Assembly (NCBI GenBank): GCA_964187785.1
Contig: OZ076412.1
Location: forward strand, 12,462,001-12,526,000
From: Amphiscolops sp. MND2022
Taxonomy: Eukaryota
Reading direction: 5' to 3'
DNA length: 64,000 bases
Translations under genes and position numbers: made by a program
The notes under the pieces: model-generated
What the model was told of the DNA's origin: nothing
Seen by the model: only the letters and a program-made list of their open reading frames with translations
Database searches by the model: none
In this document: positions 1 through 64,000 of the stretch, one piece after another
How positions within the stretch are numbered: the first letter of the stretch is position 1
Layout: each line of letters begins with the position of its first letter

Positions 1-1310
1 GCTTTGATGTAAAGATTTGGATTTTTTTTGAAAATTTCCCATCATTGGGAGAACGAAAACGTTCAACAGCGGTAAAATGTGTTATAGAGTAGGCTTTTTG
101 AAGGTCAATTGCTGTTCCATGTAAGGATAAAGCCTCAGAATGACGCCAAAATAGTCAGGAAAAAAACAATTTTGGCTGTTTTTTGACAATTTAGTGAATT
201 TTCAACAAAAGTTACGAAAATTTCGAAAAATTCGAAAACTCGAAACTTTTTAAATTCGCATGCATTTGAAAAAAAGGAATTTAGATACTTGTATGTGAGA
301 ATGTGAGAATTCGTCAGAACGACTTAAAATACGTGGAAAATCCACAGTTTTCTTGTTTTCGAAATGTTTGTAGACTTTTTTCGTGAACCTATTGAGTAAT
401 TTTCCAATTCAACAACAACTGGATGTTGTTCAATGGGCGTTTTAGAAAAGGCAACTGCTGTTTCTTAGAACAAAAAGCGCTTCGAATGACCGCAAAGTTG
501 TCGAAAAATCAAAGTTTTCCAACGTTTTGGTGACTTCGTGCAAATTTAAAAAAACTGATTTGTTAGATTTTGGTATAAACACAGGGTCACAAAAGAAGGA
601 TATTGGTGTTCAGAGTGTTCTTGAAGTGTTTCCTTCGGAAATGGGATGACATTAATCAAAAAGTGTCAAAGCTTTCTTTCATCAAACAGATACGCGTTTT
701 CATAGTGCAAAGGCTACCCTTGAGCCTCAAATTTTCATTGCTAGAACAGTTTGGACGGAAATCATGCTGGTCAGCGGGTGTCTTGTTACTTTTGAAATCA
801 AAATAGCGGAAAATGTTAAACGTTAACAAACTTTGCGAGAAGTCACTTTGTTCTGAAAACGTTCAATTGAGGTCCCTTAGTATTATCCTGATTTTTGTAA
901 AGCCTAAATTATAACGTGAACAATAAGTATTTAGATTCTTTGCCAATAAGTTTTGTGAAATTTTGGGGAAAAACTTGATAGTGTTTAACGAGAATTGAAA
1001 ACGTTCTATCCGAACTTTGGAAACGTTATATTCGAGGATCTTTTGGACCCGTTGAGTTTCTTAGATGATGTTAAATACGTTGCGAGCTTGTATGCAAGAT
1101 GAAAACGTTGCAAGATGAAAATTGTAAGAAAAGTGCACCACCCAGAGTGAGATTGTCAGCTGAAAAAAACTATCGACTGTAATAGTCGGGCTTTTTTCCT
1201 TAAGGGAAAACGCGCCGACTAAAAATTGCTCTGTTTTTCAAATTCTGCAAAATTGAATGTCTAATGCTTGATGTGTTCAAACTCATCTGTCAATCAGTGA
1301 TAGAAAGGTG

Positions 1311-1924
1311 TGTTATACGGTACATATACCGGACCGATCTTTCGGTGACATCGCCAATCAAACTTAGATCTTTTCATAGAGCTACAAAGATTATGTTTAT
1401 AAATGTTTGTAAACACTGTACTCTTGCTTCATATTGAGACTACATCATTTGATACAGATATCTTAGTTAGAGAAAGATCGTTTGGCAATACTTTATGTTA
1501 AAAGAGATTTTAGATAAAACCATTTGTTTTCTTATTCAAACCAAGAAATAGAACATGGCGCAGTCAGAAATTTAAATTACCCAATTTTATTTGCAACAAA
1601 GAAAATGTCAGAAGAAAACAAAATCGTAGTACCGAATTTCGAAGCCTTATCAGACGGAAAAAGAATTGTCACTCCGAAACTATGGCTCGAAAGATTTCGG
1701 CAATACACCAAGAGAAAACACAAATTGGACATCGCCGAATTGATACGGGGAGCCGAAATAACACAAACCGGTTGTTTGTAAACACTGTACTCTTGCTTCA
1801 TATTGAGACTACATCATTTGATACAGATAGCTTAGTTAGAGAAAGATCTTTTGGCAATACTTTGTGTCAAAAGAGATTTTAGATAAAACAATTTGTTTTC
1901 TTATTCAAACCAAGAAGTAGAACA
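1311..1924 (+). mobile_element. Internally deleted LTR retrotransposon A (5' LTR, PBS, gag stub, partial 3' LTR)
   Basis: 5' LTR 1311-1555 (TGTTAT...AGAACA) is followed by PBS-like TGGCGCAGTC (1556-1565, tRNA-Ser type). Gag-like stub from ATG 1605 (MSEENKIVVPNF...KLWLERFRQY). 1773-1924 repeats 1404-1555. AGGTG flanks both ends (1306-1310 and 1925-1929). Confidence 0.8.
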
Positions 1925-2774
1925 AGGTGTAGTCTGCCCGTGAAGGAGACGCGAAATATTTTTTTTTACTTTTGTTTCAATAAAAAAACCAGCAAACAAG
2001 GTTCTGAAACAAACGAAAAGTTGGAAACCTATTGGACATGTTGTACAGCACATCATTTTGATTGGAAGTAGTCTTAGTTAACTGACCACACCTAGAATTC
2101 AAATTCAAAGCCTGATAGCGTAGTTGATAGGCTAACTTGCTGTGACATAAAAGGTACACCGACCAAGCTGCAGTGGGAGACTGTTTTGTTTTTTTTTCAT
2201 TACCAATCTTTAGAGTTTTCTTTTGAAACTTTTGACAAGATCGCACATGTTCATGTCGCTCTTGATACGAATCTTGGCAAAATTTGTATGAAGAATTCCA
2301 AGAATTTTAACACTGGAATCATGCGTTGAGTTGTTGGAACCATGACAAATTTTTTCCACATAAAATTTCAATAGACGCTTCCAGGCAGTAATCTTGTCAG
2401 AGTCCTCAATTTTGTTGATTTAATTTTAAATTAATAGCGACAAGGAGACGGATGAAATGTTTGGCTATTTGGAATGTTGATTACCCAAAAATGCAAACCA
2501 TTGAATAGAAAATACGTCTACATGTATGACTATATGATTTCTAGCTATGATTTGCTGGTCTTGCTAATACCTCACCTACTGAGGTAAAGTATTGAAATTA
2601 CTGAAGTTCGAGAATGCAATAGAAACCGGTGCAATAAAAATAAATAGGATTAGAAAATAAGAGTAACCAAAAAACGGATTTGCTACCATGGAACCCTTGT
2701 CAAGAACATGGTTAATCTTGGAATCCTTGCCAAGATTATTGTAAAACATGGTACGCTTGGCAAGGTCTTGCATA

Positions 2775-3201
2775 TGTGACGTCATGATGCATGACATCAA
2801 GAATCTTAAATTTGTAAAAGTATAAATAAACTTCGTGACTTAATAGCATTACAGATGTCACTCTACTCAGAAGTTAAAACCTCATTATCGAGATGCTGAT
2901 TTTTCATTATAAATGTAATCTCTTGTACTTCATCCTATAATTATTTGAAGTCTATTTAATCTCATTATTGATTGATGTACTAACTAAATCTATATATTCA
3001 GAGTAACTCGAATGTTGTAATCAACCAGTACTCTCATCTTCGAAGAGAAAGAATTCTGAGATCTCAGTCTGAATAGTCCTACTCAGTTCATTGAAATAAG
3101 TATAGCTAGCTAGACGGTATTCTGTTAAGCCTTAGTAAGAACTTCTTATGTATTCACTAGATGAAATAAAGTCAAACATCCAACAAGTCTTTAACAGCTC
3201 A
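2775..3201 (+). repeat. 5' LTR of element B
   Basis: Starts TGTGACGTCATG and ends AACAGCTCA; matches 20041-20467 with 8 substitutions in 427 nt by eye (~98%). AATAAA lies near the 3' end. Confidence 0.97.
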
Positions 3202-3203
3202 AT

Positions 3204-3216
3204 TGGTGCGACCACG
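3204..3216 (+). promoter_or_regulatory. Putative primer-binding site of element B
   Basis: TGGTGCGACCACG begins 3 nt after the LTR end (TGG = complement of tRNA CCA). The primer tRNA was not identified. Confidence 0.7.
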
Positions 3217-3359
3217 AAAATTCTCCTTTCTCTTCCTCTAGTACCTCAACTTCTTTCATCTTGTACACAATTTCTCATTTTTTTCATCCGCTATTTCTTC
3301 GTTCGACACACTGTTTCACCTCCTCTTTCTATTGTATATCACTACTAAACACCCTTATG

Positions 3360-3575
3360 GTTCTGACTGCGTATTTTCGTAATTCCTCTCAGTTGAAATT
3401 CTATTGTTCTGACTACGTACTATCGTAATTCCTGTCAGTCGCATTCTTTGGTTCTGACTACGTTCTACCGTAATTCCTGTCAGTTATACGTTTCCGTTCC
3501 AACCACCATAGAGTGAATTCGTGTTGGTTTTTCTTTTTCGTTCCAACCGCAGACGTGCAATTCGTGTTGGGTTTT
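3360..3575 (+). repeat. Five ~45-nt leader repeats, each with an internal inverted repeat
   Basis: Three units GTTCTGACT..CGTAATTCCT(G/C)TCAG start at 3360, 3406 and 3451. Two units CGTTCCAACC..AATTCGTGTTGG start at 3495 and 3539. Confidence 0.85.
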
Positions 3576-3784
3576 CAATCAATGCTATCCAGCGATTCCT
3601 GCTGGTAAAATACCTCGGTTCTAGCTGCTCGGATCAACTTGCATAAAAGTTGGCACACAGATATAACATTTTCCCTTCTTTTCAACTTTTTCACCCTTCT
3701 TCTTAAACAATTTTTTCTCTATCATCTCTCTATATGACTACATACTTTTCCTTTTCTTAAGTACTGCCGCGGATCGATCAATCC

Positions 3785-3850
3785 TACACATTTCATCTTT
3801 AAATTTATCACTTATAATACACATTTCATCTTTAAATTTATCACTTATAA
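3785..3850 (+). repeat. Exact 33-bp tandem duplication
   Basis: TACACATTTCATCTTTAAATTTATCACTTATAA occurs twice in tandem. Confidence 0.95.
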
Positions 3851-3956
3851 TACAGAATTATGGTACAACATCTATTAGACATCTAAAACAACCAAAATAC
3901 AATACAAAAATTCCTTTGACACAATTTTTTAATATAGTACATAATCTCCTTTGTTA

Positions 3957-4076
3957 ATGCCTTCAGCTGATAATCTAGTACGTTTCTTAATTCTCCTCTG
4001 GTTCTCTCTTGGTATACTTGCTGGTATTGCACTTTTCTTTGACAGATTTCTAGTCCCTTTCATACCAAGATTCTAA
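3957..4076 (+). CDS. Small hydrophobic leader ORF (39 aa) in element B
   Basis: Hand translation MPSADNLVRFLILLWFSLGILAGIALFFDRFLVPFIPRF*, with one TM-like stretch. Below the ORF-track length cutoff. Confidence 0.35.
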   Translation: MPSADNLVRFLILLWFSLGILAGIALFFDRFLVPFIPRF

Positions 4077-4154
4077 TATTCTAAATTAACATTTTTCACT
4101 AGATAAAACTAACAATAATAATTTAAATAACTCCTATTTCACTCTTATTTTCTT

Positions 4155-4391
4155 ATGATACACGCTATAATACTTCCTATTTTTGGCCTACTTGGAATAT
4201 TTTACACAATCTGTACTCTACTTTCACTTACGTCTAACAAATTTTTACTCATACTTCTAACTATTATTACTTTTTTTTTACAAATCACATTCATAGATAT
4301 AATACTTCCATATCCTATCAATTTCACTACAAAACACAATTTCACCCAATATTTATTTCCTTTAGTGAACAATTTCTACTATGATTCATAA
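4155..4391 (+). CDS. Small hydrophobic leader ORF (78 aa) in element B
   Basis: ATG start, two TM-like stretches; ends 13 nt before the gag ATG. Confidence 0.4.
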   Translation: MIHAIILPIFGLLGIFYTICTLLSLTSNKFLLILLTIITFFLQITFIDIILPYPINFTTKHNFTQYLFPLVNNFYYDS

Positions 4392-4403
4392 TAAAATTAC
4401 ATA

Positions 4404-7400
4404 ATGCTTCCTAACCCATTTATATTATCTCTACAACAAAGGTCTATTCGTTCAACAACCCATGATGTAACACCCTTTTTACACAACCTAATTTTTCAAT
4501 ACACAAATCCACTTTTATTTGAAACTGAAGCACATTCAATCCATACAAAAACATTACTTCGAGAACACTTAGATGCATACCTTTATTACTTCAGATACAA
4601 AACATTGGAAATCACACCATCACAACAACCCTTTCAAGTCATTCTAGTGGAAAATTCTTCAGAACTAATCATCCTCAAAATTTAACTTTATCTATTCAAG
4701 ATATTTTTACGAGTTACATAAACAAACTTATTGAACACAACAAAAACTTAGGTACACCATTATACAGACCGTCCCTTCTTGACAGTTTAAAAGAAAAAGC
4801 AAACTATGTTGATGTACCAGACTTAGATACAAAAGTCATACGCCACAACAATCCTCATTATTGGCTTCAACAAGACCTTCTACAAGTCACAAATTTTCAA
4901 TACAAATTCTTTCAGAACATTTCATTAGATGACGATACAATACCACAAATCAAAGTCTTCTCTCACTTTCTCCTAAAATTCTTTCCATTTAATTAACAAA
5001 TATTATGGGAACAAAAAGATCAAAATGCATATATCCATTTTCCTCAAGTACTCACTGAAACTGAACTTTAACCACTTCTCATTCGAAATGATTTCAAACA
5101 TCCTTACTATAGAGATTTCACAACGATCCACACATCTCACCTTGACTCTATAGAACTTAATCCTGATTTCCTTCGAGAACAATCTGAAACCTCAGATAAC
5201 CGACCTTATACAAATCTACTTCAAAATAATACAAATGAAGACGAAAACATACTATCTGAAACTTCTGATACTGGACCATATATAACTTTAACACAATATA
5301 ACACTACTGATAATGAAAATGTAATCCAACATCAACCAACAACTCCACGACACCCATCCCAAATAACACACGATTCAACAGACTCAGTACAAGACACATT
5401 TACAAACCCACCAAATACTTCTAGTACAATTACAGACTCTAATGCTCTTCAAGTACCTACCCGAAACATCATAGAACATAATAACCATCTTTTCAACCAA
5501 GAAAACCCTTTTACATTATCTGTAACAAACACTAGTGAAACACAAACACCTTCAATACACCATACATTACAACGAAAATATGATCCACCACCTCCTCCAT
5601 CTAATAATTCTACTCATAGTTCCCCTCATAATTCACCTCAACAAGGATCTTCCAACACATTTTCTACTAGACAACCACCTTTAAATGAAACTCAGTTCCA
5701 AACAACAACTCCATCAATACAATCTCTTCAAACAAAACCATACCTTCCTGCTCAAACACCTGTACAACCCACTACTCATTCCATACTAAGTATTAATACT
5801 TTAGACACTAACCCCATAACTAATGTTACAACTTCTCGTACCTTATCACGACCTCCTATACCACTCATTCAAAATAACCCACTTTCGTACAACCTTACTA
5901 GTACCAATACACAATCACAATTCAGTTCCAATAATACACAATCTAATTTAAATATACAACCCATTTCTACTCACTTTCAGACTCATGTTCCTACTACTAG
6001 AACAGAAACACTTCAACCCGTACAAACAATTCCAATTCAACCTCAAATCAAGGTCCTAAATCCTTCCACATCCTCTAACCCATCTACTACTCACACTATA
6101 CCTCCAACTACAATACTTCTGTCTACCTTAAATACACCAACATACATTAACTCTGCTACTTCAATCTCGAAACCCATTAAACTTTTTTATGGTTTAGACC
6201 ATAATTATACACCAGACGAATACTTACAACATATTGAGGCTCGTGTTACATTTTCGCTAGGATTACAACCTCCTACTGCTCATGAGTACAAATTTTGGCA
6301 TGCACGCCGAATGGCTTTTATACAATGCTCACTAACTGGAACTGCTCTTAGTTGATACATTCGTTTAAATGTTTTTGTACAAGTTTTCAAAAAGCAATTT
6401 TCATCACAGGAAAACGCCTATTACGCACAAGTTGAAGCTCTTAGTTAAATAAAAAAGGACAATGAGACTGTTCGTCATTTTGCACTTAGAGTTCAACAAC
6501 TTGTTGAAAAAGGCTGGTGCAATGAGAACGCATCAACTATCAACCTCAAATTTAACGAGATATTTACAAAAGGACTTCCAAAAAACCTTAAGGACTTCGC
6601 AAACAAAAGACAAGTTAAACATACTTCTACTATTTTAGAACCTTCGATACCCTTTCATACACTTGTAAAACTTGTCGATGCTGAAGACATTGCAAATGTT
6701 AAGATACGTACACATGATCTTACCCTCGAAGTCAATAATATTACAAAACAATTACAAACTCAGTCATTACACTCACAACAATCTGACCAAGTAATGTTTA
6801 CACAACCACGAGATCCAAATAACAAAACAAAACCCGCTTACAAAAAGTACTGCTCCTATTGCCATCGAACAAATCATTTTATCTCTGCTTGTTTCAAAAA
6901 ACAACGAGATGATGAAGATAAACGCGATACTTATGCAAGATCAAAATCCCCTCAAACATCTTTTGTACAATATTTCCGTTCCTCCTCCAATGATAAAACA
7001 CAAAGATAAGATACAAGACCAATTGAATACCCCACACGATACCGTAGTCGGAGTACATCCCGTCATGACTACCAAAGACATAATCGACAACGATCTACTT
7101 CAAGAACTCGCTATAATTACGATCGAACTACCACTCCTCCACATTACACTCGATCTCGTTATAACAACTATCACCGAGATTCTCGTTCATATCGTTCACC
7201 ATATAGATCCTCCTACAAATCACCTCATAGACGTGATTCACGTTCCCGTTACAAATCTCGATCATACTCAAGAGATAACAACTTTCCACGATACACTTTT
7301 TCTTATAGACCACCGTCTCGACCTAGAGATTCTCGATATTCTACATCTCGCTCCCATTCTCAGACACGAAACAAAATCAATAACATTCAACCACAAGCTT

Positions 7401-7429
7401 CTACTGACCCAATCAACTTTGAAATACAC
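4404..7429 (+). pseudogene. gag: gag of element B (~1000 codons; one frameshift near 4682 and several stops)
   Basis: One frame runs from 4682 with few stops; most is ATG-less and so missed by the track. It holds a long S/T/P/Q-rich region, a capsid-like segment (FIQCSLTGTALS*YIRL), the zinc knuckle CSYCHRTNHFISAC (6851-6892) and an RS-rich tract (7037-7370). Confidence 0.85.
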
Positions 7430-10400
7430 ATGTACCACCCAACAGAAACGGCAAATGCATTAACTCCTACAAGCTGGTTTTACTCTTTATACACACATAC
7501 ATCCTCAAATCAAAACCATCGTGACTACCCTTCAAGACTTGAAATTTCCTTCCTTCTTGATAGTGGCGCTTCAATTTCTGTATTAAACCATCCTACTTGT
7601 ATTACTATAGCAAAACTTCTTAATATTGAATAAAATCCTCCTCATAATTCATCTAAAACACTCACCGTTGCTAATCAAACAGAAGTTCCTATTTTACACT
7701 ACATCACTATAACTTTAAATACAACCATAGAAGACAATTCACGTCAGTTCACAATACCGTTCGCAGTAGCTGATATTGAATACAACATCCTTGGTACACC
7801 CTTCTTTGAGGAAAATATTCAAAATATAAATATACAAGACTTTACTTTACAATTTAAACAACACTTAAGAGTATATCCCAATTATGCTAAATTTACTTCT
7901 TTACTATCCAAAGATTATCCATATTTCTCTTATATCTATAGAATCAACTCCAAAACACAAATTCGTTTAAAACCAAATTCTTCCAAAATTGCACACTTTC
8001 CTATTAACAACTATTATAACCTCCATTTCTCAACAACACCACAAAAACAATTTTTCCCCACAATTCCACATACTTATTTTTCATCCAAGTTTCGTACAAC
8101 TTTCAACTTCATTGAAATCTTTACAGATGACAAACCAGACACTTGTGCCACAATCATCCAAAACTCTACAAATCACATTGCAACACTACCTACTGGACAC
8201 ATTGGTTATATTGAAGTTCCAATAACTAAAGAAAAACCCAAATATTACCAAGTCAATGACTTAAACACACTTATACACAATGTTACTCATACATAGACCC
8301 CAGAAATTACAGAACTTATCCCACCAACAAACTACTCAACAACTACAGCACAACAAACAAGATTTCCAACACAATTTTTACTAAATCAAGTCTATATGAC
8401 CGACACCAATTCATTACCACACTCACCATCTATAAATAACGTTCAACCTACTTCTCATTCTTCACAACAGAGAGTGTTCCCTTCATTACCATACTCACCA
8501 GAAAACCTCAAGTTCATACATAAATTCAACTTCCAATTCTCTGACCTCACTGATACAGAATGTATCACACTTTGTAATGTGTTACTTAAATATAAAACCT
8601 GTTATGCTACTCATAAAAATGATGTTGGCAAAATTGCAACTCCTTTCCGCATTCGACTTAAACCAAATGCTCAATTGCTTACACAACGTCCATCTAAAGT
8701 ACCAATCCACTACCGTGATGAACTCAATACTCTTCTCAAAGATTTAGAAAAACATAACATTATAAAACAAATTGGTTCTTCTCCTCACGATAAACCCGTT
8801 TATGGCACAACTTACTTAAACCCTCTTTTTATTATACCCAAAGGTGATTCCATTAAATGTGTACTACATGCACGTCACCTCAGCTCAAATACAAAACAAT
8901 CAGACGAATCTTGGCCTATTGAACCTCTTGCTCCACAACTCGCACGAGCAAATGAAAAATACAAATCAGCCATAGACCTCATCTACGCCTATGCGCATAC
9001 CCCTCTTGACGAAGAAACTATCAAACTTACAAGTTTCTCTTCTTGCGATAAACTCTTCGCTTTTAGACGAGGCTTTTGTGGTCTCAAACGCCTTCCAAAT
9101 TTTTTACTAAACAAATGTCATCATTCTTTAAAATACTTATTGAACAAGGTTTTGCTCTTGTATACATTGATGATATTTTACTCCTATCAAAATCTAAAGA
9201 ACACATGTTTCAACTTAATGAACAACTACAAATTGTTAGCACAAAAAATAACCTTAAACTTGCAACCGAAAAATCCTTTTTCATGCTCCTCAAAGTCAAG
9301 TTTTTGGGACATGAAATAGGTTATAATACTATCAAACCCATACATTCCAAAATTACAGCTATACACAAGATTGCTTCACCCACTGGAAAAGTCGCCCTTA
9401 TGAGTTTCATAGGTGCACTTAATTTTTACACCAAATTCATCGAAAACTTCATATTAATCTCAAACCATTTTACGATCTGTTACATAAAAATACCTCTTGG
9501 AAATGGACTGAAGACCATGAACGTTTATTTCAAACTTTGAAAACTTCTCTCACTTCCAATACGGGACTTACAATTCCTATTACAAAACATCCTTTCTTTA
9601 TAACTGTAGATGCTTCCCTTATTGGATTAGGCGCTGTCCTTTTTCAACTGAATGAACAAATCTAAATGAAAGTCATCTCTTACAACTCACGTATATTGAA
9701 CCCACAAGAACAAAAACTCTCTACTCTTGAACGCGAACTTCTTGGTATTGTACACGCCCTTCAAATCTACGAGTTCATCATTATAGGATCACCACATCCT
9801 ATCCAAGTTTTCACTGACCATAAACCTCTTTTACATTGTTTTACGAAAAAAGGCAACCTTAGTCCACGCTTTTTTAGAGCACAAATGCAACTCACCAAAT
9901 TTTCGAAACTTGAAATAATACATACTCCAGGAAAAATCCTTTCTGTTGCTGACTTACTCGGTCGATCTTTTACTAAAGAAGAATTACAAATCAATCAATT
10001 CAAACATAAACACCTTCCATTTCATATGGATTTCACAATATTACAAAACAACAAACTTAAACTCGTACATTACTTAATTAAACATGAAATAGTTCTACCA
10101 CATCAAAAACACGATTGTCATCCAATTCTTGCAGATTATGGTACAGACCAATTCTCATTACGTATTATTGACAGAGGTAATGATATTATAGTTAAACCTT
10201 TGAACTCATTTTCATTCAACGCTATCACCCCTTTTCAAACCAAATTTAAAGCTCCGGTCAAAAAACAAAGCAAATCCTTTCATCAACAATCTCTTCTTCT
10301 CAATGATACTGATGTTACCAGTGATGACGAAGATCATATCTACACTCAAATCCCAAAAGATAACTCTTCCTTTTCACCTGATGAAACCCTACATGAACAA

Positions 10401-12427
10401 GAAACCTTTTCTACAATAACCACACCAAAACCTACCATTAATCCAAAATCGTCATCCGAAATTACTTCTGCTATAGACGTACAAACTCATTCTACCTCTC
10501 TGACACACTCTTCACAAATAGTACCTTTTTACGACCCTTCTTTTTCCAAGTACAAATTGTATTTTCAAGTTTTCTTCCTCCCTGACGATGACTCATTGGA
10601 CCTTAAAACACTTCAAGTACAACAATCTCAAAACCCAGTTCTTCGAACTGTACATTCTTGGATATCTCGTAACAAAAAGCCTGAATTTCTCACTCCCCTT
10701 ATTACTGGCAATCTCTTTTTGCACGCATATTACAAACGATTTAAACAACTTTTCATCGATACTACTACTAACCTTGTAAGCCTTTATATAACAAATCCAC
10801 TTCCTCCTGAAACACACCCTATTTCAATTCTAAACCTACTACACAGTACTATCAGAATTTGTCTCCCTTTTCGAATGTTCCAAACTGTATTTAACAAATT
10901 ACATGACCATTCTCATACAGGTATCAAAATAACCTATAACACTTTTTCTCAATTTTATTACATTCCATATCTTGAAAAATGGCTCTCTATTTTCATACAT
11001 GATTGTCTTGAATGTCAAAAAAATAAACATTTTAATATTAAAAATCAAACTGCTCCTACACAATCGTTTTCAGAACACGCTCCGTTCTTCAATTAACGAA
11101 TCTCAATGGATACCAAAGGACCTATTAATCCTGCTTCACAACATAAATCATACATTCACGTCATCGTTGACGCTTTTAGTCACTTTGTTGTTACCGTTCC
11201 AATCAAATCGAACAATGCAAAAACTGCTACTAAAACTTTATTACATCATTGGATTACCAAATATGGCCCTCCCATTTACCTTGTCATGATCGTGGCTCAG
11301 AATATGTTAATAAAGGTATGGCCCCATCTTTGTACACTTATGGGTATTAGACACTATCCACGAACTTCATATTCTCCTTGGACAAATGGCCTTGTTGAAG
11401 TACAAAATCGAAATGTTGGCACACACCTTCGTATGTTTCTTCATAACAACCCTGACGATTGGGCTTTTCAAGTCCACATGTATGCTTACGCACACAATTC
11501 TCAACCAATTTTTGAACTCAATGTTTCTCCTTACGAAATAGTGTTTCACACAAGACCCAGAATCCCACTGACATTTGATCTTAACCTTAACCGTAACAGC
11601 TCCAAAGCTTGTATTTCACAATACTGTTCACAACTTCCAGAACACTCACACTATGACAAAACAGATTTAAATCCTTTCTTTTACAAAACTCTTTCAAAAC
11701 CCATTCCACAATGGCTTCTTGCTGTAGAAACTGCAATGTTACAAATTTATTCAACTGTATAATATTATACTCTCAAAAAATCAATTCTCAAGCATACATT
11801 ACTAAAACCTACCATGAAGGTAAACCACTTCCTATTGGCACCTTCGTCCTTAAACGCCATTTTGCACACGTTCATTTTTCAGACAAACCTAAACCGCTTC
11901 GAATTGGCCCATACAAAATTCTCGATCGAATATCCGATGTTACATATGAACTTCTCGCACAAGATGGTTCTACATTACATGTTCACAGAAACCACTTAAT
12001 CCCCTATTACCCAAAAGAACCACTCTTGTATCCTCACCCTCGTAATATCATGCGTTTCTCTAATTCAATTAATCTCGACGTTCCAAAACCCATTAAATAT
12101 GCCAATAGCGACTCATCACCTTTTAATTCCGATGAATCCCTTTCTGATGATACATCTTTTTCAGATAATGACCAAACCTTGTTACCAAATAACTTTTCTC
12201 CACAAACTTCATCAAATACTAATCCCCCTTTAAAAATTAACCCACCTTTTCAATCAATTCTTCAACCTCCTGGTACCAATCAGTCTCGTGCCAGAACTCG
12301 TCACCCATCTCAAAACCAATCTCCATCACCTTCCACCACAAATAATAGAGATACCAAACCTCATTATAACTTAAGACAACAACCGAAAATGGATTATCGT
12401 ATTTTCATAGCAACATCCAAACAGTGA
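7430..12427 (+). pseudogene. pol: pol of element B: protease, RT, RNase H, integrase (frameshifted, with stops)
   Basis: LLDSGAS (7556); YIDDILL (9163); VDASLIGLGAVLFQ, ERELLGIVHAL and FTDHKPL (RNase H); HDHSHTG..CLEC, MDTKGP, NGLVEVQN and RIGPYKIL (integrase). Same frame as gag up to ~9100. Confidence 0.95.
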
Positions 12428-13749
12428 AACATTCATTCACTCTATAGTCACTGCTCCAACTAGTCACATAAAATCTGAAAGTAACGTCTAACCAAACTGG
12501 ACTACCAACCTGGATTCTTCATATGAAACACCTCCCTCTGCTCCTCATATACCTTCTCCATCTGAATCCTCAGTTTCAAACACCACTACAACTAGTAATG
12601 TAACTCCTGTAACTCCTTCAAAACGACCAAGATCTCAGATTATAACTACTTCACCAACACCACTTTCTCATACAACATCTACCCATATTAGTAGACCACC
12701 CTTTGCTGAAATACCGTATAATCCTCGCTCTCGATCTCAACCATCATTTGTTCATATACCACACCCTCATACAGTAGCACATCTTGTAAATTACAAACAA
12801 CCAACTGCTATTAAAACTGCCCGTGTTTCACCAAACCTTCCATCTAATTTGGATATTGTACCAATACCTGATATTGAATATACACCTCTACCTACATTAC
12901 ACTTGCCATCTGAATCTTCTAGTCTATCTCAAATTTACCCGCCTTTAAAACCACTTAGACATCCTTCTACCTCTCTTTCTAACTTGATAGACTCGGCTTC
13001 AGAATAATAAACCACAAACAGATACCTCTGGTTCTGAAATTATACCTCAACACAGATACAACCTTAGACCTCTTCCAAATAGACGTCTAAGTGCAACTGA
13101 TTCATCAACTCTTAATTTTTCAGCACTTTCTAGCAATTATGCGTTACGTCTCCTTAGACAACACGCTCAACCTCTTTCTTCTGATACAGCACACTCTTCA
13201 GACTTTGTTCCACAATCCTACCTTACTTCTGGACTAGACACAGCTTCCCTACTCTCTTCTCCAAACTGCATATTTATCTTGCAAGCTTTTCTCTGAAGTC
13301 TTAGTACCTACACCTGTTGCTCCTCACGTACGAATACCTGAATATTATACTTTTGACCAATCAAGACCACCCACTCCTAATTTTGCAGATTACCCTATAC
13401 GTGTAGACGGAATCAGTATATACGATCCTCAAAACGATCCTCGTTTTCCTATTCTTGCAGAACGTTCATTACCACAAATAACTGTCTTTCAAATAAACGA
13501 AAAGAAACTGAACTTAAACGTCTTCAAACTCCTAATCTAGAATTAAAATTCGAAGTCAAAGTTAAGTTCCAAGGTCTTAATTCTCATCCTATATTTCACG
13601 TCGCAAAGATTGAACACAAAACAACTCCTGCTCCATTTGAAGTAATATTGGTCGATTTCAACCGTGATCTTGAATTACACGATTTAGCTTATGGCAAAAT
13701 TGTTTTCTATAATCCTTTCTCTGGTCTCAATTATACAACTTCCTTTTAA
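12423..13749 (+). pseudogene. ORF-X: S/T/P-rich region with globular C-terminal part, between integrase and env (separate ORF or Pol extension)
   Basis: Hand translation gives long ATG-less open stretches (e.g. SSYETPPSAPHIPSPSESS..., RYNLRPLPNRR) joined by ~3 frameshifts. Ends LKFEVKVKFQGLNSHPIFHVAKIEHK...NYTTSF* at 13749, overlapping the env start. Confidence 0.6.
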
Positions 13750-16487
13750 TACACACATTATACTCTTCATAACTCACTTACTTCTCTTTTCCATAAATTC
13801 TTATTTTACTTCCTCTATTCCTATTAACCCAATTGATGATGACAAATATCTCCTATCTGATGATCCAAATACAACAAATCTTATGGTCTCTCATTATGAT
13901 TGTGAAAAACAACATAACCTTTGCCAATTTAACCTTCTTAATGTTAAACAATGTACCGAAGCTCCTTTTAACATACAACACGCAAATATCCAAGCCCGAG
14001 TCTACGTTAGAGCAAAAGCTAAACGCATTCGCGCTTTCAAATGCGAAGCATATTCTAAAAAAGAACGCAAAGTTTGCTTCCAAGATAATTTTAAATATAG
14101 ACGTGTTGACAGAACTGTTTGGAATCATAATACAATGCCACTTCCTATTACACTTGATCCCCTTGAATGTAAAAATCTTATTAGACACCTTAATGGAACT
14201 GATAACAAAATATTAAACAACCTTAACTATAACAAAACTTTTACACTTCTAGAAGACCACTACTTTCAAGAACAATTAGAACGATTTCAAACCCCTTTCA
14301 CTGTTTATCAATTCAACAAAATGTATACAGATACCTTTACCTATATGCCTGCTGACAAAACATGGATATATGACCCATTTCGAAACCCTCATCATAACTG
14401 TCCAGCTCATCATCAATTTGAAGTCAACTTAGTTAGTTGGCGTCTTGCTATTTCTGAAATCGAACTTACATATGTTGATACACAAAACGTTATGATCATA
14501 TATGGTCGTACTCTCCCATGTTACTTTGCTGATGGTTTTTGTAAACCTACTACGAAAACTCCTTTCACACTTGTATGGTTTAGTGACGACTTTTGTCTTA
14601 TTTTTACATTACAAGACTTTATTGGACGCATGACTAAAATAGAACACCGTTATTGGATAGAAACAGATTCTTTTGTACATTCTGCAACTCCAAAAAAATT
14701 TTCCTCTTTTGATGGTATCAAGGGTACTTCTTATCTTTATATCCGTGCTCCTCATACTGAAACTCCACATAGCCCAAGCGTTTCTCGTTTTGAAGTCTTT
14801 CCTAATGCACATACCTTTTGCGGAAAACCTGCACCTCTATATTCCACTCAATATTCTGACCTTTTTGTTACTTATACTGAAGGATTCAACATGCATACAG
14901 GACAACCAAATCCCACTTCTATAATGAATGAATATATTTCTGGTAAAATTGTATTGAACAACTCTATTAACAAATACATTTTTCCTGCATTGAACGTTTC
15001 TAACAACTTCGCTACAATAGATTATGATGGTCATATAAATACTAAAATTGACTACACCATTAATCATGTATTTCGCTCTATGACTGTCCAAGAACTTAAT
15101 ACTCTTCATACAGTATGTGAATTAGAACGAAACCAACTCCTTACAATACTTGCAATGTCAGTACAAAATCCTCAACTTGCTGGCTTCCTTTTAACAGGAA
15201 ATCGCAGTAACTTTCTCTATGTTGAAGGATCTACTGCTCGGCTATATGACTGCCCACATTTTCCTTCTCCATTACACATTGCCGATCGTTGTTTCGATCG
15301 AATTCCTATTCGTTTTAAAGACACCCTTATGTACGTTGATCCTTTTACAAGACAAACCTATGACTATGCTACTCCTATTACATGTGATATTAACCCAAAC
15401 AATATTATTGAACTTGATCCTGATTCTGGTGACCAAGACTTCTATATTCTTGGCCCTGAACCTATTAAACGAAAACCTCCACTTATGTGTACTCCTTCCC
15501 AAAATAAAACTACAATACGACCTAATACTTTTACAGCTCAACATGCTGGTATATACTCTTATGCAGAACTAAATCAATTTTGGAACAGAATCTTATTTTC
15601 TAAACACTCTGAAACTACTCTTCAACTTTTAGGAAAATCTCTTTGTTATTCCTTTATTTCTTCTAATACACCTGATTATGATGCAGATTCTCCACATGGT
15701 AACCCATATAATACACTTCGAATTGGACTTCATGATCGATTAATTAACTTTACTCCTCTTTTTACTCCTACATGGTTCTCCGATGCCTTTATTGCTTTAT
15801 TTGGATACCAATGTTACATTTTGACACAATGTGGACTTTGTTCTTTTTCTACAAACAATATTAACTCTCATTGTTAAATTATACAAAACAAATTCCATAA
15901 AGTACAACCTTGAACAAAATATTACAACCCTTAACTCTATTGCACATGGTTTTCTCAATATTCTTACAGCTGACATGATACATGACCTAAAAAATGTTCG
16001 TTCTAAATCATCCTCTAAAAGTTCACATCAAATGTCAAACATTACTGACAACCCGTTAGATGAATCTTCCTATAATCCTAATGATACAACTGGTATTTCT
16101 TCAAATCCAACTGGTATTACTTCACCACCACCTTTTTATACAAAACGACCGAATGGGATCCAAAATGACTCGTTTAAATTCCTTCCAAAACGAAAGCAAT
16201 ATTCCAATCAAACACCTCATAATGTTCACTCCAAATCTAATACTCAATCATCCTTACCACATTATTCTCCTGTCACCACAAATCCTAATGATTACACTTT
16301 AACTACATCACCTGTCGATTGTGAGTTGGACACTCCTGTCCGCAAATATTCAAAAACTAATCACTCCTTTCCTCCGCCATCTTTTAACACTGATCACTCT
16401 GACTTTTTCACTCTCCAACATAGCTGGCCACTCTTCTATCCAACTTCATCGCTCTCAACTCTCTCCTCACAAAAACTTCTCTCTTAG
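13691..16487 (+). pseudogene. env: env-like glycoprotein resembling chuvirus (jingchuviral) G / herpesvirus gB class III fusion proteins; frameshift near 15835 before the TM anchor
   Basis: 728-aa ORF with a signal-peptide-like N-terminus and the Cys pattern HYDC..NLLNVKQC, LECK, LPCYFADGFC, FCGK..LYSTQY, CELERNQLL..LAMSVQNP, CFDRIPI..YVDPFTR..ITC, matching my recollection of chuviral G. The TM/cytoplasmic part continues in ORF 15831-16487. Confidence 0.8.
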
Positions 16488-16672
16488 CAAAATTTCAATC
16501 AATCCTCTAAATATCTCTCTCTCTGAAAAACTTTACATATTTCAACAATTGAATCGAAAATCGAAATTAACCTAAATAATCGTGTCAACATTTCCACTCC
16601 AAAAACTTCTGATAAAGCCAAACGTTAGTGTTTTCTTTTCATATTGTACTCTCCAAAAATCTCTTCAATAAT

Positions 16673-18139
16673 ATGACCCAAGCCCAACTAGATTTTCACA
16701 ACATGACTTCTCAAGTAACTCAAGAACAAATTGATCTTCAAAATCAACTTGCAATGCACACTGCTGATCTTATTACTAAACCTCTTTCTAATGACTCTCC
16801 TGTTCTCTTTCTTGATACTAAAGAAACATCTGATGATCCCATTCCTGATCAAATGTAACACCAAAATATTCTTCCAAAAAATAAAACACCTCCGGATCAT
16901 GATCAATCTCCTGGTACTCGTCCACCTACAAAAAAGAAATATGAAATCATGAAAGATCCTGCATTTCTTTCATCACCAATCTATCCACCAATATACCTAC
17001 AAAACCACAACCCTCTACGACCCGTGATGACTATCTTGTACCAATACTTTCTACAAACCGCTACTCCTTCAAATCACAACTGACTTCTCTATATATGCAT
17101 CCTACTGACTACACCTTTAAAATGTATGATAAAAATCAAGATTTCTTCACGTCCATTGCTTCTAAAATTATGGCACCCTATCAAAATTGGCTTGAAAATG
17201 GAATCAAAATACTTTCTCTCCAATTCAATTTTCTTCGCCCATCGATCTACGATCTAAAAACGAATGAAAACTATCCATCTTTTCTATCTACCTACAGCAC
17301 AAAAGGCTACTCATCATTTAACATATACTCGCTTTCTTCAACACTCAAAACCTCAAAACTACATATTTGCAAACTATAAAAACACTTCTCCTTTCACCAT
17401 GACAAACTTGTACACTATTGATCACTCCAAAATAACCGGCTACCTTCGAAACCATGACCCAATCAAACAATATTTTTGTTTGCTTCCTCATAATGATACA
17501 TCTCGTCCTCTCATTGTACCTCAAGGGTACCTTATTCATTTTGATGACTTCCTGTTGCCCTGCAACATTCCCACTCAGATTGCCAAACCTTTGACAGTCA
17601 TCGAACATGTTGTTTCTCCACCATTAGACGACAAAGATACCTCACATTATACCGCTCTCAATAAACAATCCTATTCTTACAATGAACTTTTGTTCATAGC
17701 CGCGAAAGTCATCTCATACATGGTTCAAGCTGAACAACAACTCCCAGTTCAAAATGAACAACGTTCTTATAACGATCATAAATCTCCTACGAAATCTCAC
17801 ATCAAACAAACTACCAGTGAAAAACTTGCGACTATATTAAATAATCGTACTCTTAAGGATCTCACCCAAATGCTAGATCCATATAAACGCAATCCGTCCG
17901 ATTCTCCAATTACCACTCTTAATCATCTCATACATTGCCATAACAGGACTTCGCAACTCCTTCAAACTCTAGATCTCGATTCTCAGCTCATAACGCAATC
18001 CTCTCAAGCAATCCAATCTGCGCTTGAATTTATGAATACTTTTTTTACTCCTAATATCCACTTAATCATCTCTCAGGTAATACAAATTTCTTTAATTTTC
18101 CTCCGATATTGGACATTTTTGGACATCTTTCTCTGTTGA
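16673..18139 (+). pseudogene. ORF-Y: unknown accessory protein (~490 codons) of element B
   Basis: Track fragments 16628-16858, 17095-17379 and 17264-18139 join into one protein with 1 stop and ~2 frameshifts. No family recognised. Confidence 0.55.
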
Positions 18140-18463
18140 ACATTTTCATTCCAAGCTACAGGTAACATCCCTAATTTATTTTTCATGCATTTTTGCCTAC
18201 ATTTGTAGCACAAAAACTCATTCATCTATTGTACTCTTCTTCTCTTCTAGCACTTTTTCAGAATCTCTTTTCAACTATAATACAAAAACAACCTCCATAT
18301 TATAGCACCAAATTATGTAGCAAAAACTTTTGGCATTTGGTCTTCAAATCTCAGAATCCTTTTGTTTTAGAAACTTCTATTCTTCTTCCTCCTTCTGGAC
18401 TCCTTTCAGTCTCTGCCAATTCCAGAAAATTCTATCAAGACTTCACTTTTCATTCTTCATCCA

Positions 18464-18862
18464 ATGGCTCCGCAAAAGTCTGAAATAAAACAACTCGTTA
18501 CTTCAACTGAATCTAAAGTCCATAGCCTAAAAGCTGCCATTTTTAATACTATGGCTTACAAAATGTCTCTGAAAATAAATAAAGGAAACGTCACTCTCCC
18601 TACTCGTCGTTCCCTTCTTAAGGTTCTCTACAATATCTGCCAGATCAAGAAAAAGCAGATCACCTTTGAACAGTATTATCGAGTTCATGTTAATGGACCA
18701 AAAATCGCCATTTGTGAAATTACTTCTGACACTGTGTTCGTCCTCAACTCCGCGTTTACTACGAAGGACAACTATTTTCAAGTAGCATGGGATGACGCTA
18801 TTGACGCCTTCAATGCCGTACTCTTAGACTTTGGGTACACAATTGCAACGCTACAATCCTGA
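18464..18862 (+). CDS. ORF-Z: intact 132-aa accessory ORF of element B
   Basis: ATG in good context (CCAATGG), globular-protein-like composition, no disruptions. No family recognised. Confidence 0.6.
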   Translation: MAPQKSEIKQLVTSTESKVHSLKAAIFNTMAYKMSLKINKGNVTLPTRRSLLKVLYNICQIKKKQITFEQYYRVHVNGPKIAICEITSDTVFVLNSAFTTKDNYFQVAWDDAIDAFNAVLLDFGYTIATLQS

Positions 18863-19013
18863 GACCCAACAAGTCCACCCTCCGTCAAAACACCCATTTT
18901 GGCCAAAAAATTACACTTCTGATAATTCCAACTAACCTATTCTCTTCACTTCTCATCACTCTGATGCTGTTGCTTTCTTCTTCCATGGCTTCATAGATGT
19001 CATCATTGTCAAC

Positions 19014-19202
19014 ATGCATCTCTCACTTCCTGCTTCTCAACCTCTCCACATCGCCACTTTTTCTCTTGTGTCGCTGCTACTCTTCTTCGCTGTCTCTCCA
19101 GACATCGTCACTTCGTGGTCCTCTCTGCTTCTTCGTCAGATGACTACACCACTTCACCTTACTTCAAACTTCAAACTCTTCCGAAACTTCATCACTGTAT
19201 AA
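19014..19202 (+). CDS. Small hydrophobic ORF (62 aa) near the 3' end of element B
   Basis: ATG start; hydrophobic stretch IATFSLVSLLLFFAV. Confidence 0.3.
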   Translation: MHLSLPASQPLHIATFSLVSLLLFFAVSPDIVTSWSSLLLRQMTTPLHLTSNFKLFRNFITV

Positions 19203-20040
19203 TCTTAATCAATAATCTTATTTTATCACTGTCTAATCTCAATCTATAATCTCAAAACTACTTATATTCAAAATATCCCCTGTTAATACTCTATTAACCA
19301 AATGTAAGCAATGTATACTCTATAATAATTCTTATTATTTTAGTCAAAATTAACCTACGATACCTAATTTAGTGCTTAATTCATCAAAACCCTATATTCG
19401 TTGTTGCTATATAATCATCTAATACCAACACTTTTTGCAAAATACGAAAATTCACCATATATTACATATTATTTTACTGGATATGTTTTTGTCCTTCTTC
19501 CTCTTTCAAAGTACAAGACCTATTCTTATAGAACAAATGTTTTACTTTAGGAATTTGAACTGAAAATTTGAAGTTTGAATCTTTTTTCAATCATCCAATC
19601 TTTCTTTTCTTTCGAATGAAAAATGAACTCAAACTTTGCCACTTCTAGACTTCTTCACACTTTGTTCACAACCCGCCAATGTTTGTTCATACCTCATTGA
19701 CAACTTCAAAAATTGTTCTTCAACGCCAAAAGTTTTCATTTGAATGCTCACTTGAAGAACACTCACATATTTTTTTAAACAAAGCCGATGGAGCATATCA
19801 AATGAACCATAACAGAGGTTGTCAATCAATAACTCGAATTCCAAATGTCAAAATCTAATATTGACAGAATGTTGCACCAATGTGAACCGTCATATGACTA
19901 AGAAGTTCTAACCGTCCTAGGTTGTTCTCACTCCTTGAGTATGGTACTAGAATATAACATGAAACATTGAACACCTTTAGTACAAAACCCAAACCTTCAA
20001 AACATATGGATATATTTTAATTTTTCAAAACCCGGTCGAT

Positions 20041-20467
20041 TGTGACGTCATGATGCATGACATCAAGAATCTTAAATTTGTTAAAGTATAAATAGACTTC
20101 GTGACTTAATAGCATGACAGATGTCACTCTACTCAGAAGTTAATACCTCATTATCGAGATGCTGATATTTCATTATAAATGTAATCTCTTGTACTTCAGC
20201 CTATAATTATTTGAAGTCTATTTAATCTCATTATTGATGGATGTACTAACTAAATCTATATATTCAGAGTAACTTGAATGTTGTAATCAACCAGTACTCT
20301 CATCTTCGAAGAGAAAGAATTCTGAGATCTCAGTCTGAATAGTCCTACTCAGTTCATTGAAATAAGTATAGCTAGCTAGACGGTATTCTGTTAAGCCTTA
20401 GTAAGAACTTCTTATGTATTCACTAGATGAAATAAAGTCAAACATCCAACAAGTCTTTAACAGCTCA
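20041..20467 (+). repeat. 3' LTR of element B
   Basis: Copy of 2775-3201, followed by TSD CATA. Confidence 0.97.
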
Positions 20468-20959
20468 CATAATCATGGTATCCTTGGCAAGATCTTGGTA
20501 AGATCATGGTAAGATCTTGGCAAGACTAGCTAGCGATTTATCATGGTTCTTGGCAAACGTATCATATCCTCGATCGCTGGGTAGTTAGGCGGCCTAACAG
20601 GTTGTTTTTTCTGTAATTTACCGGATATTTGAAACACAGCTTTCATCGATACTCAACAACGAAAAAATACCTCCGTCGTGTCATGTTCATAATGAAGTGA
20701 GTTAAATTGAACCAGATGAACCTAAATGGACTATATTAAATAATTTATTCTGGAAAATAGTCTAGTGAACAAAAAATATCATCATTTTTAACCATGGGTG
20801 TAGCTTTTGACTACGTTAACATAGCTATTATTTAAAGGTTACCTTAAGTTCATATGATTCTCTAGGAATCATCATATGGTTCCACTAGTGTGCATGCCGT
20901 AAGAGCTCGAGAGATTGGAAATAAAAAATGCTGCCAATCTTCAAAAACATGTAAAGCGT

Positions 20960-21361
20960 TTGAGTCATATGACAAGAAGGCTTCGATTTAGCCTAGAAAG
21001 CCTTTCTGAGATCAATGATTTTTTTGAGTTGCTTGCATGCCTTGCGGACACAGTATTCGTGTGTTGAAATCATATTTCCGTTGTTCGTGGCACAGTCGCG
21101 CTGAAAATTTACACCAGATTGCGCCTCCATTGTATTACGATCTTATTAGGACTTACACGGAGGGTAAATGCGGATACATACTGGGTCCCGTAAAATCATG
21201 ATGATCTTGCTTTTTTTCTTCACCTGGGAATGAAGTTGTTTTTCCCACAGAAACTTCAATCTCCGTTTTTTTGTGTCTGATTCTATGTTGGAACTGAACC
21301 GAAACTTTCTCACGTTATCATAACCTTCACGACAACGATGGTTCCTTTTTCGACATTTGCT
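20960..21361 (-). pseudogene. Sulfotransferase-like exon remnants
   Basis: Exon 21361-21182 (AG acceptor, GTATGT donor), 81-nt GT-AG intron 21181-21101, next exon from 21100. The join reads KSKIIMILRDP|RDC, like the 3'-PAPS-binding motif (K(I/V)IxLVRDPR). Probable frameshifts nearby. Confidence 0.4.
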
Positions 21362-23969
21362 CTGTTTTACGTGAACAAAAAGCTCGTGAATATTAAAACA
21401 AAATAATTTTTGAAAAAAAAACAAGTTATTTCTGTACTAGTTTTCTGGCACATCATTACGTCAGAGGTTTACAGTTTTATGATGACGTGGCAAGAATTTC
21501 GGCTTCGGGCGAGCTTCACAGAGATGCCTTTAGTCCGTTAGACTTTTAATGCTCTTCCTATTCCCTTCGAAAATCGTGAGGCGAATTTTAGTGCCTGACG
21601 GCCAAAACTGATTGAGTACGAAACAAGACGCCCGCTAAGCACCGGGATATCATTCCCTGCTCAGTAGGGAGGCTGAGCAGGGAAGCTGAGTAAGTGGAAT
21701 TAGTATAAGATGAAGTTTTGGCAAAATTTGGAAGAAAAGAAACGCAGCACAGATCACTATTTATTACTCTTGCAAAAGTATACAAAACAAAAGTAATTGC
21801 ACATCCAAATACAAATAAGTACAGATATTAGAATAAACTTTATATTACATTATACATTGATTATATGCTGTAACCAAACCGGAAGTAACTTTAATTAGTG
21901 TAGATTTGATTCTTGAAGGCTTCTCTTATTATTGAATCGATGGAGCCATCGTCAGTTTCAAATTCTTTTTGACAAATTCCAGAAAAAAATTTTGAGAAAA
22001 TTGCAAAAAAATGAAACAGATAGAACTAAGAAAAACAACATGAAGAAAGTGAATTTTCTGGGTCTAATCCGATGACATAGATATCCGGTATACCTTTCAT
22101 TGCAAATATTTCAGTGAAGTATTTGAGATTTCATTAGTGGAAGCAAGCTTCCGTACATCGATCAATGTCTTTTGAGGGATATTTTGGATACAAATAATCT
22201 GTCACTCGAACGTTTGAAAGCCTATCTAATTCAACGTGATACAAAAACAAAACATAAGGTGATATCGGTTGTTTTGTTTTTAGAGATTTTCGAGGAAGCG
22301 TTTTGAAGGAGAAGCAATGAACTGGAGATATTAATGTATGAACTGCATATTTTTTAAGATGTAATATCGAACAGCATATTAAGAACAGCATATTACGATA
22401 TATAAATAAATTATAATTAATAGAGCTTTTGATATGATCATGATAAATTTTTTAACCACTAAATAACTGAACTATTCTTGGGCTGAAAAAAGGATATAGC
22501 CATTGATGGAACATGCAGGACCAATTTTGGAAGTATATGGGGTCATGAAGTAGTAAAAGGAGAAATTTACTACATTATAGTTTTTTGAGAAACTTTGAGA
22601 ATTGTGAACAGCAAAAGGGGGTGGTTAGTATTCAAATATGTGACATTAAACTTTGGACACAAGCTAATGGAGCGAAAACGGTGATGACCTGTTCCTACTA
22701 CAGTTGTAGGAAAAGTACATTGCCGGGTAGTACTCCTACGCAGTAAAGCTGAATCATCAATTAAATTTTACAAACGTCGACACACTTTTTTCTGAAACGG
22801 ATTTTTGTTTCAGGGCGTTCTTTCTATGCAATTGAGAACTGCCTCATGCAAGATCTGGTGGCTCAAGGAATTTACAAGCAGATTATCTACAAAAACAATC
22901 TGTGCACGTGTCCCAGTAGAATTTACCTGATGAAAGAATCCGCCGCCCTTACCATCTCAAGTCATTCCATTCTGCAGGTCGCGGGTTCGATCCCCAGTCG
23001 GCTCCTGAACTCCAATGTTTTGAATCACTTCATTTTATCTATCTTCAAATTCATTTCTTCTCTATCAATAAACCTTCTATGGTCAACTTTGTGGGCATTG
23101 TTAAACCCATCTATAGTTGACGCCCAGGATTTCGATCACCCTCACGGCTATTCTACTCCGTGCTCCATTGAGGAGAAGAAAGTTAGTACACTATGAAATA
23201 ATTTTTTTGTCGGCGTCTTTTGGAACAAAAAGTGACCCAACTCTTACAGTGCCAAGTTTTTTCTCTTTTGTCTGTGATCACACTGAATGATCGTCTTTTT
23301 TGTTCAATTTCTTCAACTTCATCGGTGATTTCATGTCATCAACTTTAAAATGTATTCTGGACCGTATTAGAAGGCTACAAAGTAGCAAAGAGCCCCTTTG
23401 AGGTTTTTCGGTTCTGTGCAACTTTTCATTTTAATTTCCTTAAAGGCATGACAAAAAGCCGTTTCAAGCCAGAAGGGTGTTTTTCGGTGCTGTATGGTTT
23501 TCCAGAATTTTTATAAAAACTTTCAGCATCTTCTAAAGACGTAGCACCCTTGGAACCTTAGGCTCGGCGCCGACTTGAGATGATATCGTCTTAATTACTT
23601 CATCAAAAAATTTCTTACAAGATAGAAAAATGCTCTTCAAGAATCCTTCAACTAGGGTACTATAGCTACTGTATCATAATAATATTTGAGTATGAATATT
23701 TGGGACTAAAATTTTCAAAATAGCAAAATTAACGTTTCAAAAATCAAATGCAAAGCAATGTTGAGAAAAACGATTAGCTTTTTATTCAATACAAAAAATG
23801 TATTGTTTATTGCTACATTTAAACAACTTTTTGTTTATGTTCTTACAACAGTATCCCTTACCGAAATAAACGGAGCAATTCCTTCGTAGCTTCCGTATCT
23901 GTAACATAAAAATCGGCAACAATTTAGCTTTTGAAGAACACGCGACGTCATAACGTTCGCCAAGACCTA

Positions 23970-24635
23970 CAGTAGTGATATTTCTAAAAGCAACGAAAGG
24001 CAAATATCAAAAGAGAATGAATATCTCTAGAACAGCAGCGATTTTTGAGAAATGATAAAAGTGAAAGTTTCTTCGATTTTCGTCTAGCTTACAAATATGT
24101 TTGTTTGAAGAATATGCGATGAAATTTATAAAAGTTACGCTAGGCCATTTTTAGCTAAATTTAAGTCAGAATTAAGGTTTTTCTCACTTTTGGTCTACTT
24201 TTGCTCAAAAGTTTTGAGAAATTTTGTGGTTAATCGACCTCCTTGATTTAACTGAACCCTTTGATATGTTTTGACTTAGAAATCATCTTGAAATCGTAGA
24301 AAAAATGCGCTGTAAAAGTAGAATTTTTCAAAAATCATATATTCAGATATGATTTTGAAGTTTATCAACTTAAAACAAGCTCATACTAATACAATTTACA
24401 ATATTGTCGAGAGAAAACTATATTGCCAGATTCGGAATGTTTGGGAGAATTTTTTGTCAAAATTATTTTGAAATCAAAAAATTGTAAGTGGGTCAAAAAT
24501 TCAAAAACTAAAAAATGATGTTTTGGAAATCGCTCTCGACCAATGAATCGAACGCGTGAGACCTAGATCAGCCAATGATATTTGTTTATTTGCTTTCTTT
24601 CCGCCTGCTAGTTGCTTCTTCTAGAATCACTACTG
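23970..24635. mobile_element. Tc1/mariner-type MITE
   Basis: CAGTAGTGAT...ATCACTACTG terminal inverted repeat flanked by TA on both sides. A second, interrupted copy starts at 62794. Confidence 0.75.
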
Positions 24636-26768
24636 TAGTTTAGCTCAATTAAGCGTAACTAAGAATACTTTTTTTGGAATTCAGTGTTACTTCTCTGCTT
24701 GTTTTCATGAAAGTGAAAGCATCCAACGTCATCCACTGATTGAGATACATGGAAAATGTTGTTTTTCTAAAGCTTCGAATAGCAATTTTTCAACGCAACT
24801 CTTGATCTTTAACCCTGTTTGGTTATTCTATTATGTACTTTAAGAAAATTAAGACAATACCAGACGGCAATTTAGGAAAATATTCTTGGATTCTGTTGGA
24901 AACTTCTGTTACAAAATTCAAGATAAACAAGGTTAGCCTGTTATAGTCAAATTTCAGTGAAAGTGGGAAGTATTCAGGCGTCCAGCTATCATGCTCAAAC
25001 GTTCCCAAAAATTTCTATGATCAAACGACCATGGAATGTTTTGAGACTCTATTTGATTTCTTTTGATTCTATTACTCAATTTACTATTTATTACTCTATT
25101 TGTATTACTCTATTACTCTTTCTATTACTCTATTACACTATTTTTTTACCCTATATATTTATTACTCTATTTGATTTGATTTGATTTGATTGTGATACTA
25201 TTTGATTTCAGCAATGAATCCATTTTCTTGGAAATTTCGGCGTTTTCACGATAGAAAATTAATAAAACTTGGCACCCGCTCAAGAAGCCTGAAGGGTATT
25301 GAAGCACGTGACAAACTTCTATTTTGCCTCCATTGGGGTATTGTCCCGTAGGAGCGCTCTCGGTTTCTCTGAGATGCCCTCCGATCAATCCTACTCTTTA
25401 ATTGTTACTTGCAACACTGTTACTTTGTTACTTGCAACACTGGCAGGCATTTTACCTGCACAGAACCATCGTTCCAATAGCATTTGGAAACAGGGCAATA
25501 TCGAATTCTCGTATATCAACTTTGGTGTTGATCGTTGCATGACTAACATCGTTGTAGGACTCGTATGCAGGATCAGCCCGGGCTTATAAAGCCCAAGTAG
25601 CTATGTATATAGACAATGTATGAAAGCATCAAGCGAAGTTGTTTTCACATTTTCATTACTTTCCGCCCACATATATTGAGGAGGAAAATCATAATCTGTG
25701 TTGCGTTTTTTTCCAAATTCTGCAAAATCTCCGCCAGTTTCTTCGACCTCACCTATAGTTACTTGACTATTTTAGTTACTAGTAACTAAAATAGTAAAGT
25801 AACTAAAACAGCTTAGAGGGGGAATAATATCTGGAGTCAAAAACGGGAATAAAATCTATAGTGAATAAGATCTAAAATCAATGAATTTTAGATCGTATGT
25901 ATTAAATCCTACCCCCCTCCCAAAATTGCTATGGCTCAGTTGGCGAAGACGAAGAAGGCGGAAAATATCCCGGTGCTTAGCGGGCGTCTTGTTGAATATA
26001 AAACTCAAGTCCAACGGATTTTTTAAAAATTGAATCATTGCTTTGGGCGTTGCCCATGCTTCTCTTGATATAATTTTGGATTGATGCTTTCGACTATTTT
26101 TAAAGTTTAGCTTAATGTGAGTCGTTTAGCTTTTCATACTTGTATTCATGATGACATCCGTTATTGCGCCCACCAACGTGTCACTCCTCCTTTTTTCTTT
26201 TTTAAACCTCAAAGTTGCGTGTCGATTTTCCGATTAGCAATTGAAAATTGAAAGCCAGTTGTTTAGTTGCGATTATGGTTCACATTTTTATTATTTTTCT
26301 ATTTTTAAGATGCGTTTCCATACATCCACCGTTGATTCAACGGTATCCCGTTGGAGGTCAAAAACATCTGCTCTGCTATTTTATATTTTTCCCGCTGTGA
26401 CATGTAAGCAAAACCCAGCATATAATTTTTATAATGGTAGAAAACTTGGCCCCTTCTCGCTAATGGTTTTCGTCATCTCGTGATCGCGTTTTGGTCCAGA
26501 ACCCACCAAAATAAGCGCTTTTATCCTAACTCCAATTGGTCACGGTGTTGTGGATGTAATTCTTGCGTGTTTGTCATTGACGATAGATCTCTCTCCTAGG
26601 TAATTACCACCTTTTCGACATATTTCCGCCACCACAAGGTGGCTATGAAATTTTTGTATTTCTCCACAGACGTCATTGTTAGTCTTTGAGAACAGGTCCG
26701 GTCAGCTGTGTAGCCATAGGTCCATTGCACAACAGTTGCCTATTGGGCGCTGTCTGTATGGACGATTC

Positions 26769-27658
26769 CCCAGGTTTTCAATCTTTGCGAATCTGTAAAG
26801 ATCTGCAGGATTTTTTCTGCAGGGTTCTGCAAAGATCGTTGCACTGAATCTTGAAGATCCATACAGATCTGCAAGATCTTTACAGAAGTGTGCAGATCTG
26901 CAAGATCTTTACAGAAGTGTGCAGATTTTTTTAAAGATTTCTGCAGAAATATATTTTTCTGCAGCTTCTAAGGAACCAATATACTGATTTTTGGACTTCT
27001 TCAACTACTTCATCGAGCATTTTAGCTGACCTAAGGTCAGTCAGTTGAAACTCTCCATCACTCAAAAGTCTTGAGAAGGAAAATTTGTCCCCATCACGAA
27101 AACTTTTGTGACGTGAGAAAATGCAGTTTTGGTAAAACACGGTAATTTATCCATTTCACTCGAACTTTCCAGAAGTGATTGTTGAATTTTAAGAGGCTCG
27201 TTTGTCATATTGACTTCGTTTTGGCCGGTAATATTTGACATGTGGCAACCATCTGGGTTGGTCGATGTGTTGATGAAAAGTATTTTTTGTAATATTTCCG
27301 CAACATAGTTTGTTGGAGTTTTTTTAGTAATTGCTGTTAACTTGGAATACGTTATAGTAATTGTTTGGCTCTGTAAAAATCTGTAAAGATCTGCAAAACT
27401 CTACAGATCTGTACAGATTGCTGCAGAAAAATGTTTCATCATTTTGCCATAAATGAGACTTCTCTCCAGTTTTAAACACTTTTAATATTAGTTTGACATC
27501 TCTGTGGGGTTTTTATTGTATTTCTGAGTACGTCAGTTTTTTTCGAATCTGCACATATCTGCAAAGATCTGCAAAAATTCTGCAGATCTGCACATATCTG
27601 CAAAGATCTGCAAAAATCCTGCAGATCTGCACAGATTCGCAAAGATCGAAAACCTGGG
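26769..27658. mobile_element. MITE with CCC...GGG termini and GCAGATCTGC-type subterminal repeats
   Basis: ~46-bp TIR CCCAGGTTTTC(A/G)ATCTTTGCGAATCTGT..AGATCTGCAGGATTTT; 2-bp TSD TC. This fits CMC/EnSpm-like non-autonomous elements (inference). Confidence 0.85.
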
Positions 27659-27720
27659 TCTCCATTTCTCAGATTTTCTCTCTCCATTTCTCAGATTTTC
27701 TCTCTCCATTTCTCAGATTT
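27659..27720 (+). repeat. 22-bp tandem repeat (~2.8 copies)
   Basis: Unit TCTCCATTTCTCAGATTTTCTC. Confidence 0.85.
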
Positions 27721-28396
27721 GTGTTGGGATTTTCTTTCATGGTTACGAGGTAGTCTCCAATGAATGGTCGTCGAGGATACCCTCAGTTGTTCTTCTGAAT
27801 GTGTCATATAGAAAACAGCCCTTTCTATAAAAACGAGTTCTTTTCGGAGAATGTACTTTAGTTTTTTATTCAGTTTTTTATAATATAAGCAAACGCTTCT
27901 TCAATGTACTATATTGGCAGGTACGTAACTTACACAGAGAATTTAATTACATATTCTCAGTCTAAAATTCGCAAGCTGTTACGCTCTACTTCAAAGTTGT
28001 AAATATATGTGTTGAGTGATGATGATCTTTGTCAAATACAACGTTCCAAGACTAGACAAAAATTTTCGTATACAACTTTAACTTGAAATATTTTCTGAAA
28101 TTTGCCTGATTTTAGTTGGATTATCAGCTGGGAAAACTCTTTAAAAAACTCTCGAGACCCTTCTAGAAAAATTGTGGTAGATGTTGTTTTTCGTTTTGAC
28201 GAATTTTAAAAATTATTACTTATGTTGAAAAATATGTTGAATCAACTCATACATTAGTAAGTGAGAAACATTTACAGTACCCCCATTAGTCACGTTTTTT
28301 TTCGAGATTTCAACAATGTTTCTGAGGTGAAAACTTCACGAGGTGAACACTTCACGAGGTGAACATTGAAAATTGAGGCGAATGAATGGTGTTTAG

Positions 28397-28623
28397 TTTA
28401 CCCCTGGACGCAAGTTCTTCTCTCAACCCTCGCTTCCGATCTGGGGGGTGCTGGACTCTTGTGTGGAAGAAGCGACGGGCGTGTCGTGGAACTGTTCCGT
28501 GGGCAGCACAATGAGGAGCTACTCGGCCAGCTGGGTGCCCAACACAAACCTGCAACTCGTAGTCGTCACAGAGGCCACCACTGACGACTGGTGCTGGCAG
28601 GGATACGTCATCCCCACCCCCAA
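28397..28623 (+). CDS. CACNA2D: Penultimate coding exon of a voltage-gated calcium channel alpha2-delta-like gene
   Basis: TTTAG acceptor and GTTAGT donor. WGVLDSC..NCS..RSYSASWVPNTNLQLVVV resembles the alpha2-delta C-terminus (GVLDCGNCSR..TNL.F.MV). Phase 2 matches the next exon. Confidence 0.75.
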
Positions 28624-28631
28624 GTTAGTTG

Positions 28632-29092
28632 TTAGTCGGCGTTTTCCAAGAAAATGCACCACTCTTACAGTGGCTAGTTTTTTTCGTCAGTTCAACGCGA
28701 TCGGTCCACTTTGAACTACGGACGTCCAAAAAATGCTCGAAACGCCAGAACCTCGTCCAAAACAAAAACATCGACGTCCAGAACCTCGAAAACATAGGAT
28801 CCCCCCTTTGGTGTTTTTCACGCGGATTTTTTCGCCACTATGCGACTTTTTTTGAACTTTTTTGGATTTCACCAAAGGGTCTCCCCTTCGTTTGTTTCGA
28901 TATTTTGCAACACAATGGATGTCAAAAATTCCCAAAGGGTCCCTCTTTTTACATTTTTTGGCACTGTGACTCTGTTCAAAGGTCTCATTTTCAATTTTTT
29001 TTCCGGAAATTTTTTAAAATCTCCCAAGGGTCCCCTCTTTTACAATTTTGAGCCTTAGATATAGCACTGATTTTGGCCGTTCCCGGCTTGTT
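28632..29092 (-). mobile_element. Helentron/HINE-like non-autonomous repeat
   Basis: AACAAG.CGGGAAC 5' end and CGCCGACTAA 3' end (reverse orientation); same family as 60760-61169. Confidence 0.55.
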
Positions 29093-29583
29093 AAACCTAA
29101 ACCCTAGTCAAACCTGCCGGAGAGTTTTCCTTGTTGCAACCATGCATACATTCTACATTTTTGATAAACAGAAAATACTGAAAGCACGCATGGAAAAATT
29201 TTCTAAACCTCCCATGCAACCTGCAAAATCTTCTAAGCATATCCATGCACATTTGAAAAAATATAGCTGCAGCCTAGAAAAAGCTTGAAAAAATCCAAGC
29301 AATTTTACAGGAAAATTTCGAGAAAAAAGGCTAAAAAGGCTGGTTTGAGGGCCCACACGAATCTACATCTCGTCAAAACAACTGGTCGAATTGACAACGC
29401 GAAAAAGCAAAACGCCAAAAATTCTGCGGCTGAAAACTTGTTGCAAGCACATAAACTCAATTTAGCCAAATAAAATGCTAATTTTGTTCTACTATTGTAA
29501 TGCTAACAAAATTATCACACAATAAACTATCGAAGTGAGACATTTCGAGCAATTATACTCTATTTAATTTGGATTTTTTCCAG

Positions 29584-29791
29584 ACAATACCAGCGCCGAG
29601 AGTATGACATCTGCAACCAGCCCAAGTATCACCGGGACCCTCCAAACATGACATGCCCGGCCGACCATCACCTTGAAGAGGAGGTATACAAGAAGTGTGG
29701 GGGCTCCCACACCCTTTTTCCGCCTCCCTTCAAAGTATTACCTGCGTTTTTCCTCATTATCCAAACCCTTTCGAGCCTAATTCTTCGCTAG
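29584..29791 (+). CDS. CACNA2D: Terminal coding exon of the alpha2-delta-like gene
   Basis: TTCCAG acceptor, phase 2. Reads QYQRREYDICNQPKYHRDPPNMTC...EEEVYKKCGG plus a hydrophobic tail to the stop, matching alpha2-delta QPRYRKGPDVC..EDYTDCGG and its GPI-anchor signal. Confidence 0.8.
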
Positions 29792-30570
29792 CTGTTCAGC
29801 TGACAAAGTCGTTTGCTTTCCTCGCGTTGCAAATAGTTCCGAATTACAATTATGATTACATATCTTTTCATACTTTTATAAACAAATTTCGATTTTTGCT
29901 CCAATGATTTTTTGATTTGCTGATGAATAAATTCTGCGGATTATGGATTATAAATTTATTGAAGCAACTTCATGAGTTCAATTTCACTGCGTTACATTCC
30001 AACAGTTTTTACATTCATAAAAGAGACTATAGTGCCTCCCTAAAAATACAGCCTAAAAACTCGGTAACCAGTTCGTGAACTTTGGTTACAGGAGGTTACC
30101 ATGTCCGACATCTCGATTTCCAATCTAGAATTCATCGTTCCTCTTACAATGATCATGCTATGTTCACACTATGCAACATGATGGATCATACTATGAAACA
30201 TGATGACAATAGTATGATCATACTATAAAACATGGTTGCCATGGTACGGTCCTGGCATGATCATGATCAAAGAAGGACTATGAGTAAAACCACCCAGAAA
30301 TGTGATGTTCACGCTACCAAATATACATCACCATCACTTTGCCCGCTGCATTTTTCTGACTATATTAAAGCTCCTCGTTTTTGGCCCATTGGGTTACTTG
30401 TGAGTACATTCGCCTCTAACTTGTTGATATGGCGACAATTAGCAAATGAAAAACACACAGACCTTTTCGATCTTTAGCTATTAAAGTTAAAGAACAGCTT
30501 TAAGGTAATGATTAAATGACTACTTGATTAGGAGAATGGTACCATACCTTGATCTGGGGAAATAGTAATT

Positions 30571-30670
30571 TACCGAAACGTTACTGAAGATGTAGTACCG
30601 GAACGTTACTGAAGATGTAGTACCGGAACGTTACTGAAGTTTTAGTACCGGAACGTTACTGAAGATGTAG
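30571..30670 (+). repeat. 4 x 25-bp tandem repeat at the 5' end of the decayed LINE
   Basis: Unit TACCGGAACGTTACTGAAGATGTAG; the last unit reads into the LINE ORF1 frame (RNVTEDVVRIVK). Confidence 0.9.
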
Positions 30671-33560
30671 TCCGCATTGTGAAGACAGCACTGGGAGTAC
30701 AAATGGACAGTTCTGCCCTTGCTGCGTGCCACCCATTGGAGAGGATAGATGGTGCAGGACAACCTCAGGCAATCATAGCTAAGTTTCTCTATTTTGATTT
30801 CAAAAATAGGATTTGGGGAAGAAAAAACTATTGAGTTGTTACCGAAACCAGTTGAATGGGCGCCCAGTTTTTCTCGATGAAAAACTAACGAAGGGCCGAT
30901 AAAGACTTATGGATTATGCTCGAGAAAAAGGTGGAAAAACTCAAAAATTCAATAGCCAACCGCAAGTTCTTGTGCAAACAGCGAATGGTTTTAGGGCGCA
31001 GACAATCACGAGTAAAGACGCTGTTGACGAGTTACTGGAAGAAAGCAAAATCCTTTTTACCAGAACAAACGCCGAAAAACCAACATCTTCGTTCAATACA
31101 AGAATGGAAATGAAAAGCCATTCCGGCAAGCACCTTTCCAAATTAGAAGCCCTAATAATGATGTCGATATATTCAAACAACTGGAATCATTCAGAGGCGA
31201 CAATGACAAAATGCTGGACTATGTTAAAGGTCTTCTGGACAAATTGCCTGCGAATAAACTCTTGCATCAAGACGGTGACTGAAATGATTTACAAATCCTG
31301 CAGCGACTACACTCAAACTTTTGACAAATCTGTTAAATCTATCATGTGTCAAACTTCGACATTGTTTGCTGAGAACCCGGATAGTGTTGGAACAGAAAAT
31401 GATTTTTCTGTTTAGATTATCATTTTGAAAACTTTTTGGTATTACTAGAAACTTTGGATATAAACCTGATATAATGGCAATTACAGAAACTTGGATGACA
31501 GAAAATGACCCTTCAGAAGAATTTCAAATTAATGGATACCAGCCCATTGTTTCGAATCCACGTGAAAAATTAAACGGCGATCAGGCACAGTTGCATTTTA
31601 TATCAAAGAAGGAATAGACTATGAGCCAAAAAAACTTCCATTGATATTGAGTGCCAGCTAATCAGAGTGAAATATGACCACGATGTCGCCAAAGTTTTTC
31701 GTGTAATCTATCGTCTTGATACGTTCATGCTGACAAAATGTTTACAAAAATTTTACTAATTACCTTACAGAAAGTTTTATATTCGGTGACTTCAATATAA
31801 ACACATTAATCACGGATAATAACAAAGTCAATTATGAAAATACTCTCAATTCATGTTATTGCAAAATAAAGAATTGTCTACCAACTATAGTTACACCAAC
31901 AACGAAAAGTTGTTTAGATCACTGGATTGCGGGTGATGAGATGTGCACGCAAACGATTGAAACAACTATAATTGATCATTTCACTGTTGCGGCATCAATT
32001 TTCTTCTCGTAAATCATACAAAAAAGACCTGGAAAAGAAAAAGGTCAAAAAATGAAGAACTTGAAAGGCGAAAATGCATTGAAATTGTTCTTGCCACTCG
32101 ATCAAAAGCTTAAAGCAATTCAATCAACACCATGCACTGAAAAAGCTTGAAACAATTCAACCAGCACCATGCACTGAAATGCGGTCCCAGATGATGTGCG
32201 AAAAAATGATTGAATGTATCAATATGTTTGCACAGGAAAAAGAAGTTGTTTTTAAAAATGAAACGAACTCGTGGATTACCAACGAAATCAAAAACGCAAT
32301 GGTCAAACGAGATTGCCTCTTCCGAAAATGAGTTGAAATTCCAAACTCCAAAAATCATATCGAATATAAATCAACGTAATGTAGTAACCCAAAAAATACG
32401 ACGTGCAAAAAAGGAAGCTATTTTCAAAAAACTAGGTCCTAAGCCAAGTCCAAAGCATATTTATCGGACTTTAAAATCAAAAACCTTCAACATTTGCGAC
32501 CGCATTGTACTGTTTTGCCTGATCTTGACCATTTAAATAACTACTTTGTGTCTGTTGGTCAAATTCATCCAAGTAACCTATAATAGAGAACAATGCTAAA
32601 ATCGCCAACAAAACAGAAACCATGTTCGTGTATCCCACTGATGAGTTCGAAGTTTCGAATATACTTGAAAACATGAAGAATAAGAAAAGTACTGGTGAAG
32701 ATCGGATGAATAATGAGATGTCAAAGTGTTGCTCTCTCATAATTGAACCTCATGTTGCAACATTGTTCAACAACTGTTTTGGTGAAGGGAGTTTTCCCAT
32801 TGCTTCAAAACAGCTAAAGTAATACCATTATATAAAAAAGGTGATCGCAAAGACGCTGGAAAATATAAACCAATCAGCCTTTTAAGTTCATTGAGCAAAG
32901 TTTTCAAAAAACTGTTGTACAAAAGAATGATGAAGATTGGGGGTCAAATAACCTTCTACATGGAGCCCAGTTTGGGTTTAGATCTAAAATGTCTTGCGTT
33001 CATGGAATTACCACTGTTACTGAATACATAAGAGCAGCTATAGAAATGAAGCAGTTAGGTCAATCTTGTTTTATTGATTTGCAAAAATCTTTAGATACAC
33101 TCAATCATGAAATACTTTTTCATAAAATGGAAAAATACGATCTCAGAGGGAAAATCTTGAGCCTTATTGCCAGTTTTTTAAAAGACAGGCGTCAATTTGT
33201 ATATCATAATGGGAGAACAACATGAAAACGACTGACTAGTACGGGTGTCCCACATGAATCTCTGTTAGGTCCATTTCTTTTTCTTTTATACATAAATGAT
33301 CTACCGACTGTCATTAATGAAAGTCAAGTAACCATGTTTGCTGATGATACAAGTCTCTTGAAAGGTGGGAAGAAAGGCGAACATTTATTACAACCAGGTG
33401 TTGAAAGAATATCAAACTGTTTTATTAGTAACAAATTAACCATCAATGTCGGGAAATGTGAAGTTTTTCATTATGCATTGGAGTTCCACAAGAGCCTCAA
33501 ATTTTGGAGATACCTTTGACTTACAAAAAGTCATGCAAATACATAGGGCTGCATCTAGCA
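30571..33560 (+). mobile_element. Decayed, truncated CR1/L2-group LINE (ORF1 remnant, APE, RT)
   Basis: ORF1 remnant LAACHPL..IIAKF resembles 58962-59972. APE motifs AITETW and GDFNIN. RT motifs FIDLQKSLDTLNH, GVPHESLLGPFLF and FADDT. Many frameshifts. Confidence 0.9.
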
Positions 33561-33700
33561 GTGTCCCCCTTTCAATTTATTTGATATTTTGCAACAAACT
33601 GGATTCTCAAAAAACCCGAAGGGTCCCGCTTTTACAGGTTTAAAAACTGCGCTTTCTGAGCCTCAGATATAGCGCCGAGTTTAGATGTTCCCGTCTTGTT
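33561..33700 (-). repeat. 5' fragment of the HINE-like family, truncating the LINE
   Basis: Ends GATGTTCCCGTCTTGTT, the reverse complement of AACAAGACGGGAACATC. Similar fragments start at 37229 and 37876. Confidence 0.55.
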
Positions 33701-36700
33701 TTAGTATGGGAATATATATATTTCATATGAGAATGATCATGCCAAAATCTTTGAACTGTTTCCCAAAAAAACATATGATTCTAGGGTTTTCTTCATTCAT
33801 CCAGTTATTGGGTTCTAAGGGCAGAGACTTGACGAGCAGTCCTAAAAAACCAAGATTTTCAAATATGCAAAGGAAACTATTATTGTTTATGCGATTTACA
33901 GTGCCGAAATTATCCTGAAAGAATGCGCACAAAACTCGAAAACCGTTTTCCCCAACTAGAAACATCAAAAGGTGACTAACCGGGCCTCTCATTGGACAGA
34001 GACAACTGGAGTTTGTTCGATCAGGGTCGTCGCAAACTCGACTAGGACAACGGCGTAATTGATGATGAATAGTATATGAATCAGGAGCTCTACTCTCAGA
34101 GCGAGACTTCGGTTGATTCTAAAATTATTTCTAAGAAAATTTTGTATCTATAACTTTCATGAATCTATGACAGAATAAACCAGGACAATCATTAGGTTGT
34201 TTTCGAGGTACATCGTGCTTTGCTCGAATATTCTAAAACTTTTCTATTTTGTCACTTTTTTTCAAAAAGAACTTGAAAGAACTTGCTTGAGCGTTTTTCT
34301 ACCACTTTTTGCCAAAAGGTACTAGATTCCGGTGAAACCTGGAAATAAAATTCCACTCGGCAAGGATGTTTACGTAGTTTCACTTCCACTTGGTGTCGCT
34401 TGCGAAGCCAGTCTACTCAGATTCCGAAATTGTTTGAAGTTTAAAAAAGTTTTTGCTTTCTGCTTTTTCTCCAATTTTTGGAACAAATTATCACTAGGTA
34501 GTAGGTAGTCTCCATTTTGCTTTTGTGACACTTTCAAAGAACGTTATTTAATAATTTGGGCACTTTGCACCTTCCATGAGGAAAGGTTTTATATCTCTAT
34601 CTAAATCTTACCTTCAATTGTTGAGGCATTCTGTTAAACAATGGTCTGAAAGCGTTTTTTGTGTATTTTTTCTTTTCTAAACGATTTTCCTTTCTAAAAC
34701 AAGTCCTCCTGATGGCGAGAGATCCTATCTATTCAATAACAAAGCCAAGTTCTCTATTTTTTCAATTTGGAATATTTCAGTTCCATTTTCTAGTATGACG
34801 CCTTTTCAGGGTATAACTTTAGTGTTCTTTCAACTTGAACATTATTATAACTGGTTTCCGTAATAACATTAAACAATAAAACGACCTTCATCCAAATTAT
34901 CAACGCTGATCCCAATTTTTTTTCAATTTTTTGAGAATTGTCATTTCGGAACTCTATTTGGAAAAGTGCGTGAACGAAATTTCATACCAAATAGGACTGT
35001 TTCATGAAAACTTTTTCCGTAACTTTATTTTCCTAAAAATTAAGGTCCGAAGGCGTGTCAGCAGAACACACGAAAAACTTGCAGTGCTGCTGCACCTCTT
35101 GTACGTTCTTTGATTCAGCGTGTTTGTTTTTAATCTCTTTTGCGCTGAAGTCTGCCTAGGGAAACTTTTTACACTTTGTAACAGCAAGCAGTAACCGGTC
35201 GCTTAACTGGAGGTGGAGGCGCTCATCGCCACAAGTCTATTTTGCTTCACGAGGTTGAAACAAGTCCCGTCAGGGAGGGTGTCCCGCTTCTCTGGAGTAT
35301 TCGCCGACCTATCCCAGTCTGTTGCTGCTGATGACAACGGGAATCATTTCTGTCCCGATGACCACCGCTTAAAGAGCTTCTAGAAATGGTGTCGAAGATA
35401 ACAAGTGACTTTCCGTTCCGCATACAAGAATAGTACAGTCAACAATTTGTAAACTTTGTTACGCTCTACCAACACACCAAAAACCATAAACTCTTTTTAA
35501 TATTTTACAAGCGATTAACGACACGGCTAGTAGACTGAGGGAAACCGAACGCGAATCTGAGGTTCCGGAAATTTGAGCTTCCGGTTGGAATGAAAAAGCT
35601 GATATTCATTCAATTTTTGTTTATAAAACTTGATTTGAAAAATGTTGTCAACTTGGCCGTAAAAGACTGTAGCTCTCGAGCTAAAACATCAAACAAATAC
35701 AATAAAGTACAGCATCATATTGGAAACATACGACAATAAGGGGCCATGGCAACCATATACAAGGAAATAAACAGGATTAAACCATAAGATTCATAATTAA
35801 GAGTTCATTACAAAAAGTAGAAACATGCTAAGGTTTGCGAAAAGTAGTTTTCATTCAGTCGCAGCTCTATTAGCACTTGCTAGTTGAGTCCTTTTGCGGT
35901 TTTCTTCCGTGCTTCTTGTTTTCTCGGACTCTGCTCGCGCTTGTGGTGCACCGCTTTCTTCAATTCGAGAGGTAGGTGCTTTAAGCAAACATGCGCGGTG
36001 TCCACGTCACTTTGGGTGACTTCGAACTTTTCAGATCCTAATTTTCGATAATGCGGTTATCAACTGTTTGTCAGAGGGAGGGTGACGTTACAATTGCTAA
36101 ATAGTTTGGACTTGTGTCCTATGAGAGACATTGATATAGTTTTGACGTTTTTCCTCGTAGTTTCCTCTGTTGATTTTATTACATTGACAGTAAATATCGA
36201 TTCACTGCTTTAGCATAGGCTCTCACCATTTTAACTTAGATGAGACATCTTTTCGCCTTGAGCCTGTGGGTGTCATCTTAGCGCGCCTACGCTTTTTTCC
36301 AAAGTGGAGGCAGGCTTTTATGCTGAATTTACTTTATAGTTAATTTTACTTCTGGCAATGCAACGTAGTTTATAACTCTCACGTTCTTATACAAACAAGT
36401 AAAACCCTGTTTTGTCAGTACTTTAAAAACAATTTTACGGTCAATTTTCGAAAATTTGTTGTTCTAATTCAATATTTTGACGAATTTGTGATTGTAATGC
36501 GGCCTATTATTAATTCTTGATAATGTTTTTTGCATGTTTTTTGTATAAGAGTTTCCTTCCATCGCTGTCGGACGTTTCGATAAATTTCATTCCAAAAAAA
36601 ATACGAAGGAGATCATGTAAATCTGGAAACCCTATTATTAGCGGCTTCAATGAATCTATCAAATGTTCAACACGGATATTGGGTGTTGAAAAATTCTCTG

Positions 36701-37000
36701 TCAAATTTTTCTCGCGAGTTTTTATTTCGTGCCAAATCTACAAAATAATGCATTTTCCTTGGATCCCTTGAAAGAATCTTACAAGATTTTTTCTTCAAAT
36801 ACAAATGGGCTCATTTTGAATTTTCAAAATGGACAATAAATCTGACCATGAAATATGGTTGTTATTACATTCTGTATTCGCTCTGCAATTTTACTACTAA
36901 CAATCAAATGAAAATTTAGACAATTTGCCATATAAATTTAATGTCTAAATCGAAAACGAAGAAACATTATTGATCTGACTGAATGCATCATTCGTATTTG

Positions 37001-37147
37001 TCATGAAAACGTGTTAGTTCTAGTCTCCTTCCACTGTAGCAGAGAGAACACATGTTCCGGTGAGTTGGCTTCGATCTGCTGACACACACAACTCCACATT
37101 TGGTGAGCAGAGTTGATCGCAATTTGCACTTTGGATTCTTGAAGCGC
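37001..37147 (-). CDS. TTC29: Terminal coding exon of TTC29-like TPR gene
   Basis: Polypyrimidine-CAG acceptor, phase 0. ALQESKVQIAINSAHQMWSCVCQQIEANSPEHVFSLLQWKETR aligns with the TTC29 C-terminus as recalled (ETKVHYGIAKAHQMM..IE..LLSWKESR). Confidence 0.8.
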   Translation of the reverse strand, partial: ALQESKVQIAINSAHQMWSCVCQQIEANSPEHVFSLLQWKETRTNTFS

Positions 37148-38112
37148 CTGTTCAGAAGAAGAAAGAAGAAAGGTTATTTATTTAGATGCAAATATCGAAA
37201 GTATATACATTGACAAGGTTTAGCATCTAACAAGACGGGAACGTCTAAAGTCGGCGCTAGTCGAAGGCTCAAAAAGCCCAGTTTTTTAAATTATGCGTAG
37301 GACGTTTTCATGAAAAATCGCTGTTTTCGAACAACCGCCTCCTCCTTACTAAAACGAAATATAGTTCGGATATAACGTCAAAAAATCGGATATAGCGCTT
37401 TACTCCGGATATTACGAGGGGGGGACTTCAATAAAATCGATAGGGGGACCATTTGAAGACAAAAAAATTCGAAAAAAAACGACTCACAACGTCGAAAAAA
37501 AATTGAAATGGGGGACCCTTTAGTCTCGTCCGGTTTTGTATGTTACGTTTAAAAAGTGAAAAACGAAAGGGGGACCTTCTTGCTATAACTTGGATTCGTT
37601 TCCGAGGTATTCGTTTAGTTTAACAAAATGAACAAAATATTTGTCGCATTCGAGTCTGTCTTGAAAAAAAAAACAAGCTCCAAAGTTCAAAAACTCCTAA
37701 CAAGATTTTAGTTTTTCTTGTTTACAAAAAAATGAGCTCCAGGGAAAATACATCAACTACAGCTACCGTGAATCCTGTTCATGTTTAGGAAACTTTTGTA
37801 TTTTTACTTTTTTGTTTTTTTAGTAAATCATAATAAAGCTATAATATTTTATAATATTTTACCTTGCTAAACCAAAACAAGTCGGGAACGGCCCAAGTCC
37901 GCGCAATATCTAAGGCTCAAAAATAGCAAAAGGACTTCAAAGTGTCAAGTTTTCTCTTCTACAGTACAGCAAGAGAAAAAATTGAAAAAACTCGAATTTT
38001 TTTGGTCATCGGTAAGTCGCATAGTGCCGAAAAATGTCAGAGGGGACGTCAAAAAAGCCTAATTAACCTCTATCTCAAGTGCCAGTAGAAGTAGTGTGGC
38101 AGTTAGTGTTAG

Positions 38113-38789
38113 CCTGAGTCGACCCTCCATGGATATCTTGATAAGATCTTGACAAGAACAGTAATAACGCTGCTGAAACAGGCTCTAAGAAAGCTGGAAA
38201 TATGAAATTCACAAAAATTTCCGGATTTTAAGGTCTTTCCTTTGTAGTTTCCCGATAGTGGGTCTGGACGTTTGAGAGCATATTTTTCCGTCTCTGGAAT
38301 CGACAGGAGTAATAGATTACAAGTTTGGAAAGCCCTTGAAATGACCTTTCATATGGTACATTCGCATTTCTCAGTCTTAAACAGGTGAGGAGTTATTAGG
38401 ATTCTGGTCAAAATTTCGGAAGCCAGAATACGTTATCGTAACTTTTCACGCATTTTTCCATGCAAAAATTTTTTCAGCAGGTTTAAACATTTTCATTATG
38501 AAAACGAGTAGAAATAGTCGTTGTTGGGTGAAATGAGCCTTTAAATTGAGTTTCGGCTGCTTGTACAGAAGGTATAGTATTCTTTTATAATCTTAAAATT
38601 TTGTCCATCGTGATAAGATACGATCTTGGAATAAGTATTATCTTAGTAAAATCTTAATGAGAATCTTGCCATGGGATCCATGGCTGCGAAGATGTAGTAA
38701 GAATTTGGCAAGATCATGCCAAGATGTAGTAAGAATTTGGCAAGATCTTGCCAAGACAGCCAAGATGCTAGTACGAGGGTCAACCTGGG
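38113..38789. mobile_element. MITE with CCC...GGG-type termini and CAAGATCTTG-type subterminal repeats
   Basis: Left CCTGAGTCGACCCTC versus right (reverse complement) CCCAGGTTGACCCTC; 2-bp TSD AG. Confidence 0.7.
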
Positions 38790-38860
38790 AGCGCAAGTCA
38801 GCTTATAAAGCTTATAAAATCTGTCACTTCGTTGGTCCTTGAAAAAGAAAAGTCACTGCT

Positions 38861-40135
38861 TGTCATACCGGATGGTATGAAATACAACAACTGAAAGATG
38901 AAGTCATCACCAATTGCTCAAACATTTCAACTATAAACATTTTAAAATACATGTAAAATTCATATAACGGACGACTGTACCGTTCAGTCGTCACTCCAAT
39001 TTCACCTGTGCTACGAATTACAAAATTGTGCTAAGCAACGACCAATACTAATAGTCGTCCCAACCACAAACCAAAACAGTTAAAACAGAAATCTCCAGTG
39101 CATTTTGATCTCATCCTTTGTAAAATACAGAAATATGTTCCCCTCACCTGATTCACAGTAACGACTGAAACATGTAGTCGACTTTAGCAACCCTTTAGTG
39201 CAATACAATATTCATTCATGTAAACGACTGGCACATATAGTCGTATTTTAACCGATATGTACATGCAGTTCTTCATATCCAAATCATTGATAGTCCAGTT
39301 ACTAGAGCATCGTTTAGTTCATTTACCGTCATTTGAGTTAATCTTTAGTAACAATTACCTTCGAACACTAGTCGTCATTTGTGCTTAGTGCGTTAAAATT
39401 GCTAATTGGGAAAATACTACCAGTAATCAAGTGCAGTAATTATGCCCAACACTTCGATCACTAGTTGTAAATTAGTACGTGCTGTGATGTTGTGGGATCA
39501 ATGATACATGCTGGTGCGGCAACAGAAACTTAAACGCTACAATGGCATTTAGCGACGACCGAAGTGACCAGTCGTGTAATGTACCATGAGGTGATAATAG
39601 CAGGTTAACCAAAAAAGTTGAGTGAAAGAGACGCAAACAATCGAGTGCAATTAACAAGTAATTAAGAGTTTGAAGGTGCTATTGCATTATGGAAATTCAG
39701 ACAGAAGAAAATTGTTACCGTGAGATACAGACGTACTGTTAAAGCACTTTGCAAAGTTCACTACATTAAAATCACTTCTTTCATTTCAAACTACTTAAAC
39801 TTTACCCTTTTCAACAATGGTAAATACTCGATCGGGATACAATAGAGAGAACAGAATTGAGCAGTCTGGAAAAGATAGATATTTTGATGAGGACAACAAT
39901 ATGAGTGTCGCGGACCACTACACTGAAGACAATTTCAACAATGATATCGAAAGTGACGTGAGATCTATGGAAACGGATCATGAGAAACACAGGATTGAAC
40001 AACGTTTCCTAGAAATGAACCGTCAAATCGGAGAACTCACAAGTATAGTGAGAGCCCTTACTGATAAACTAGCTAACAGTAGGGAAGAGAACGGTAGAGA
40101 CGCACTAAATTCAGAGACGTCAACACATTCTGACA
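38861..40135 (+). repeat. 5' LTR of element C (1275 bp)
   Basis: Matches 52678-53959 with ~55-60 differences by eye (~95%). Confidence 0.97.
38971..39575. promoter_or_regulatory. Array of ACGACY-N9-AGTCGW palindromic sites in the LTR
   Basis: Sites at 38971, 39038, 39161, 39224, 39555 and a half-deleted one at 39355. All six are intact in the 3' LTR (52788, 52855, 52978, 53041, 53180, 53380). The spacer is always 9 nt. Function is inferred. Confidence 0.7.
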
Positions 40136-41362
40136 TGATGGTGACAGGAGTCTCGGCAAACCCACTGTCTACACCCAATGCTCAACCACCAAGAAGGACC
40201 CCCATTCACTACACGATGAACAAATGGGAGACGTCATGTCAGAAATACAGCACCTCAGAGCAACCATGACTGTTGGAGTGATCCAGCCAAAACTCCTCCA
40301 AACACAGGTCCCCCTCTTCCGTGGGAACCGAGAAAAGTATAATGAATTCGAACATCTACTCAAAAACAACCTCCGTCCCCACATGCATAAACTGACGGAA
40401 GACAAAAATTAAAATACTTCCAAAGCCCCCTCAGGGACGATGCCATCGACTTCTGGCAAACCCTGAAGAGTACGACCGAAACGACGCTTACCGAGATTCT
40501 CCAGGCATTTAACAAAGAGTATGCCAAAGGAGACCTCAAGGAAGTATCGAAGTACAAATTCGATCAAATGAGATACGACCCAACAACGGAGTCGTTTGCT
40601 GACTTCCTTACAAAATTCAAAAAATTAGCAAAAAAAGCGTACGAAGACAAAGCCAACGAAATAGCTGAAACATTCCTGTTCGCCAAACTACCCATCCAAA
40701 TACAAAATGAGTTGGCAATGGCAGGAAAACACGAAGCAACCAGTGAAGAGATCAAGACTCTTGTCCAAAGACGCTGCCAATACGCACAACTGCTACCTAG
40801 CACATCAGGGATGCAAATGTTGAACAATCTCCAGAATTACCCCGTAAAACAGCAAGCCAACCAACAAACAGCTACTACCAATAACCCGGGGAAATCAACT
40901 ACAAACAAAGAGGTCAAACGAAAATTTGAAATCAACTGTCGATATTGCAACATTGTCGGTCACAAATGGATTGACTGCCGAGAACGTCTCAGGGACGAAG
41001 CCAACGGAATTAACACCAAAACCTACCGACGCTCCAACCAGACAACAACAACCAACAGCCCCAGACCGACAAACCTAGATACAACTCAAAGCTCGTGTGC
41101 CAAATCTGTGGAAAAGTTGGGCACTCTGCACGAAACTGCAGAAATCGAGTCCCAGGCGCCTCAGCGTACCAGAATGTACCAGAAACAGTCTACGACGGAG
41201 AACCGAGAGTTCCACCGGGACTTCCGACAATCCCAAAATACCCGACAACCACCATACCAGGTATCACAAGTGACAAGTGAGCCCACCCAAACCGAAGGTC
41301 ACAACGACTGCTATGACGAGGAGTACAACGAGGAATTCAACCCGCATTCAAAAAACTTGTAA
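39817..41362 (+). pseudogene. gag: gag of element C, starting inside the 5' LTR
   Basis: ATG 39817 lies in the LTR and the frame reads through the LTR end and PBS. Capsid-like part (FRGNREKYNEFEHLL, ESFADFLTKFKKLA) and two CCHC knuckles (CRYCNIVGHKWIDC, CQICGKVGHSARNC). Frameshifts present. Confidence 0.9.
40139..40151 (+). promoter_or_regulatory. Primer-binding site of element C (tRNA-Leu-like)
   Basis: TGGTGACAGGAGT is one mismatch from TGGTGTCAGGAGT, the complement of the tRNA-Leu 3' end; it starts 4 nt after the LTR end. Confidence 0.75.
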
Positions 41363-41625
41363 AGCTACGTGATCCCCAATGCAACCAGACTACCAGTGCG
41401 CGCAAACAATCACAGACTAACTATTACTACGACTCAATGACTCAGACGTCAGAATGTCGGCAGCTTTCTGACAACCGGACTCAACTGTCTAAGAAATACT
41501 ACGTACACAAAGTTTCCACTAACAACTACCACATACTCCCACCAGTCGGTGATGACCCCACGTGTACATTTAAGGAGTGTACTGCAAGAGAGTCAACAAC
41601 CCACAAAACGCTCACCTAGACGAAA

Positions 41626-44600
41626 GTGAGAAACCAGAGACACCCACCCCAGCCGAAGTCGCCTAACCGCCCTAAACCAACAACTGTCAGGCCCCTCAGT
41701 GCGACATTACAACTAGATAAGCAAAATAAAATGCTCTATGTCCCCCTACAATTCAGAGCATATGAAAACCAAGGACTACTAGACACCGGAACAATCCAAA
41801 GTGCAATGTCAGAAAACGAACTACGCCGGATACTGCAAGCCCACCCGGCCGCCCAACTTGAAGAATACCCAGCCCCGGACCTCAAAGTCCAAATTGCCAA
41901 TGGAAGTATCGTCCCGGTACGGAAGCAAGTCCTCCTCCGATTTTTTATTGGTGGGAAAGTGTTCGAGGATGCATTCATGATATTACCGACAATGGGAAAT
42001 ATATTGATCAGAATGTCCTTCTTCAAAAAAGACTCTGTGACTCTGGACCTCGCAAACAACACTGTCAGATTCCCAGAGATCACCCTCCAACTGAAGCCAC
42101 AGAACGGGAACTTCAAATTACAAATGTTGGAACTCAGGGCATCACAGAAGACGACCATCTCACCCTGACAGCAAGTCTTTGCCGAAAAAGACATTGGTAA
42201 TGTAACAGGCACAGTGGAAGCGTTCCCGGCATTCGGACGTAAGACGGAAATACTGGTGTCTCCATCGATGTCCGAAATAAACAAGCAGCAGAGCCATGTC
42301 CAAATCACCAACTATTTGGACCACGCAATAACGATTCCCCAACACACAACAGTCGCAGTCTTCCGCATCTTGACCCCAAACCAAGCGAAGAACGTCCAAC
42401 CAATGACAAATGAACAACTGACCCTTTTTCCAAATTTCCAGATGAAGCAAACAATGTGATCAATCAGTTGTTCCAGGAGCCCGGTGCAACCAAAGACAAG
42501 CGATGGTACCCAACCCCCGAAACATGCGACGACCCCAATAAACTGAATAAAGTCGAGCGCCGAATATATGATGAAATCATTGAACTCCGGGAAGCCGAAA
42601 AGCTCGATCCCACCTTGTGACGATGACCAACGACAGACGTTCCTGAAGAATTTCAGCTGGGATGACTCAATCCTCACTGAGCAAGAGCAACAGAAGATCG
42701 AAGCACTGTTGGTCAATTACCACATGATTTTTGAACGCCACCGCCTCGACATAGGCATTAACATTGATATCAAGATCAAGCTTACGCCCAAACACGACGA
42801 CCCAGTGTACGCGCAGAGCCTACCGACTCCGACCAACATGAGAGATGATCTCCTTGTCGAATTGGCCCTGATGCAAGAATACGGAATCATCACTACACTC
42901 CCGTACAGCAAATATTCTTCCCCGATATTTGCACAACGGAAGCCCAATGGAAAACTTCGAATACTAGTCGACTTGAGACGCATCAATCACTTTCTCAAGA
43001 ACGACTACAACCAACACAATCACCCGGTCAGAACAATACACATGGCTGGCAAGAAGTACTTCTGCAAGCTTGATTGTTCACAAGCTTACCACTGCCTTCA
43101 GATGGCCGATGAACAATCAATCCAACTTCTTGCATTTAACTTTGGCAGCAGAACCTTTGCATACCTTCGTCTTGCTCAAGGGTTGATCTTTGCCTGCATT
43201 CAACAGCACAATCCGAGAGTACCTTGATGTTCTAGTAAAATCAGACAAATGTGCACAATACGTTGACGACATTGGGGTCGCTGCAAACAACGTGGACGAA
43301 CTGGTTGCCATTATCAAAGCAGTTTTCCAGCAGATACAGAAAGCAGGCTTGAAACTTTCGATGTCAAAGTGCGCCTTCGGACAACCGAAGATCGAATTCC
43401 TGGGTCGAAGTATAACCACCAAAGGCATCGCACCCCTTGAAGACCGCATTGACGACTTCCTCAAAAAGATGAAACTGCCAACATCAGTCAAATCGTTCCA
43501 ACGGTAAATCGGATTTGTCCAGTTCTACAGACAATATATTCCGAAATTGGCAGAGAAGCTTGTCCCACTGTACAAACTACTGCAAAAAGATGTCAAGTTC
43601 GCACTGACGCAGGTACACAAGGAGGCGACTTTTGACATCAATGAAAATCTAGCACGAGCTGCGAAACTGTCACTCAGATTGCCATTGCCTGACAAACAAC
43701 TTGTCATCATGTGTGATGCCAGCGAACACGCAGCAGGGTATGTGCTGCTTATTGAAGACTTCACTGGAAGTAACGACGACAAGAAGAAGACGTATGCACC
43801 CGTTGCTTTTGGTTCCCAACGGTTCACTGAAGGCCACATGTCACTGACTATGTATGCTAAAGCAATTTTAGCCATGCATTTCGCCTTCGACGAGTTCGAT
43901 CACATACTATGGGGAGTCAAGAAACCCACCATCGTGATGACAGACAACAAAGCGCTAACCCGCTTTTTTTCCAATCAAAGCGGATGCCACCAAAACTGTG
44001 GAATCCATTGCGATCAAGCCCTGCAGTTCGACTTAAACCCACGTACCAGGAGTTGAAAACCCAGCCGCTGACTACCTGTCCAGGCTCGACATTACCCCGG
44101 AGACAGGATCCATCTGAAACTTAACGACCAGATCCGTGTCCACTACATCGAGATTGACCTAGTAGCAAAAACTCCGAAACAAGACGACGATGAAGAGGAC
44201 TACGATCCCGATCAACCGCAACACCCTACAACAGCTGACCCCCTGGAACAGAACCAACTTAACGCACCCAACACCCACGATGCCTTCAATCAAATGCAAT
44301 GCTTACTGCATTCCCTCGCGAACTCCCAACACCAGCATGACGACGACCGTGCCAAGGTGATCCAGATCATCAGTCGTCACCTCGAGCCAGTCCTAGCAGG
44401 CGCAGCTGCCTCCATCATGCTGACGAAGTTTACCAGAAGACCGCACCCCAACACGGTAAACCAGGTATGCCCGCAAGGGGATTCACAAATAGTCCAGGAA
44501 CAACTAAGTAACCAAGACGTCCGAAAAAAGGTTCGAGTCTTAGTTAACAACGAACCTCTTCCTAACCACGTAATTTTTGCTAGTTCTTCTTTCCAAAAAC

Positions 44601-46065
44601 TCGTAAAAAACAGAAAACGCATTGAAGTAGTCAACAAGGTTTGGACAGGAATTTTTTTGATAACACTGGTAGAGTTCTATTTAAACAAAATGTAGTACCT
44701 CCAGAAACTACGATGCCCATAATCAGGACGATGCATGGCGACCCCATGCAGGGTCACCCTGGGGCATCTAAAATGCTGGTAGAACTCCGCAAGCGTTATT
44801 ACATACCTAATTTTAGTGAACACGTTTCAAAATTCGTTAGTAATTGTACGGACTGTCTAAAAGCTAAACCCGTTAACCCAAAACGCCTAACTCCACCTCT
44901 AGAGAAGATCTATGACCACTGCAATGGTCCTGAAGACATACTCGAGGTTGATCTGGTACTAATGAGAACTGCCGGGATTCAAATCGAACAAGCAACGGTA
45001 AAGCATGCACAGACCATAGGGATGGTTGAGTGTTCCCATCAGAGGCTAAAGCAGATACTGAAAATCAACGTCGCAACTGACTCTCCCCAATGGGACAAGT
45101 ACAAGTACATTAACCTCGCAGTAATGGCCCATAACACAACCTACCACCAAGCACTTAGATGTACCCCGAGCGAAGTGTTTTATGGTAGAGTCCCGTTTAA
45201 CGCACTGGAACTTAAGTTCAGCAACCCCCTGCAATGTCGAACACAAGAAACCGACTTAACAAAATTGATCGACCAAGTGATCGAGAAATATGAACAAGTC
45301 AACAACAACATACTTCAAGCCGACCACAAGTACAAAAGGTACTACGACCGTAAACCTCAGGCATCAACTCTGAAAGTTAATGACATTGTGTTCCTTCTCA
45401 ACCCGAAAACCACTGACCAGTCAGACAAAATGGCCATCAATAACTTCAAATGGGAAGGCCCTTTCAAAGTAGTCAAAGTGTTAACTAATTTCAACTACAT
45501 AATCAGGAAAGTCGGTACTTTTCGCACACAATGCGTCCACAGGATGCGACTACGTCCTTTCATCCCGAACGCACCTATACAAGACATTGACGAAGATCCA
45601 ATTCTCTTCTTTGCTGACCCTGAAGCGTCTGACGATCAAGAGCTCGTCAACGACCACTTACCTCGGACAATCCACTTTGAACGAAAGCCCGCACTAGCAG
45701 CTCCTGAAGAGCTCGATACCGAACATGGTATCATATACTACGAACGTGTCCAAAGGTAAACGGACCGACAACTGGCACAGCCTATCCCTGAAAACTCTCC
45801 TCAAAACTTAATGCCACCAACTGACGACTCCAACGTCAGTGATGACTTCAAAGACGAATATAGTGCCGAACCCGACGAAACTGCAACTAACTATAATGAA
45901 CTGCCAAACACCAACGACGAAGCACAGGTAACGTCCCGCAATAGCAGTACCCGTTACAATCTACCGGCTCAACCTGCACCGAGGACTTACCGAGACTTCC
46001 TTGTTCATGAACTTCAAGTAAAACCCGTCTTACAAAATTTTCTGCAAAACAACAAAACCAACTAA
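41626..46065 (+). pseudogene. pol: pol of element C: protease, RT, RNase H, integrase (frameshifted; integrase core partly deleted)
   Basis: GLLDTGT; SSPIFAQRKPNGKLRILVDLRRIN; YVDD (43259); CDASEHAAGY; HGDPMQGH..CTDC; KWEGPFKV; C-terminal RYNL motif. Confidence 0.95.
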
Positions 46066-47446
46066 AAGTAAATGAAACACTCCAAGTAAATGTCTGACAT
46101 TTACAGTTAAAAAAAAACGTGTACCAAACATACTTCACACAACAAAAAATAGTTTTCCCCTTTAGTTTATTCAAAACTGTACCCCTCAATAACGACTGCC
46201 AACAGCAGTCATGAACAATATCTATCTAGACAACGAAGGTAATTGTTCTGCATTTACACCACACCATAACAGTTCTCATCCAGTAATACCAACACTTCCA
46301 AAATGAAATAACAAACAAATCAATTGAAGCGACTAAACGACCATTGCCTACCGTCGACGCTATTTCAGCCGACGCTAATCATCCCAACAAACACGGTACG
46401 GAAATACATGTAACGCGTAAATTAACGAGAGATAATTTATTCAATTCACACCAAAATTGCCACAGCCACTATAGAAGCGAATTGCTTCGAATGAAAAACC
46501 ATCACAACAAATCTAGCAAAACGTGAACGCAAATACCGTTCCCAAATAGAGAAAGGAACTAACAGTGACGTGGCGATCTGCTGCCTGACAAACGTTATAG
46601 CAACACAATCAAGCCCTCACCAATTTCACTCTACACTAATAGCGCTGGCTTTGTGGGTGCGTCGTTAAAAAGCGTGCTTGTGTGGTTGGTCGTCACAATA
46701 CAGATGAAAGTTGCTCTATAGCAACTGGATTCAGTGTTAGTTTTGTATGGGTGGTTGCGTCGGCAATTCACCTTCCCAATGAACCGAACCTCAAAAATAG
46801 AAACCAAGCAATAAACCATGCCAACGGTCGTCACTTCACTCCCGAAAATTAAGATACATGTGAACAAAAGTTAATTCGCTGCTACTTTATGCATTTCACG
46901 TAAAACTCTCAGCAAACTGCAATTTGAAGAAATTGTCCTACAATTTCACTACCTAGCAAAATTAACAACACACACACCGATACTAAATGCAATCTACTAC
47001 CATCTTTGTCCTACCTCACAAAGGAAATCCAAAACAAAGAACAGAGTAAAAACTTCAATTTCAAACGCCTTATAGCGTCATCAAAATAAACAATAGCAGC
47101 ACATACAAGTTGTATCAAATTCATGTAACAAAAACTCATGTAACAATTCGCTCAAACTCCAGATGCATAATACAATGAACGCATGTAAGTAAAAGACCAA
47201 AGAACGCAACAAGCGAAATCAAACGTTCCTTACTGGGACTAACAACGAGTTTCAGCCAGAAACAAATATGAAAAAAAATGAAAGGATGACGTCAACGCCA
47301 AGAGCAATACGGCACCAATCAGTATCACAACGAATACAAACGGTTGATTCACAAAATTGTAAACAATTCAGTTTCAACTAGTTTTGTCTAAGTGTAAGTT
47401 TCACGAACTAGCTAATACCCCTCCGATGATTCATCCATCAGAACGT

Positions 47447-50400
47447 TCACCAACTTTCGTTTCGCGGCCTTCTTGGTGTTTCTCTTCGAGAGGGCTCTGC
47501 ATTAGCCGTCCTTTTTCCATTCCCACCACGTGAACTGGAAGGTAAACTATCATCCTTCTGTGACCGAGGCTGTTTTCCACGCGCAACATGACGAATTAGA
47601 GGCTCATCATCAGCAACAGAGAAAGTAACGGGAGACCCACGCGACGCAGCATTACGGGATCGGCTCTTCAGCTGTGCTTGTGCGTCGTCAACACTCTTCC
47701 TCAATTGCGCGCACACCGCTGACCTATAGTCGTCGACTGAAATGCCCGCCGATTCCACAGTCCCTTCGTGAAACACACGATAACATCGCGACAACACCTC
47801 CTCACCTCTCTCAGGATCCATCAGCCGGGACACCTGTATATCAGTAGTCCCGCAGTAACGGAGAAATCCAGTCGTCAGTTTCCTTGCACCGCCGACTACG
47901 CCCGCACTTGTCCAACTGCGCACTAAGTTCATGCTCTATAGCAATTGCCCTTGACATAGAGCAGTCACTTCGACATCCAGAAAATCAGTTACCTACTGAC
48001 TTCGAGCAGAACAACAAATGACAATTTTGAAAACATCCAGTGAATCCGCACAACGCGACCAAAAGGGGTAAGACCGCCACAAGCTAATGACATCATCAAC
48101 CATAGGACCAGTAGATGACTGACTACGCCAACGGTGCAAAAAGTACTTGTAGACTTAATCATACTGTTGGACAACATTAGCACCCTGAACGTCACTGAGG
48201 AAACCTAGACGAGTTAGTAACAAACAACAGTCCATTAGGGAATCCACAACTCGATCTTTTGAACGTCTGTAAATAGCCTCGGGAGCAAATGCAGAGAGGC
48301 TAAGTCTTCCTTCAAAATCCGAATGATAATCAGCTACGAGATTTTCGCATATCTTGGCCATGAACAATTGGATCTCTCGATAGAACACGCGCCGCTGGTC
48401 GAGGACGTTGAAGCGAAAGTACTGAACAAACAAAGCCTTGTATCGCTCCTGTGGAACAACACTGAGCTCGATCAGCTTGGTACTGAAAAGACGATCGTGA
48501 TCAAACGCTGCAGGGACCTTGTCTGCATCTTGGACCATACATTTCAGCCGTCGAAGGAATGTCACAAACTCAACTTCAAAACATAAGTCGCGGTCACGAC
48601 TGTTCGTACACCCTCGAGGAAAAGACGTCACACTAGTACAAGCAATAAAACCATCATAATGATGGCCTAATTCAAATTAGTTCCCCACCCTTAACCAAAT
48701 GATAAAAAGAGAGGTCAAAACCAACATTCTCGGCCAATGAACTTTTTCCTTTGAACAAACAACCACTACACAAAAAAAAGAGAAATACATCACAACCAAA
48801 CGTTCATACTTGCCTTCATCCAATAACCATCTTAGCATAGCCATCTGTGGTCGAGCCAACCGGTCATTAAAAATGACAACATTCAGACTGGGGATTGATC
48901 ACAGCTCCATCATAGCCCCACCGCCCTCATTGCCAAAGTAGACAGCCAGATCGTTCCAACGTTCAACGAGCTCTCCACACACAGCAGCCAACTGCGGTAA
49001 CGTCAACTCTTCGCTTCGCACGTACTGTAAAAAGAATATGATTATCCACATTTAACCTGCGGGGTGTAACATTGGGACGCCCTAACATTTTAGTCCTACT
49101 CCTATCATCACTGTTTTTGTTTCGAAACAAACTAGACAAAACTCATACAAGTTGCACACCGCGTACCCAAAACCTTATGTCATAATGAAGTACCTGTCGC
49201 AACAAGGGCATTCTGTCGAAAACTGAACCATACTCTACACTCGACAGTCGGTACTTGAGGAATTCAAGCACGTTGTAAGGGTCCAGACCACCAATACGTT
49301 GACAAAACTGCTGCCGGATGCTCCGCTGTAGCAACTGTACGTCATTAAAACGCATCACAACTGACTTGCCAGCAGGTATAAAATGGGCCAACGACCGTCC
49401 GACAGCGACAAGGGTGTCCACCACAACACTACAAAAGTTCGGCAACGGATCCAAACACAACAGCACTGTGACAGTTAACCCAATCACCTCCTCCTTCCAA
49501 CGGTCACACACAGGCCAGGTAACCAGAGTAACGATTTTCAATTCGGCTTCGTCTACGAAATGACAGTCGACCCGCCAGAAATTGCCATCGAAGTACACTC
49601 AGAGACCCACTCGACTCCCAGAATGTACGAGTCCACATATCTTTTCCATGACGTACGGGTACACCCCATACAATAACAAACTCTAAACAAACAAAACAAT
49701 ACAAATCTCCCAAAAATTAACATACCCAAAACCGCGTAAAATAAGTCTAGTACATGTAACATGCAAACTAAATAACATAACGATCCCCCCCCCGGTAAAA
49801 ACAACCAAAATGAAAAACTTACATGGAATACAACGGTACCTGACATTTCGCAACAGTAAGGCTCCGGGCCACAAAGTTCAGTTCCCCTCTCAAGCTGCTA
49901 GCCTACCCATCCATTAAACGCATCAGTGACTCGAAACCAGCAACCGATCCAAAGCAGTTCAGGAAGAAACACAAACACAAGTACGAGGCACCGTCCTCTG
50001 ACAGAACTGGCCGAGAGTTTTCTTCTTCAGCTTCACGCTCCAATGCAACACGTTCCTCTAAGGACAAACTGATAGGGGACTCCAAATACACTGGAGGTTC
50101 AACCATGTGTTCCAGTCGTATCCTCCTATCTTCTTCAACAGAAACGGGCCGACACGATTTATCCAGTAACGGACGTTGGGTCATTATACGGAACTTTTGC
50201 TCTAATCGTGTATGCTCCGACCCTTCCAATGACCCCATAAGTTCCGCAAGCCACGACCCGCAATTCTGAGGTCCACCCGACACATTAAACAGCGCGCGAA
50301 ACCATCGAGCACACGCTTATGCCGTGGGAACCCGACAAATAGGCCCACAACATTTGAAACGAAATAAGACGGTTTCCAAGTATTGAGCCTCCTCTTCCTC

Positions 50401-51703
50401 ACTAAAACAACATCCTAAATCTTTTAAAAAATCTGTAAACTCTAACACCATGAAAATTCAAGCTAGTGCCTATGTTCCCCCTCCAAAACTATACACGCCT
50501 AGAAACAGCCTTGATGCTTAATTCGGTCCCAAAAGTTAGTATAATATTAAATGTGATCTTGAAAGTCTTTACCAGGTTTCGTAATTGCGGATGTCCCGAC
50601 AGCAGGCTCGTCAACCGCTGTCACAGATGCAGGCCCTCCAAACACAGTTGGCACATAGGATCCAGTTCCAGAACCCCCGCACCCCGGAGTCGTACCTTGA
50701 CTATCCACCTCCACGGACGGCAGATCAATCGAAGGCATTGCCCCACGAGTCGTCATATCAGCACGTTGCTTCACAAAGATTTCTTGAGAAGCGGCTTTGA
50801 AAGTGTGCCAGAACTCATCGACACGGAGTGCCCCGAAATTTCCAAGTTCTCCCAAAGCGGACTCCAGAATTGCTTTCGTTAACTGGTTCACGCAGTTTTC
50901 CAGTCGGGTCTCCACTCGTTCCAACTGATCCTCCAACGACAGAACAGCACAGTCATCTGCCCCTAGCAAAATCAAACAATACTGATTCTGGCAAATTGAT
51001 TAGTTCCCTCCCCAACTGATCCTACCCATTCCCAACGACGAACGGAGCCACACCAGGACAGTTCCATGATACTATAAGACTACAGATGCGATAAACCCGA
51101 AGTTCCGATGCAACACTAACCCAATTGCGCGTCCATCAGCTGGTGCACTCGCTCACCCACACCTTCTGGAGGCGCCACGACCGCTTGACGATCTCTCCGC
51201 GGGAAAGCCCGTATGTGGTCGAGTCACGCCGGAACATGTACGTCACCTACGAATGAGGCAAAAGATGGAATCACTATCTCATCATGAGGCACTCCTGTAT
51301 AGCCTAACGCTAAAGTGAGCTAACATTGTCAAATTAATGCACAACAGAACGGACTTTTGCACAGCACTGCTAAAATACACCTCCGAAGAATACAAAAAAG
51401 GTAGAAAAAGACTCGAGCAAAACAAAGATGGCGAGACAAGACATAGTGCTCGCAACGAGAATATGCTGACACGTGACGACCAAACAATAATGAAGAGTAC
51501 TCACGGAATTCATCTGATAGAGCAAGTTCTAATAACTCGTTCATGCTCCCGAGTGACGACGACGTAACTCGCCCAGCGAATTGACAACACGGCAAGTCCA
51601 AATGTTCAGCCTCAGCGGCCAACGCTCCTTCTGAAAGTGCTTCAATGCATGAAGCCATCTCCTCTAATTCCTGATAACTCTGCTCAGCAACTGACACTAA
51701 CGA
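47447..51703 (-). pseudogene. Spliced antisense accessory gene of element C; BED-type zinc finger plus hAT-transposase-like body (~1146 codons, 6 exons; 5' end unresolved)
   Basis: Exons 51703-51505, 51294-51121, 50962-50573, 50401-49840, 49682-49149 and 49024-47447. Five GT-AG introns each keep the frame. This copy has 8 internal stops and 1 frameshift. Motif C-x2-C..H-x4-H at 50291-50212. The spliced gene is well supported; the hAT assignment is by-eye (~0.6). Confidence 0.8.
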
Positions 51704-52666
51704 CTATAAATCAAGATCGAAGGATGAACCGCCCAGATCGGACATACGATTGTACAAAAGGACGATTTCCAAACAAGAAGAATAACGACTCAATAATTCA
51801 ACGCTGGTGAAACCGAACATGTGGCCTGATCAACTACATTTTCCTTAAATTGCCAACACTATTTATTACTCAAAAGTTACTGTCATGTGTGATATGTGTG
51901 GTACTGAAAGAAAAAATCACCCCAATGAGAAATTTCAACAGAGTATAATAACCTCCGATCACTGCAGTCGTTTTTTCTACTTATGTTCTTTACTATCTCC
52001 CAAAGCCCTTCGGACCGGAATATATTCGACCTCAGCCTCAAAGAGACAAAAGTGATGAGCGGGAACAATCAATAGCCAATAATCACGAGAGTAATAAAAC
52101 AGCAATATGAAACGCGAGAATAATGACTTGTGAATAACACCGCTGATACTAAATATTATGCAATGCACTACCAACTGCAGCAGTTATGAATAGTTTACAC
52201 AAGCACGAGTAGCGGAAATGGAAAACAGAATAAACGACTCACTGCATCAAACGTGTAACACTCCCGAGCACACGCAGACTGCCGCAGTCGTTGTTCTCTG
52301 ACTATTTACCTAACACGACAGATCCCTCTTACCAGCGCACGACCGGATGACGTGGCATACTGATTTCCACTCCGAAATTATTACTTCCACTCCACGACAC
52401 TATGATGCAAGTGACGTCATAGCTCAACTTTGCTTACGCCTATCCGACAGTAAACCAATAACTGTTTCCAACTCACGATGACTATTATTACCAGTCGTCA
52501 TATGATTTAAGACTTCCACCACACGCGTGACAGCTGCCTATACTCGTGAGCCGTAAACCACCCACTGAAAAAGGCGACCAACCCCTTTAGTCGCCCCTTA
52601 CAATAACCACAAATACTTGCCACACCCGCATTCACTCCGACTTCCTGCCCACTTTCTTCTTTTTCT

Positions 52667-52677
52667 AAGAGGCGGAG
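52667..52677 (+). promoter_or_regulatory. Polypurine tract of element C
   Basis: AAGAGGCGGAG lies immediately before the 3' LTR. Confidence 0.75.
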
Positions 52678-53959
52678 TGTCATACCGGATGGTATGAAAT
52701 ACAACAACTGAAAGATGAAGTCATCAACAATTGCCCAAACATTTCAACTATAAACATTTTAAAATACATGTAAAATTCATATAACGGACGACTGTACCGT
52801 TCAGTCGTCACCCCAATTTCACCTGTGCTACGAATTACAAAACTGTGCTAAGCAACGACCAATACTATAAGTCGTCCCAACCACAAACCAAAACAGTTTA
52901 AAAAGAAATATCCTGTGCATTTTGATCTCATCCTTTGTAAAATACAGAAATATGTTCCCCTCACCTGATTCACAGTAACGACTAAAACATGTAGTCGACT
53001 TTAGCAACCCTTTAGTGCAATATAATATTCATTCATGTAAACGACTGGCATATCTAGTCGTATTTTAACCGATATGTACATGCAGTCCTTCATATCCAAA
53101 TCATTGCTGGTCCGGTTACTACAGCATCGTTTAGTTCATATAGTCATTTGAGTTACTCTTTAGTAGAAAATTACCAACAACGACTTCGAACACTAGTCGT
53201 CATTTGTGCTTAGTGAATAAAAATTGCTAATTGGGAAAATACTACGAGTAATCAGTTGCAGTAATTATGCCCAACATTTCGATCACTAGTTGTAAATTAG
53301 TACGTGCTGTGATGTTGTGAGATCAATGATACATGCTGGTGCGGCAACAGAAACTTAAAAGCTACAATGGCAATTAGCGACGACCGAAGTGACCAGTCGT
53401 GTAATGTACCATCAGGTGATCATAGCAGGTTAACCAAAAAAGTTGAGTGAAAGAGACGCAAATAATAAAGTGCAATTAACCAGTAATTAAGAGTTTGAAG
53501 GTGCTATTGCAATATAGAAATTCAGACAGAAGAAAATTGTTACCGTGAGATACAGACGTACTGTTAAAGCACTTTGCAAAGTTCACTACATTAAAATCAC
53601 TTCTTTCAATTAAAACTACCTAAACTTTACCCCTTTCAACAATGGTAAATACTCGATCGGGCCACAATAGAGAGAACAGAATTGAGCAGTCTGGAAAAGA
53701 TAGATACTTTGATGAGGACGACAAAATGAGTGTGGCGGACCACTACACTGAAGACAATTTCAACAATGATATCGAAAGTGGCGTGAGATCTATGGAACCG
53801 GATCATGAGAAACACAGATTGAGCAACGTTTCCTAGAAATGAACCGTCAAATCGGAGAACTCACAAGTATAGTGAGAGCCCTTACTGATAAACTAGCTAA
53901 CAGTAGGGAAGAGAACGGTAGAGACGCACTAAATTCAGAGACGTCAACACGTTCTGACA
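52678..53959 (+). repeat. 3' LTR of element C (1282 bp), including a frameshifted copy of the gag N-terminus (53642-53959)
   Basis: Copy of 38861-40135, followed by TSD CTGCT. Confidence 0.97.
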
Positions 53960-56040
53960 CTGCTATAGTCTGCGTTTTCTACGAAGAGCACCGACTAAAA
54001 ACCAGTTTGATATTCTCTGGAAAGCCCCGAGAGAACTGAAAAAAAAATGCAAACAAACTTTTTAATTACGACAGTTTTTTGAAGCTTGTGTACATTTTTC
54101 GGATGTTTCCGTGGGTAAGATGTTCCACAAAGCTCATCAACGAAACAATTGGCGACTCCACAATTTTTTTAAAGTGAAACAAATAATGACTCAAATAAGT
54201 CAAAAGTACCAATTTTTGTTTTTTTTCGAACGTTTTATGCCCTCTCTGAATTTTATTTAAAATTTCGTGAGTATGGAGATTTACACAGACAAAGCAAACA
54301 AGAGTAGTTAGCTATTTTTCATACTTTTTTGGAGAAATTTTGAGTTTTTACAAGAACTGTACATAAAATTTACTCCTTTGGAATGTGATGGTGTAGTGAT
54401 TAGAGCACAAAGCATGTTTTGTTGTATCATGTGCGACATTCCCAATACTAATTATTGCTGAGCCTTAGTTGACAAACTTTCAACTCTGGCTTGATGACAC
54501 CGGCATGACAAAAAAGCGCTTTCAGAGAGAACGAATCTGAAAAGTGAAAGGAGCAGCAGGCGTTTGTGACCTTGAACAAGTCATTCAAAAAAGTTTTCCC
54601 TCTAAACGTTTGATTGCTTCATGTATTTGGTCTACACTTTTTGGATACTTGGATAATTTTGTGGGCAAAGGTACCCACGGAGTTAAACAACAAAACAGAT
54701 AGATACTCAGGATCCTTGTGTATGGAAATTAATCTTCTGGCTTCCAAAAATGGAAAAAAATGAACGACGAAAAGTATATTTTTCTGAAATTTTTTGAACT
54801 TCTCTGCATATTCGTAGTTTGAAATAGCCCTAAGGAAAATGTAGTCACTAAGCAGATTCGGGTTTCAAAATATTCTTCTGCTCAGTGAGCGTATCGGTTT
54901 TGGTCGGCGCGTTTTGTAAGAAATGAATTGAAGCACTGTAGCAATGGCTTTTCAAGAACAGCGAACTGACAGATTTCTATGAGAATTTATTTAAATGGTA
55001 ACTTCTAACTGCCACTTGGCCTAAAGGTTAAACCGGATTTTCTGAGGTCTGTAAACAGGAGCACGTGTGTTCAAGTCCTGCACTAAACCATACTCCTTTA
55101 TGCTTGCGAAAGTAGAGAGGAAACCAAAGGATCTACTTAAGGGATGTTTCGGCACTATACGACATTTCTTCTGACGTTTTTCCAACGGAAGTGCCTCCCT
55201 TGATTTGTAGCGGTGACAGAGCGTTTTGCGAGCATAGAAAACCACCTTAGGATTTTGAAGCAACAAACGGAAAAAATTCAAAATTTCAAAAAAAAATATT
55301 GCAATATTTTTCATAATCTTTTCAGGCAAGTTTTTTAGAGACCCAAGGGTGGCCTTTTTGATTATCTTTTGGTCCTGTAGAACTGATGAGAGTTTTCTCA
55401 ATAATTATGAAAATACTTCAGTTTTTTCGTCACTGAGCGACTTTTATTTGGAATTTTTTTATTCTGTCAAAGGGTATCCCACTTCACTTTCATAAGTGTT
55501 CTCGGCATAGAAAACCGTTTTGCGAGTTTAAAGCTCCTTTTTCGGCACTATGAAACTTTTTCTGGGTAAAAAAGATTTCGGTAAAAATTGTTTCGAAACA
55601 TTGTTTTTTTATGTTTTCAGAAGGAAGGTTTTCCATCGGGAATTTCCTGGCACTATAAATTTGATGACATTTTCGCAACAGTTCCCTTTGCTTCGAAAAA
55701 TCGTTTTTTAACCTTATAATAATAATAATAATTGAATTTATCCTGGCATATTTAAACAACAAAATACTTTTTTTTCTACTCACATGTAGAAAATGACAAA
55801 TATTTGTACAAAATTGCCAAGGAAGGGGCATCAAGTAAGCTATTAGAAAGCTTTTTGTAAAGATGCCCGAAAGAAAAAAAGTAGTGAAAAGTTAGAGGCA
55901 TTTCCAAGAGACTGGATAAGACTGTTTATTTTTTTTACATATAATTTTTCCTTTTAATTTTATTTCTCATCAGATATCGTATCAGCACAAATCATCCTCG
56001 CAAGTCCTTATGTGGAGGACCATGCAGTGTGAGAGACTCT

Positions 56041-58880
56041 TCAATATTTATTATAGAAAATACTTATCAGTTCATCATTTCCAAAAATGTAAAGATCTGC
56101 AATTTGGTGGTAGAACTTTTTATATTGCTTTTCATCCATTTCGCATATGTTTTTATCAGGAGGCAATACTCCCCATTTGCGTAATGCATTCGTTAATATT
56201 ATTGCACGATAATCAAGAAGATCATTTTTTTCAGCAAAATTCCATATATTGAGATTTTGGTTCCTCGTTTGTCTATTCTGTATCCCAATATTGAGAATTT
56301 TGAATCCATTTCTGATCTGATCAAGTGAAAATTTGAATAATTCATAGAGGTGATGTTCGAATACTGTTCCAATCCTGAATTCCTTGAATTTTTCTATGAC
56401 ACTGGCCCATGGAGGAAGCCGTAGAACTATCCGGATTAATTTTTTCTGAAGCAATAGAATTTTTTGTAGCTTAGATTTAGGTCCTAACCCATAGAGAAGT
56501 GCACCATATTGAACAACTGGTGATACATATGATCTAATATACTGTATTAGTTGTCTTTTATTCAAAGTTTCCCTTAATTTATAAAGTATGCCACTATGTC
56601 GCGCAAGTTTTTGGATGACCTTGGTAATGTGTACTTCAAAATTGTTTTTTTCAAAAAAGATTCCTAAATATTTATAACTCTCAATAGAGGATATTTCATT
56701 GTCCCCAATTTTTATGTTCGAGTACTTCACAGATCTTTTCTCAAAAACGACAAATTTTGTTTTTTTTTCAGAATTACAGGCAACTCTGTTTTCCGACATC
56801 CAATTTTGCAAAAGATTTTTATCATCAGAGTTAGAGTTTAATTCCTCTATCATAGCTGTATCATCAGCGTAAAGTATGAGGTCGCCCTGCCAATTTGGGT
56901 CGGTACCAAGATCATTTATATAAACAAGAAACAACAGAGGTCCCAATATTGATCCCTGTGGTACTCCACGTATTATAGGTTTAATCGTAGAGCATTTATC
57001 CTCAATTTTCACAAACTGATACCTATCTGTCAAATAATGTTCTAAGAGTTTATGGGATATGCCCCTGATACCGATATGGTATAACTTTTGTAATAAAATT
57101 TTGTGGTCAACTGAGTCAAACGCTTTTTTGAAATCAACAAAAATACAGTTTGTTTTCACTTTGGATTTCCAATTACTTTGAATTTTTTTCCATAACATCG
57201 TTGCTGCTTGTAAGCAATCTTTCTTTTTTCTAAAACCGTATTGATTTTCTGATAGTATTGAAAATTTTTCTAGATAATTCATGAGTCTTTTATGAATTAC
57301 TTTCTCAAATATCTTTGATAGATTTCCCAAGATCGAAATCGGTCTATAGTTGGATGTTATATTTTTTCTCCATCTTTAAAAATTGGAACAACTTTAGCAA
57401 TTTTCATACTTTTAGGAAAAACGCCTTCGGATATACATTTATTAAAAGCTGTTTTTAAATAGGGAGTGATAATTTGAGCCGCTGCTTTCAATATTCTCAC
57501 GTTCACGCCATCTAATCCAACCGATTTTTTGTTTTTTAATTTGGCAATAAAATTATAAACTTCTTCATTAGTAACTGGAAAGAAGTACATAGATTGCGAC
57601 TGATATCCTTGTTGACTTGTCCATTTACTGGACATCGGTGCATTAATTTCTGGATCACAAGCAGTTATGAAATAATCATTGAATTGATCAACAGTCAATT
57701 CACTGGATTTTTTCACCTGAGTTTCTACTCCTCTCGATCTTTTTATATACTTGAAGAGTTCTTTTGGATTATTCCGATCAACTTTGCTTTGAACGTCATT
57801 CCGTTTAGCAGCTCTTATTTCCTTGTTAACTTCATTCCGCTTCACTTTGTATCTATGGAAGACCTCCGGTGATTTTGTTCTGATCCATAAGTGGTAGATT
57901 TTATCTCTGATAACTATATGCCTTTTGATACGGTTTGTTATCCAAGATTTATTGGGATCACGTCGTTTTATTCGTTTAAGTGGGAAGTATTTCTCTGTTG
58001 CCTCTTTCAGGGTTTTTGTAATATTATCGAGATATGTTTCTGCTTTTGCATCTGATTCGGGAATTTTACCCAGAGAATCACTGAGAAAAAATAGAAACTT
58101 TTCACAATAAAGTGGATCGTCTAGCTTTTTTAAAGATCTAAATTCAAAAATCTCTTCTACTACTTCATAGTAAATATCTAAATCTAATTTAAGACTATAG
58201 TGATCAGAGAACGTGGTTTTTTCTATCTGGGATCTTTGAACAGTGATGTTACTGTATATAGAGTCAATACATGTACCAGATGTAGCTGTTTCTCGTGTAG
58301 GTTCTCTCAAACTCACCAAGTCAAGACCTTGTGAATACATTAAATACTCTAATGATACTCGTGTAGCTAGATTTTCGTTTAACATATCAATATTGAAATC
58401 TCCACAGGCTATCTGTAACCCGCCACTGTTGATTTCAAGAACTTCTTCGACGTGATCTAAATACTTACTTTTGTTTCTGGAAGGTTCGCAATAAAAACAA
58501 GAAACTATGACTTTCTTTGTCTTTTTGAAGTCACTAACTTTCACTGAAATTGACTCATTGTATTCATCAGTGTGCAGGAGTTCTGCTTCCAAATCTAGCG
58601 TTACATAAATTGCTACACCGCCACCTCGTTTTTTAGTTCTAGTGCTGGCAAAAGGTCTGTGGTATCCTTCAAGACAATATAATTCTGCGTCACTTTCGCT
58701 CTTGAACCATGTTTCAGTGAGTGCAATGATTGAAGGCTTTCTTTCTGCTATCAAAATTTCTAAATTACCTAAGTTGGTTGATACCGATCTTATATTATTG
58801 TAGAAAAACGTAAATCCCTGCAACGTTCTATTTTTTGAGTTAGTGTTTAGTGATCTTATATATTTACAGTCTGTCTCCAA
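56041..58880 (-). pseudogene. LINE ORF2 (AP endonuclease + reverse transcriptase) with a single frameshift near 57355
   Basis: APE motifs YNNIRS, ALTETW, GDFNID, CIDSIY, SDHY. RT motifs FVDFKKAFDSVDH, GVPQGSILGPLLF, YADD. Adding one A in the run at ~57362 restores KDGEKNITSNYRPIS. Confidence 0.95.
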
Positions 58881-58961
58881 TGCCTCTTCGGAGTTGCTTG
58901 GGTTGCTAGTTTTTATAGTTTGAAATAAGCAACTCCGTCGCTGTTAATGCTTTCTAACATT

Positions 58962-59972
58962 TCACTTCTTTTGGCCATTTTCACTTTCGTTTAATCCAGT
59001 TACTTTCAGTGGGGGCGAACAACCGATTAAATTTTGAATAAAGTTTTCTAAGCCATCTGCATCAGAAGCCTGCTTGTACTCTTTCAGTTTATTTGTAATA
59101 TCCACGTTTGAGAGCATATTGGGTGAATCCATAGGAAGCGGTCTTTTAGCTCTTGGTTCGCGTGGAGTTTCAGTAGCGGCACTTTTTCTCACTATAGCCT
59201 TGCCACTTGCAAGAATTTCGTCTGCATCTGTTTCATCAACAATGAAATGAGACCTTGTATGCTGTCCGTCCTTCAGAAGCACCACTGGAGCACTGTTTTT
59301 CGAAGACACTTTGAGGCCCAATCCGGCTGCATAATCCGATAAGTCCCTGTCCCTCTTTGTCAGCCTCTCATGCATGAAAACAGGTTTATTGTTAACTGGG
59401 TTTCCGAAATTTCTGAGCCAATATTTCCTTGCCCATATCCTATCTTTTTTCCAAAAATGGACAAACTTGACTATTACAGGGGGTGGGAATTTGATATCCT
59501 TGACTTGTCCCAGAAAATGACATGCTACAAGGTCTTGTTCATTTACCTGAGTTTGGAAGACTCGTGAGAAAAAGTTGATAACATCAGCTACTAAGTTGTT
59601 TCCGGAGATAAGAGGTAAGTTTTGAATAATAATTGAGTCCTTGGATGTATAACGCTCAATTCGATTAACAGATGTCTCAAGATACGCAACTTTTTGTTCC
59701 AGGGTTTCAATAGTTTTGTCTTTTTCCTGTAGATTTTGAATCAATTTCGAAAGAAATTCTTGTAATTCAGGCTGTATTTTATTGCCAAGTTTATTCAGCT
59801 CTTGCACTAAGTCCGCCATGTTTATTTTCAGCTTTGAAATTTGGCCTTGAATGTGTTTCAACTGCAGCGACGAAAAGCACAACCGTTCAGCTTGACATCT
59901 GTCTCGAATAAATGCCCTATTCAAACTATTGAAAACTACGGTGGAATGAGGTAATCTACAAAGTTCGTTCAC
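58962..59972 (-). CDS. LINE ORF1 (coiled coil + RRM-like); probable start ATG 59819
   Basis: Coiled coil (IETLEQKVAYLE) followed by SIIIQNLP..VACHFL..PVIVKF, typical of L1/CR1-type ORF1. Confidence 0.85.
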   Translation of the reverse strand: MNELCRLPHSTVVFNSLNRAFIRDRCQAERLCFSSLQLKHIQGQISKLKINMADLVQELNKLGNKIQPELQEFLSKLIQNLQEKDKTIETLEQKVAYLETSVNRIERYTSKDSIIIQNLPLISGNNLVADVINFFSRVFQTQVNEQDLVACHFLGQVKDIKFPPPVIVKFVHFWKKDRIWARKYWLRNFGNPVNNKPVFMHERLTKRDRDLSDYAAGLGLKVSSKNSAPVVLLKDGQHTRSHFIVDETDADEILASGKAIVRKSAATETPREPRAKRPLPMDSPNMLSNVDITNKLKEYKQASDADGLENFIQNLIGCSPPLKVTGLNESENGQKK

Positions 59973-60090
59973 GCTTTTAACCTAAACATCATCGCACTCT
60001 TGACTTCTTTGTTATGAATACTTTGCCAGATAACAAGCAGAATTGCCGTAACATCAAATAGAATCGGTAATTTTTCCATTGACAGGTGAT

Positions 60091-60150
60091 GAAAAGTAGA
60101 TGTGATACCGAAAAGTAGATGCCGAAAAGTAGTCAAACCGAAAAGTAGAT
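60091..60150 (+). repeat. Four short repeats of GAAAAGTAG
   Basis: Copies at 60091, 60110, 60124 and 60140. Confidence 0.8.
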
Positions 60151-60759
60151 GCGATACAAATCTTTCCAATTCAATTCCAGGACTGGCAACGTGGTTGTTA
60201 GGTTTTAAAGAATCAAGTTGAAAATTACTTTTTTCCTATTTTAAACTGTAGTATCTAACAAGAAACATCCAAGAGTGATTAGATCTTCTTCGATATTTCT
60301 GAAGATACGAGAAAATACAAAAGGTCAACTTTTACAGAAAATATCTTGTTTAGCAGCATATCAATGACTCGTTCTAAGCAATACTCTTTCTCCAGACTAC
60401 TTCTTCAGGTCTGCTTATGTAATTTTTCAGTTTTAATTTATTTTTTCCCAGATGATACAAAATGCGCTTTTTTGGGAAGTTTTATCTTGAAATATTTTTA
60501 GAACGATTTGGTTTCGGCAATTCCACATAGTGAATGTCAGATTTTTTCAAATTCTAAATACTATTTCCTCATACTCTTTTTTGTATCCTTTTTGCAACCA
60601 AATGGCAATGAAAGGGTCGGCTTAACGCCGTGGTTTCAAAGTGAGTTGCTTAAGGTCACAGAAGTTTGACTGCTCACAGTTGCTTATTTTATTTTGCTTT
60701 TCTCCGCCAGATGCGTTATTTTTTTGTGATGACCATACCACTGAGCTCTATTCATCTAT

Positions 60760-61169
60760 AAAAAAAACAAGACGGGAATGTTTAAAGTCGGCGTTACATC
60801 TAAGGCTCAAAAAGCGCAAAGTTTTTAAAATTGTAAAAGGGGGTTTCTTTGGGCTTTCTGAAAATCCAGTTTGTTGCAAAATATCAAAAAACTGAAGGGG
60901 GACCTTTTAGAGATCTTATAAAATTTTCGAAAAAAAAACGAAAAATGACAATTTTGAAACTCATAGTGCCGAAAAACTTGAAAGGGCAGATCCTTTGTGC
61001 TTTTCGGAATTTCAGTTTGCTGCAAAATATTAGAAAACTTAAAGGGGGGACAAAAAAATCAAAAAAAGTCGCACAGTGCCGAAAAAAATTAAAAGGGGAC
61101 CTATACATGCTGTTGTCTGACAAAAGAAACTAGTCACTGCAATAGTCGGGAAAAAGCGCCGACTAAAAA
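60760..61169 (+). mobile_element. Helentron/HINE-like non-autonomous element
   Basis: Begins in an A-run with AACAAG. Subterminal inverted repeats AAGTCGGCGT (60785) and GCGCCGACTA (61156). 3' hairpin TAGTCGG..CCGACTA (61143-61165). A similar 3' end lies at ~1170-1225. Confidence 0.6.
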
Positions 61170-61183
61170 TAGGTCATTATCAC

Positions 61184-61518
61184 CTGGATGCTTTGTTTGG
61201 CCACTGCTGATTCATACCCCAAGTTCATGTACTTTTCGGCAGTCTGGAAGTCGTTTTTGGCAGTGTAGATGGAGCCGAGGCAGCTGCACACTGTTCCATA
61301 ATTGTCACTCAATTGGTCCGTCTGTCGCACGAAGTCTTCCAGAATAACGAGAGTGTCTTCAACGTCAAAGTCGTTTTTGATTCGTTCGTAGGCTTTGGCG
61401 AACACTTCGGATGCCGAGTCGATGTTCTCGTAGTCGTTGCATTGCTGAGCCAATGAGAAAAAGAGACGCAAGTACTCGGCTGACTTCTGAGGCATGTCCA
61501 GCCTTTCGTGAATCAATG
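61184..61518 (-). CDS. TTC29: Internal coding exon of TTC29-like gene
   Basis: TTTTTCAG acceptor, CAG|GTGATA donor. TPR-like helices (CSCLGSIYTAKNDFQTAEKYMNLGY). Phase 0 joins the 37147 exon seamlessly. Confidence 0.8.
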
Positions 61519-62508
61519 CTGAAAAACAGTGCAGATCAATCAAAAACCTAACAGTTTCACTGTCATAAACTCAGCCCTTGATTGATTTCGTGCAAAGTGA
61601 CCAGATTGGACTCTTATCTGAAAGGTCTCAAAACCTGTAAGTACCCGACGTGCAGGTTCTAAGAAGTAGCCCTTACGAAATGACCCGGAACCTATTTTTA
61701 TTGTTGGGAACACACTTACATACCAGCACCAAGCTTCAGGTTCACATAATTAGGTTCAAATTTGTTTTTCAAATCAAGTTTTTTTATCAAGTTCTTTGGA
61801 CCATGTTTCGTAATCCCCCCAAGCGCCCGCGGGGCTTGATTAAGAAACAAGGTTCGCATAAATTATGTCGAAACCTTGGTCCAATAAAAAAAATGATGTC
61901 GACATGCTACTATCATTTACATTGATTCACAGTTAAAAACTGCTCATTTAATCTTATGGCGGAGAAAAATTGCGTTGAAATAGGGTCTTTTTATACAATT
62001 TTAGCTTGTTCCAAGCTTGAATTTTTGCTATTTTCGATAAAAATATCGAAAAATTAGTCATTTTTGCTGGAAAAGTAAAACAGCTGTAGAGACAATCATC
62101 TAAGTATTCACAACCATAATTTAATTCTCGTATTGGTGAAAAAAGTTTCTTCAAGAATAAAATGAGCTTTCGTTTTGGGGAAAAACGAAACAAGGGGGGA
62201 TTTTTTCTCTCAAAATTAAAAACTATACGCAGACCTTACTGAAACTTCCTGAGTAAGCAACCAGATTGACGTTCGAAATATCAAATTGTTGAACAACTGA
62301 ACAAGTTTTAGTACTTGTATAAACACGCCAGAATCTGACAGGTTTGTCTGAAATGTAAGATTCTTGTAAGATTCTTGTAAGATTCTTGCAGATAGTGTCT
62401 GATATGTACCACCTCTGCCAGATTCTTGCAAAAAATGTATGGGAGTTCGACTGCGGACCACTATCTGCAATGGGTAGATCTGATTTTTAAGCAACGCTGC
62501 TAACCAAC

Positions 62509-62700
62509 CGAGTTTGTGGCTGACTTGTTTGATCTGCAGTTTGTTGTCGCAGAGAGCGGCGTAGTCATGGGCCAACTGGTAGTTAGCCAGGATCTCCTCT
62601 GGGTCCGAACACAGCTCCCCCATCCTTGTGTACAGCAGTCTCAGACAGTTGCACGCGTCTATGTAGTAGTTCAACTCCCCTGAACCGTCCTTCCACGGTG
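62509..62700 (-). CDS. TTC29: Internal coding exon of TTC29-like gene
   Basis: AACAG acceptor, phase-1 GTTGGT donor. WKDGSG..DACNCLRLLY resembles TTC29 WKDETG..LACESLLRTY as recalled. Confidence 0.75.
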
Positions 62701-62793
62701 CTGTTACAGTTACACAGGTTAATGACATTATATAGCCCAAGAATCCATTATCAGAAAAGAAAAAAGAAAAGTTCATTTTAGTGGATAGTACTA

Positions 62794-63510
62794 CAGTAGT
62801 GATATTTCTAAAAGCAACAAAAGGCAAATCTCAAAATCGAATATCTCTCAAACAGCAGCGATTCTCGAAAAATGATAAGAGTCAAAGTTTCTTAGATTTT
62901 TATCTAGTTTACAAATATGTTTATTTGAAGGTTACGCGATGAAAATTGTAGAAGTTACGATACGCCATTTTTAACCAAATTTAGATCAAAATTGAGGTTT
63001 TTCTCACTTTGGACCATGCCATCTATGGCAAAAATTCACGCTTGGAATAGTATAAAAAGGCCCCTATTTCAAAGCAAATTTTCTCCGTGATAAAATCTAA
63101 TGAGCAACTTTTAACTGACAGTCAATGTAATGGATAGGATTATGTCGACATTAATGGTTTTATTGGATTAATATTCTAACGCAAACGATGTCGACATAAT
63201 GGTATTTGAACCTTGTGTCTTATAACCCCCCCCCCCCCGCCGCAGTTTGGGGGGAAATAGATGACATGGTCCCTCACTTTTAGTCAACTTTTGCTTGAAA
63301 TTTTAGAGAAATTTTATGTGCAGTCGACTCCCCTGATTAAACTGAAGCCCTTGATATGTGTTGATTTAGAAATCATCGTAAAATGGTAGCAAAAATAAAC
63401 TAAATTTAGACTTTTTCGAAAAAACATGTATTAAGATACGATTTCGAAGTTTAACATCTTAAATCAAGCTCTTGACCTTGATCAGCCAATTATATTTGCT
63501 TATTTGCTTT
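62794..63510. repeat. Interrupted second copy of the 23970-24635 MITE
   Basis: TA|CAGTAGTGATATTTCTAAAAGCAAC start and collinear similarity to the first copy; right end lost at the microsatellite. Confidence 0.7.
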
Positions 63511-63511
63511 T

Positions 63512-63533
63512 TAGTAGTAGTAGTAGTAGTAGT
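63512..63533 (+). repeat. (TAG)7 microsatellite
   Basis: Seen directly in the sequence. Confidence 0.9.
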
Positions 63534-64000
63534 GGCATTTTTGAGACCAGTAAACCGGCAGTTTTCTATAGGCGATTTTATAAGCTGTAACTTTTGTAAC
63601 TTTTTTGTGCTGGCAGAAAATAAAAAGGAGGCCAAAAGGTTCGTGTTTTTTTGTCACTATGCCACTGCTTTTCAGTGAAGGATATTGAACCGAAATGCCA
63701 CCCTTTGATTTTCAGAAAAGAAAATATATTTTTCGCTACCACAGAGCTCCCCTAAGAGCTTTTAGGGTACTCTTCGAGTTATCGAAGAATTTTTTCGAAA
63801 TAAAAGTGGAGATTTTTGGAGAAACACGTTTTACCCAAATTTTTTGCAAGGTTTTTTTTGGAATTTCTATTCAGAAACATTGCTTTCCGAGTTTCTTTGG
63901 TCCCCTCTGGATATTTTTGGTCACGTGAGATTGATGAGAGTTCATTCACTAATTGCTAAAAAGACATAATTTTTTCGATCCCCTGCGTCAATTCGAGAAA

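Follow-up and report, generated by a model that had tools for sequence, protein, structure and literature searches.

A decayed gB-enveloped Ty3/Gypsy element of Amphiscolops sp. with three additional genes, the first probably initiated at a CUG codon

Anatomy of the element

The window, that is the whole 64,000-nucleotide stretch of contig OZ076412.1 from Amphiscolops sp. MND2022 that was analysed, contains a 17.7-kb Ty3/Gypsy LTR element spanning positions 2775-20467, with all of its features on the forward strand. The element is flanked by a 4-bp target-site duplication, CATA (2771-2774 and 20468-20471), and is bounded by a 427-bp TG...CA 5′ LTR (2775-3201) and a 3′ LTR (20041-20467) that is 98.1% identical to it (8 mismatches). 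Between the LTRs are found gag-pol (4404-12427), encoding Gag, protease, reverse transcriptase (RT) and RNase H as well as integrase, and broken in the window copy; ORF-X (12510-13749), a methionine-free, probably CUG-initiated frame with three frameshifts in this copy; the env ectodomain (13691-15877), followed by the region for a membrane anchor and a low-complexity cytoplasmic tail (15780-16487); ORF4 (16673-18139), about 470 aa in sister copies and broken here; and ORF5 (18464-18862), of about 160 aa.

Judging from its sequences, the family is young and abundant, with thousands of candidate matches in the genome and LTR pairs that are 98.3-100% identical. The arrangement of LTRs, one gag-pol frame, ORF-X and env, with ORF4 and ORF5 following env, is seen in 10 sister copies and was also found in five more families, the elements measuring 17.7-18.8 kb. 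The target-site duplication is exact in eight of the nine sisters that have both LTRs. Gag-pol is unbroken in six of the 10 sisters (copies picked for an open env), and an env frame of at least 900 aa is open in about 116 of the 150 best env matches, as counted by eye. In sister copies env is a single frame of 909-912 aa, and gag-pol, where unbroken, is one of 2,695 aa.

The primer-binding site (3204-3214) consists of 11 nt that are invariant in families A-C, E and F. These 11 nt (17 in families E and F) are the complement of a host tRNA-Met(CAT) gene at its 3′ end with CCA added, a full tRNA gene being present at one of the four matching loci examined. On this complementarity, elongator tRNA-Met is very probably the primer of reverse transcription. 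The site was first taken to be that of tRNA-Arg or tRNA-Leu; the Leu and Val matches proved to be minority variants in tRNA arrays, whereas the match to tRNA-Met is exact. A polypurine tract before the 3′ LTR is typical of Ty3/Gypsy elements. None is found here, as no run of purines in the final 300 nt exceeds 6, and the expected position is occupied by a non-purine motif (20019-20040) that is conserved in families A-C.

Assignment of pol and env

The Pfam domains of gag-pol occur in the order Retrotrans_gag, RVT_1, RT_RNaseH, Integrase_H2C2, rve and SH3_Tf2-1, and a protease motif was identified by eye. The RT motif YIDD, the RNase H, the integrase and the GPY-type C-terminus are all Ty3/Gypsy-like. 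The top PDB matches of the RT are to Ty3 RT at E 4e-36 (7q5b, named Ty3-G, and 4ol8, which we take to be Ty3), with retroviral RTs at 1e-19 or weaker; these matches, which included no BEL/Pao RT, express similarity and not a tree. The Gag, protease and RNase H types of Pfam domain that presumably mark BEL/Pao elements gave no match at E <= 0.5. The domains and the Ty3 matches agree with an earlier reading of the RT and GPY/F motifs as Ty3/Gypsy-like, and the window element is almost certainly a Ty3/Gypsy element with a gB-type envelope of the published kind.

The 728-aa env frame that was first described, with its conserved sequence blocks, is present at 13691-15877 and matches PF24664 (Monjiviricetes_fusion) at E 2e-22, its 79 bits exceeding the cut-off of 27. 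The suggested structural check by AlphaFold and Foldseek returned the class III fusogen gB of HSV-1 at E 3e-12 and chu-like virus glycoproteins at E 4.5e-29, from a model with a pTM of 0.45 and TM-scores to gB of just 0.2-0.3. Comparison of env with the PDB by single sequence or profile gave no match, and no env relatives were found in viral contigs; the fold assignment is thus based on Pfam and Foldseek. Together with the pol domains, these results uphold the proposal of a chuvirus/gB-like class III fusogen in a Ty3/Gypsy rather than a BEL/Pao element.

The conserved cysteine spacing and signal-like N-terminus noted at the outset are both present. The ectodomain has 14 conserved cysteines, none of them kept in fewer than 36 of the 37-42 relatives aligned, and the window copy has the full set; a hydrophobic stretch lies at about residues 18-36. 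In sister Env, helices are predicted at residues 18-36 and 709-746 (hydropathy peak 1.56), giving an N-terminal signal or transmembrane segment and a C-terminal transmembrane segment; in the window copy the latter is broken. The anchor had been placed after a single frameshift. A frameshift does exist, but it is a short deletion near 15842 that sits inside the anchor-coding region, and more frameshifts follow in the tail, so the window copy cannot make an anchored Env. The frame at 15825-16487 is the shifted remainder of what is a single env frame in sister copies.

Selection between families and the role of Env

Gag-pol, ORF-X, env, ORF4 and ORF5 are under purifying selection between families. 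For families A versus B, dN/dS is 0.085 for pol, 0.12 for env, 0.15 for ORF4 and 0.16 for ORF-X, and in ORF5 pN is 0.25 against a pS of 0.83. By analogy with Drosophila gypsy, Env may make particles that move between host cells, a reading put at slightly below even chances. Alternatively, env could be kept for a role other than extracellular infection, such as cell-cell fusion or intracellular budding, and the elements would be propagated in the germline like ordinary retrotransposons; this reading is rather unlikely but carries real weight. It would fit the failure to find a furin site in env and the warning of Chary and Hayashi, in the available text of PMC13524379, that a life cycle like that of gypsy should not be taken for granted in elements of this kind. 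It sits less easily with the strong purifying selection on env and the retention of all structural cysteines across families, and with the Env of the Oikopleura Tor elements, described in the available text of PMC4402516 as a membrane glycoprotein expressed in soma adjoining germ cells.

ORF-X and its probable initiation at CUG

ORF-X, located between pol and env, is without methionine in four families that are 33-69% identical. In-frame ATG is absent from all four, and out-of-frame ATGs number 3, 2, 1 and 2 against codon-shuffle means of 7.6, 5.1, 7.4 and 7.3; unlike ORF-X, four control frames have an excess of ATG. Taken alone, family B shows no significant depletion (P 0.085); as relatives, the four families are not fully independent of one another. 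A CTG in the context A-N-N-CTG-G (12510-12512 in the window) is present in 22 of 24 full copies, and 18 of the 19 close sisters that were aligned with the window copy retain it, yet CTG accounts for only two of the 233 Leu codons of gag-pol. Across the four families 44 Leu columns are invariant, and the candidate start is the only one with CTG in all; there, in every family, similarity of ORF-X begins. The conservation of a CTG in optimal context and the depletion of AUGs as far as the start of env suggest initiation at CUG on a messenger shared by ORF-X and env, and ORF-X probably begins at this codon. Each family still has one to three out-of-frame AUGs, of which one, in family C, has a fair context, and the CTG is followed by no strong hairpin (-2.9 to -4.9 kcal/mol). 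Expression of ORF-X by frameshifting or read-through from pol was rejected on account of the lack of overlap, the intervening stop (seen between the pol and ORF-X frames of family A) and the variable spacing.

Splicing or trans-splicing could instead make ORF-X the second exon of a messenger that has its AUG upstream, the conserved CTGGAT then being a promoter or RNA signal and no start codon. Precedents exist in the available text of two reports, since accessory genes of Gypsy elements can be spliced, as is CERV of Cer1 (PMC10309623), and the env of Tor3a is spliced (PMC4402516); an AG|TCAC site also lies 40-75 nt upstream of the CTG in families A and B and in the window copy. In all three, however, an in-frame stop separates this site from ORF-X, no AG occurs within 130 nt upstream of the CTG in family C, and the leaders of families A and C lack a GT[AG]AG donor. 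Splicing would also leave the zero internal methionines, the out-of-frame ATG depletion, the -3 A and the +4 G unexplained, and is accordingly improbable.

With CUG initiation as the preferred reading, a subgenomic RNA would begin near the end of pol, not by GT-AG splicing but from an internal promoter, as in Tor3b/4b, where env RNA begins at such a promoter near the end of pol (PMC4402516, available text). Ribosomes would scan this RNA, a minority starting ORF-X at the CUG and the remainder reaching the env AUG 1.2-1.4 kb downstream. It is somewhat favoured that env is translated in this way, by leaky scanning or by stop-start reinitiation; in family A a pyrimidine occupies position -3 relative to the env AUG. 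A comparable layout is described in the available text on sobemovirus ORFx (PMC3791421), a conserved AUG-less ORF with predicted CUG-like starts on the scanning path to an overlapping next gene, although this is a plant RNA virus with an unrelated protein and the analogy is one of mechanism only.

A possible chromatin tether, and the genes after env

The motif YNLR (13057-13068) is invariant in ORF-X of all four families and resembles the chromatin-binding sequence of foamy virus Gag. A model of ORF-X with H2A-H2B scored 0.78, a mark reached by 51 of 78 solved pairs and two of 108 mismatched pairs, with 0.00 for the best of three controls, which were unrelated proteins and not basic peptides; peptides, disordered chains and host-virus pairs lie outside the calibration of the tool. 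Contacts agree by at least 65% between runs, and partner pLDDT is at least 51. ORF-X is docked on the acidic patch of H2A-H2B, the Arg lying on H2A acidic residues and the Tyr at H2B Gln44. These contacts are as in the solved foamy virus structure, in which Gag shares this YNLR core and its invariant Tyr and Arg (PMC12125541 and PMC6042332, available text), and the score may reflect memory of that peptide-nucleosome structure. The likeness considered here is that of the motif, which in foamy virus lies inside Gag and here in a separate accessory frame, with a similar motif at the Pol C-terminus; the four-residue YxLR pattern is found elsewhere in these elements too. That ORF-X tethers to chromatin through a YNLR arginine anchor is a model-based prediction as likely to fail as to hold, and ORF-X so tethered would act as a regulator or an integration tether.

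No Pfam family was matched by ORF-X, ORF4 or ORF5, and neither ORF4 nor the C-terminal domain of ORF-X had a usable Atlas match. The AlphaFold model of ORF4 has a mean pLDDT of 37.5, and the best 120 of its 277 homologues are all at least 58% identical. An SH3/Tudor-like barrel seemed by eye to be shared between ORF4 and the downstream ORFs of the gag-pol-env contig L054 and of L056 and L057, and was discarded when the ORF4 profile matched nothing under E 0.3; profiles of ORF5 and ORF-X likewise gave no match to those ORFs under this value.

Relation to known elements and origin of env

Ty3/gypsy elements with gB-like env have been published as HSV/gB-type 'ancient errantiviruses' (Chary & Hayashi, eLife 2026, PMC13524379), and in the available text of that survey the combination is widespread in animals. 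The pairing had been offered as new in the preliminary description, which itself noted that prior cataloguing would reduce its novelty; at the level of the combination it is indeed already catalogued there. The survey table gives no sign of the window family, the primer-binding string being absent from its 1,512 rows. Shared with the published elements, as far as described, are a Ty3/gypsy pol, the gag-pol-env order, a class III env of gB-like type that has a signal and an anchor and needs no furin site, LTRs, a tRNA primer-binding site and many near-identical copies. The window family differs in its length, its one fused gag-pol frame, its two extra genes after env and a coding spacer of 1.2-1.4 kb between pol and env, which exceeds the 1,000-nt prefilter of the survey. 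The survey's main text has no mention of accessory genes, splicing, polypurine tracts or non-AUG starts.

Other relatives share single features, in the available text of the respective reports. Anakin and related BEL/Pao elements (Dezordi et al., PMC7642597) carry a glycoprotein of the PF24664 superfamily but differ in pol, which here is Ty3/Gypsy without a BEL/Pao domain. The Tor elements (PMC4402516) are Gypsy-type and env-bearing; their env is F-type according to the survey (PMC13524379), and no ORF-X-like gene was found in PMC4402516. Genes beyond gag, pol and env occur in Metaviridae as CERV of Cer1 (PMC10309623) and the ORF3 types of bdelloids (PMC5408684), the former spliced and the latter recognisable enzymes; the three frames reported here match no Pfam family.

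It is very unlikely that a Gypsy element acquired a chuvirus glycoprotein independently in this lineage, as had been suggested. The best structural matches are to chu-like virus glycoproteins, and env of this clade shares no more than 26-35% identity with the closest relatives outside it; identity to these viral glycoproteins is nevertheless 12-15%, far below that to other LTR-element envelopes, for example 30% to the gag-pol-env contig L054, and the combination is widespread (PMC13524379, available text). Trees of RT and env moreover share the same deep split of families A-D versus E, F and L054, with support of 100/100 in both, as expected for long co-inheritance; these midpoint-rooted trees, which carry a long-branch warning, cover families of the source genome and L054, with no viral rows, and leave out the RT of C2 and the env of C, C2 and L058.

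Decay of the window copy

The window copy is dead and decays neutrally. As first described, its gag-pol is broken, with 10 stops and eight frameshifts over 2,691 codons. The open ectodomain, which had been hinted to be meaningful, carries 24 nonsynonymous to five synonymous private changes (pN/pS 1.31, P(neutral) 0.82), like the private pN/pS of 1.26 in pol of the same copy. Host retention of this ectodomain, as an envelope of secreted or restriction type, is barely credible. Some 715 codons are free of breaks, against 3-5 breaks expected at the rate of sister env or of its own gag-pol, and the anchor truncation would yield a soluble ectodomain. Domestication was nevertheless rejected: the changes are neutral, two of 20 close sisters have an env frame open to equal or greater length, and the window copy has gained three extra ectodomain cysteines.

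Significance

The locus is probably a decayed copy of a high-copy gB-envelope Gypsy element with three extra genes, the first likely CUG-started on a messenger shared with env and predicted to bind nucleosomes. The novelty lies in the family's retention of ORF-X, ORF4 and ORF5, and these accessory genes are of greater interest than the env-Gypsy pairing itself, which only adds an example to the 2026 survey. Complex vertebrate retroviruses are marked by accessory proteins and by non-AUG starts, features that, to our knowledge, have seldom been described in Metaviridae. As an AUG-less gene escapes ordinary annotation and the pol-env gap lies beyond the survey prefilter, such elements may be under-counted. 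This genome is well suited to comparative work on env function, as several families whose synonymous sites are saturated exist in it side by side. A foamy-type acidic-patch anchor in a Gypsy element would, if true, offer a testable handle on chromatin access. Tentatively, and against somewhat adverse odds, these elements may represent a 'complex' invertebrate retrovirus lineage of the gB-enveloped Gypsy kind, equipped with three accessory genes. One of their proteins, initiated at CUG and binding nucleosomes by a foamy-type acidic-patch anchor, would be made from the messenger of Env, the plus strand would be synthesised without a polypurine tract, and the expansion to thousands of copies would have taken place in a group of animals that the survey may have missed.

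Structure of the element

The 17.7-kb Ty3/Gypsy element (2775-20467) is bounded by two plus-strand LTRs of 427 bp (2775-3201 and 20041-20467) that run from TG to CA and differ by 8 mismatches, and a CATA target duplication lies at either flank. Its plus strand is strongly G-poor (10% G). A Pfam domain search recovered the Gypsy domain set in Gypsy order in Pol, and the nearest solved RT is that of Ty3. No polypurine tract was found upstream of the 3′ LTR; in its place families A to C, of the six related families (A to F) in the host genome, keep a motif built around CCCGGT. The 11-nt PBS common to families A-C, E and F fits the host elongator tRNA-Met (no LTRs were located for D). Mitochondrial genetic code 5, which the host uses, is established as ruling out cnidarians, ctenophores, sponges, tunicates, echinoderms and most flatworms, and the host may be an acoel. 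At a further locus (L127, near 1500) a family LTR end abuts a 3′ piece of this tRNA-Met in sense orientation, with nothing between them, as might result from faulty reverse transcription.

The 1.2-kb leader contains three 45-bp tandem repeats (3352-3484). The gag region at 4404-6200, which matched no known family, starts with some 290 aa of conserved N-terminal domain (dN/dS 0.155); an extended linker of low complexity then leads to the capsid domain, located near residue 650. The Arg/Ser-rich part of gag is overlain by a frame of 202-222 aa in another phase (6795-7463) that stays open in families A, B and D; it could be one more overlapping gene or a side effect of composition.

Envelope and state of the window copy

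The 728-aa ORF at 13691 bears the motifs quoted in the preliminary description and scores E 2e-22 against PF24664. For an unbroken sister envelope modelled with AlphaFold (42-row alignment, mean pLDDT 65.5, pTM 0.45), Foldseek gave herpesvirus gB as the best solved match (E 3e-12) and glycoproteins of chu-like viruses as the best predicted viral match (E 4.5e-29, 14% identity), in both cases with TM-scores so low (0.2-0.3) that the match denotes a fold family and not a close superposition. The preliminary observation is confirmed, and its reading holds for both fold and family: a class III, gB/chuvirus-type envelope in a Ty3/Gypsy element.

The window copy itself is dead. Compared with an unbroken natural copy, its gag-pol carries 10 stops and 8 frameshifts, its ORF-X (the frame between pol and env) carries 3 frameshifts, and its env is first broken near 15842, within the membrane anchor. 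The ectodomain has no breaks where 3-5 would be expected, which is mildly unusual, and the preliminary description had attached meaning to this openness. That reading was wrong: the private changes (24 nonsynonymous, 5 synonymous; pN/pS 1.31) do not depart from neutrality, and an equally open env is seen in 2 of 20 close sisters. The frame is not a domesticated gene.

Abundance and relatives

A 215-aa env query returned 7,602 first-look candidates, not to be read as copy number, in the 1.07-Gb genome, and by eye about 116 of the best 150 scored env matches have open frames of at least 900 aa. Ten sister copies were fetched, every one picked for an open env; within this selected set both LTRs are present in nine (pairs 98.3-100% identical), a single uninterrupted gag-pol of 2,694-2,695 aa in six, and all five frames uninterrupted in five. 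The element family is abundant and young.

Envelope identity to family A is about 79% in B, about 62% in D, 48-53% in C and 26% in the distant group E/F. A metagenome contig (L054) encodes gag-pol-env, with an env 30% identical, and two further ORFs. Families A-D part from E/F plus L054 with 100/100 support in the RT tree (8 rows) as well as in the env tree (10 rows), a shared split consistent with joint inheritance of the two genes. Separate env captures may also be compatible with the trees, which hold no viral rows, are midpoint-rooted and carry a long-branch warning.

Post-env ORFs of L054 (9651-12092, two paralogues) and of two further metagenome relatives, L056 and L057, have a short beta-rich motif in common by eye, and showed no match to ORF4, the first frame after env in the sister copies, in a profile search. 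Directly after env, family E too carries a frame that lacks methionine (200-227 aa; L116:4180-4779, L126:4177-4857), and small sense and antisense ORFs fill its 3-4.6 kb between pol and env.

Accessory frames and the start of ORF-X

Sister copies contain three additional frames that the preliminary description had overlooked, ORF-X in the pol-env gap and ORF4 and ORF5 3′ of env, none with a Pfam match. Families A and B, whose synonymous sites are almost saturated, give dN/dS values of 0.085 (pol), 0.12 (env), 0.15 (ORF4) and 0.16 (ORF-X), the last falling to 0.09 over the final 150 codons. For ORF5 the same comparison gave pN 0.25 and pS 0.83, and no such frame could be recognised in C or D.

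Methionine is absent across the 413-488 codons of ORF-X in four families, and similarity starts at a CTG-encoded leucine preceded by AAT, ACC, ATC or ATA; in all four, position -3 is A and position +4 is G. The CTG stands in start context in 22 of 24 full copies (one is changed and one was unmatched by the filter) and is retained in 18 of 19 aligned close sisters of the window copy. Elsewhere this codon is rare, accounting for 2 of 233 Leu codons in gag-pol, and among 44 Leu columns invariant over the four families this is the only one with CTG in all. Between the CTG and the start codon of env the four families have 3, 2, 1 and 2 out-of-frame ATGs, where shuffling gives means of 7.6, 5.1, 7.4 and 7.3 (P 0.031, 0.085, 0.003 and 0.013), whereas control frames (gag-pol, env, ORF4 and the Ser/Thr/Pro-rich part of gag) show the opposite, an ATG excess. 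The env ATG lies 1-2 nt past the ORF-X stop in families C and D, and inside ORF-X in A, overlapping its final 20 codons.

The simplest reading of these sequence patterns is a shared messenger for ORF-X and env, on which the CUG would initiate weakly and other ribosomes would scan on, or reinitiate, at env. Sobemovirus ORFx offers a precedent for CUG start plus scanning (PMC3791421), and the Oikopleura Gypsy-type elements Tor3b/4b for an internal env promoter (PMC4402516). Three points weigh against this reading: a few AUGs persist, the CTG has no hairpin 3′ of it, and no start site for the messenger was located.

The YNLR motif

In ORF-X a long stretch rich in Ser, Pro and Thr precedes a C-terminal domain of some 130 residues, which is conserved. 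H-x-YNLR within its variable part is invariant in all four families, and Y-x-L-R also terminates Pol in families A, B and C and in the window copy. When a 33-residue ORF-X piece was folded with the host's own H2A and H2B, the model scored 0.78 against 0.00 for the best control, a mark that 51 of 78 solved pairs reached, but just 2 of 108 mismatched ones. Between runs no fewer than 65% of contacts agree, and the partner pLDDT does not fall below 51. The modelled YNLR Arg contacts H2A 65 and 96, which we take from the host sequence to be canonical Glu61 and Glu92, and the Tyr contacts H2B 44. The chromatin-binding peptide of foamy-virus Gag likewise has a YNLR core, with its Arg in the H2A-H2B acidic patch and its Tyr on H2B Gln44 (PMC12125541, PMC6042332). 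Since the foamy complex is already solved and peptides lie outside the calibration of the tool, the ORF-X model indicates likeness to that complex, not binding.

Other repeats in the window

A second, older Gypsy element (38861-53959) has LTRs of about 1.28 kb (94.8% identical), a CTGCT duplication and a normal purine tract; the roughly 7 kb from its integrase to the 3′ LTR hold antisense ORF remnants and matched neither the env profile of the first element nor Pfam. A nearly intact LINE-like element on the minus strand (56041-59981) encodes a coiled-coil ORF1 of 339 aa, followed by frames that by eye are endonuclease-like and RT-like, with one shift between them. Nested inverted repeats (26769-27658; arms of about 50 nt enclosing 800 bp) are MITE-like, and a short dispersed repeat occurs in both orientations (28876-29092, 33560-33702, 37874-37930, 60764-60902). 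Exon-like minus-strand frames with weak TPR matches (61163-62830) are possibly a host gene.

Relation to published elements

The pairing of gB-type env with Gypsy pol, presented as new in the preliminary description, is already known: the survey of Chary and Hayashi (PMC13524379) catalogued 1,512 env-bearing Ty3/gypsy elements, reports gB-type env to be as abundant and widespread as F-type, and notes that the chuvirus-like glycoprotein known from BEL/Pao elements of mosquitoes adjoins gypsy pol as well. Its element table has no match for the 11-nt PBS string or for acoel terms, and its genome list none for six acoelomorph or xenoturbellid terms, so the present family is probably uncatalogued there; the survey's figures and code repository may hold relatives. 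Gypsy elements with accessory genes have been described before, CERV of Cer1 (PMC10309623) and the bdelloid ORF3s (PMC5408684) being examples. A literature search that took in few subscription papers, with a term search of the survey text, found no description of a Gypsy accessory gene that starts at CUG or bears YNLR. What is new in the family lies in ORF-X and the set of accessory genes, and not in the envelope.

Follow-up and report, generated by a model that had tools for sequence, protein, structure and literature searches.

Element C is a Ty3/Gypsy LTR retrotransposon that occupies positions 38861–53959 of the window, the 64-kb stretch of DNA that was analysed. It is flanked by two plus-strand copies of a CTGCT target-site duplication (38856–38860 and 53960–53964) and features LTRs of about 1.28 kb. 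The 5' LTR (38861–40135, plus strand) runs from TGTCA to TGACA, includes the start of gag, and is 94.8% identical to the 3' LTR (52678–53959, plus strand). Membership of the Gypsy group is indicated by the TG...CA LTR ends, the target-site duplication, a primer-binding site, a polypurine tract (52667–52677, plus strand), and Pfam matches in the order gag, RT, RNase H, and integrase. The primer-binding site, TGGTGACAGGAG (40139–40150, plus strand), is presumably tRNA-Leu-like. The gag-pol region (39817–46065, plus strand) encodes gag, protease, RT, RNase H, and integrase in Ty3/Gypsy order; the window copy is interrupted by stops and frame changes, and relatives of element C have full domain sets in Pfam. 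The gag frame starts within the LTR and crosses the LTR end and the primer-binding site (39817–40150), an arrangement also seen in the related clades A2 and B. The distance from pol to the 3' LTR is about 6.5 kb, and this interval contains minus-strand coding blocks that share 30–90% amino-acid identity with relatives.

Pattern matching in the 5' LTR identified strandless palindromic sites at 38971–38991 (site 1), 39038–39058 (site 2), 39161–39181 (site 3), 39224–39244 (site 4), and 39555–39575 (site 6). Site 5 (39355–39375, strandless) has lost its left half and keeps its right half at 39370–39375. The 3' LTR features all six sites intact, at 52788, 52855, 52978, 53041, 53180, and 53380. A seventh strandless site at 52478–52498 lies between the start of the antisense gene and the 3' LTR, and an eighth, GCGACC-N9-AGTCGC, is found at 52574–52594 (strandless); similar sites also precede the 3' LTR in relatives. 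The positions given for these palindromes in an earlier note (38971, 39038, 39161, 39224, 39555, and 52478) are exact. Its count of six sites in each LTR is correct for the 3' LTR, whereas in the 5' LTR five sites are intact and one is a half site (5.5), and its single site upstream of the 3' LTR becomes two with the eighth site, which it had overlooked. An additional strandless match at 40575–40595 within the gag coding sequence is likely a coding by-product, because the match recurs in an element without the array in its LTR.

At one mismatch or fewer, the window contains 33 strand-matches, compared with a shuffle mean of 0.99 and a largest shuffle value of 5. When CGAC-Nk-GTCG was scanned over k = 0–30, the count per LTR peaked only at k = 11, with 5 and 6 matches, and the LTRs held one match at k = 14 and none at any other spacing. 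The spacers and flanks of the six sites are unrelated (9–17 of 49 positions identical), so the sites are not recent tandem copies; this bears out the claims that the spacers are unrelated yet always 9 nt and that the palindromes are not by-products of tandem repeats. Between the two LTRs, 5 of 45 spacer bases and 0 of 60 half-site bases differ (p = 0.013). The claim that LTR differences spare the half-sites holds for these bases but not for the site-5 deletion, which does remove a half-site. Retention of CpG, also put forward as evidence, says little, since CpG depletion is slight throughout the window (observed/expected 0.86–0.92 also outside the elements).

A genome-wide search for ACGACY-N9-RGTCGT returned 1687 exact matches, against 319 for the reversed-pattern control. 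With an N10 spacer there are 121 matches, mostly from one repeat (control 225), a 14-fold excess of N9 over N10 that places the motif above background, as the earlier note had anticipated. The N8 spacer gives 941 matches (control 268). The N8 class was considered as an array of the sister lineage, clade B, and this was rejected: 18 of the 19 sites examined are followed by AACA and form the 3' terminus of the clade B LTR and not a variant array. Each clade B LTR has about one N8 site, which in the gag frame is translated as NDP..SRN. This LTR-end palindrome, ACGACY-N8-RGTCGT-AACA (L056:4093, L060:3109, L063:6917, and others), has a variable spacer and overlaps gag codons and the integrase end.

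Twenty N9 loci were sampled by following the order of the earliest N9 matches on contig C1 and taking the stretches around them. Eighteen adjoin gag or LTR matches of the element C lineage and include families too diverged in their LTR DNA to align with element C; the 9-nt spacer is kept across these families, which upholds the invariance claimed for it. The remaining 2 were not matched to the lineage, and L035 and L042 gave no match among the LTRs compared. Constraint was assessed in an alignment of 25 LTR copies (30 loci, minus 8 same-place repeats and 1 partial copy, plus 4 divergent copies), in which the alignment around site 4 is imperfect for copies that carry a local duplication at this site. 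Nearest-neighbour pairs in this alignment differ at 64 of 1664 half-site positions and 82 of 1259 spacer positions (p = 0.0014), and the half-sites also differ less than other non-coding positions (1251 of 19349; p = 9e-6). The half-sites evolve more slowly than the spacers, as had been proposed, and their most variable position is position 2 (17 of 136). The spaced palindromes are a real, constrained feature of a Gypsy lineage, and these patterns support their reading as candidate binding sites for a dimeric protein. Some LTRs (L015, L018–L030) carry local duplications of about 90 bp that add copies of sites 3–4, and tandem LTR arrays are found at G000:C6:4699–4705 kb.

Control loci were picked by integrase from other LTR families (10 loci of about 6–7 families, 9 with a long direct repeat), and neither the antisense gene nor the arrays were found in any of the 10. 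The window itself contains a second LTR element at 2775–20467, with 427-bp LTRs that are 98% identical and Gypsy-type integrase domains; it has no antisense gene and its LTR has no spaced palindromes. This element features a Monjiviricetes-type viral fusion glycoprotein at 13688–15877 (E 2e-22). Elsewhere in the window, a LINE-like element with an endonuclease and a reverse transcriptase lies on the minus strand at 56041–59981. Loci L183–L184 and L191–L192 belong to a very abundant young LTR family with LTRs of 3.0–3.2 kb that are 99.8% identical and an open frame of 1610 aa.

The earlier note missed the likely binder of the palindromes, an antisense BED-finger gene inside element C. On the minus strand, this gene consists of a first conserved block (51467–51772), an upstream exon-like block (50532–50972), a BED-like zinc-finger exon with the helix GLRNLWGH (49828–50411), an RNase-H-like exon with predicted beta strands (49176–49682), a short conserved block (48749–49051), and a last exon-like block with a helical domain (47507–48631), which is in two frames in the window copy. 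The finger of the window copy has its first Cys at 50291 and its first His at 50231, and its exon shifts frame near 50220–50260. The coding blocks are interrupted by compositionally biased stretches that are probably introns; it is the frame structure that suggests that the gene is spliced and expressed. The gene is under purifying selection, with dN/dS of 0.034–0.099 in the 5 of 13 pairs for which it could be computed; in the other 8, pS is saturated (0.76–0.85) and pN is 0.08–0.31. Candidates number in the thousands at first look and the best 150 matches are mostly open frames, which indicates that the gene is widespread in young elements. Clade B elements have an additional sense-strand acidic ORF of 150–250 aa directly before the 3' LTR (L057:2725–3333, L058:4446–5192, L061:3948–4406, L062:5566–6300), which had no Pfam match in the two copies scanned.

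From domain searches and structural models, the antisense protein is predicted to be a hAT-type transposase with a BED-like zinc finger; statistically, the hAT assignment is weak. The zf-BED domain (PF02892) was matched with E 0.007–0.008, and in 7 of 35 members at E ≤ 0.1; the best score of 16.9 bits is below the curated cut-off of 20.6. The finger residues C38, C41, H58, and H64 (CxxC...H...H) are invariant or nearly so in 35 aligned rows. A model of the finger and the next exon, built from a database ORF that spans both and includes a read-through intron (pLDDT 50), has Hermes (8edg) as its top Foldseek match, with E 0.072 over 422 columns, and four Hermes entries (8edg, 8sjd, 4d1q, 2bw3) are among its top 25 matches. 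In the last-exon model of a relative (pLDDT 76), residues 1–224 align to Hermes 362–576; this alignment is weak (rmsd 4.4, 155 aligned, rank 43), with a Z of 4.9 that unrelated folds also reach. Neither match is strong by itself, and hAT ancestry is supported mainly by the agreement of two separately modelled parts, which both match Hermes in the right order. A wide structural search with the finger-plus-next-exon model gave helical-bundle matches only, driven by a long predicted helix, and Hermes was absent among the 50 rows listed. For the last-exon model, Foldseek and re-alignment returned nothing at E ≤ 0.001 or Z ≥ 5. The ESM Atlas gave no usable match, and under 0.9 only unrelated helical-repeat clusters. 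Pfam searches of 90 members matched no hAT families or hATC domain, the TRP28 domain (PF04195) had no Pfam match in the protein, and a PDB sequence search gave no significant match. Sequence searches returned unnamed relatives only, and none found a longer homologue at E ≤ 0.1, which is weak evidence. The protein is likely catalytically dead, because the strand part of the RNase-H-like exon shows no conserved acidic residue across 36 copies, with the position of the catalytic triad taken from hAT structures; acidic columns at ≥70% occur only at 128–150, in the helical tail. The gene sits inside an LTR element in the loci examined, and the reading of it as an active hAT transposase is not supported by the sequence.

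Base contacts in Hermes come from S66, N67, and R70, residues of the helix that ends just before the first His (PMC10368747). The equivalent positions of the antisense protein, counted by eye from the first His, differ among helix types, and 70 loci were classed by this helix (in 4 the helix could not be parsed, and 1 lacked a flank). Type A1, which features an xxNL helix and includes the window copy, has at least three GACY-N9-RGTC sites downstream in 15 of 19 loci. The 4 misses have 0–1 sites; in 3 of them the stretch does not include the gag part of the LTR, and the fourth is rearranged. One A1 locus (L110) has an LHRL helix instead of xxNL, yet keeps 5 A1 sites. Type A2, which features an LSSL helix, reaches three sites in 0 of 13 loci; four loci have 1–2 matches, located within gag-coding LTR ends or beyond, and none occurs in the 11 upstream regions parsed. 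An A2 element that was sampled solely for its gag-coding match likewise lacks the LTR sites. Three of four A2 LTR clusters are enriched in AYG-N15-CRT (p ≤ 0.007 each), which has the same 21-bp span as the A1 site and a different inner half-site; this motif is degenerate and was recognised only post hoc, and its count of 37 at k = 15 is accompanied by side peaks of 22 at k = 12 and 14 at k = 18.

Clade B, whose RT is about 45–72% identical to that of type A, has 13–22 CG-N9-CG matches in all 33 of its loci, whereas neighbouring spacings give 1.75–5.5; no locus has more than one A1 site. Its helices vary (VREI, AAEF, PAEF, AGEL, and others) and the CG-N9-CG core is common to all; the stricter ACG-N9-CGT is frequent in some subtypes and rare in others. 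All three motifs (A1, A2, and B) fit the same 21-bp frame around a 9-nt centre. A2 forms a single clade (support 1.0) within A1 in the tree of antisense proteins. In the RT tree, where decayed copies have long branches and resolution inside clade A is poor, A1 and A2 are not separated. There are only two independent motif switches, from A1 to A2 and between A and B. A decayed element at G000:C1:18.58–18.60 Mb (L049 and L111) has an RT about 52% identical to that of type A, an A-type antisense gene, and A1 sites, and its finger is too decayed to class.

Because the helix type tracks the LTR motif, a sequence-specific regulator is likely encoded by the element itself. Judged from the sequence, we consider it likely that the palindromes are binding sites for the element's own antisense-encoded hAT/BED protein, which is probably spliced and predicted to be dead. 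A promoter in or near the 3' LTR would drive antisense transcription of this BED-finger, transposase-derived protein. Two protomers would bind as a dimer, each with its BED helix on one 6-bp half-site and the two half-sites 9 bp apart. Transcription from the LTR would be controlled through the array that precedes the gag start, most likely with activation or de-silencing of the element's own lineage as the outcome. The pair of sites just ahead of the 3' LTR, beside the antisense start, would allow feedback of the gene on itself. Protein and sites would travel and diverge together, forming a private lock and key for each sub-lineage. The fuller version of this scheme is about an even bet: a large Gypsy lineage captured a hAT transposase, which became a spliced, antisense, dead, and private dimeric transcription factor or anti-silencer whose helix co-evolves with the array. 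The sites with their spacing and constraint, the antisense gene and the selection on it, and the agreement of helix type with motif type are observed; we infer splicing, expression, dimerisation, binding, and the regulatory effect with its sign.

The weak point of the co-variation is that it consists of two switches in linked sequence that share ancestry, so use of different host factors by each lineage could produce a similar pattern. The variation of clade B helices over a constant CG core and the LHRL locus that keeps A1 sites also weigh against it. In the host-factor reading, the sites are bound by a dimeric transcription factor or a repressor of the host, with each Gypsy sub-lineage tuned to a different host factor and the antisense gene doing something else. 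LTRs usually gather host-factor sites, clade B LTRs also contain TGACGTCA, which we take to be a CRE-like word, and two of the 20 sampled N9 loci could not be placed in the lineage. We regard a host factor as unlikely, since the three motifs share their frame and follow the element's own helix, and unrelated LTR families (the 10 control loci and the element at 2775–20467) lack the motif. The by-product explanation, in which the palindromes arose without function through tandem duplication or chance, can draw on the relatives that gain sites through local duplications. The lack of flank or spacer similarity among the six sites, the slower change of the half-sites, and the N9 excess have largely refuted it, and we give it almost no credence.

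Function as hairpins in RNA or single-stranded DNA, serving as packaging, dimerisation, or reverse-transcription signals, is very improbable. Four of the six sites give more stable folds than shuffled sequence (z −2.0 to −3.3), which is expected of any inverted repeat. Against hairpins, the stem sequence is fixed and does not covary, mismatches occur in the outer and inner pairs, every loop measures 9 nt although the positions are non-homologous, and each arm of the A2 and B versions offers only 2–3 complementary bases. The element's protein might instead bind the sites for a structural job and not for transcription, such as bridging of cDNA LTRs, nuclear entry, or guidance of integration. The sites are near both DNA ends, and hAT BED domains are described as binding subterminal repeats to assemble the transpososome (PMC10368747). 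This option seems rather improbable, since sites are also located upstream of the gag start and outside the LTR beside the antisense start (52478 and 52574), a promoter-like placement that is similar in clade B, and since the domesticated hAT proteins ZBED1/DREF are transcription factors that act on palindromes (PMC7471704).

If regulation by the element's own antisense protein is the correct reading, self-encoded, family-specific regulation of the VANC type would extend to LTR retrotransposons, and each sub-lineage would regulate only itself. A retroelement would have domesticated a DNA transposase, with one transposon class taming another. The candidate protein and the candidate target come as three natural matched pairs, which would form a small natural library of BED specificities and a code linking helix residues to half-site sequence. 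How LTR retrotransposons activate themselves and escape silencing, and what role antisense extra ORFs have, is stated to be an open question for Retand (PMC11963269).

No description of Gypsy LTR palindromes with an antisense BED gene was found in the open-access literature; Repbase and GyDB entries and supplements were outside this scope and could hold one. Extra genes captured by animal LTR elements, other than env, are known from bdelloid LTR retrotransposons (PMC5408684); the extra ORFs that its abstract names encode env, a GDSL esterase, or a DEDDy exonuclease, and none of these is a DNA-binding transposase remnant. Hermes (PMC10368747) resembles the predicted antisense protein in having a BED finger followed by RNase-H-like and helical parts, a recognition helix just before the first His, and two BED domains on a quasi-palindrome. 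It differs in that its finger is CCHC, its half-sites are close, and it is catalytically active, whereas the antisense finger is CCHH and sits in a retrotransposon. ZBED1/DREF (PMC7471704) are hAT-derived BED proteins that act on palindromic sites, as proposed for element C; however, they are host-domesticated single genes with unspaced palindromes of 8–10 bp, whereas element C exists in many copies and its half-sites are spaced.

Retand plant Gypsy elements of the Tat lineage feature antisense TRP28 ORFs (PMC11963269). As in element C, a long region between pol and the 3' LTR contains a conserved antisense ORF that is proposed to encode a DNA-binding regulator. The Retand ORF carries TRP28 (PF04195), which had no match in the element C gene, and has no known target site, whereas the element C gene has a candidate target, apparent introns, and a BED-like finger. 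The VANC proteins are anti-silencing proteins of the Arabidopsis VANDAL transposons (PMC5735166). As predicted for element C, they are sequence-specific proteins encoded by the transposable element, with multiple motifs in the non-coding parts of their own family, and motif and protein diverge together between families. VANDAL is, however, a DNA transposon, whereas element C is an LTR retrotransposon with a BED/hAT-like protein, and the VANC motifs are same-orientation tandem repeats, in contrast to dispersed inverted pairs with a fixed spacer. A VANC-like system would be expected to cause methylation loss and de-repression; the parallel drawn for element C is the helix-motif co-variation. On these comparisons, element C resembles VANC/VANDAL and ZBED1/DREF in its proposed mode of action and Retand in the position of its antisense ORF but appears to belong to none of them, because it has no TRP28, is not a DNA transposon, and is not a host gene.

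Follow-up and report, generated by a model that had tools for sequence, protein, structure and literature searches.

A predicted seven-exon antisense gene, possibly of hAT transposase descent, in a clade of metazoan Ty3/Gypsy retrotransposons

The window, defined here as the whole 64,000-nucleotide stretch of Amphiscolops sp. MND2022 DNA that was analysed, harbors at positions 38861–53959 one Ty3/Gypsy LTR retrotransposon of about 15 kb, complete in structure yet dead. All structural marks of Ty3/Gypsy membership were found, namely direct LTRs with TG...CA ends, a 5-bp target-site duplication (TSD), a PBS, and a PPT. Pfam searches of the window pol recovered RVT_1, RT_RNaseH, Integrase_H2C2, and Integrase_p58_C, with no match to rve in this copy; the order RT, RNase H, integrase is the same in the intact pol of a relative, L008. 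The insertion is old, with LTRs that are 94.8% identical. Its features, apart from the antisense gene, are as follows.

38856–38860, no strand: 5' copy of the TSD, CTGCT, identical to the five bases at 53960–53964 after the 3' LTR
38861–40135, plus strand: 5' LTR, 1275 bp, with TGTCA...TGACA ends read in the sequence, 94.8% identical to 52678–53959
39817–41362, plus strand: gag, in two ORFs here (ORF list), with its ATG within the 5' LTR
40139–40150, plus strand: PBS TGGTGACAGGAG, with the identical 12-mer directly 3' of the 5' LTR in L008 and L009
41626–46065, plus strand: pol (PR-RT-RNase H-integrase, from Pfam), in several broken ORFs
46066–47446, no strand: spacer from the end of pol to the end of the antisense gene, without a long ORF on either strand
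52667–52677, plus strand: PPT AAGAGGCGGAG, adjoining the 3' LTR
52678–53959, plus strand: 3' LTR, 1282 bp
53960–53964, no strand: 3' copy of the TSD, CTGCT, matching 38856–38860

A tandem arrangement was also considered, in which 52678–53959 would comprise an LTR together with another internal region, truncated, and the PBS would lie near 39510. This reading was dropped because three features, namely the terminal TGTCA and TGACA, the CTGCT repeat on either side, and the PBS shared with L008 and L009, define a 1.28-kb LTR that contains the gag ATG. The 6.6 kb that separate pol from the 3' LTR house a minus-strand gene, and this cassette shows the same strand bias as the rest of the element, rich in A and with C exceeding G. 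The gene is predicted to comprise seven exons, six introns, and about 1055 codons (3166 nt). All of the following features lie on the minus strand.

51659–52666: roughly 1 kb preceding the gene, where the promoter and 5' UTR would lie
51505–51658: coding part of exon 1, from the likely ATG (Met of EEM(A/S)S)
51295–51504: intron 1, phase 1, with TTC C/GTRAGT conserved
51121–51294: exon 2, premature stop at 51226
50963–51120: intron 2, phase 1, splice junctions conserved
50573–50962: exon 3, open
50402–50572: intron 3, phase 1, with CCT G/GTAAR conserved
49840–50401: exon 4, encoding a basic patch, a CX2CX16HX5H zinc finger, and an acidic linker; 1-nt deletion at about 50221, just after the HWKG motif, and premature stop at 49905
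49683–49839: intron 4, phase 0, with CAG/GTA and Y-rich..AG in all lineages
49194–49682: exon 5, with a length of 489 nt, encoding the RNase H-like core; premature stop at 49601
49025–49193: intron 5, corrected donor CAG/GTACTT, junctions conserved
48814–49024: exon 6, 211 nt (as in L002 and L004–L007), premature stop at 48901
about 48633–48813: intron 6, donor and acceptor conserved in L002 and L004–L007
47447–48632: exon 7, encoding an all-alpha region and a basic C-terminal tail, with homologous ORFs open in L004–L008; premature stops at 48157, 47995, and 47938, terminal stop at 47449–47447

The intron phases read 1, 1, 1, 0, 0, 1. Translation likely begins at the ATG at 51658–51656, the Met of EEM(A/S)S common to the window copy and L002. 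With seven premature stops and one frameshift, the window copy of the gene is a pseudogene. Donor 6, moreover, carries GC where relatives have a conserved GT, and an alternative GT lies at 48809. The frame break after HWKG is common to the window copy and L004; programmed frameshifting at this site was set aside because there is no slippery heptamer and L005–L008 and L002 read straight through. Neither TATAAA nor TATATA occurs in the region upstream of the gene (51659–52666), and L008 shows a likewise spacing of about 1 kb upstream of its antisense gene. No poly(A) signal was found within 1 kb of the stop codon, minus-strand AATAAA occurring in the 46066–47446 spacer only at 46441 and 46171.

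This model revises a first-pass annotation of the same DNA, whose minus-strand ORFs at 47447–51703 and quoted motifs are all present. Its introns 1–4 (51504–51295, 51120–50963, 50572–50402, and 49839–49683) are exact and fall at junctions conserved in five lineages. For intron 5, the acceptor at 49025 is exact, but the donor placed at 49148 is off by 45 nt, the conserved donor lying at 49194/49193. The annotation further described a 526-codon last exon. This frame does hold only five internal stops, far below chance, where the other two frames have 27 and 36, yet it contains the sixth conserved intron at about 48813–48633. Hence, the five introns become six, with conserved junctions in L002 and L004–L007, and although the exon sum of 3437 nt was arithmetically correct, the 1146 codons give way to about 1055. 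The single restored base that the annotation had called for understates the damage, which amounts to seven premature stops, the 1-nt deletion, and the GC at donor 6.

Comparison with relatives supports the gene structure. All six introns keep their position, phase, and GT-AG borders in five relatives (L002 and L004–L007) at 30–55% protein identity. Exon 5 measures 489 nt in four lineages (L004–L007), and exon 7 has homologues in L004–L008 that are single open ORFs of about 360–440 codons with 33–56% identity. Exon 4 is the most conserved, at 48–76% identity over the alignment rows. L008, in the same genome as the window copy, is a young intact element whose LTRs are 99.8% identical; it encodes a 511-aa gag and a 1380-aa pol, and all seven exons of its antisense gene are open. 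Its gag forms one ORF that starts within the LTR, as in the window. L008 and L009 also share 5-bp TSDs and the PBS of the window element. The tail-to-tail layout of Gypsy pol and antisense cassette recurs in L001, L004, L005, L007, and L008, and the cassette keeps the same position and orientation in six elements, including the one with 99.8% identical LTRs. The window element therefore belongs to a clade of 15–16-kb elements with a seven-exon antisense gene between pol and the 3' LTR.

Between L008 and L007, dN/dS is 0.05–0.23 at a pS of 0.53–0.78, values at which synonymous sites are saturated. The antisense gene is under purifying selection and belongs to the element itself, with which it has been inherited vertically. 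The first-pass annotation had proposed an alignment of other copies as a check, and these show the cassette at the same position with conserved GT-AG borders and the dN/dS range given above. Its central claim, an LTR retrotransposon with an integral, intron-containing antisense gene, is thus borne out by the shared layout, the conserved splice sites, and the lack of TIRs. In a further copy, L002, the cassette seemed at first to belong with a BEL/Pao element; this link was rejected because the BEL/Pao element, bounded by LTRs of its own (964 bp), is nested in L002 and splits its exon 7. BEL/Pao elements mark metazoan genomes, so that the one in this genome lends indirect support to a metazoan host, and an allelic contig connects the window with the same sample. 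Scans for Rfam families and tRNAs in the window pointed to no particular host, and the matches to pol were all unnamed metagenome proteins in ENA. Neither a name nor a Pfam domain was attached to any member of the antisense family among the 5.8 billion clusters and 1.84 billion representatives searched. The spliced full-length protein was absent from these databases, the longest match reaching 439 aa.

The predicted protein displays an ordered domain structure. An N-terminal region (exons 1–3) precedes the basic patch, finger, and acidic linker of exon 4 and the RNase H topology of exon 5; exons 6 and 7 encode an all-helical region and then a basic Ser/Arg/Lys-rich tail. Every lineage keeps the CX2CX16HX5H finger, as do the sister families L009 and L011, and its spacing fits the BED pattern, making it a candidate BED finger. 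The earlier designation as a BED finger accords with this spacing, but zf-BED (PF02892) gave no Pfam match even at E<=10. More broadly, Pfam searches of ten window pieces and of intact relatives (E<=10 or E<=1) returned no family, including hAT and zf-BED, and PDB profile searches with the exon-7 and exon-5 alignments gave no match.

Structural modeling was more informative for exon 5. An AlphaFold (AF2) model of this one exon (pLDDT 77) has the topology b-b-b-a-b-a-b-a, that of RNase H, and was compared by Foldseek with PDB and BFVD. In PDB, Hermes gave the best TM-score and rmsd, with TMq 0.44–0.48, probability 1.00, and an rmsd of 4.3–4.6 A in its best-fitting chains. HIV-1 integrase cores reached only TMq 0.24–0.33 with an rmsd above 11 A, yet had the lowest PDB E-values. 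The top BFVD match was a Pandoravirus hAT-domain protein (E 2.7e-5, TMq 0.45, 21% identity), and Foldseek E-values for the model are modest overall (1e-3 to 3e-5). The exon-5 domain is thus predicted to have RNase H topology, with hAT transposases as its nearest structural relatives. The exon-7 model (AF2, pLDDT 59) is all-helical and found no usable Foldseek match, and the hAT dimerisation domain (PF05699) had no Pfam match in intact last exons. hAT transposases combine a finger, an RNase H-like core with a helical insertion, and a hATC domain. Hermes, BED-finger hAT proteins, and domesticated ZBED proteins resemble the antisense protein in order, with an N-terminal CCHH finger, an RNase H-like core, and a helical region; they differ in that zf-BED and hATC lack Pfam matches here and the DDE triad is not conserved. 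A hAT-like character, as first annotated, finds partial support in the best structural neighbors in two libraries, whereas no sequence method sees hAT.

Catalytic potential was assessed from the acidic positions of the core. An acidic D/E after beta4 is nearly universal in the family. The beta1 Asp (FDG) is kept only in the window's subclade; an acidic residue at beta1 is absent in L005 and L006, and only a neighboring Asp is left in L007 and L008. No third acidic residue could be identified. The first-pass view of a non-catalytic protein agrees with the first acidic position, which is not conserved across the family, but not with the second. Both the nearly universal post-beta4 acid and the beta1 Asp of the window's subclade count against a firm claim of catalytic loss.

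Two other explanations concern how the cassette came to lie in the element. If an unrelated DNA transposon (of hAT or another type) had inserted itself into this one element, a transposase-like RNase H fold would be accounted for, and nested insertions do occur in this genome, as the BEL/Pao insertion within the L002 copy illustrates. Around the cassette, however, only chance-level inverted repeats of up to 25 nt were found, none of them bracketing it, and there is no flanking duplication; a hAT transposon would be a separate mobile unit, while this cassette, antisense within a retrotransposon, has neither TIRs nor an 8-bp TSD. Lacking TIRs, it is therefore not a nested insertion, the very possibility that the first-pass annotation had singled out for checking. 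The same position and orientation in six elements of diverged lineages and a strand composition matching the host element point the same way, and this explanation is effectively refuted. It is also very unlikely that the element carries the gene along as a passenger of no use, captured on one occasion from the host. LTR elements are known to transduce host sequence (PMC11963269), and the L002/L003 copy stands without a Gypsy pol within 10 kb. Against capture without function, the exons stay open while synonymous sites are saturated (dN/dS 0.05–0.23), the cassette occurs in several families and three samples, no free host homologue appears among 5.8 billion proteins, and the L002 copy is itself decayed.

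The ancestry and activity of the protein raise two further alternatives. The RNase H-like domain might stem from another DDE source, for instance a retroelement integrase that was duplicated and inverted or a transposase of a different superfamily, the likeness to hAT being generic. The low E-values of the HIV-1 integrase cores, the lack of any hAT sequence signal, and the small number of eukaryotic DDE transposases in PDB all lend this some weight. Integrases, by contrast, are laid out as HHCC domain, core, and SH3-like barrel, whereas the finger here is an N-terminal CCHH and the region after the core is predicted to be all-helical. As Hermes also fits far better than the integrases (4.3–4.6 A against more than 11 A; TMq 0.46–0.48 against at most 0.33) and a hAT-domain protein ranks first in an independent library (BFVD), a non-hAT source seems unlikely, if less so than the other alternatives. 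A protein that still works as a nuclease or transposase, and so endows the element with an additional activity at the DNA level, would fit the nearly universal post-beta4 D/E and the beta1 Asp of the window's subclade. Its beta1 acid is missing in L005 and L006, however, and L007 and L008 retain only the neighboring Asp, L008 being a young intact element; with no third acidic residue identified and no TIR-like ends, we consider such activity improbable.

The reading that we prefer, and hold to be probable as a whole, is that of a dead Ty3/Gypsy copy from a clade whose members carry a spliced antisense gene for a hAT-descended accessory protein. The gene would be transcribed from its own promoter in a stretch of about 1 kb adjoining the 3' LTR, and its transcript would be spliced by the host. 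Its introns would survive retrotransposition because they appear as CT...AC in the sense genomic RNA and would thus never be removed before reverse transcription. The protein may bind nucleic acid in the nucleus and serve the element as an accessory or regulatory factor; its presumed ancestor is a hAT-type transposase, whose chemistry it has probably lost. A role as a domesticated DNA-binding accessory factor, as first suggested, would be in keeping with this scheme. A bolder proposal, which we advance only tentatively and hold to be somewhat doubtful, is that a metazoan Ty3/Gypsy clade long ago gained the gene of a hAT-type transposase and has since retained it on the antisense strand, where it is essential and spliced on its own, creating a hybrid of retrotransposon and DNA transposon in which the protein guides the element. 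If so, the hAT-derived protein might govern integration-site choice or tethering, switch transcription, or shield the element from silencing.

Plant Gypsy elements and a few retroviruses also carry antisense accessory genes, most of them single ORFs. The HBZ gene is spliced, and its product is a small nuclear bZIP protein that regulates its element; it contains one intron. The gene described here resembles it in lying on the minus strand close to the 3' LTR and in its predicted splicing, and differs in its roughly 1050 codons, its six introns, the absence of a bZIP, and an element without an env of its own. Antisense retroviral genes include HTLV-1 HBZ, HTLV-2 APH-2, and HIV-1 ASP (PMC11963269). 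In plant Tat/Retand Ty3/Gypsy elements (Grande, RIRE2, Retand), additional antisense ORFs encode TRP28/Transposase_28 proteins, and the pol-to-3' LTR region of Retand spans 2.9–6.6 kb with an antisense product predicted to bind DNA and suspected of regulation (PMC11963269). A long pol-to-3' LTR region with a conserved antisense gene of predicted DNA binding is thus common to Retand and the window element. Retand, however, occurs in flowering plants, whereas this element is metazoan and its gene has seven exons, six conserved introns, a CCHH finger, and a hAT-like RNase H fold; Transposase_28 (PF04195) had no Pfam match in window pieces or intact relatives. A literature search found no animal Gypsy element with an antisense transposase-like gene. 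The gene adds a variant to those of plant Retand elements and HTLV-1 HBZ.

This variant is a large antisense gene whose six introns must pass each round of reverse transcription, and whose transposase-like domain ancestry is recognisable in elements that look currently active. It would offer a natural demonstration that antisense introns ride through retrotransposition and that one transposon class can recruit the enzyme scaffold of another. Owing to young intact copies with 99.8% identical LTRs, the system is tractable for dissecting the roles of antisense genes. For annotators, it serves as a warning that scattered ORFs 3' of pol may constitute a real gene missed by gene callers and repeat maskers.

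The window holds one complete LTR retrotransposon of 15,099 bp. Self-comparison returned a single long direct repeat (94.8% identity over 1285 aligned positions), and both of its copies start with TGTCA and finish with TGACA. Directly outside each end of the pair stands CTGCT, a 5-bp duplication; the polypurine tract AAGAGGCGGAG lies immediately before the 3' copy and the primer-binding site (PBS) TGGTGACAGGAG lies 3 nt past the end of the 5' copy, and these features together mark a complete element. The parts that matter here are, in window coordinates:

38861-53959, plus strand, Ty3/Gypsy element
38861-40135, plus strand, 5' LTR
52678-53959, plus strand, 3' LTR
[quoted passage not shown]

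The 12-mer TGGTGACAGGAG also abuts the 5' LTR in L008 and L009, two of the contigs fetched with homologous cassettes (L001 to L011), where the 5-bp duplications are CTAAT and ATATG, respectively. Plus-strand ORFs carry Pfam domains in Gypsy order (RVT_1, RT_RNaseH, Integrase_H2C2, Integrase_p58_C) spread over several frames; the rve core is absent from the Pfam matches on these pol ORFs. The gag ATG at 39817 sits within the 5' LTR, ~320 nt from its end, as it does in L004 and L008. Since the gag frame opens before the LTR ends, the PBS falls inside gag and the 3' LTR contains the truncated beginning of gag, a layout comparable to that of Ty1. ARAGORN predicts a tRNA-Ser(tga) within the sequence that encodes RT (43413-43497, minus strand), which is probably spurious because Rfam finds nothing there.

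From the end of pol (46065) to the 3' LTR, all plus-strand ORFs are short and the minus strand displays a series of stop-poor segments. The first-pass annotation had joined these into a five-intron gene derived from a BED-finger hAT-like transposase. Its exons do sum to 3437 nt, and the reading frame of its last exon contains 5 internal stops, compared with 27 and 36 for the two alternative frames. The annotation placed introns 1-4 exactly, and likewise the intron 5 acceptor; it set the intron 5 donor (49148) 45 nt too far downstream and missed a sixth intron (about 48813-48633). The corrected window model comprises seven exons and 3166 nt. All six introns proved conserved when the DNA of the window, L002, and L004-L007 was read at each boundary of homology, the kind of comparison with other copies that the annotation had proposed.

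Introns of the antisense gene (slash, exon-intron boundary)
Intron 1: donor TTC C/GTRAGT; phase 1
Intron 2: donor G/GTAAGT, GTTAGT in the window; phase 1
Intron 3: donor CCT G/GTAAR; phase 1
Intron 4: donor CAG/GTA; phase 0
Intron 5: donor /GTRAGT, GTACTT in the window; phase 0
Intron 6: donor G/GTNAGT-like; phase 1

On the acceptor side, all six show a pyrimidine-rich tract and AG, with leftover bases matching the phase. Phases were verified by arithmetic and by a separate reading of each exon. Exon 5 is exactly 489 nt long in four lineages, and in the window with the corrected donor; exon 6, counted from its junctions, is 211 nt in five.

The window copy itself is an old and dead insertion, as its cassette defects, broken pol, and 5% LTR divergence mark. 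Premature stops occur in exon 2 (51226), exon 4 (49905), exon 5 (49601), exon 6 (48901), and exon 7 (48157, 47995, and 47938). One base has been lost near 50221, in the codon following the HWKG motif of exon 4, and donor 6 reads GC at the conserved position. L001, the allelic copy of this locus (99.3-99.4% identity over the element and near flank, about 95% in the far flank), has an additional 49-bp deletion (50262-50310) in the finger exon. Through this allele, the window is assigned to the main eukaryote in sample ERZ25074608. L004 loses frame in the same codon (about 8530), again after HWKG in an AAGGG run of the zinc-finger exon, at only about 38% identity between the two lineages; intact copies read continuously through it. 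This shared loss may reflect a hot spot of mutation or be a coincidence.

Other copies place the gene within a family of elements. L004, L005, L007, and L008 are separate lineages with cassette identities of 33-70%, and all four have the cassette arranged tail-to-tail with a Gypsy pol. L008 is young and intact, with LTRs that are 99.8% identical, a gag of 511 aa, a pol of 1380 aa, and cassette exons that are all open. A second sample is the source of L006 and L010, and a third that of L011. L009, whose pol is about 50% identical and whose two LTRs are 99.87% identical to each other, represents a sister family; in both L009 and L011, an antisense ORF shares the finger spacing and includes a segment recognisably like exon 5. 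The decayed cassette copy in L002/L003 has no Gypsy pol within 10 kb, and its last exon hosts a nested BEL/Pao element (L002 11409-19162; pol 1276 aa; its own 964-bp LTRs 98.65% identical). Because BEL/Pao elements are, to our knowledge, confined to metazoans, the host of the cassette elements is taken to be an animal.

The gene could instead have been a hAT transposon nested in the retroelement, and the fold of its product, described below, is hAT-like. The cassette differs from such a transposon in having neither TIRs nor an 8-bp TSD, the features by which the first-pass annotation would have recognised a nested insertion, and no inverted repeats able to serve as transposon ends were found; it is therefore not a hAT transposon. 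The A-rich, C-over-G bias of the element's plus strand continues without a break across the cassette, as expected if it has long been copied within the element RNA. Between L008 and L007, dN/dS is 0.05-0.23 where computable, below 1 as anticipated, with a non-synonymous proportion of 0.07-0.19 and synonymous differences of 0.53-0.78, which are saturated. Last exons of 360-440 codons are still open at 33-56% identity. The cassette is shown to be carried through transposition with its introns in place, and we regard it with high confidence as an integral, selected, spliced gene of the element.

With Pfam at E<=10, ten window cassette pieces gave no match except bDLD3 at E 0.039, below the cut-off and at chance level. 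Exon 4, the most conserved exon (48-76% identity across alignment rows), encodes a CX2CX16HX5H motif along with a basic stretch and an acidic linker. The motif's spacing recurs in L009 and fits the pattern of BED-type fingers, but Pfam does not recognise it as one. A 151-aa exon 5 piece returned 19 protein matches and its profile 24, all from ENA metagenome assemblies and none with a name or Pfam domain. A 173-aa piece of the last exon matched 44 cluster representatives among 1.84 billion proteins, the longest match being 439 aa, ~one exon.

The AlphaFold model of exon 5 (21 sequences, pLDDT 77) has the b-b-b-a-b-a-b-a order of RNase H topology, and its 12 PDB matches at E<=1e-3 are HIV-1 integrase cores and the hAT transposase Hermes. 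In its best-fitting chains, Hermes superposes over about 133 columns with TMq 0.44-0.48, rmsd 4.3-4.6 A, and probability 1.00, whereas the integrases fit far more poorly (TMq 0.24-0.33, rmsd above 11 A). In BFVD, the best match (E 2.7e-5) is a Pandoravirus protein for which a hAT dimerisation domain is annotated; the two align with 21% identity, TMq 0.45, and rmsd 4.5 A. Exon 7 gives an all-helical, poor model (pLDDT 59) without matches in the fold search, and the last 80-120 residues at its C-terminus form a disordered, basic stretch rich in Ser, Arg, and Lys, compatible with nuclear import. The window subclade, L002, and L004 retain the Asp that closes beta1 (FDG); L005 and L006 lack it, and L007 and L008 have just a neighbouring Asp. 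A D/E after beta4 is nearly universal, and a third catalytic residue was not located. Since the DDE triad is not conserved and neither hATC nor zf-BED is recognised by sequence, the protein is better described as hAT-like by fold than as a hAT member. The earlier reading holds overall, with its gene model corrected and its family call lowered from asserted to structurally supported; hAT ancestry is somewhat favoured.

In the sense genomic RNA, introns of an antisense gene cannot be spliced out and are therefore copied by reverse transcription. Expression would start from an internal antisense promoter in roughly 1 kb adjoining the 3' LTR, and host splicing of the transcript would yield an mRNA of about 3.2 kb. 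Its product may be a nuclear protein that combines a zinc finger with a transposase-like scaffold, serving the element in regulation, targeting, or protection; a non-catalytic regulatory role is proposed only tentatively. Among known systems, the gene comes closest to the antisense aORFs that plant Retand/Tat elements carry (PMC11963269) and to retroviral antisense genes such as HBZ of HTLV-1. These resemble the cassette gene in position, orientation, and presumed regulatory role, but their host kingdom, size, number of introns, and protein family are different. The literature searched, with partial coverage, yielded no description of a comparable gene in an animal LTR retrotransposon. The cassette is a genuine and unusual feature, a variant of antisense accessory genes already known.

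Further observations concern the related contigs and the rest of the window. In L009, an extra 360-aa sense ORF separates the antisense gene from the 3' LTR (21007-22089, plus strand; no Pfam match). L011, of a related Gypsy family, has four sense ORFs (14021-17402, plus strand) that follow pol and precede the antisense finger ORF, and the pol-to-3' LTR region of these elements is therefore variable in content. L005 carries two consecutive integrase ORF sets (Integrase_H2C2, rve, p58_C) downstream of one RT (13411-17595, minus strand), which may have arisen by internal duplication or by nesting of a fragment. Elsewhere in the window lie:

about 6900-19000, plus strand, second, distinct Gypsy-like element
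13691-15877, plus strand, env-like ORF of 728 aa (Pfam PF24664, Monjiviricetes fusion glycoprotein, E 2e-22)
55716-59899, minus strand, non-LTR retrotransposon with endonuclease and RT (ORFs 56041-59972)

GC skew is extreme over 4-20 kb (-0.29 to -0.57). The non-LTR retrotransposon is missing from the L001 allele and therefore represents an insertion polymorphism or a haplotype difference.
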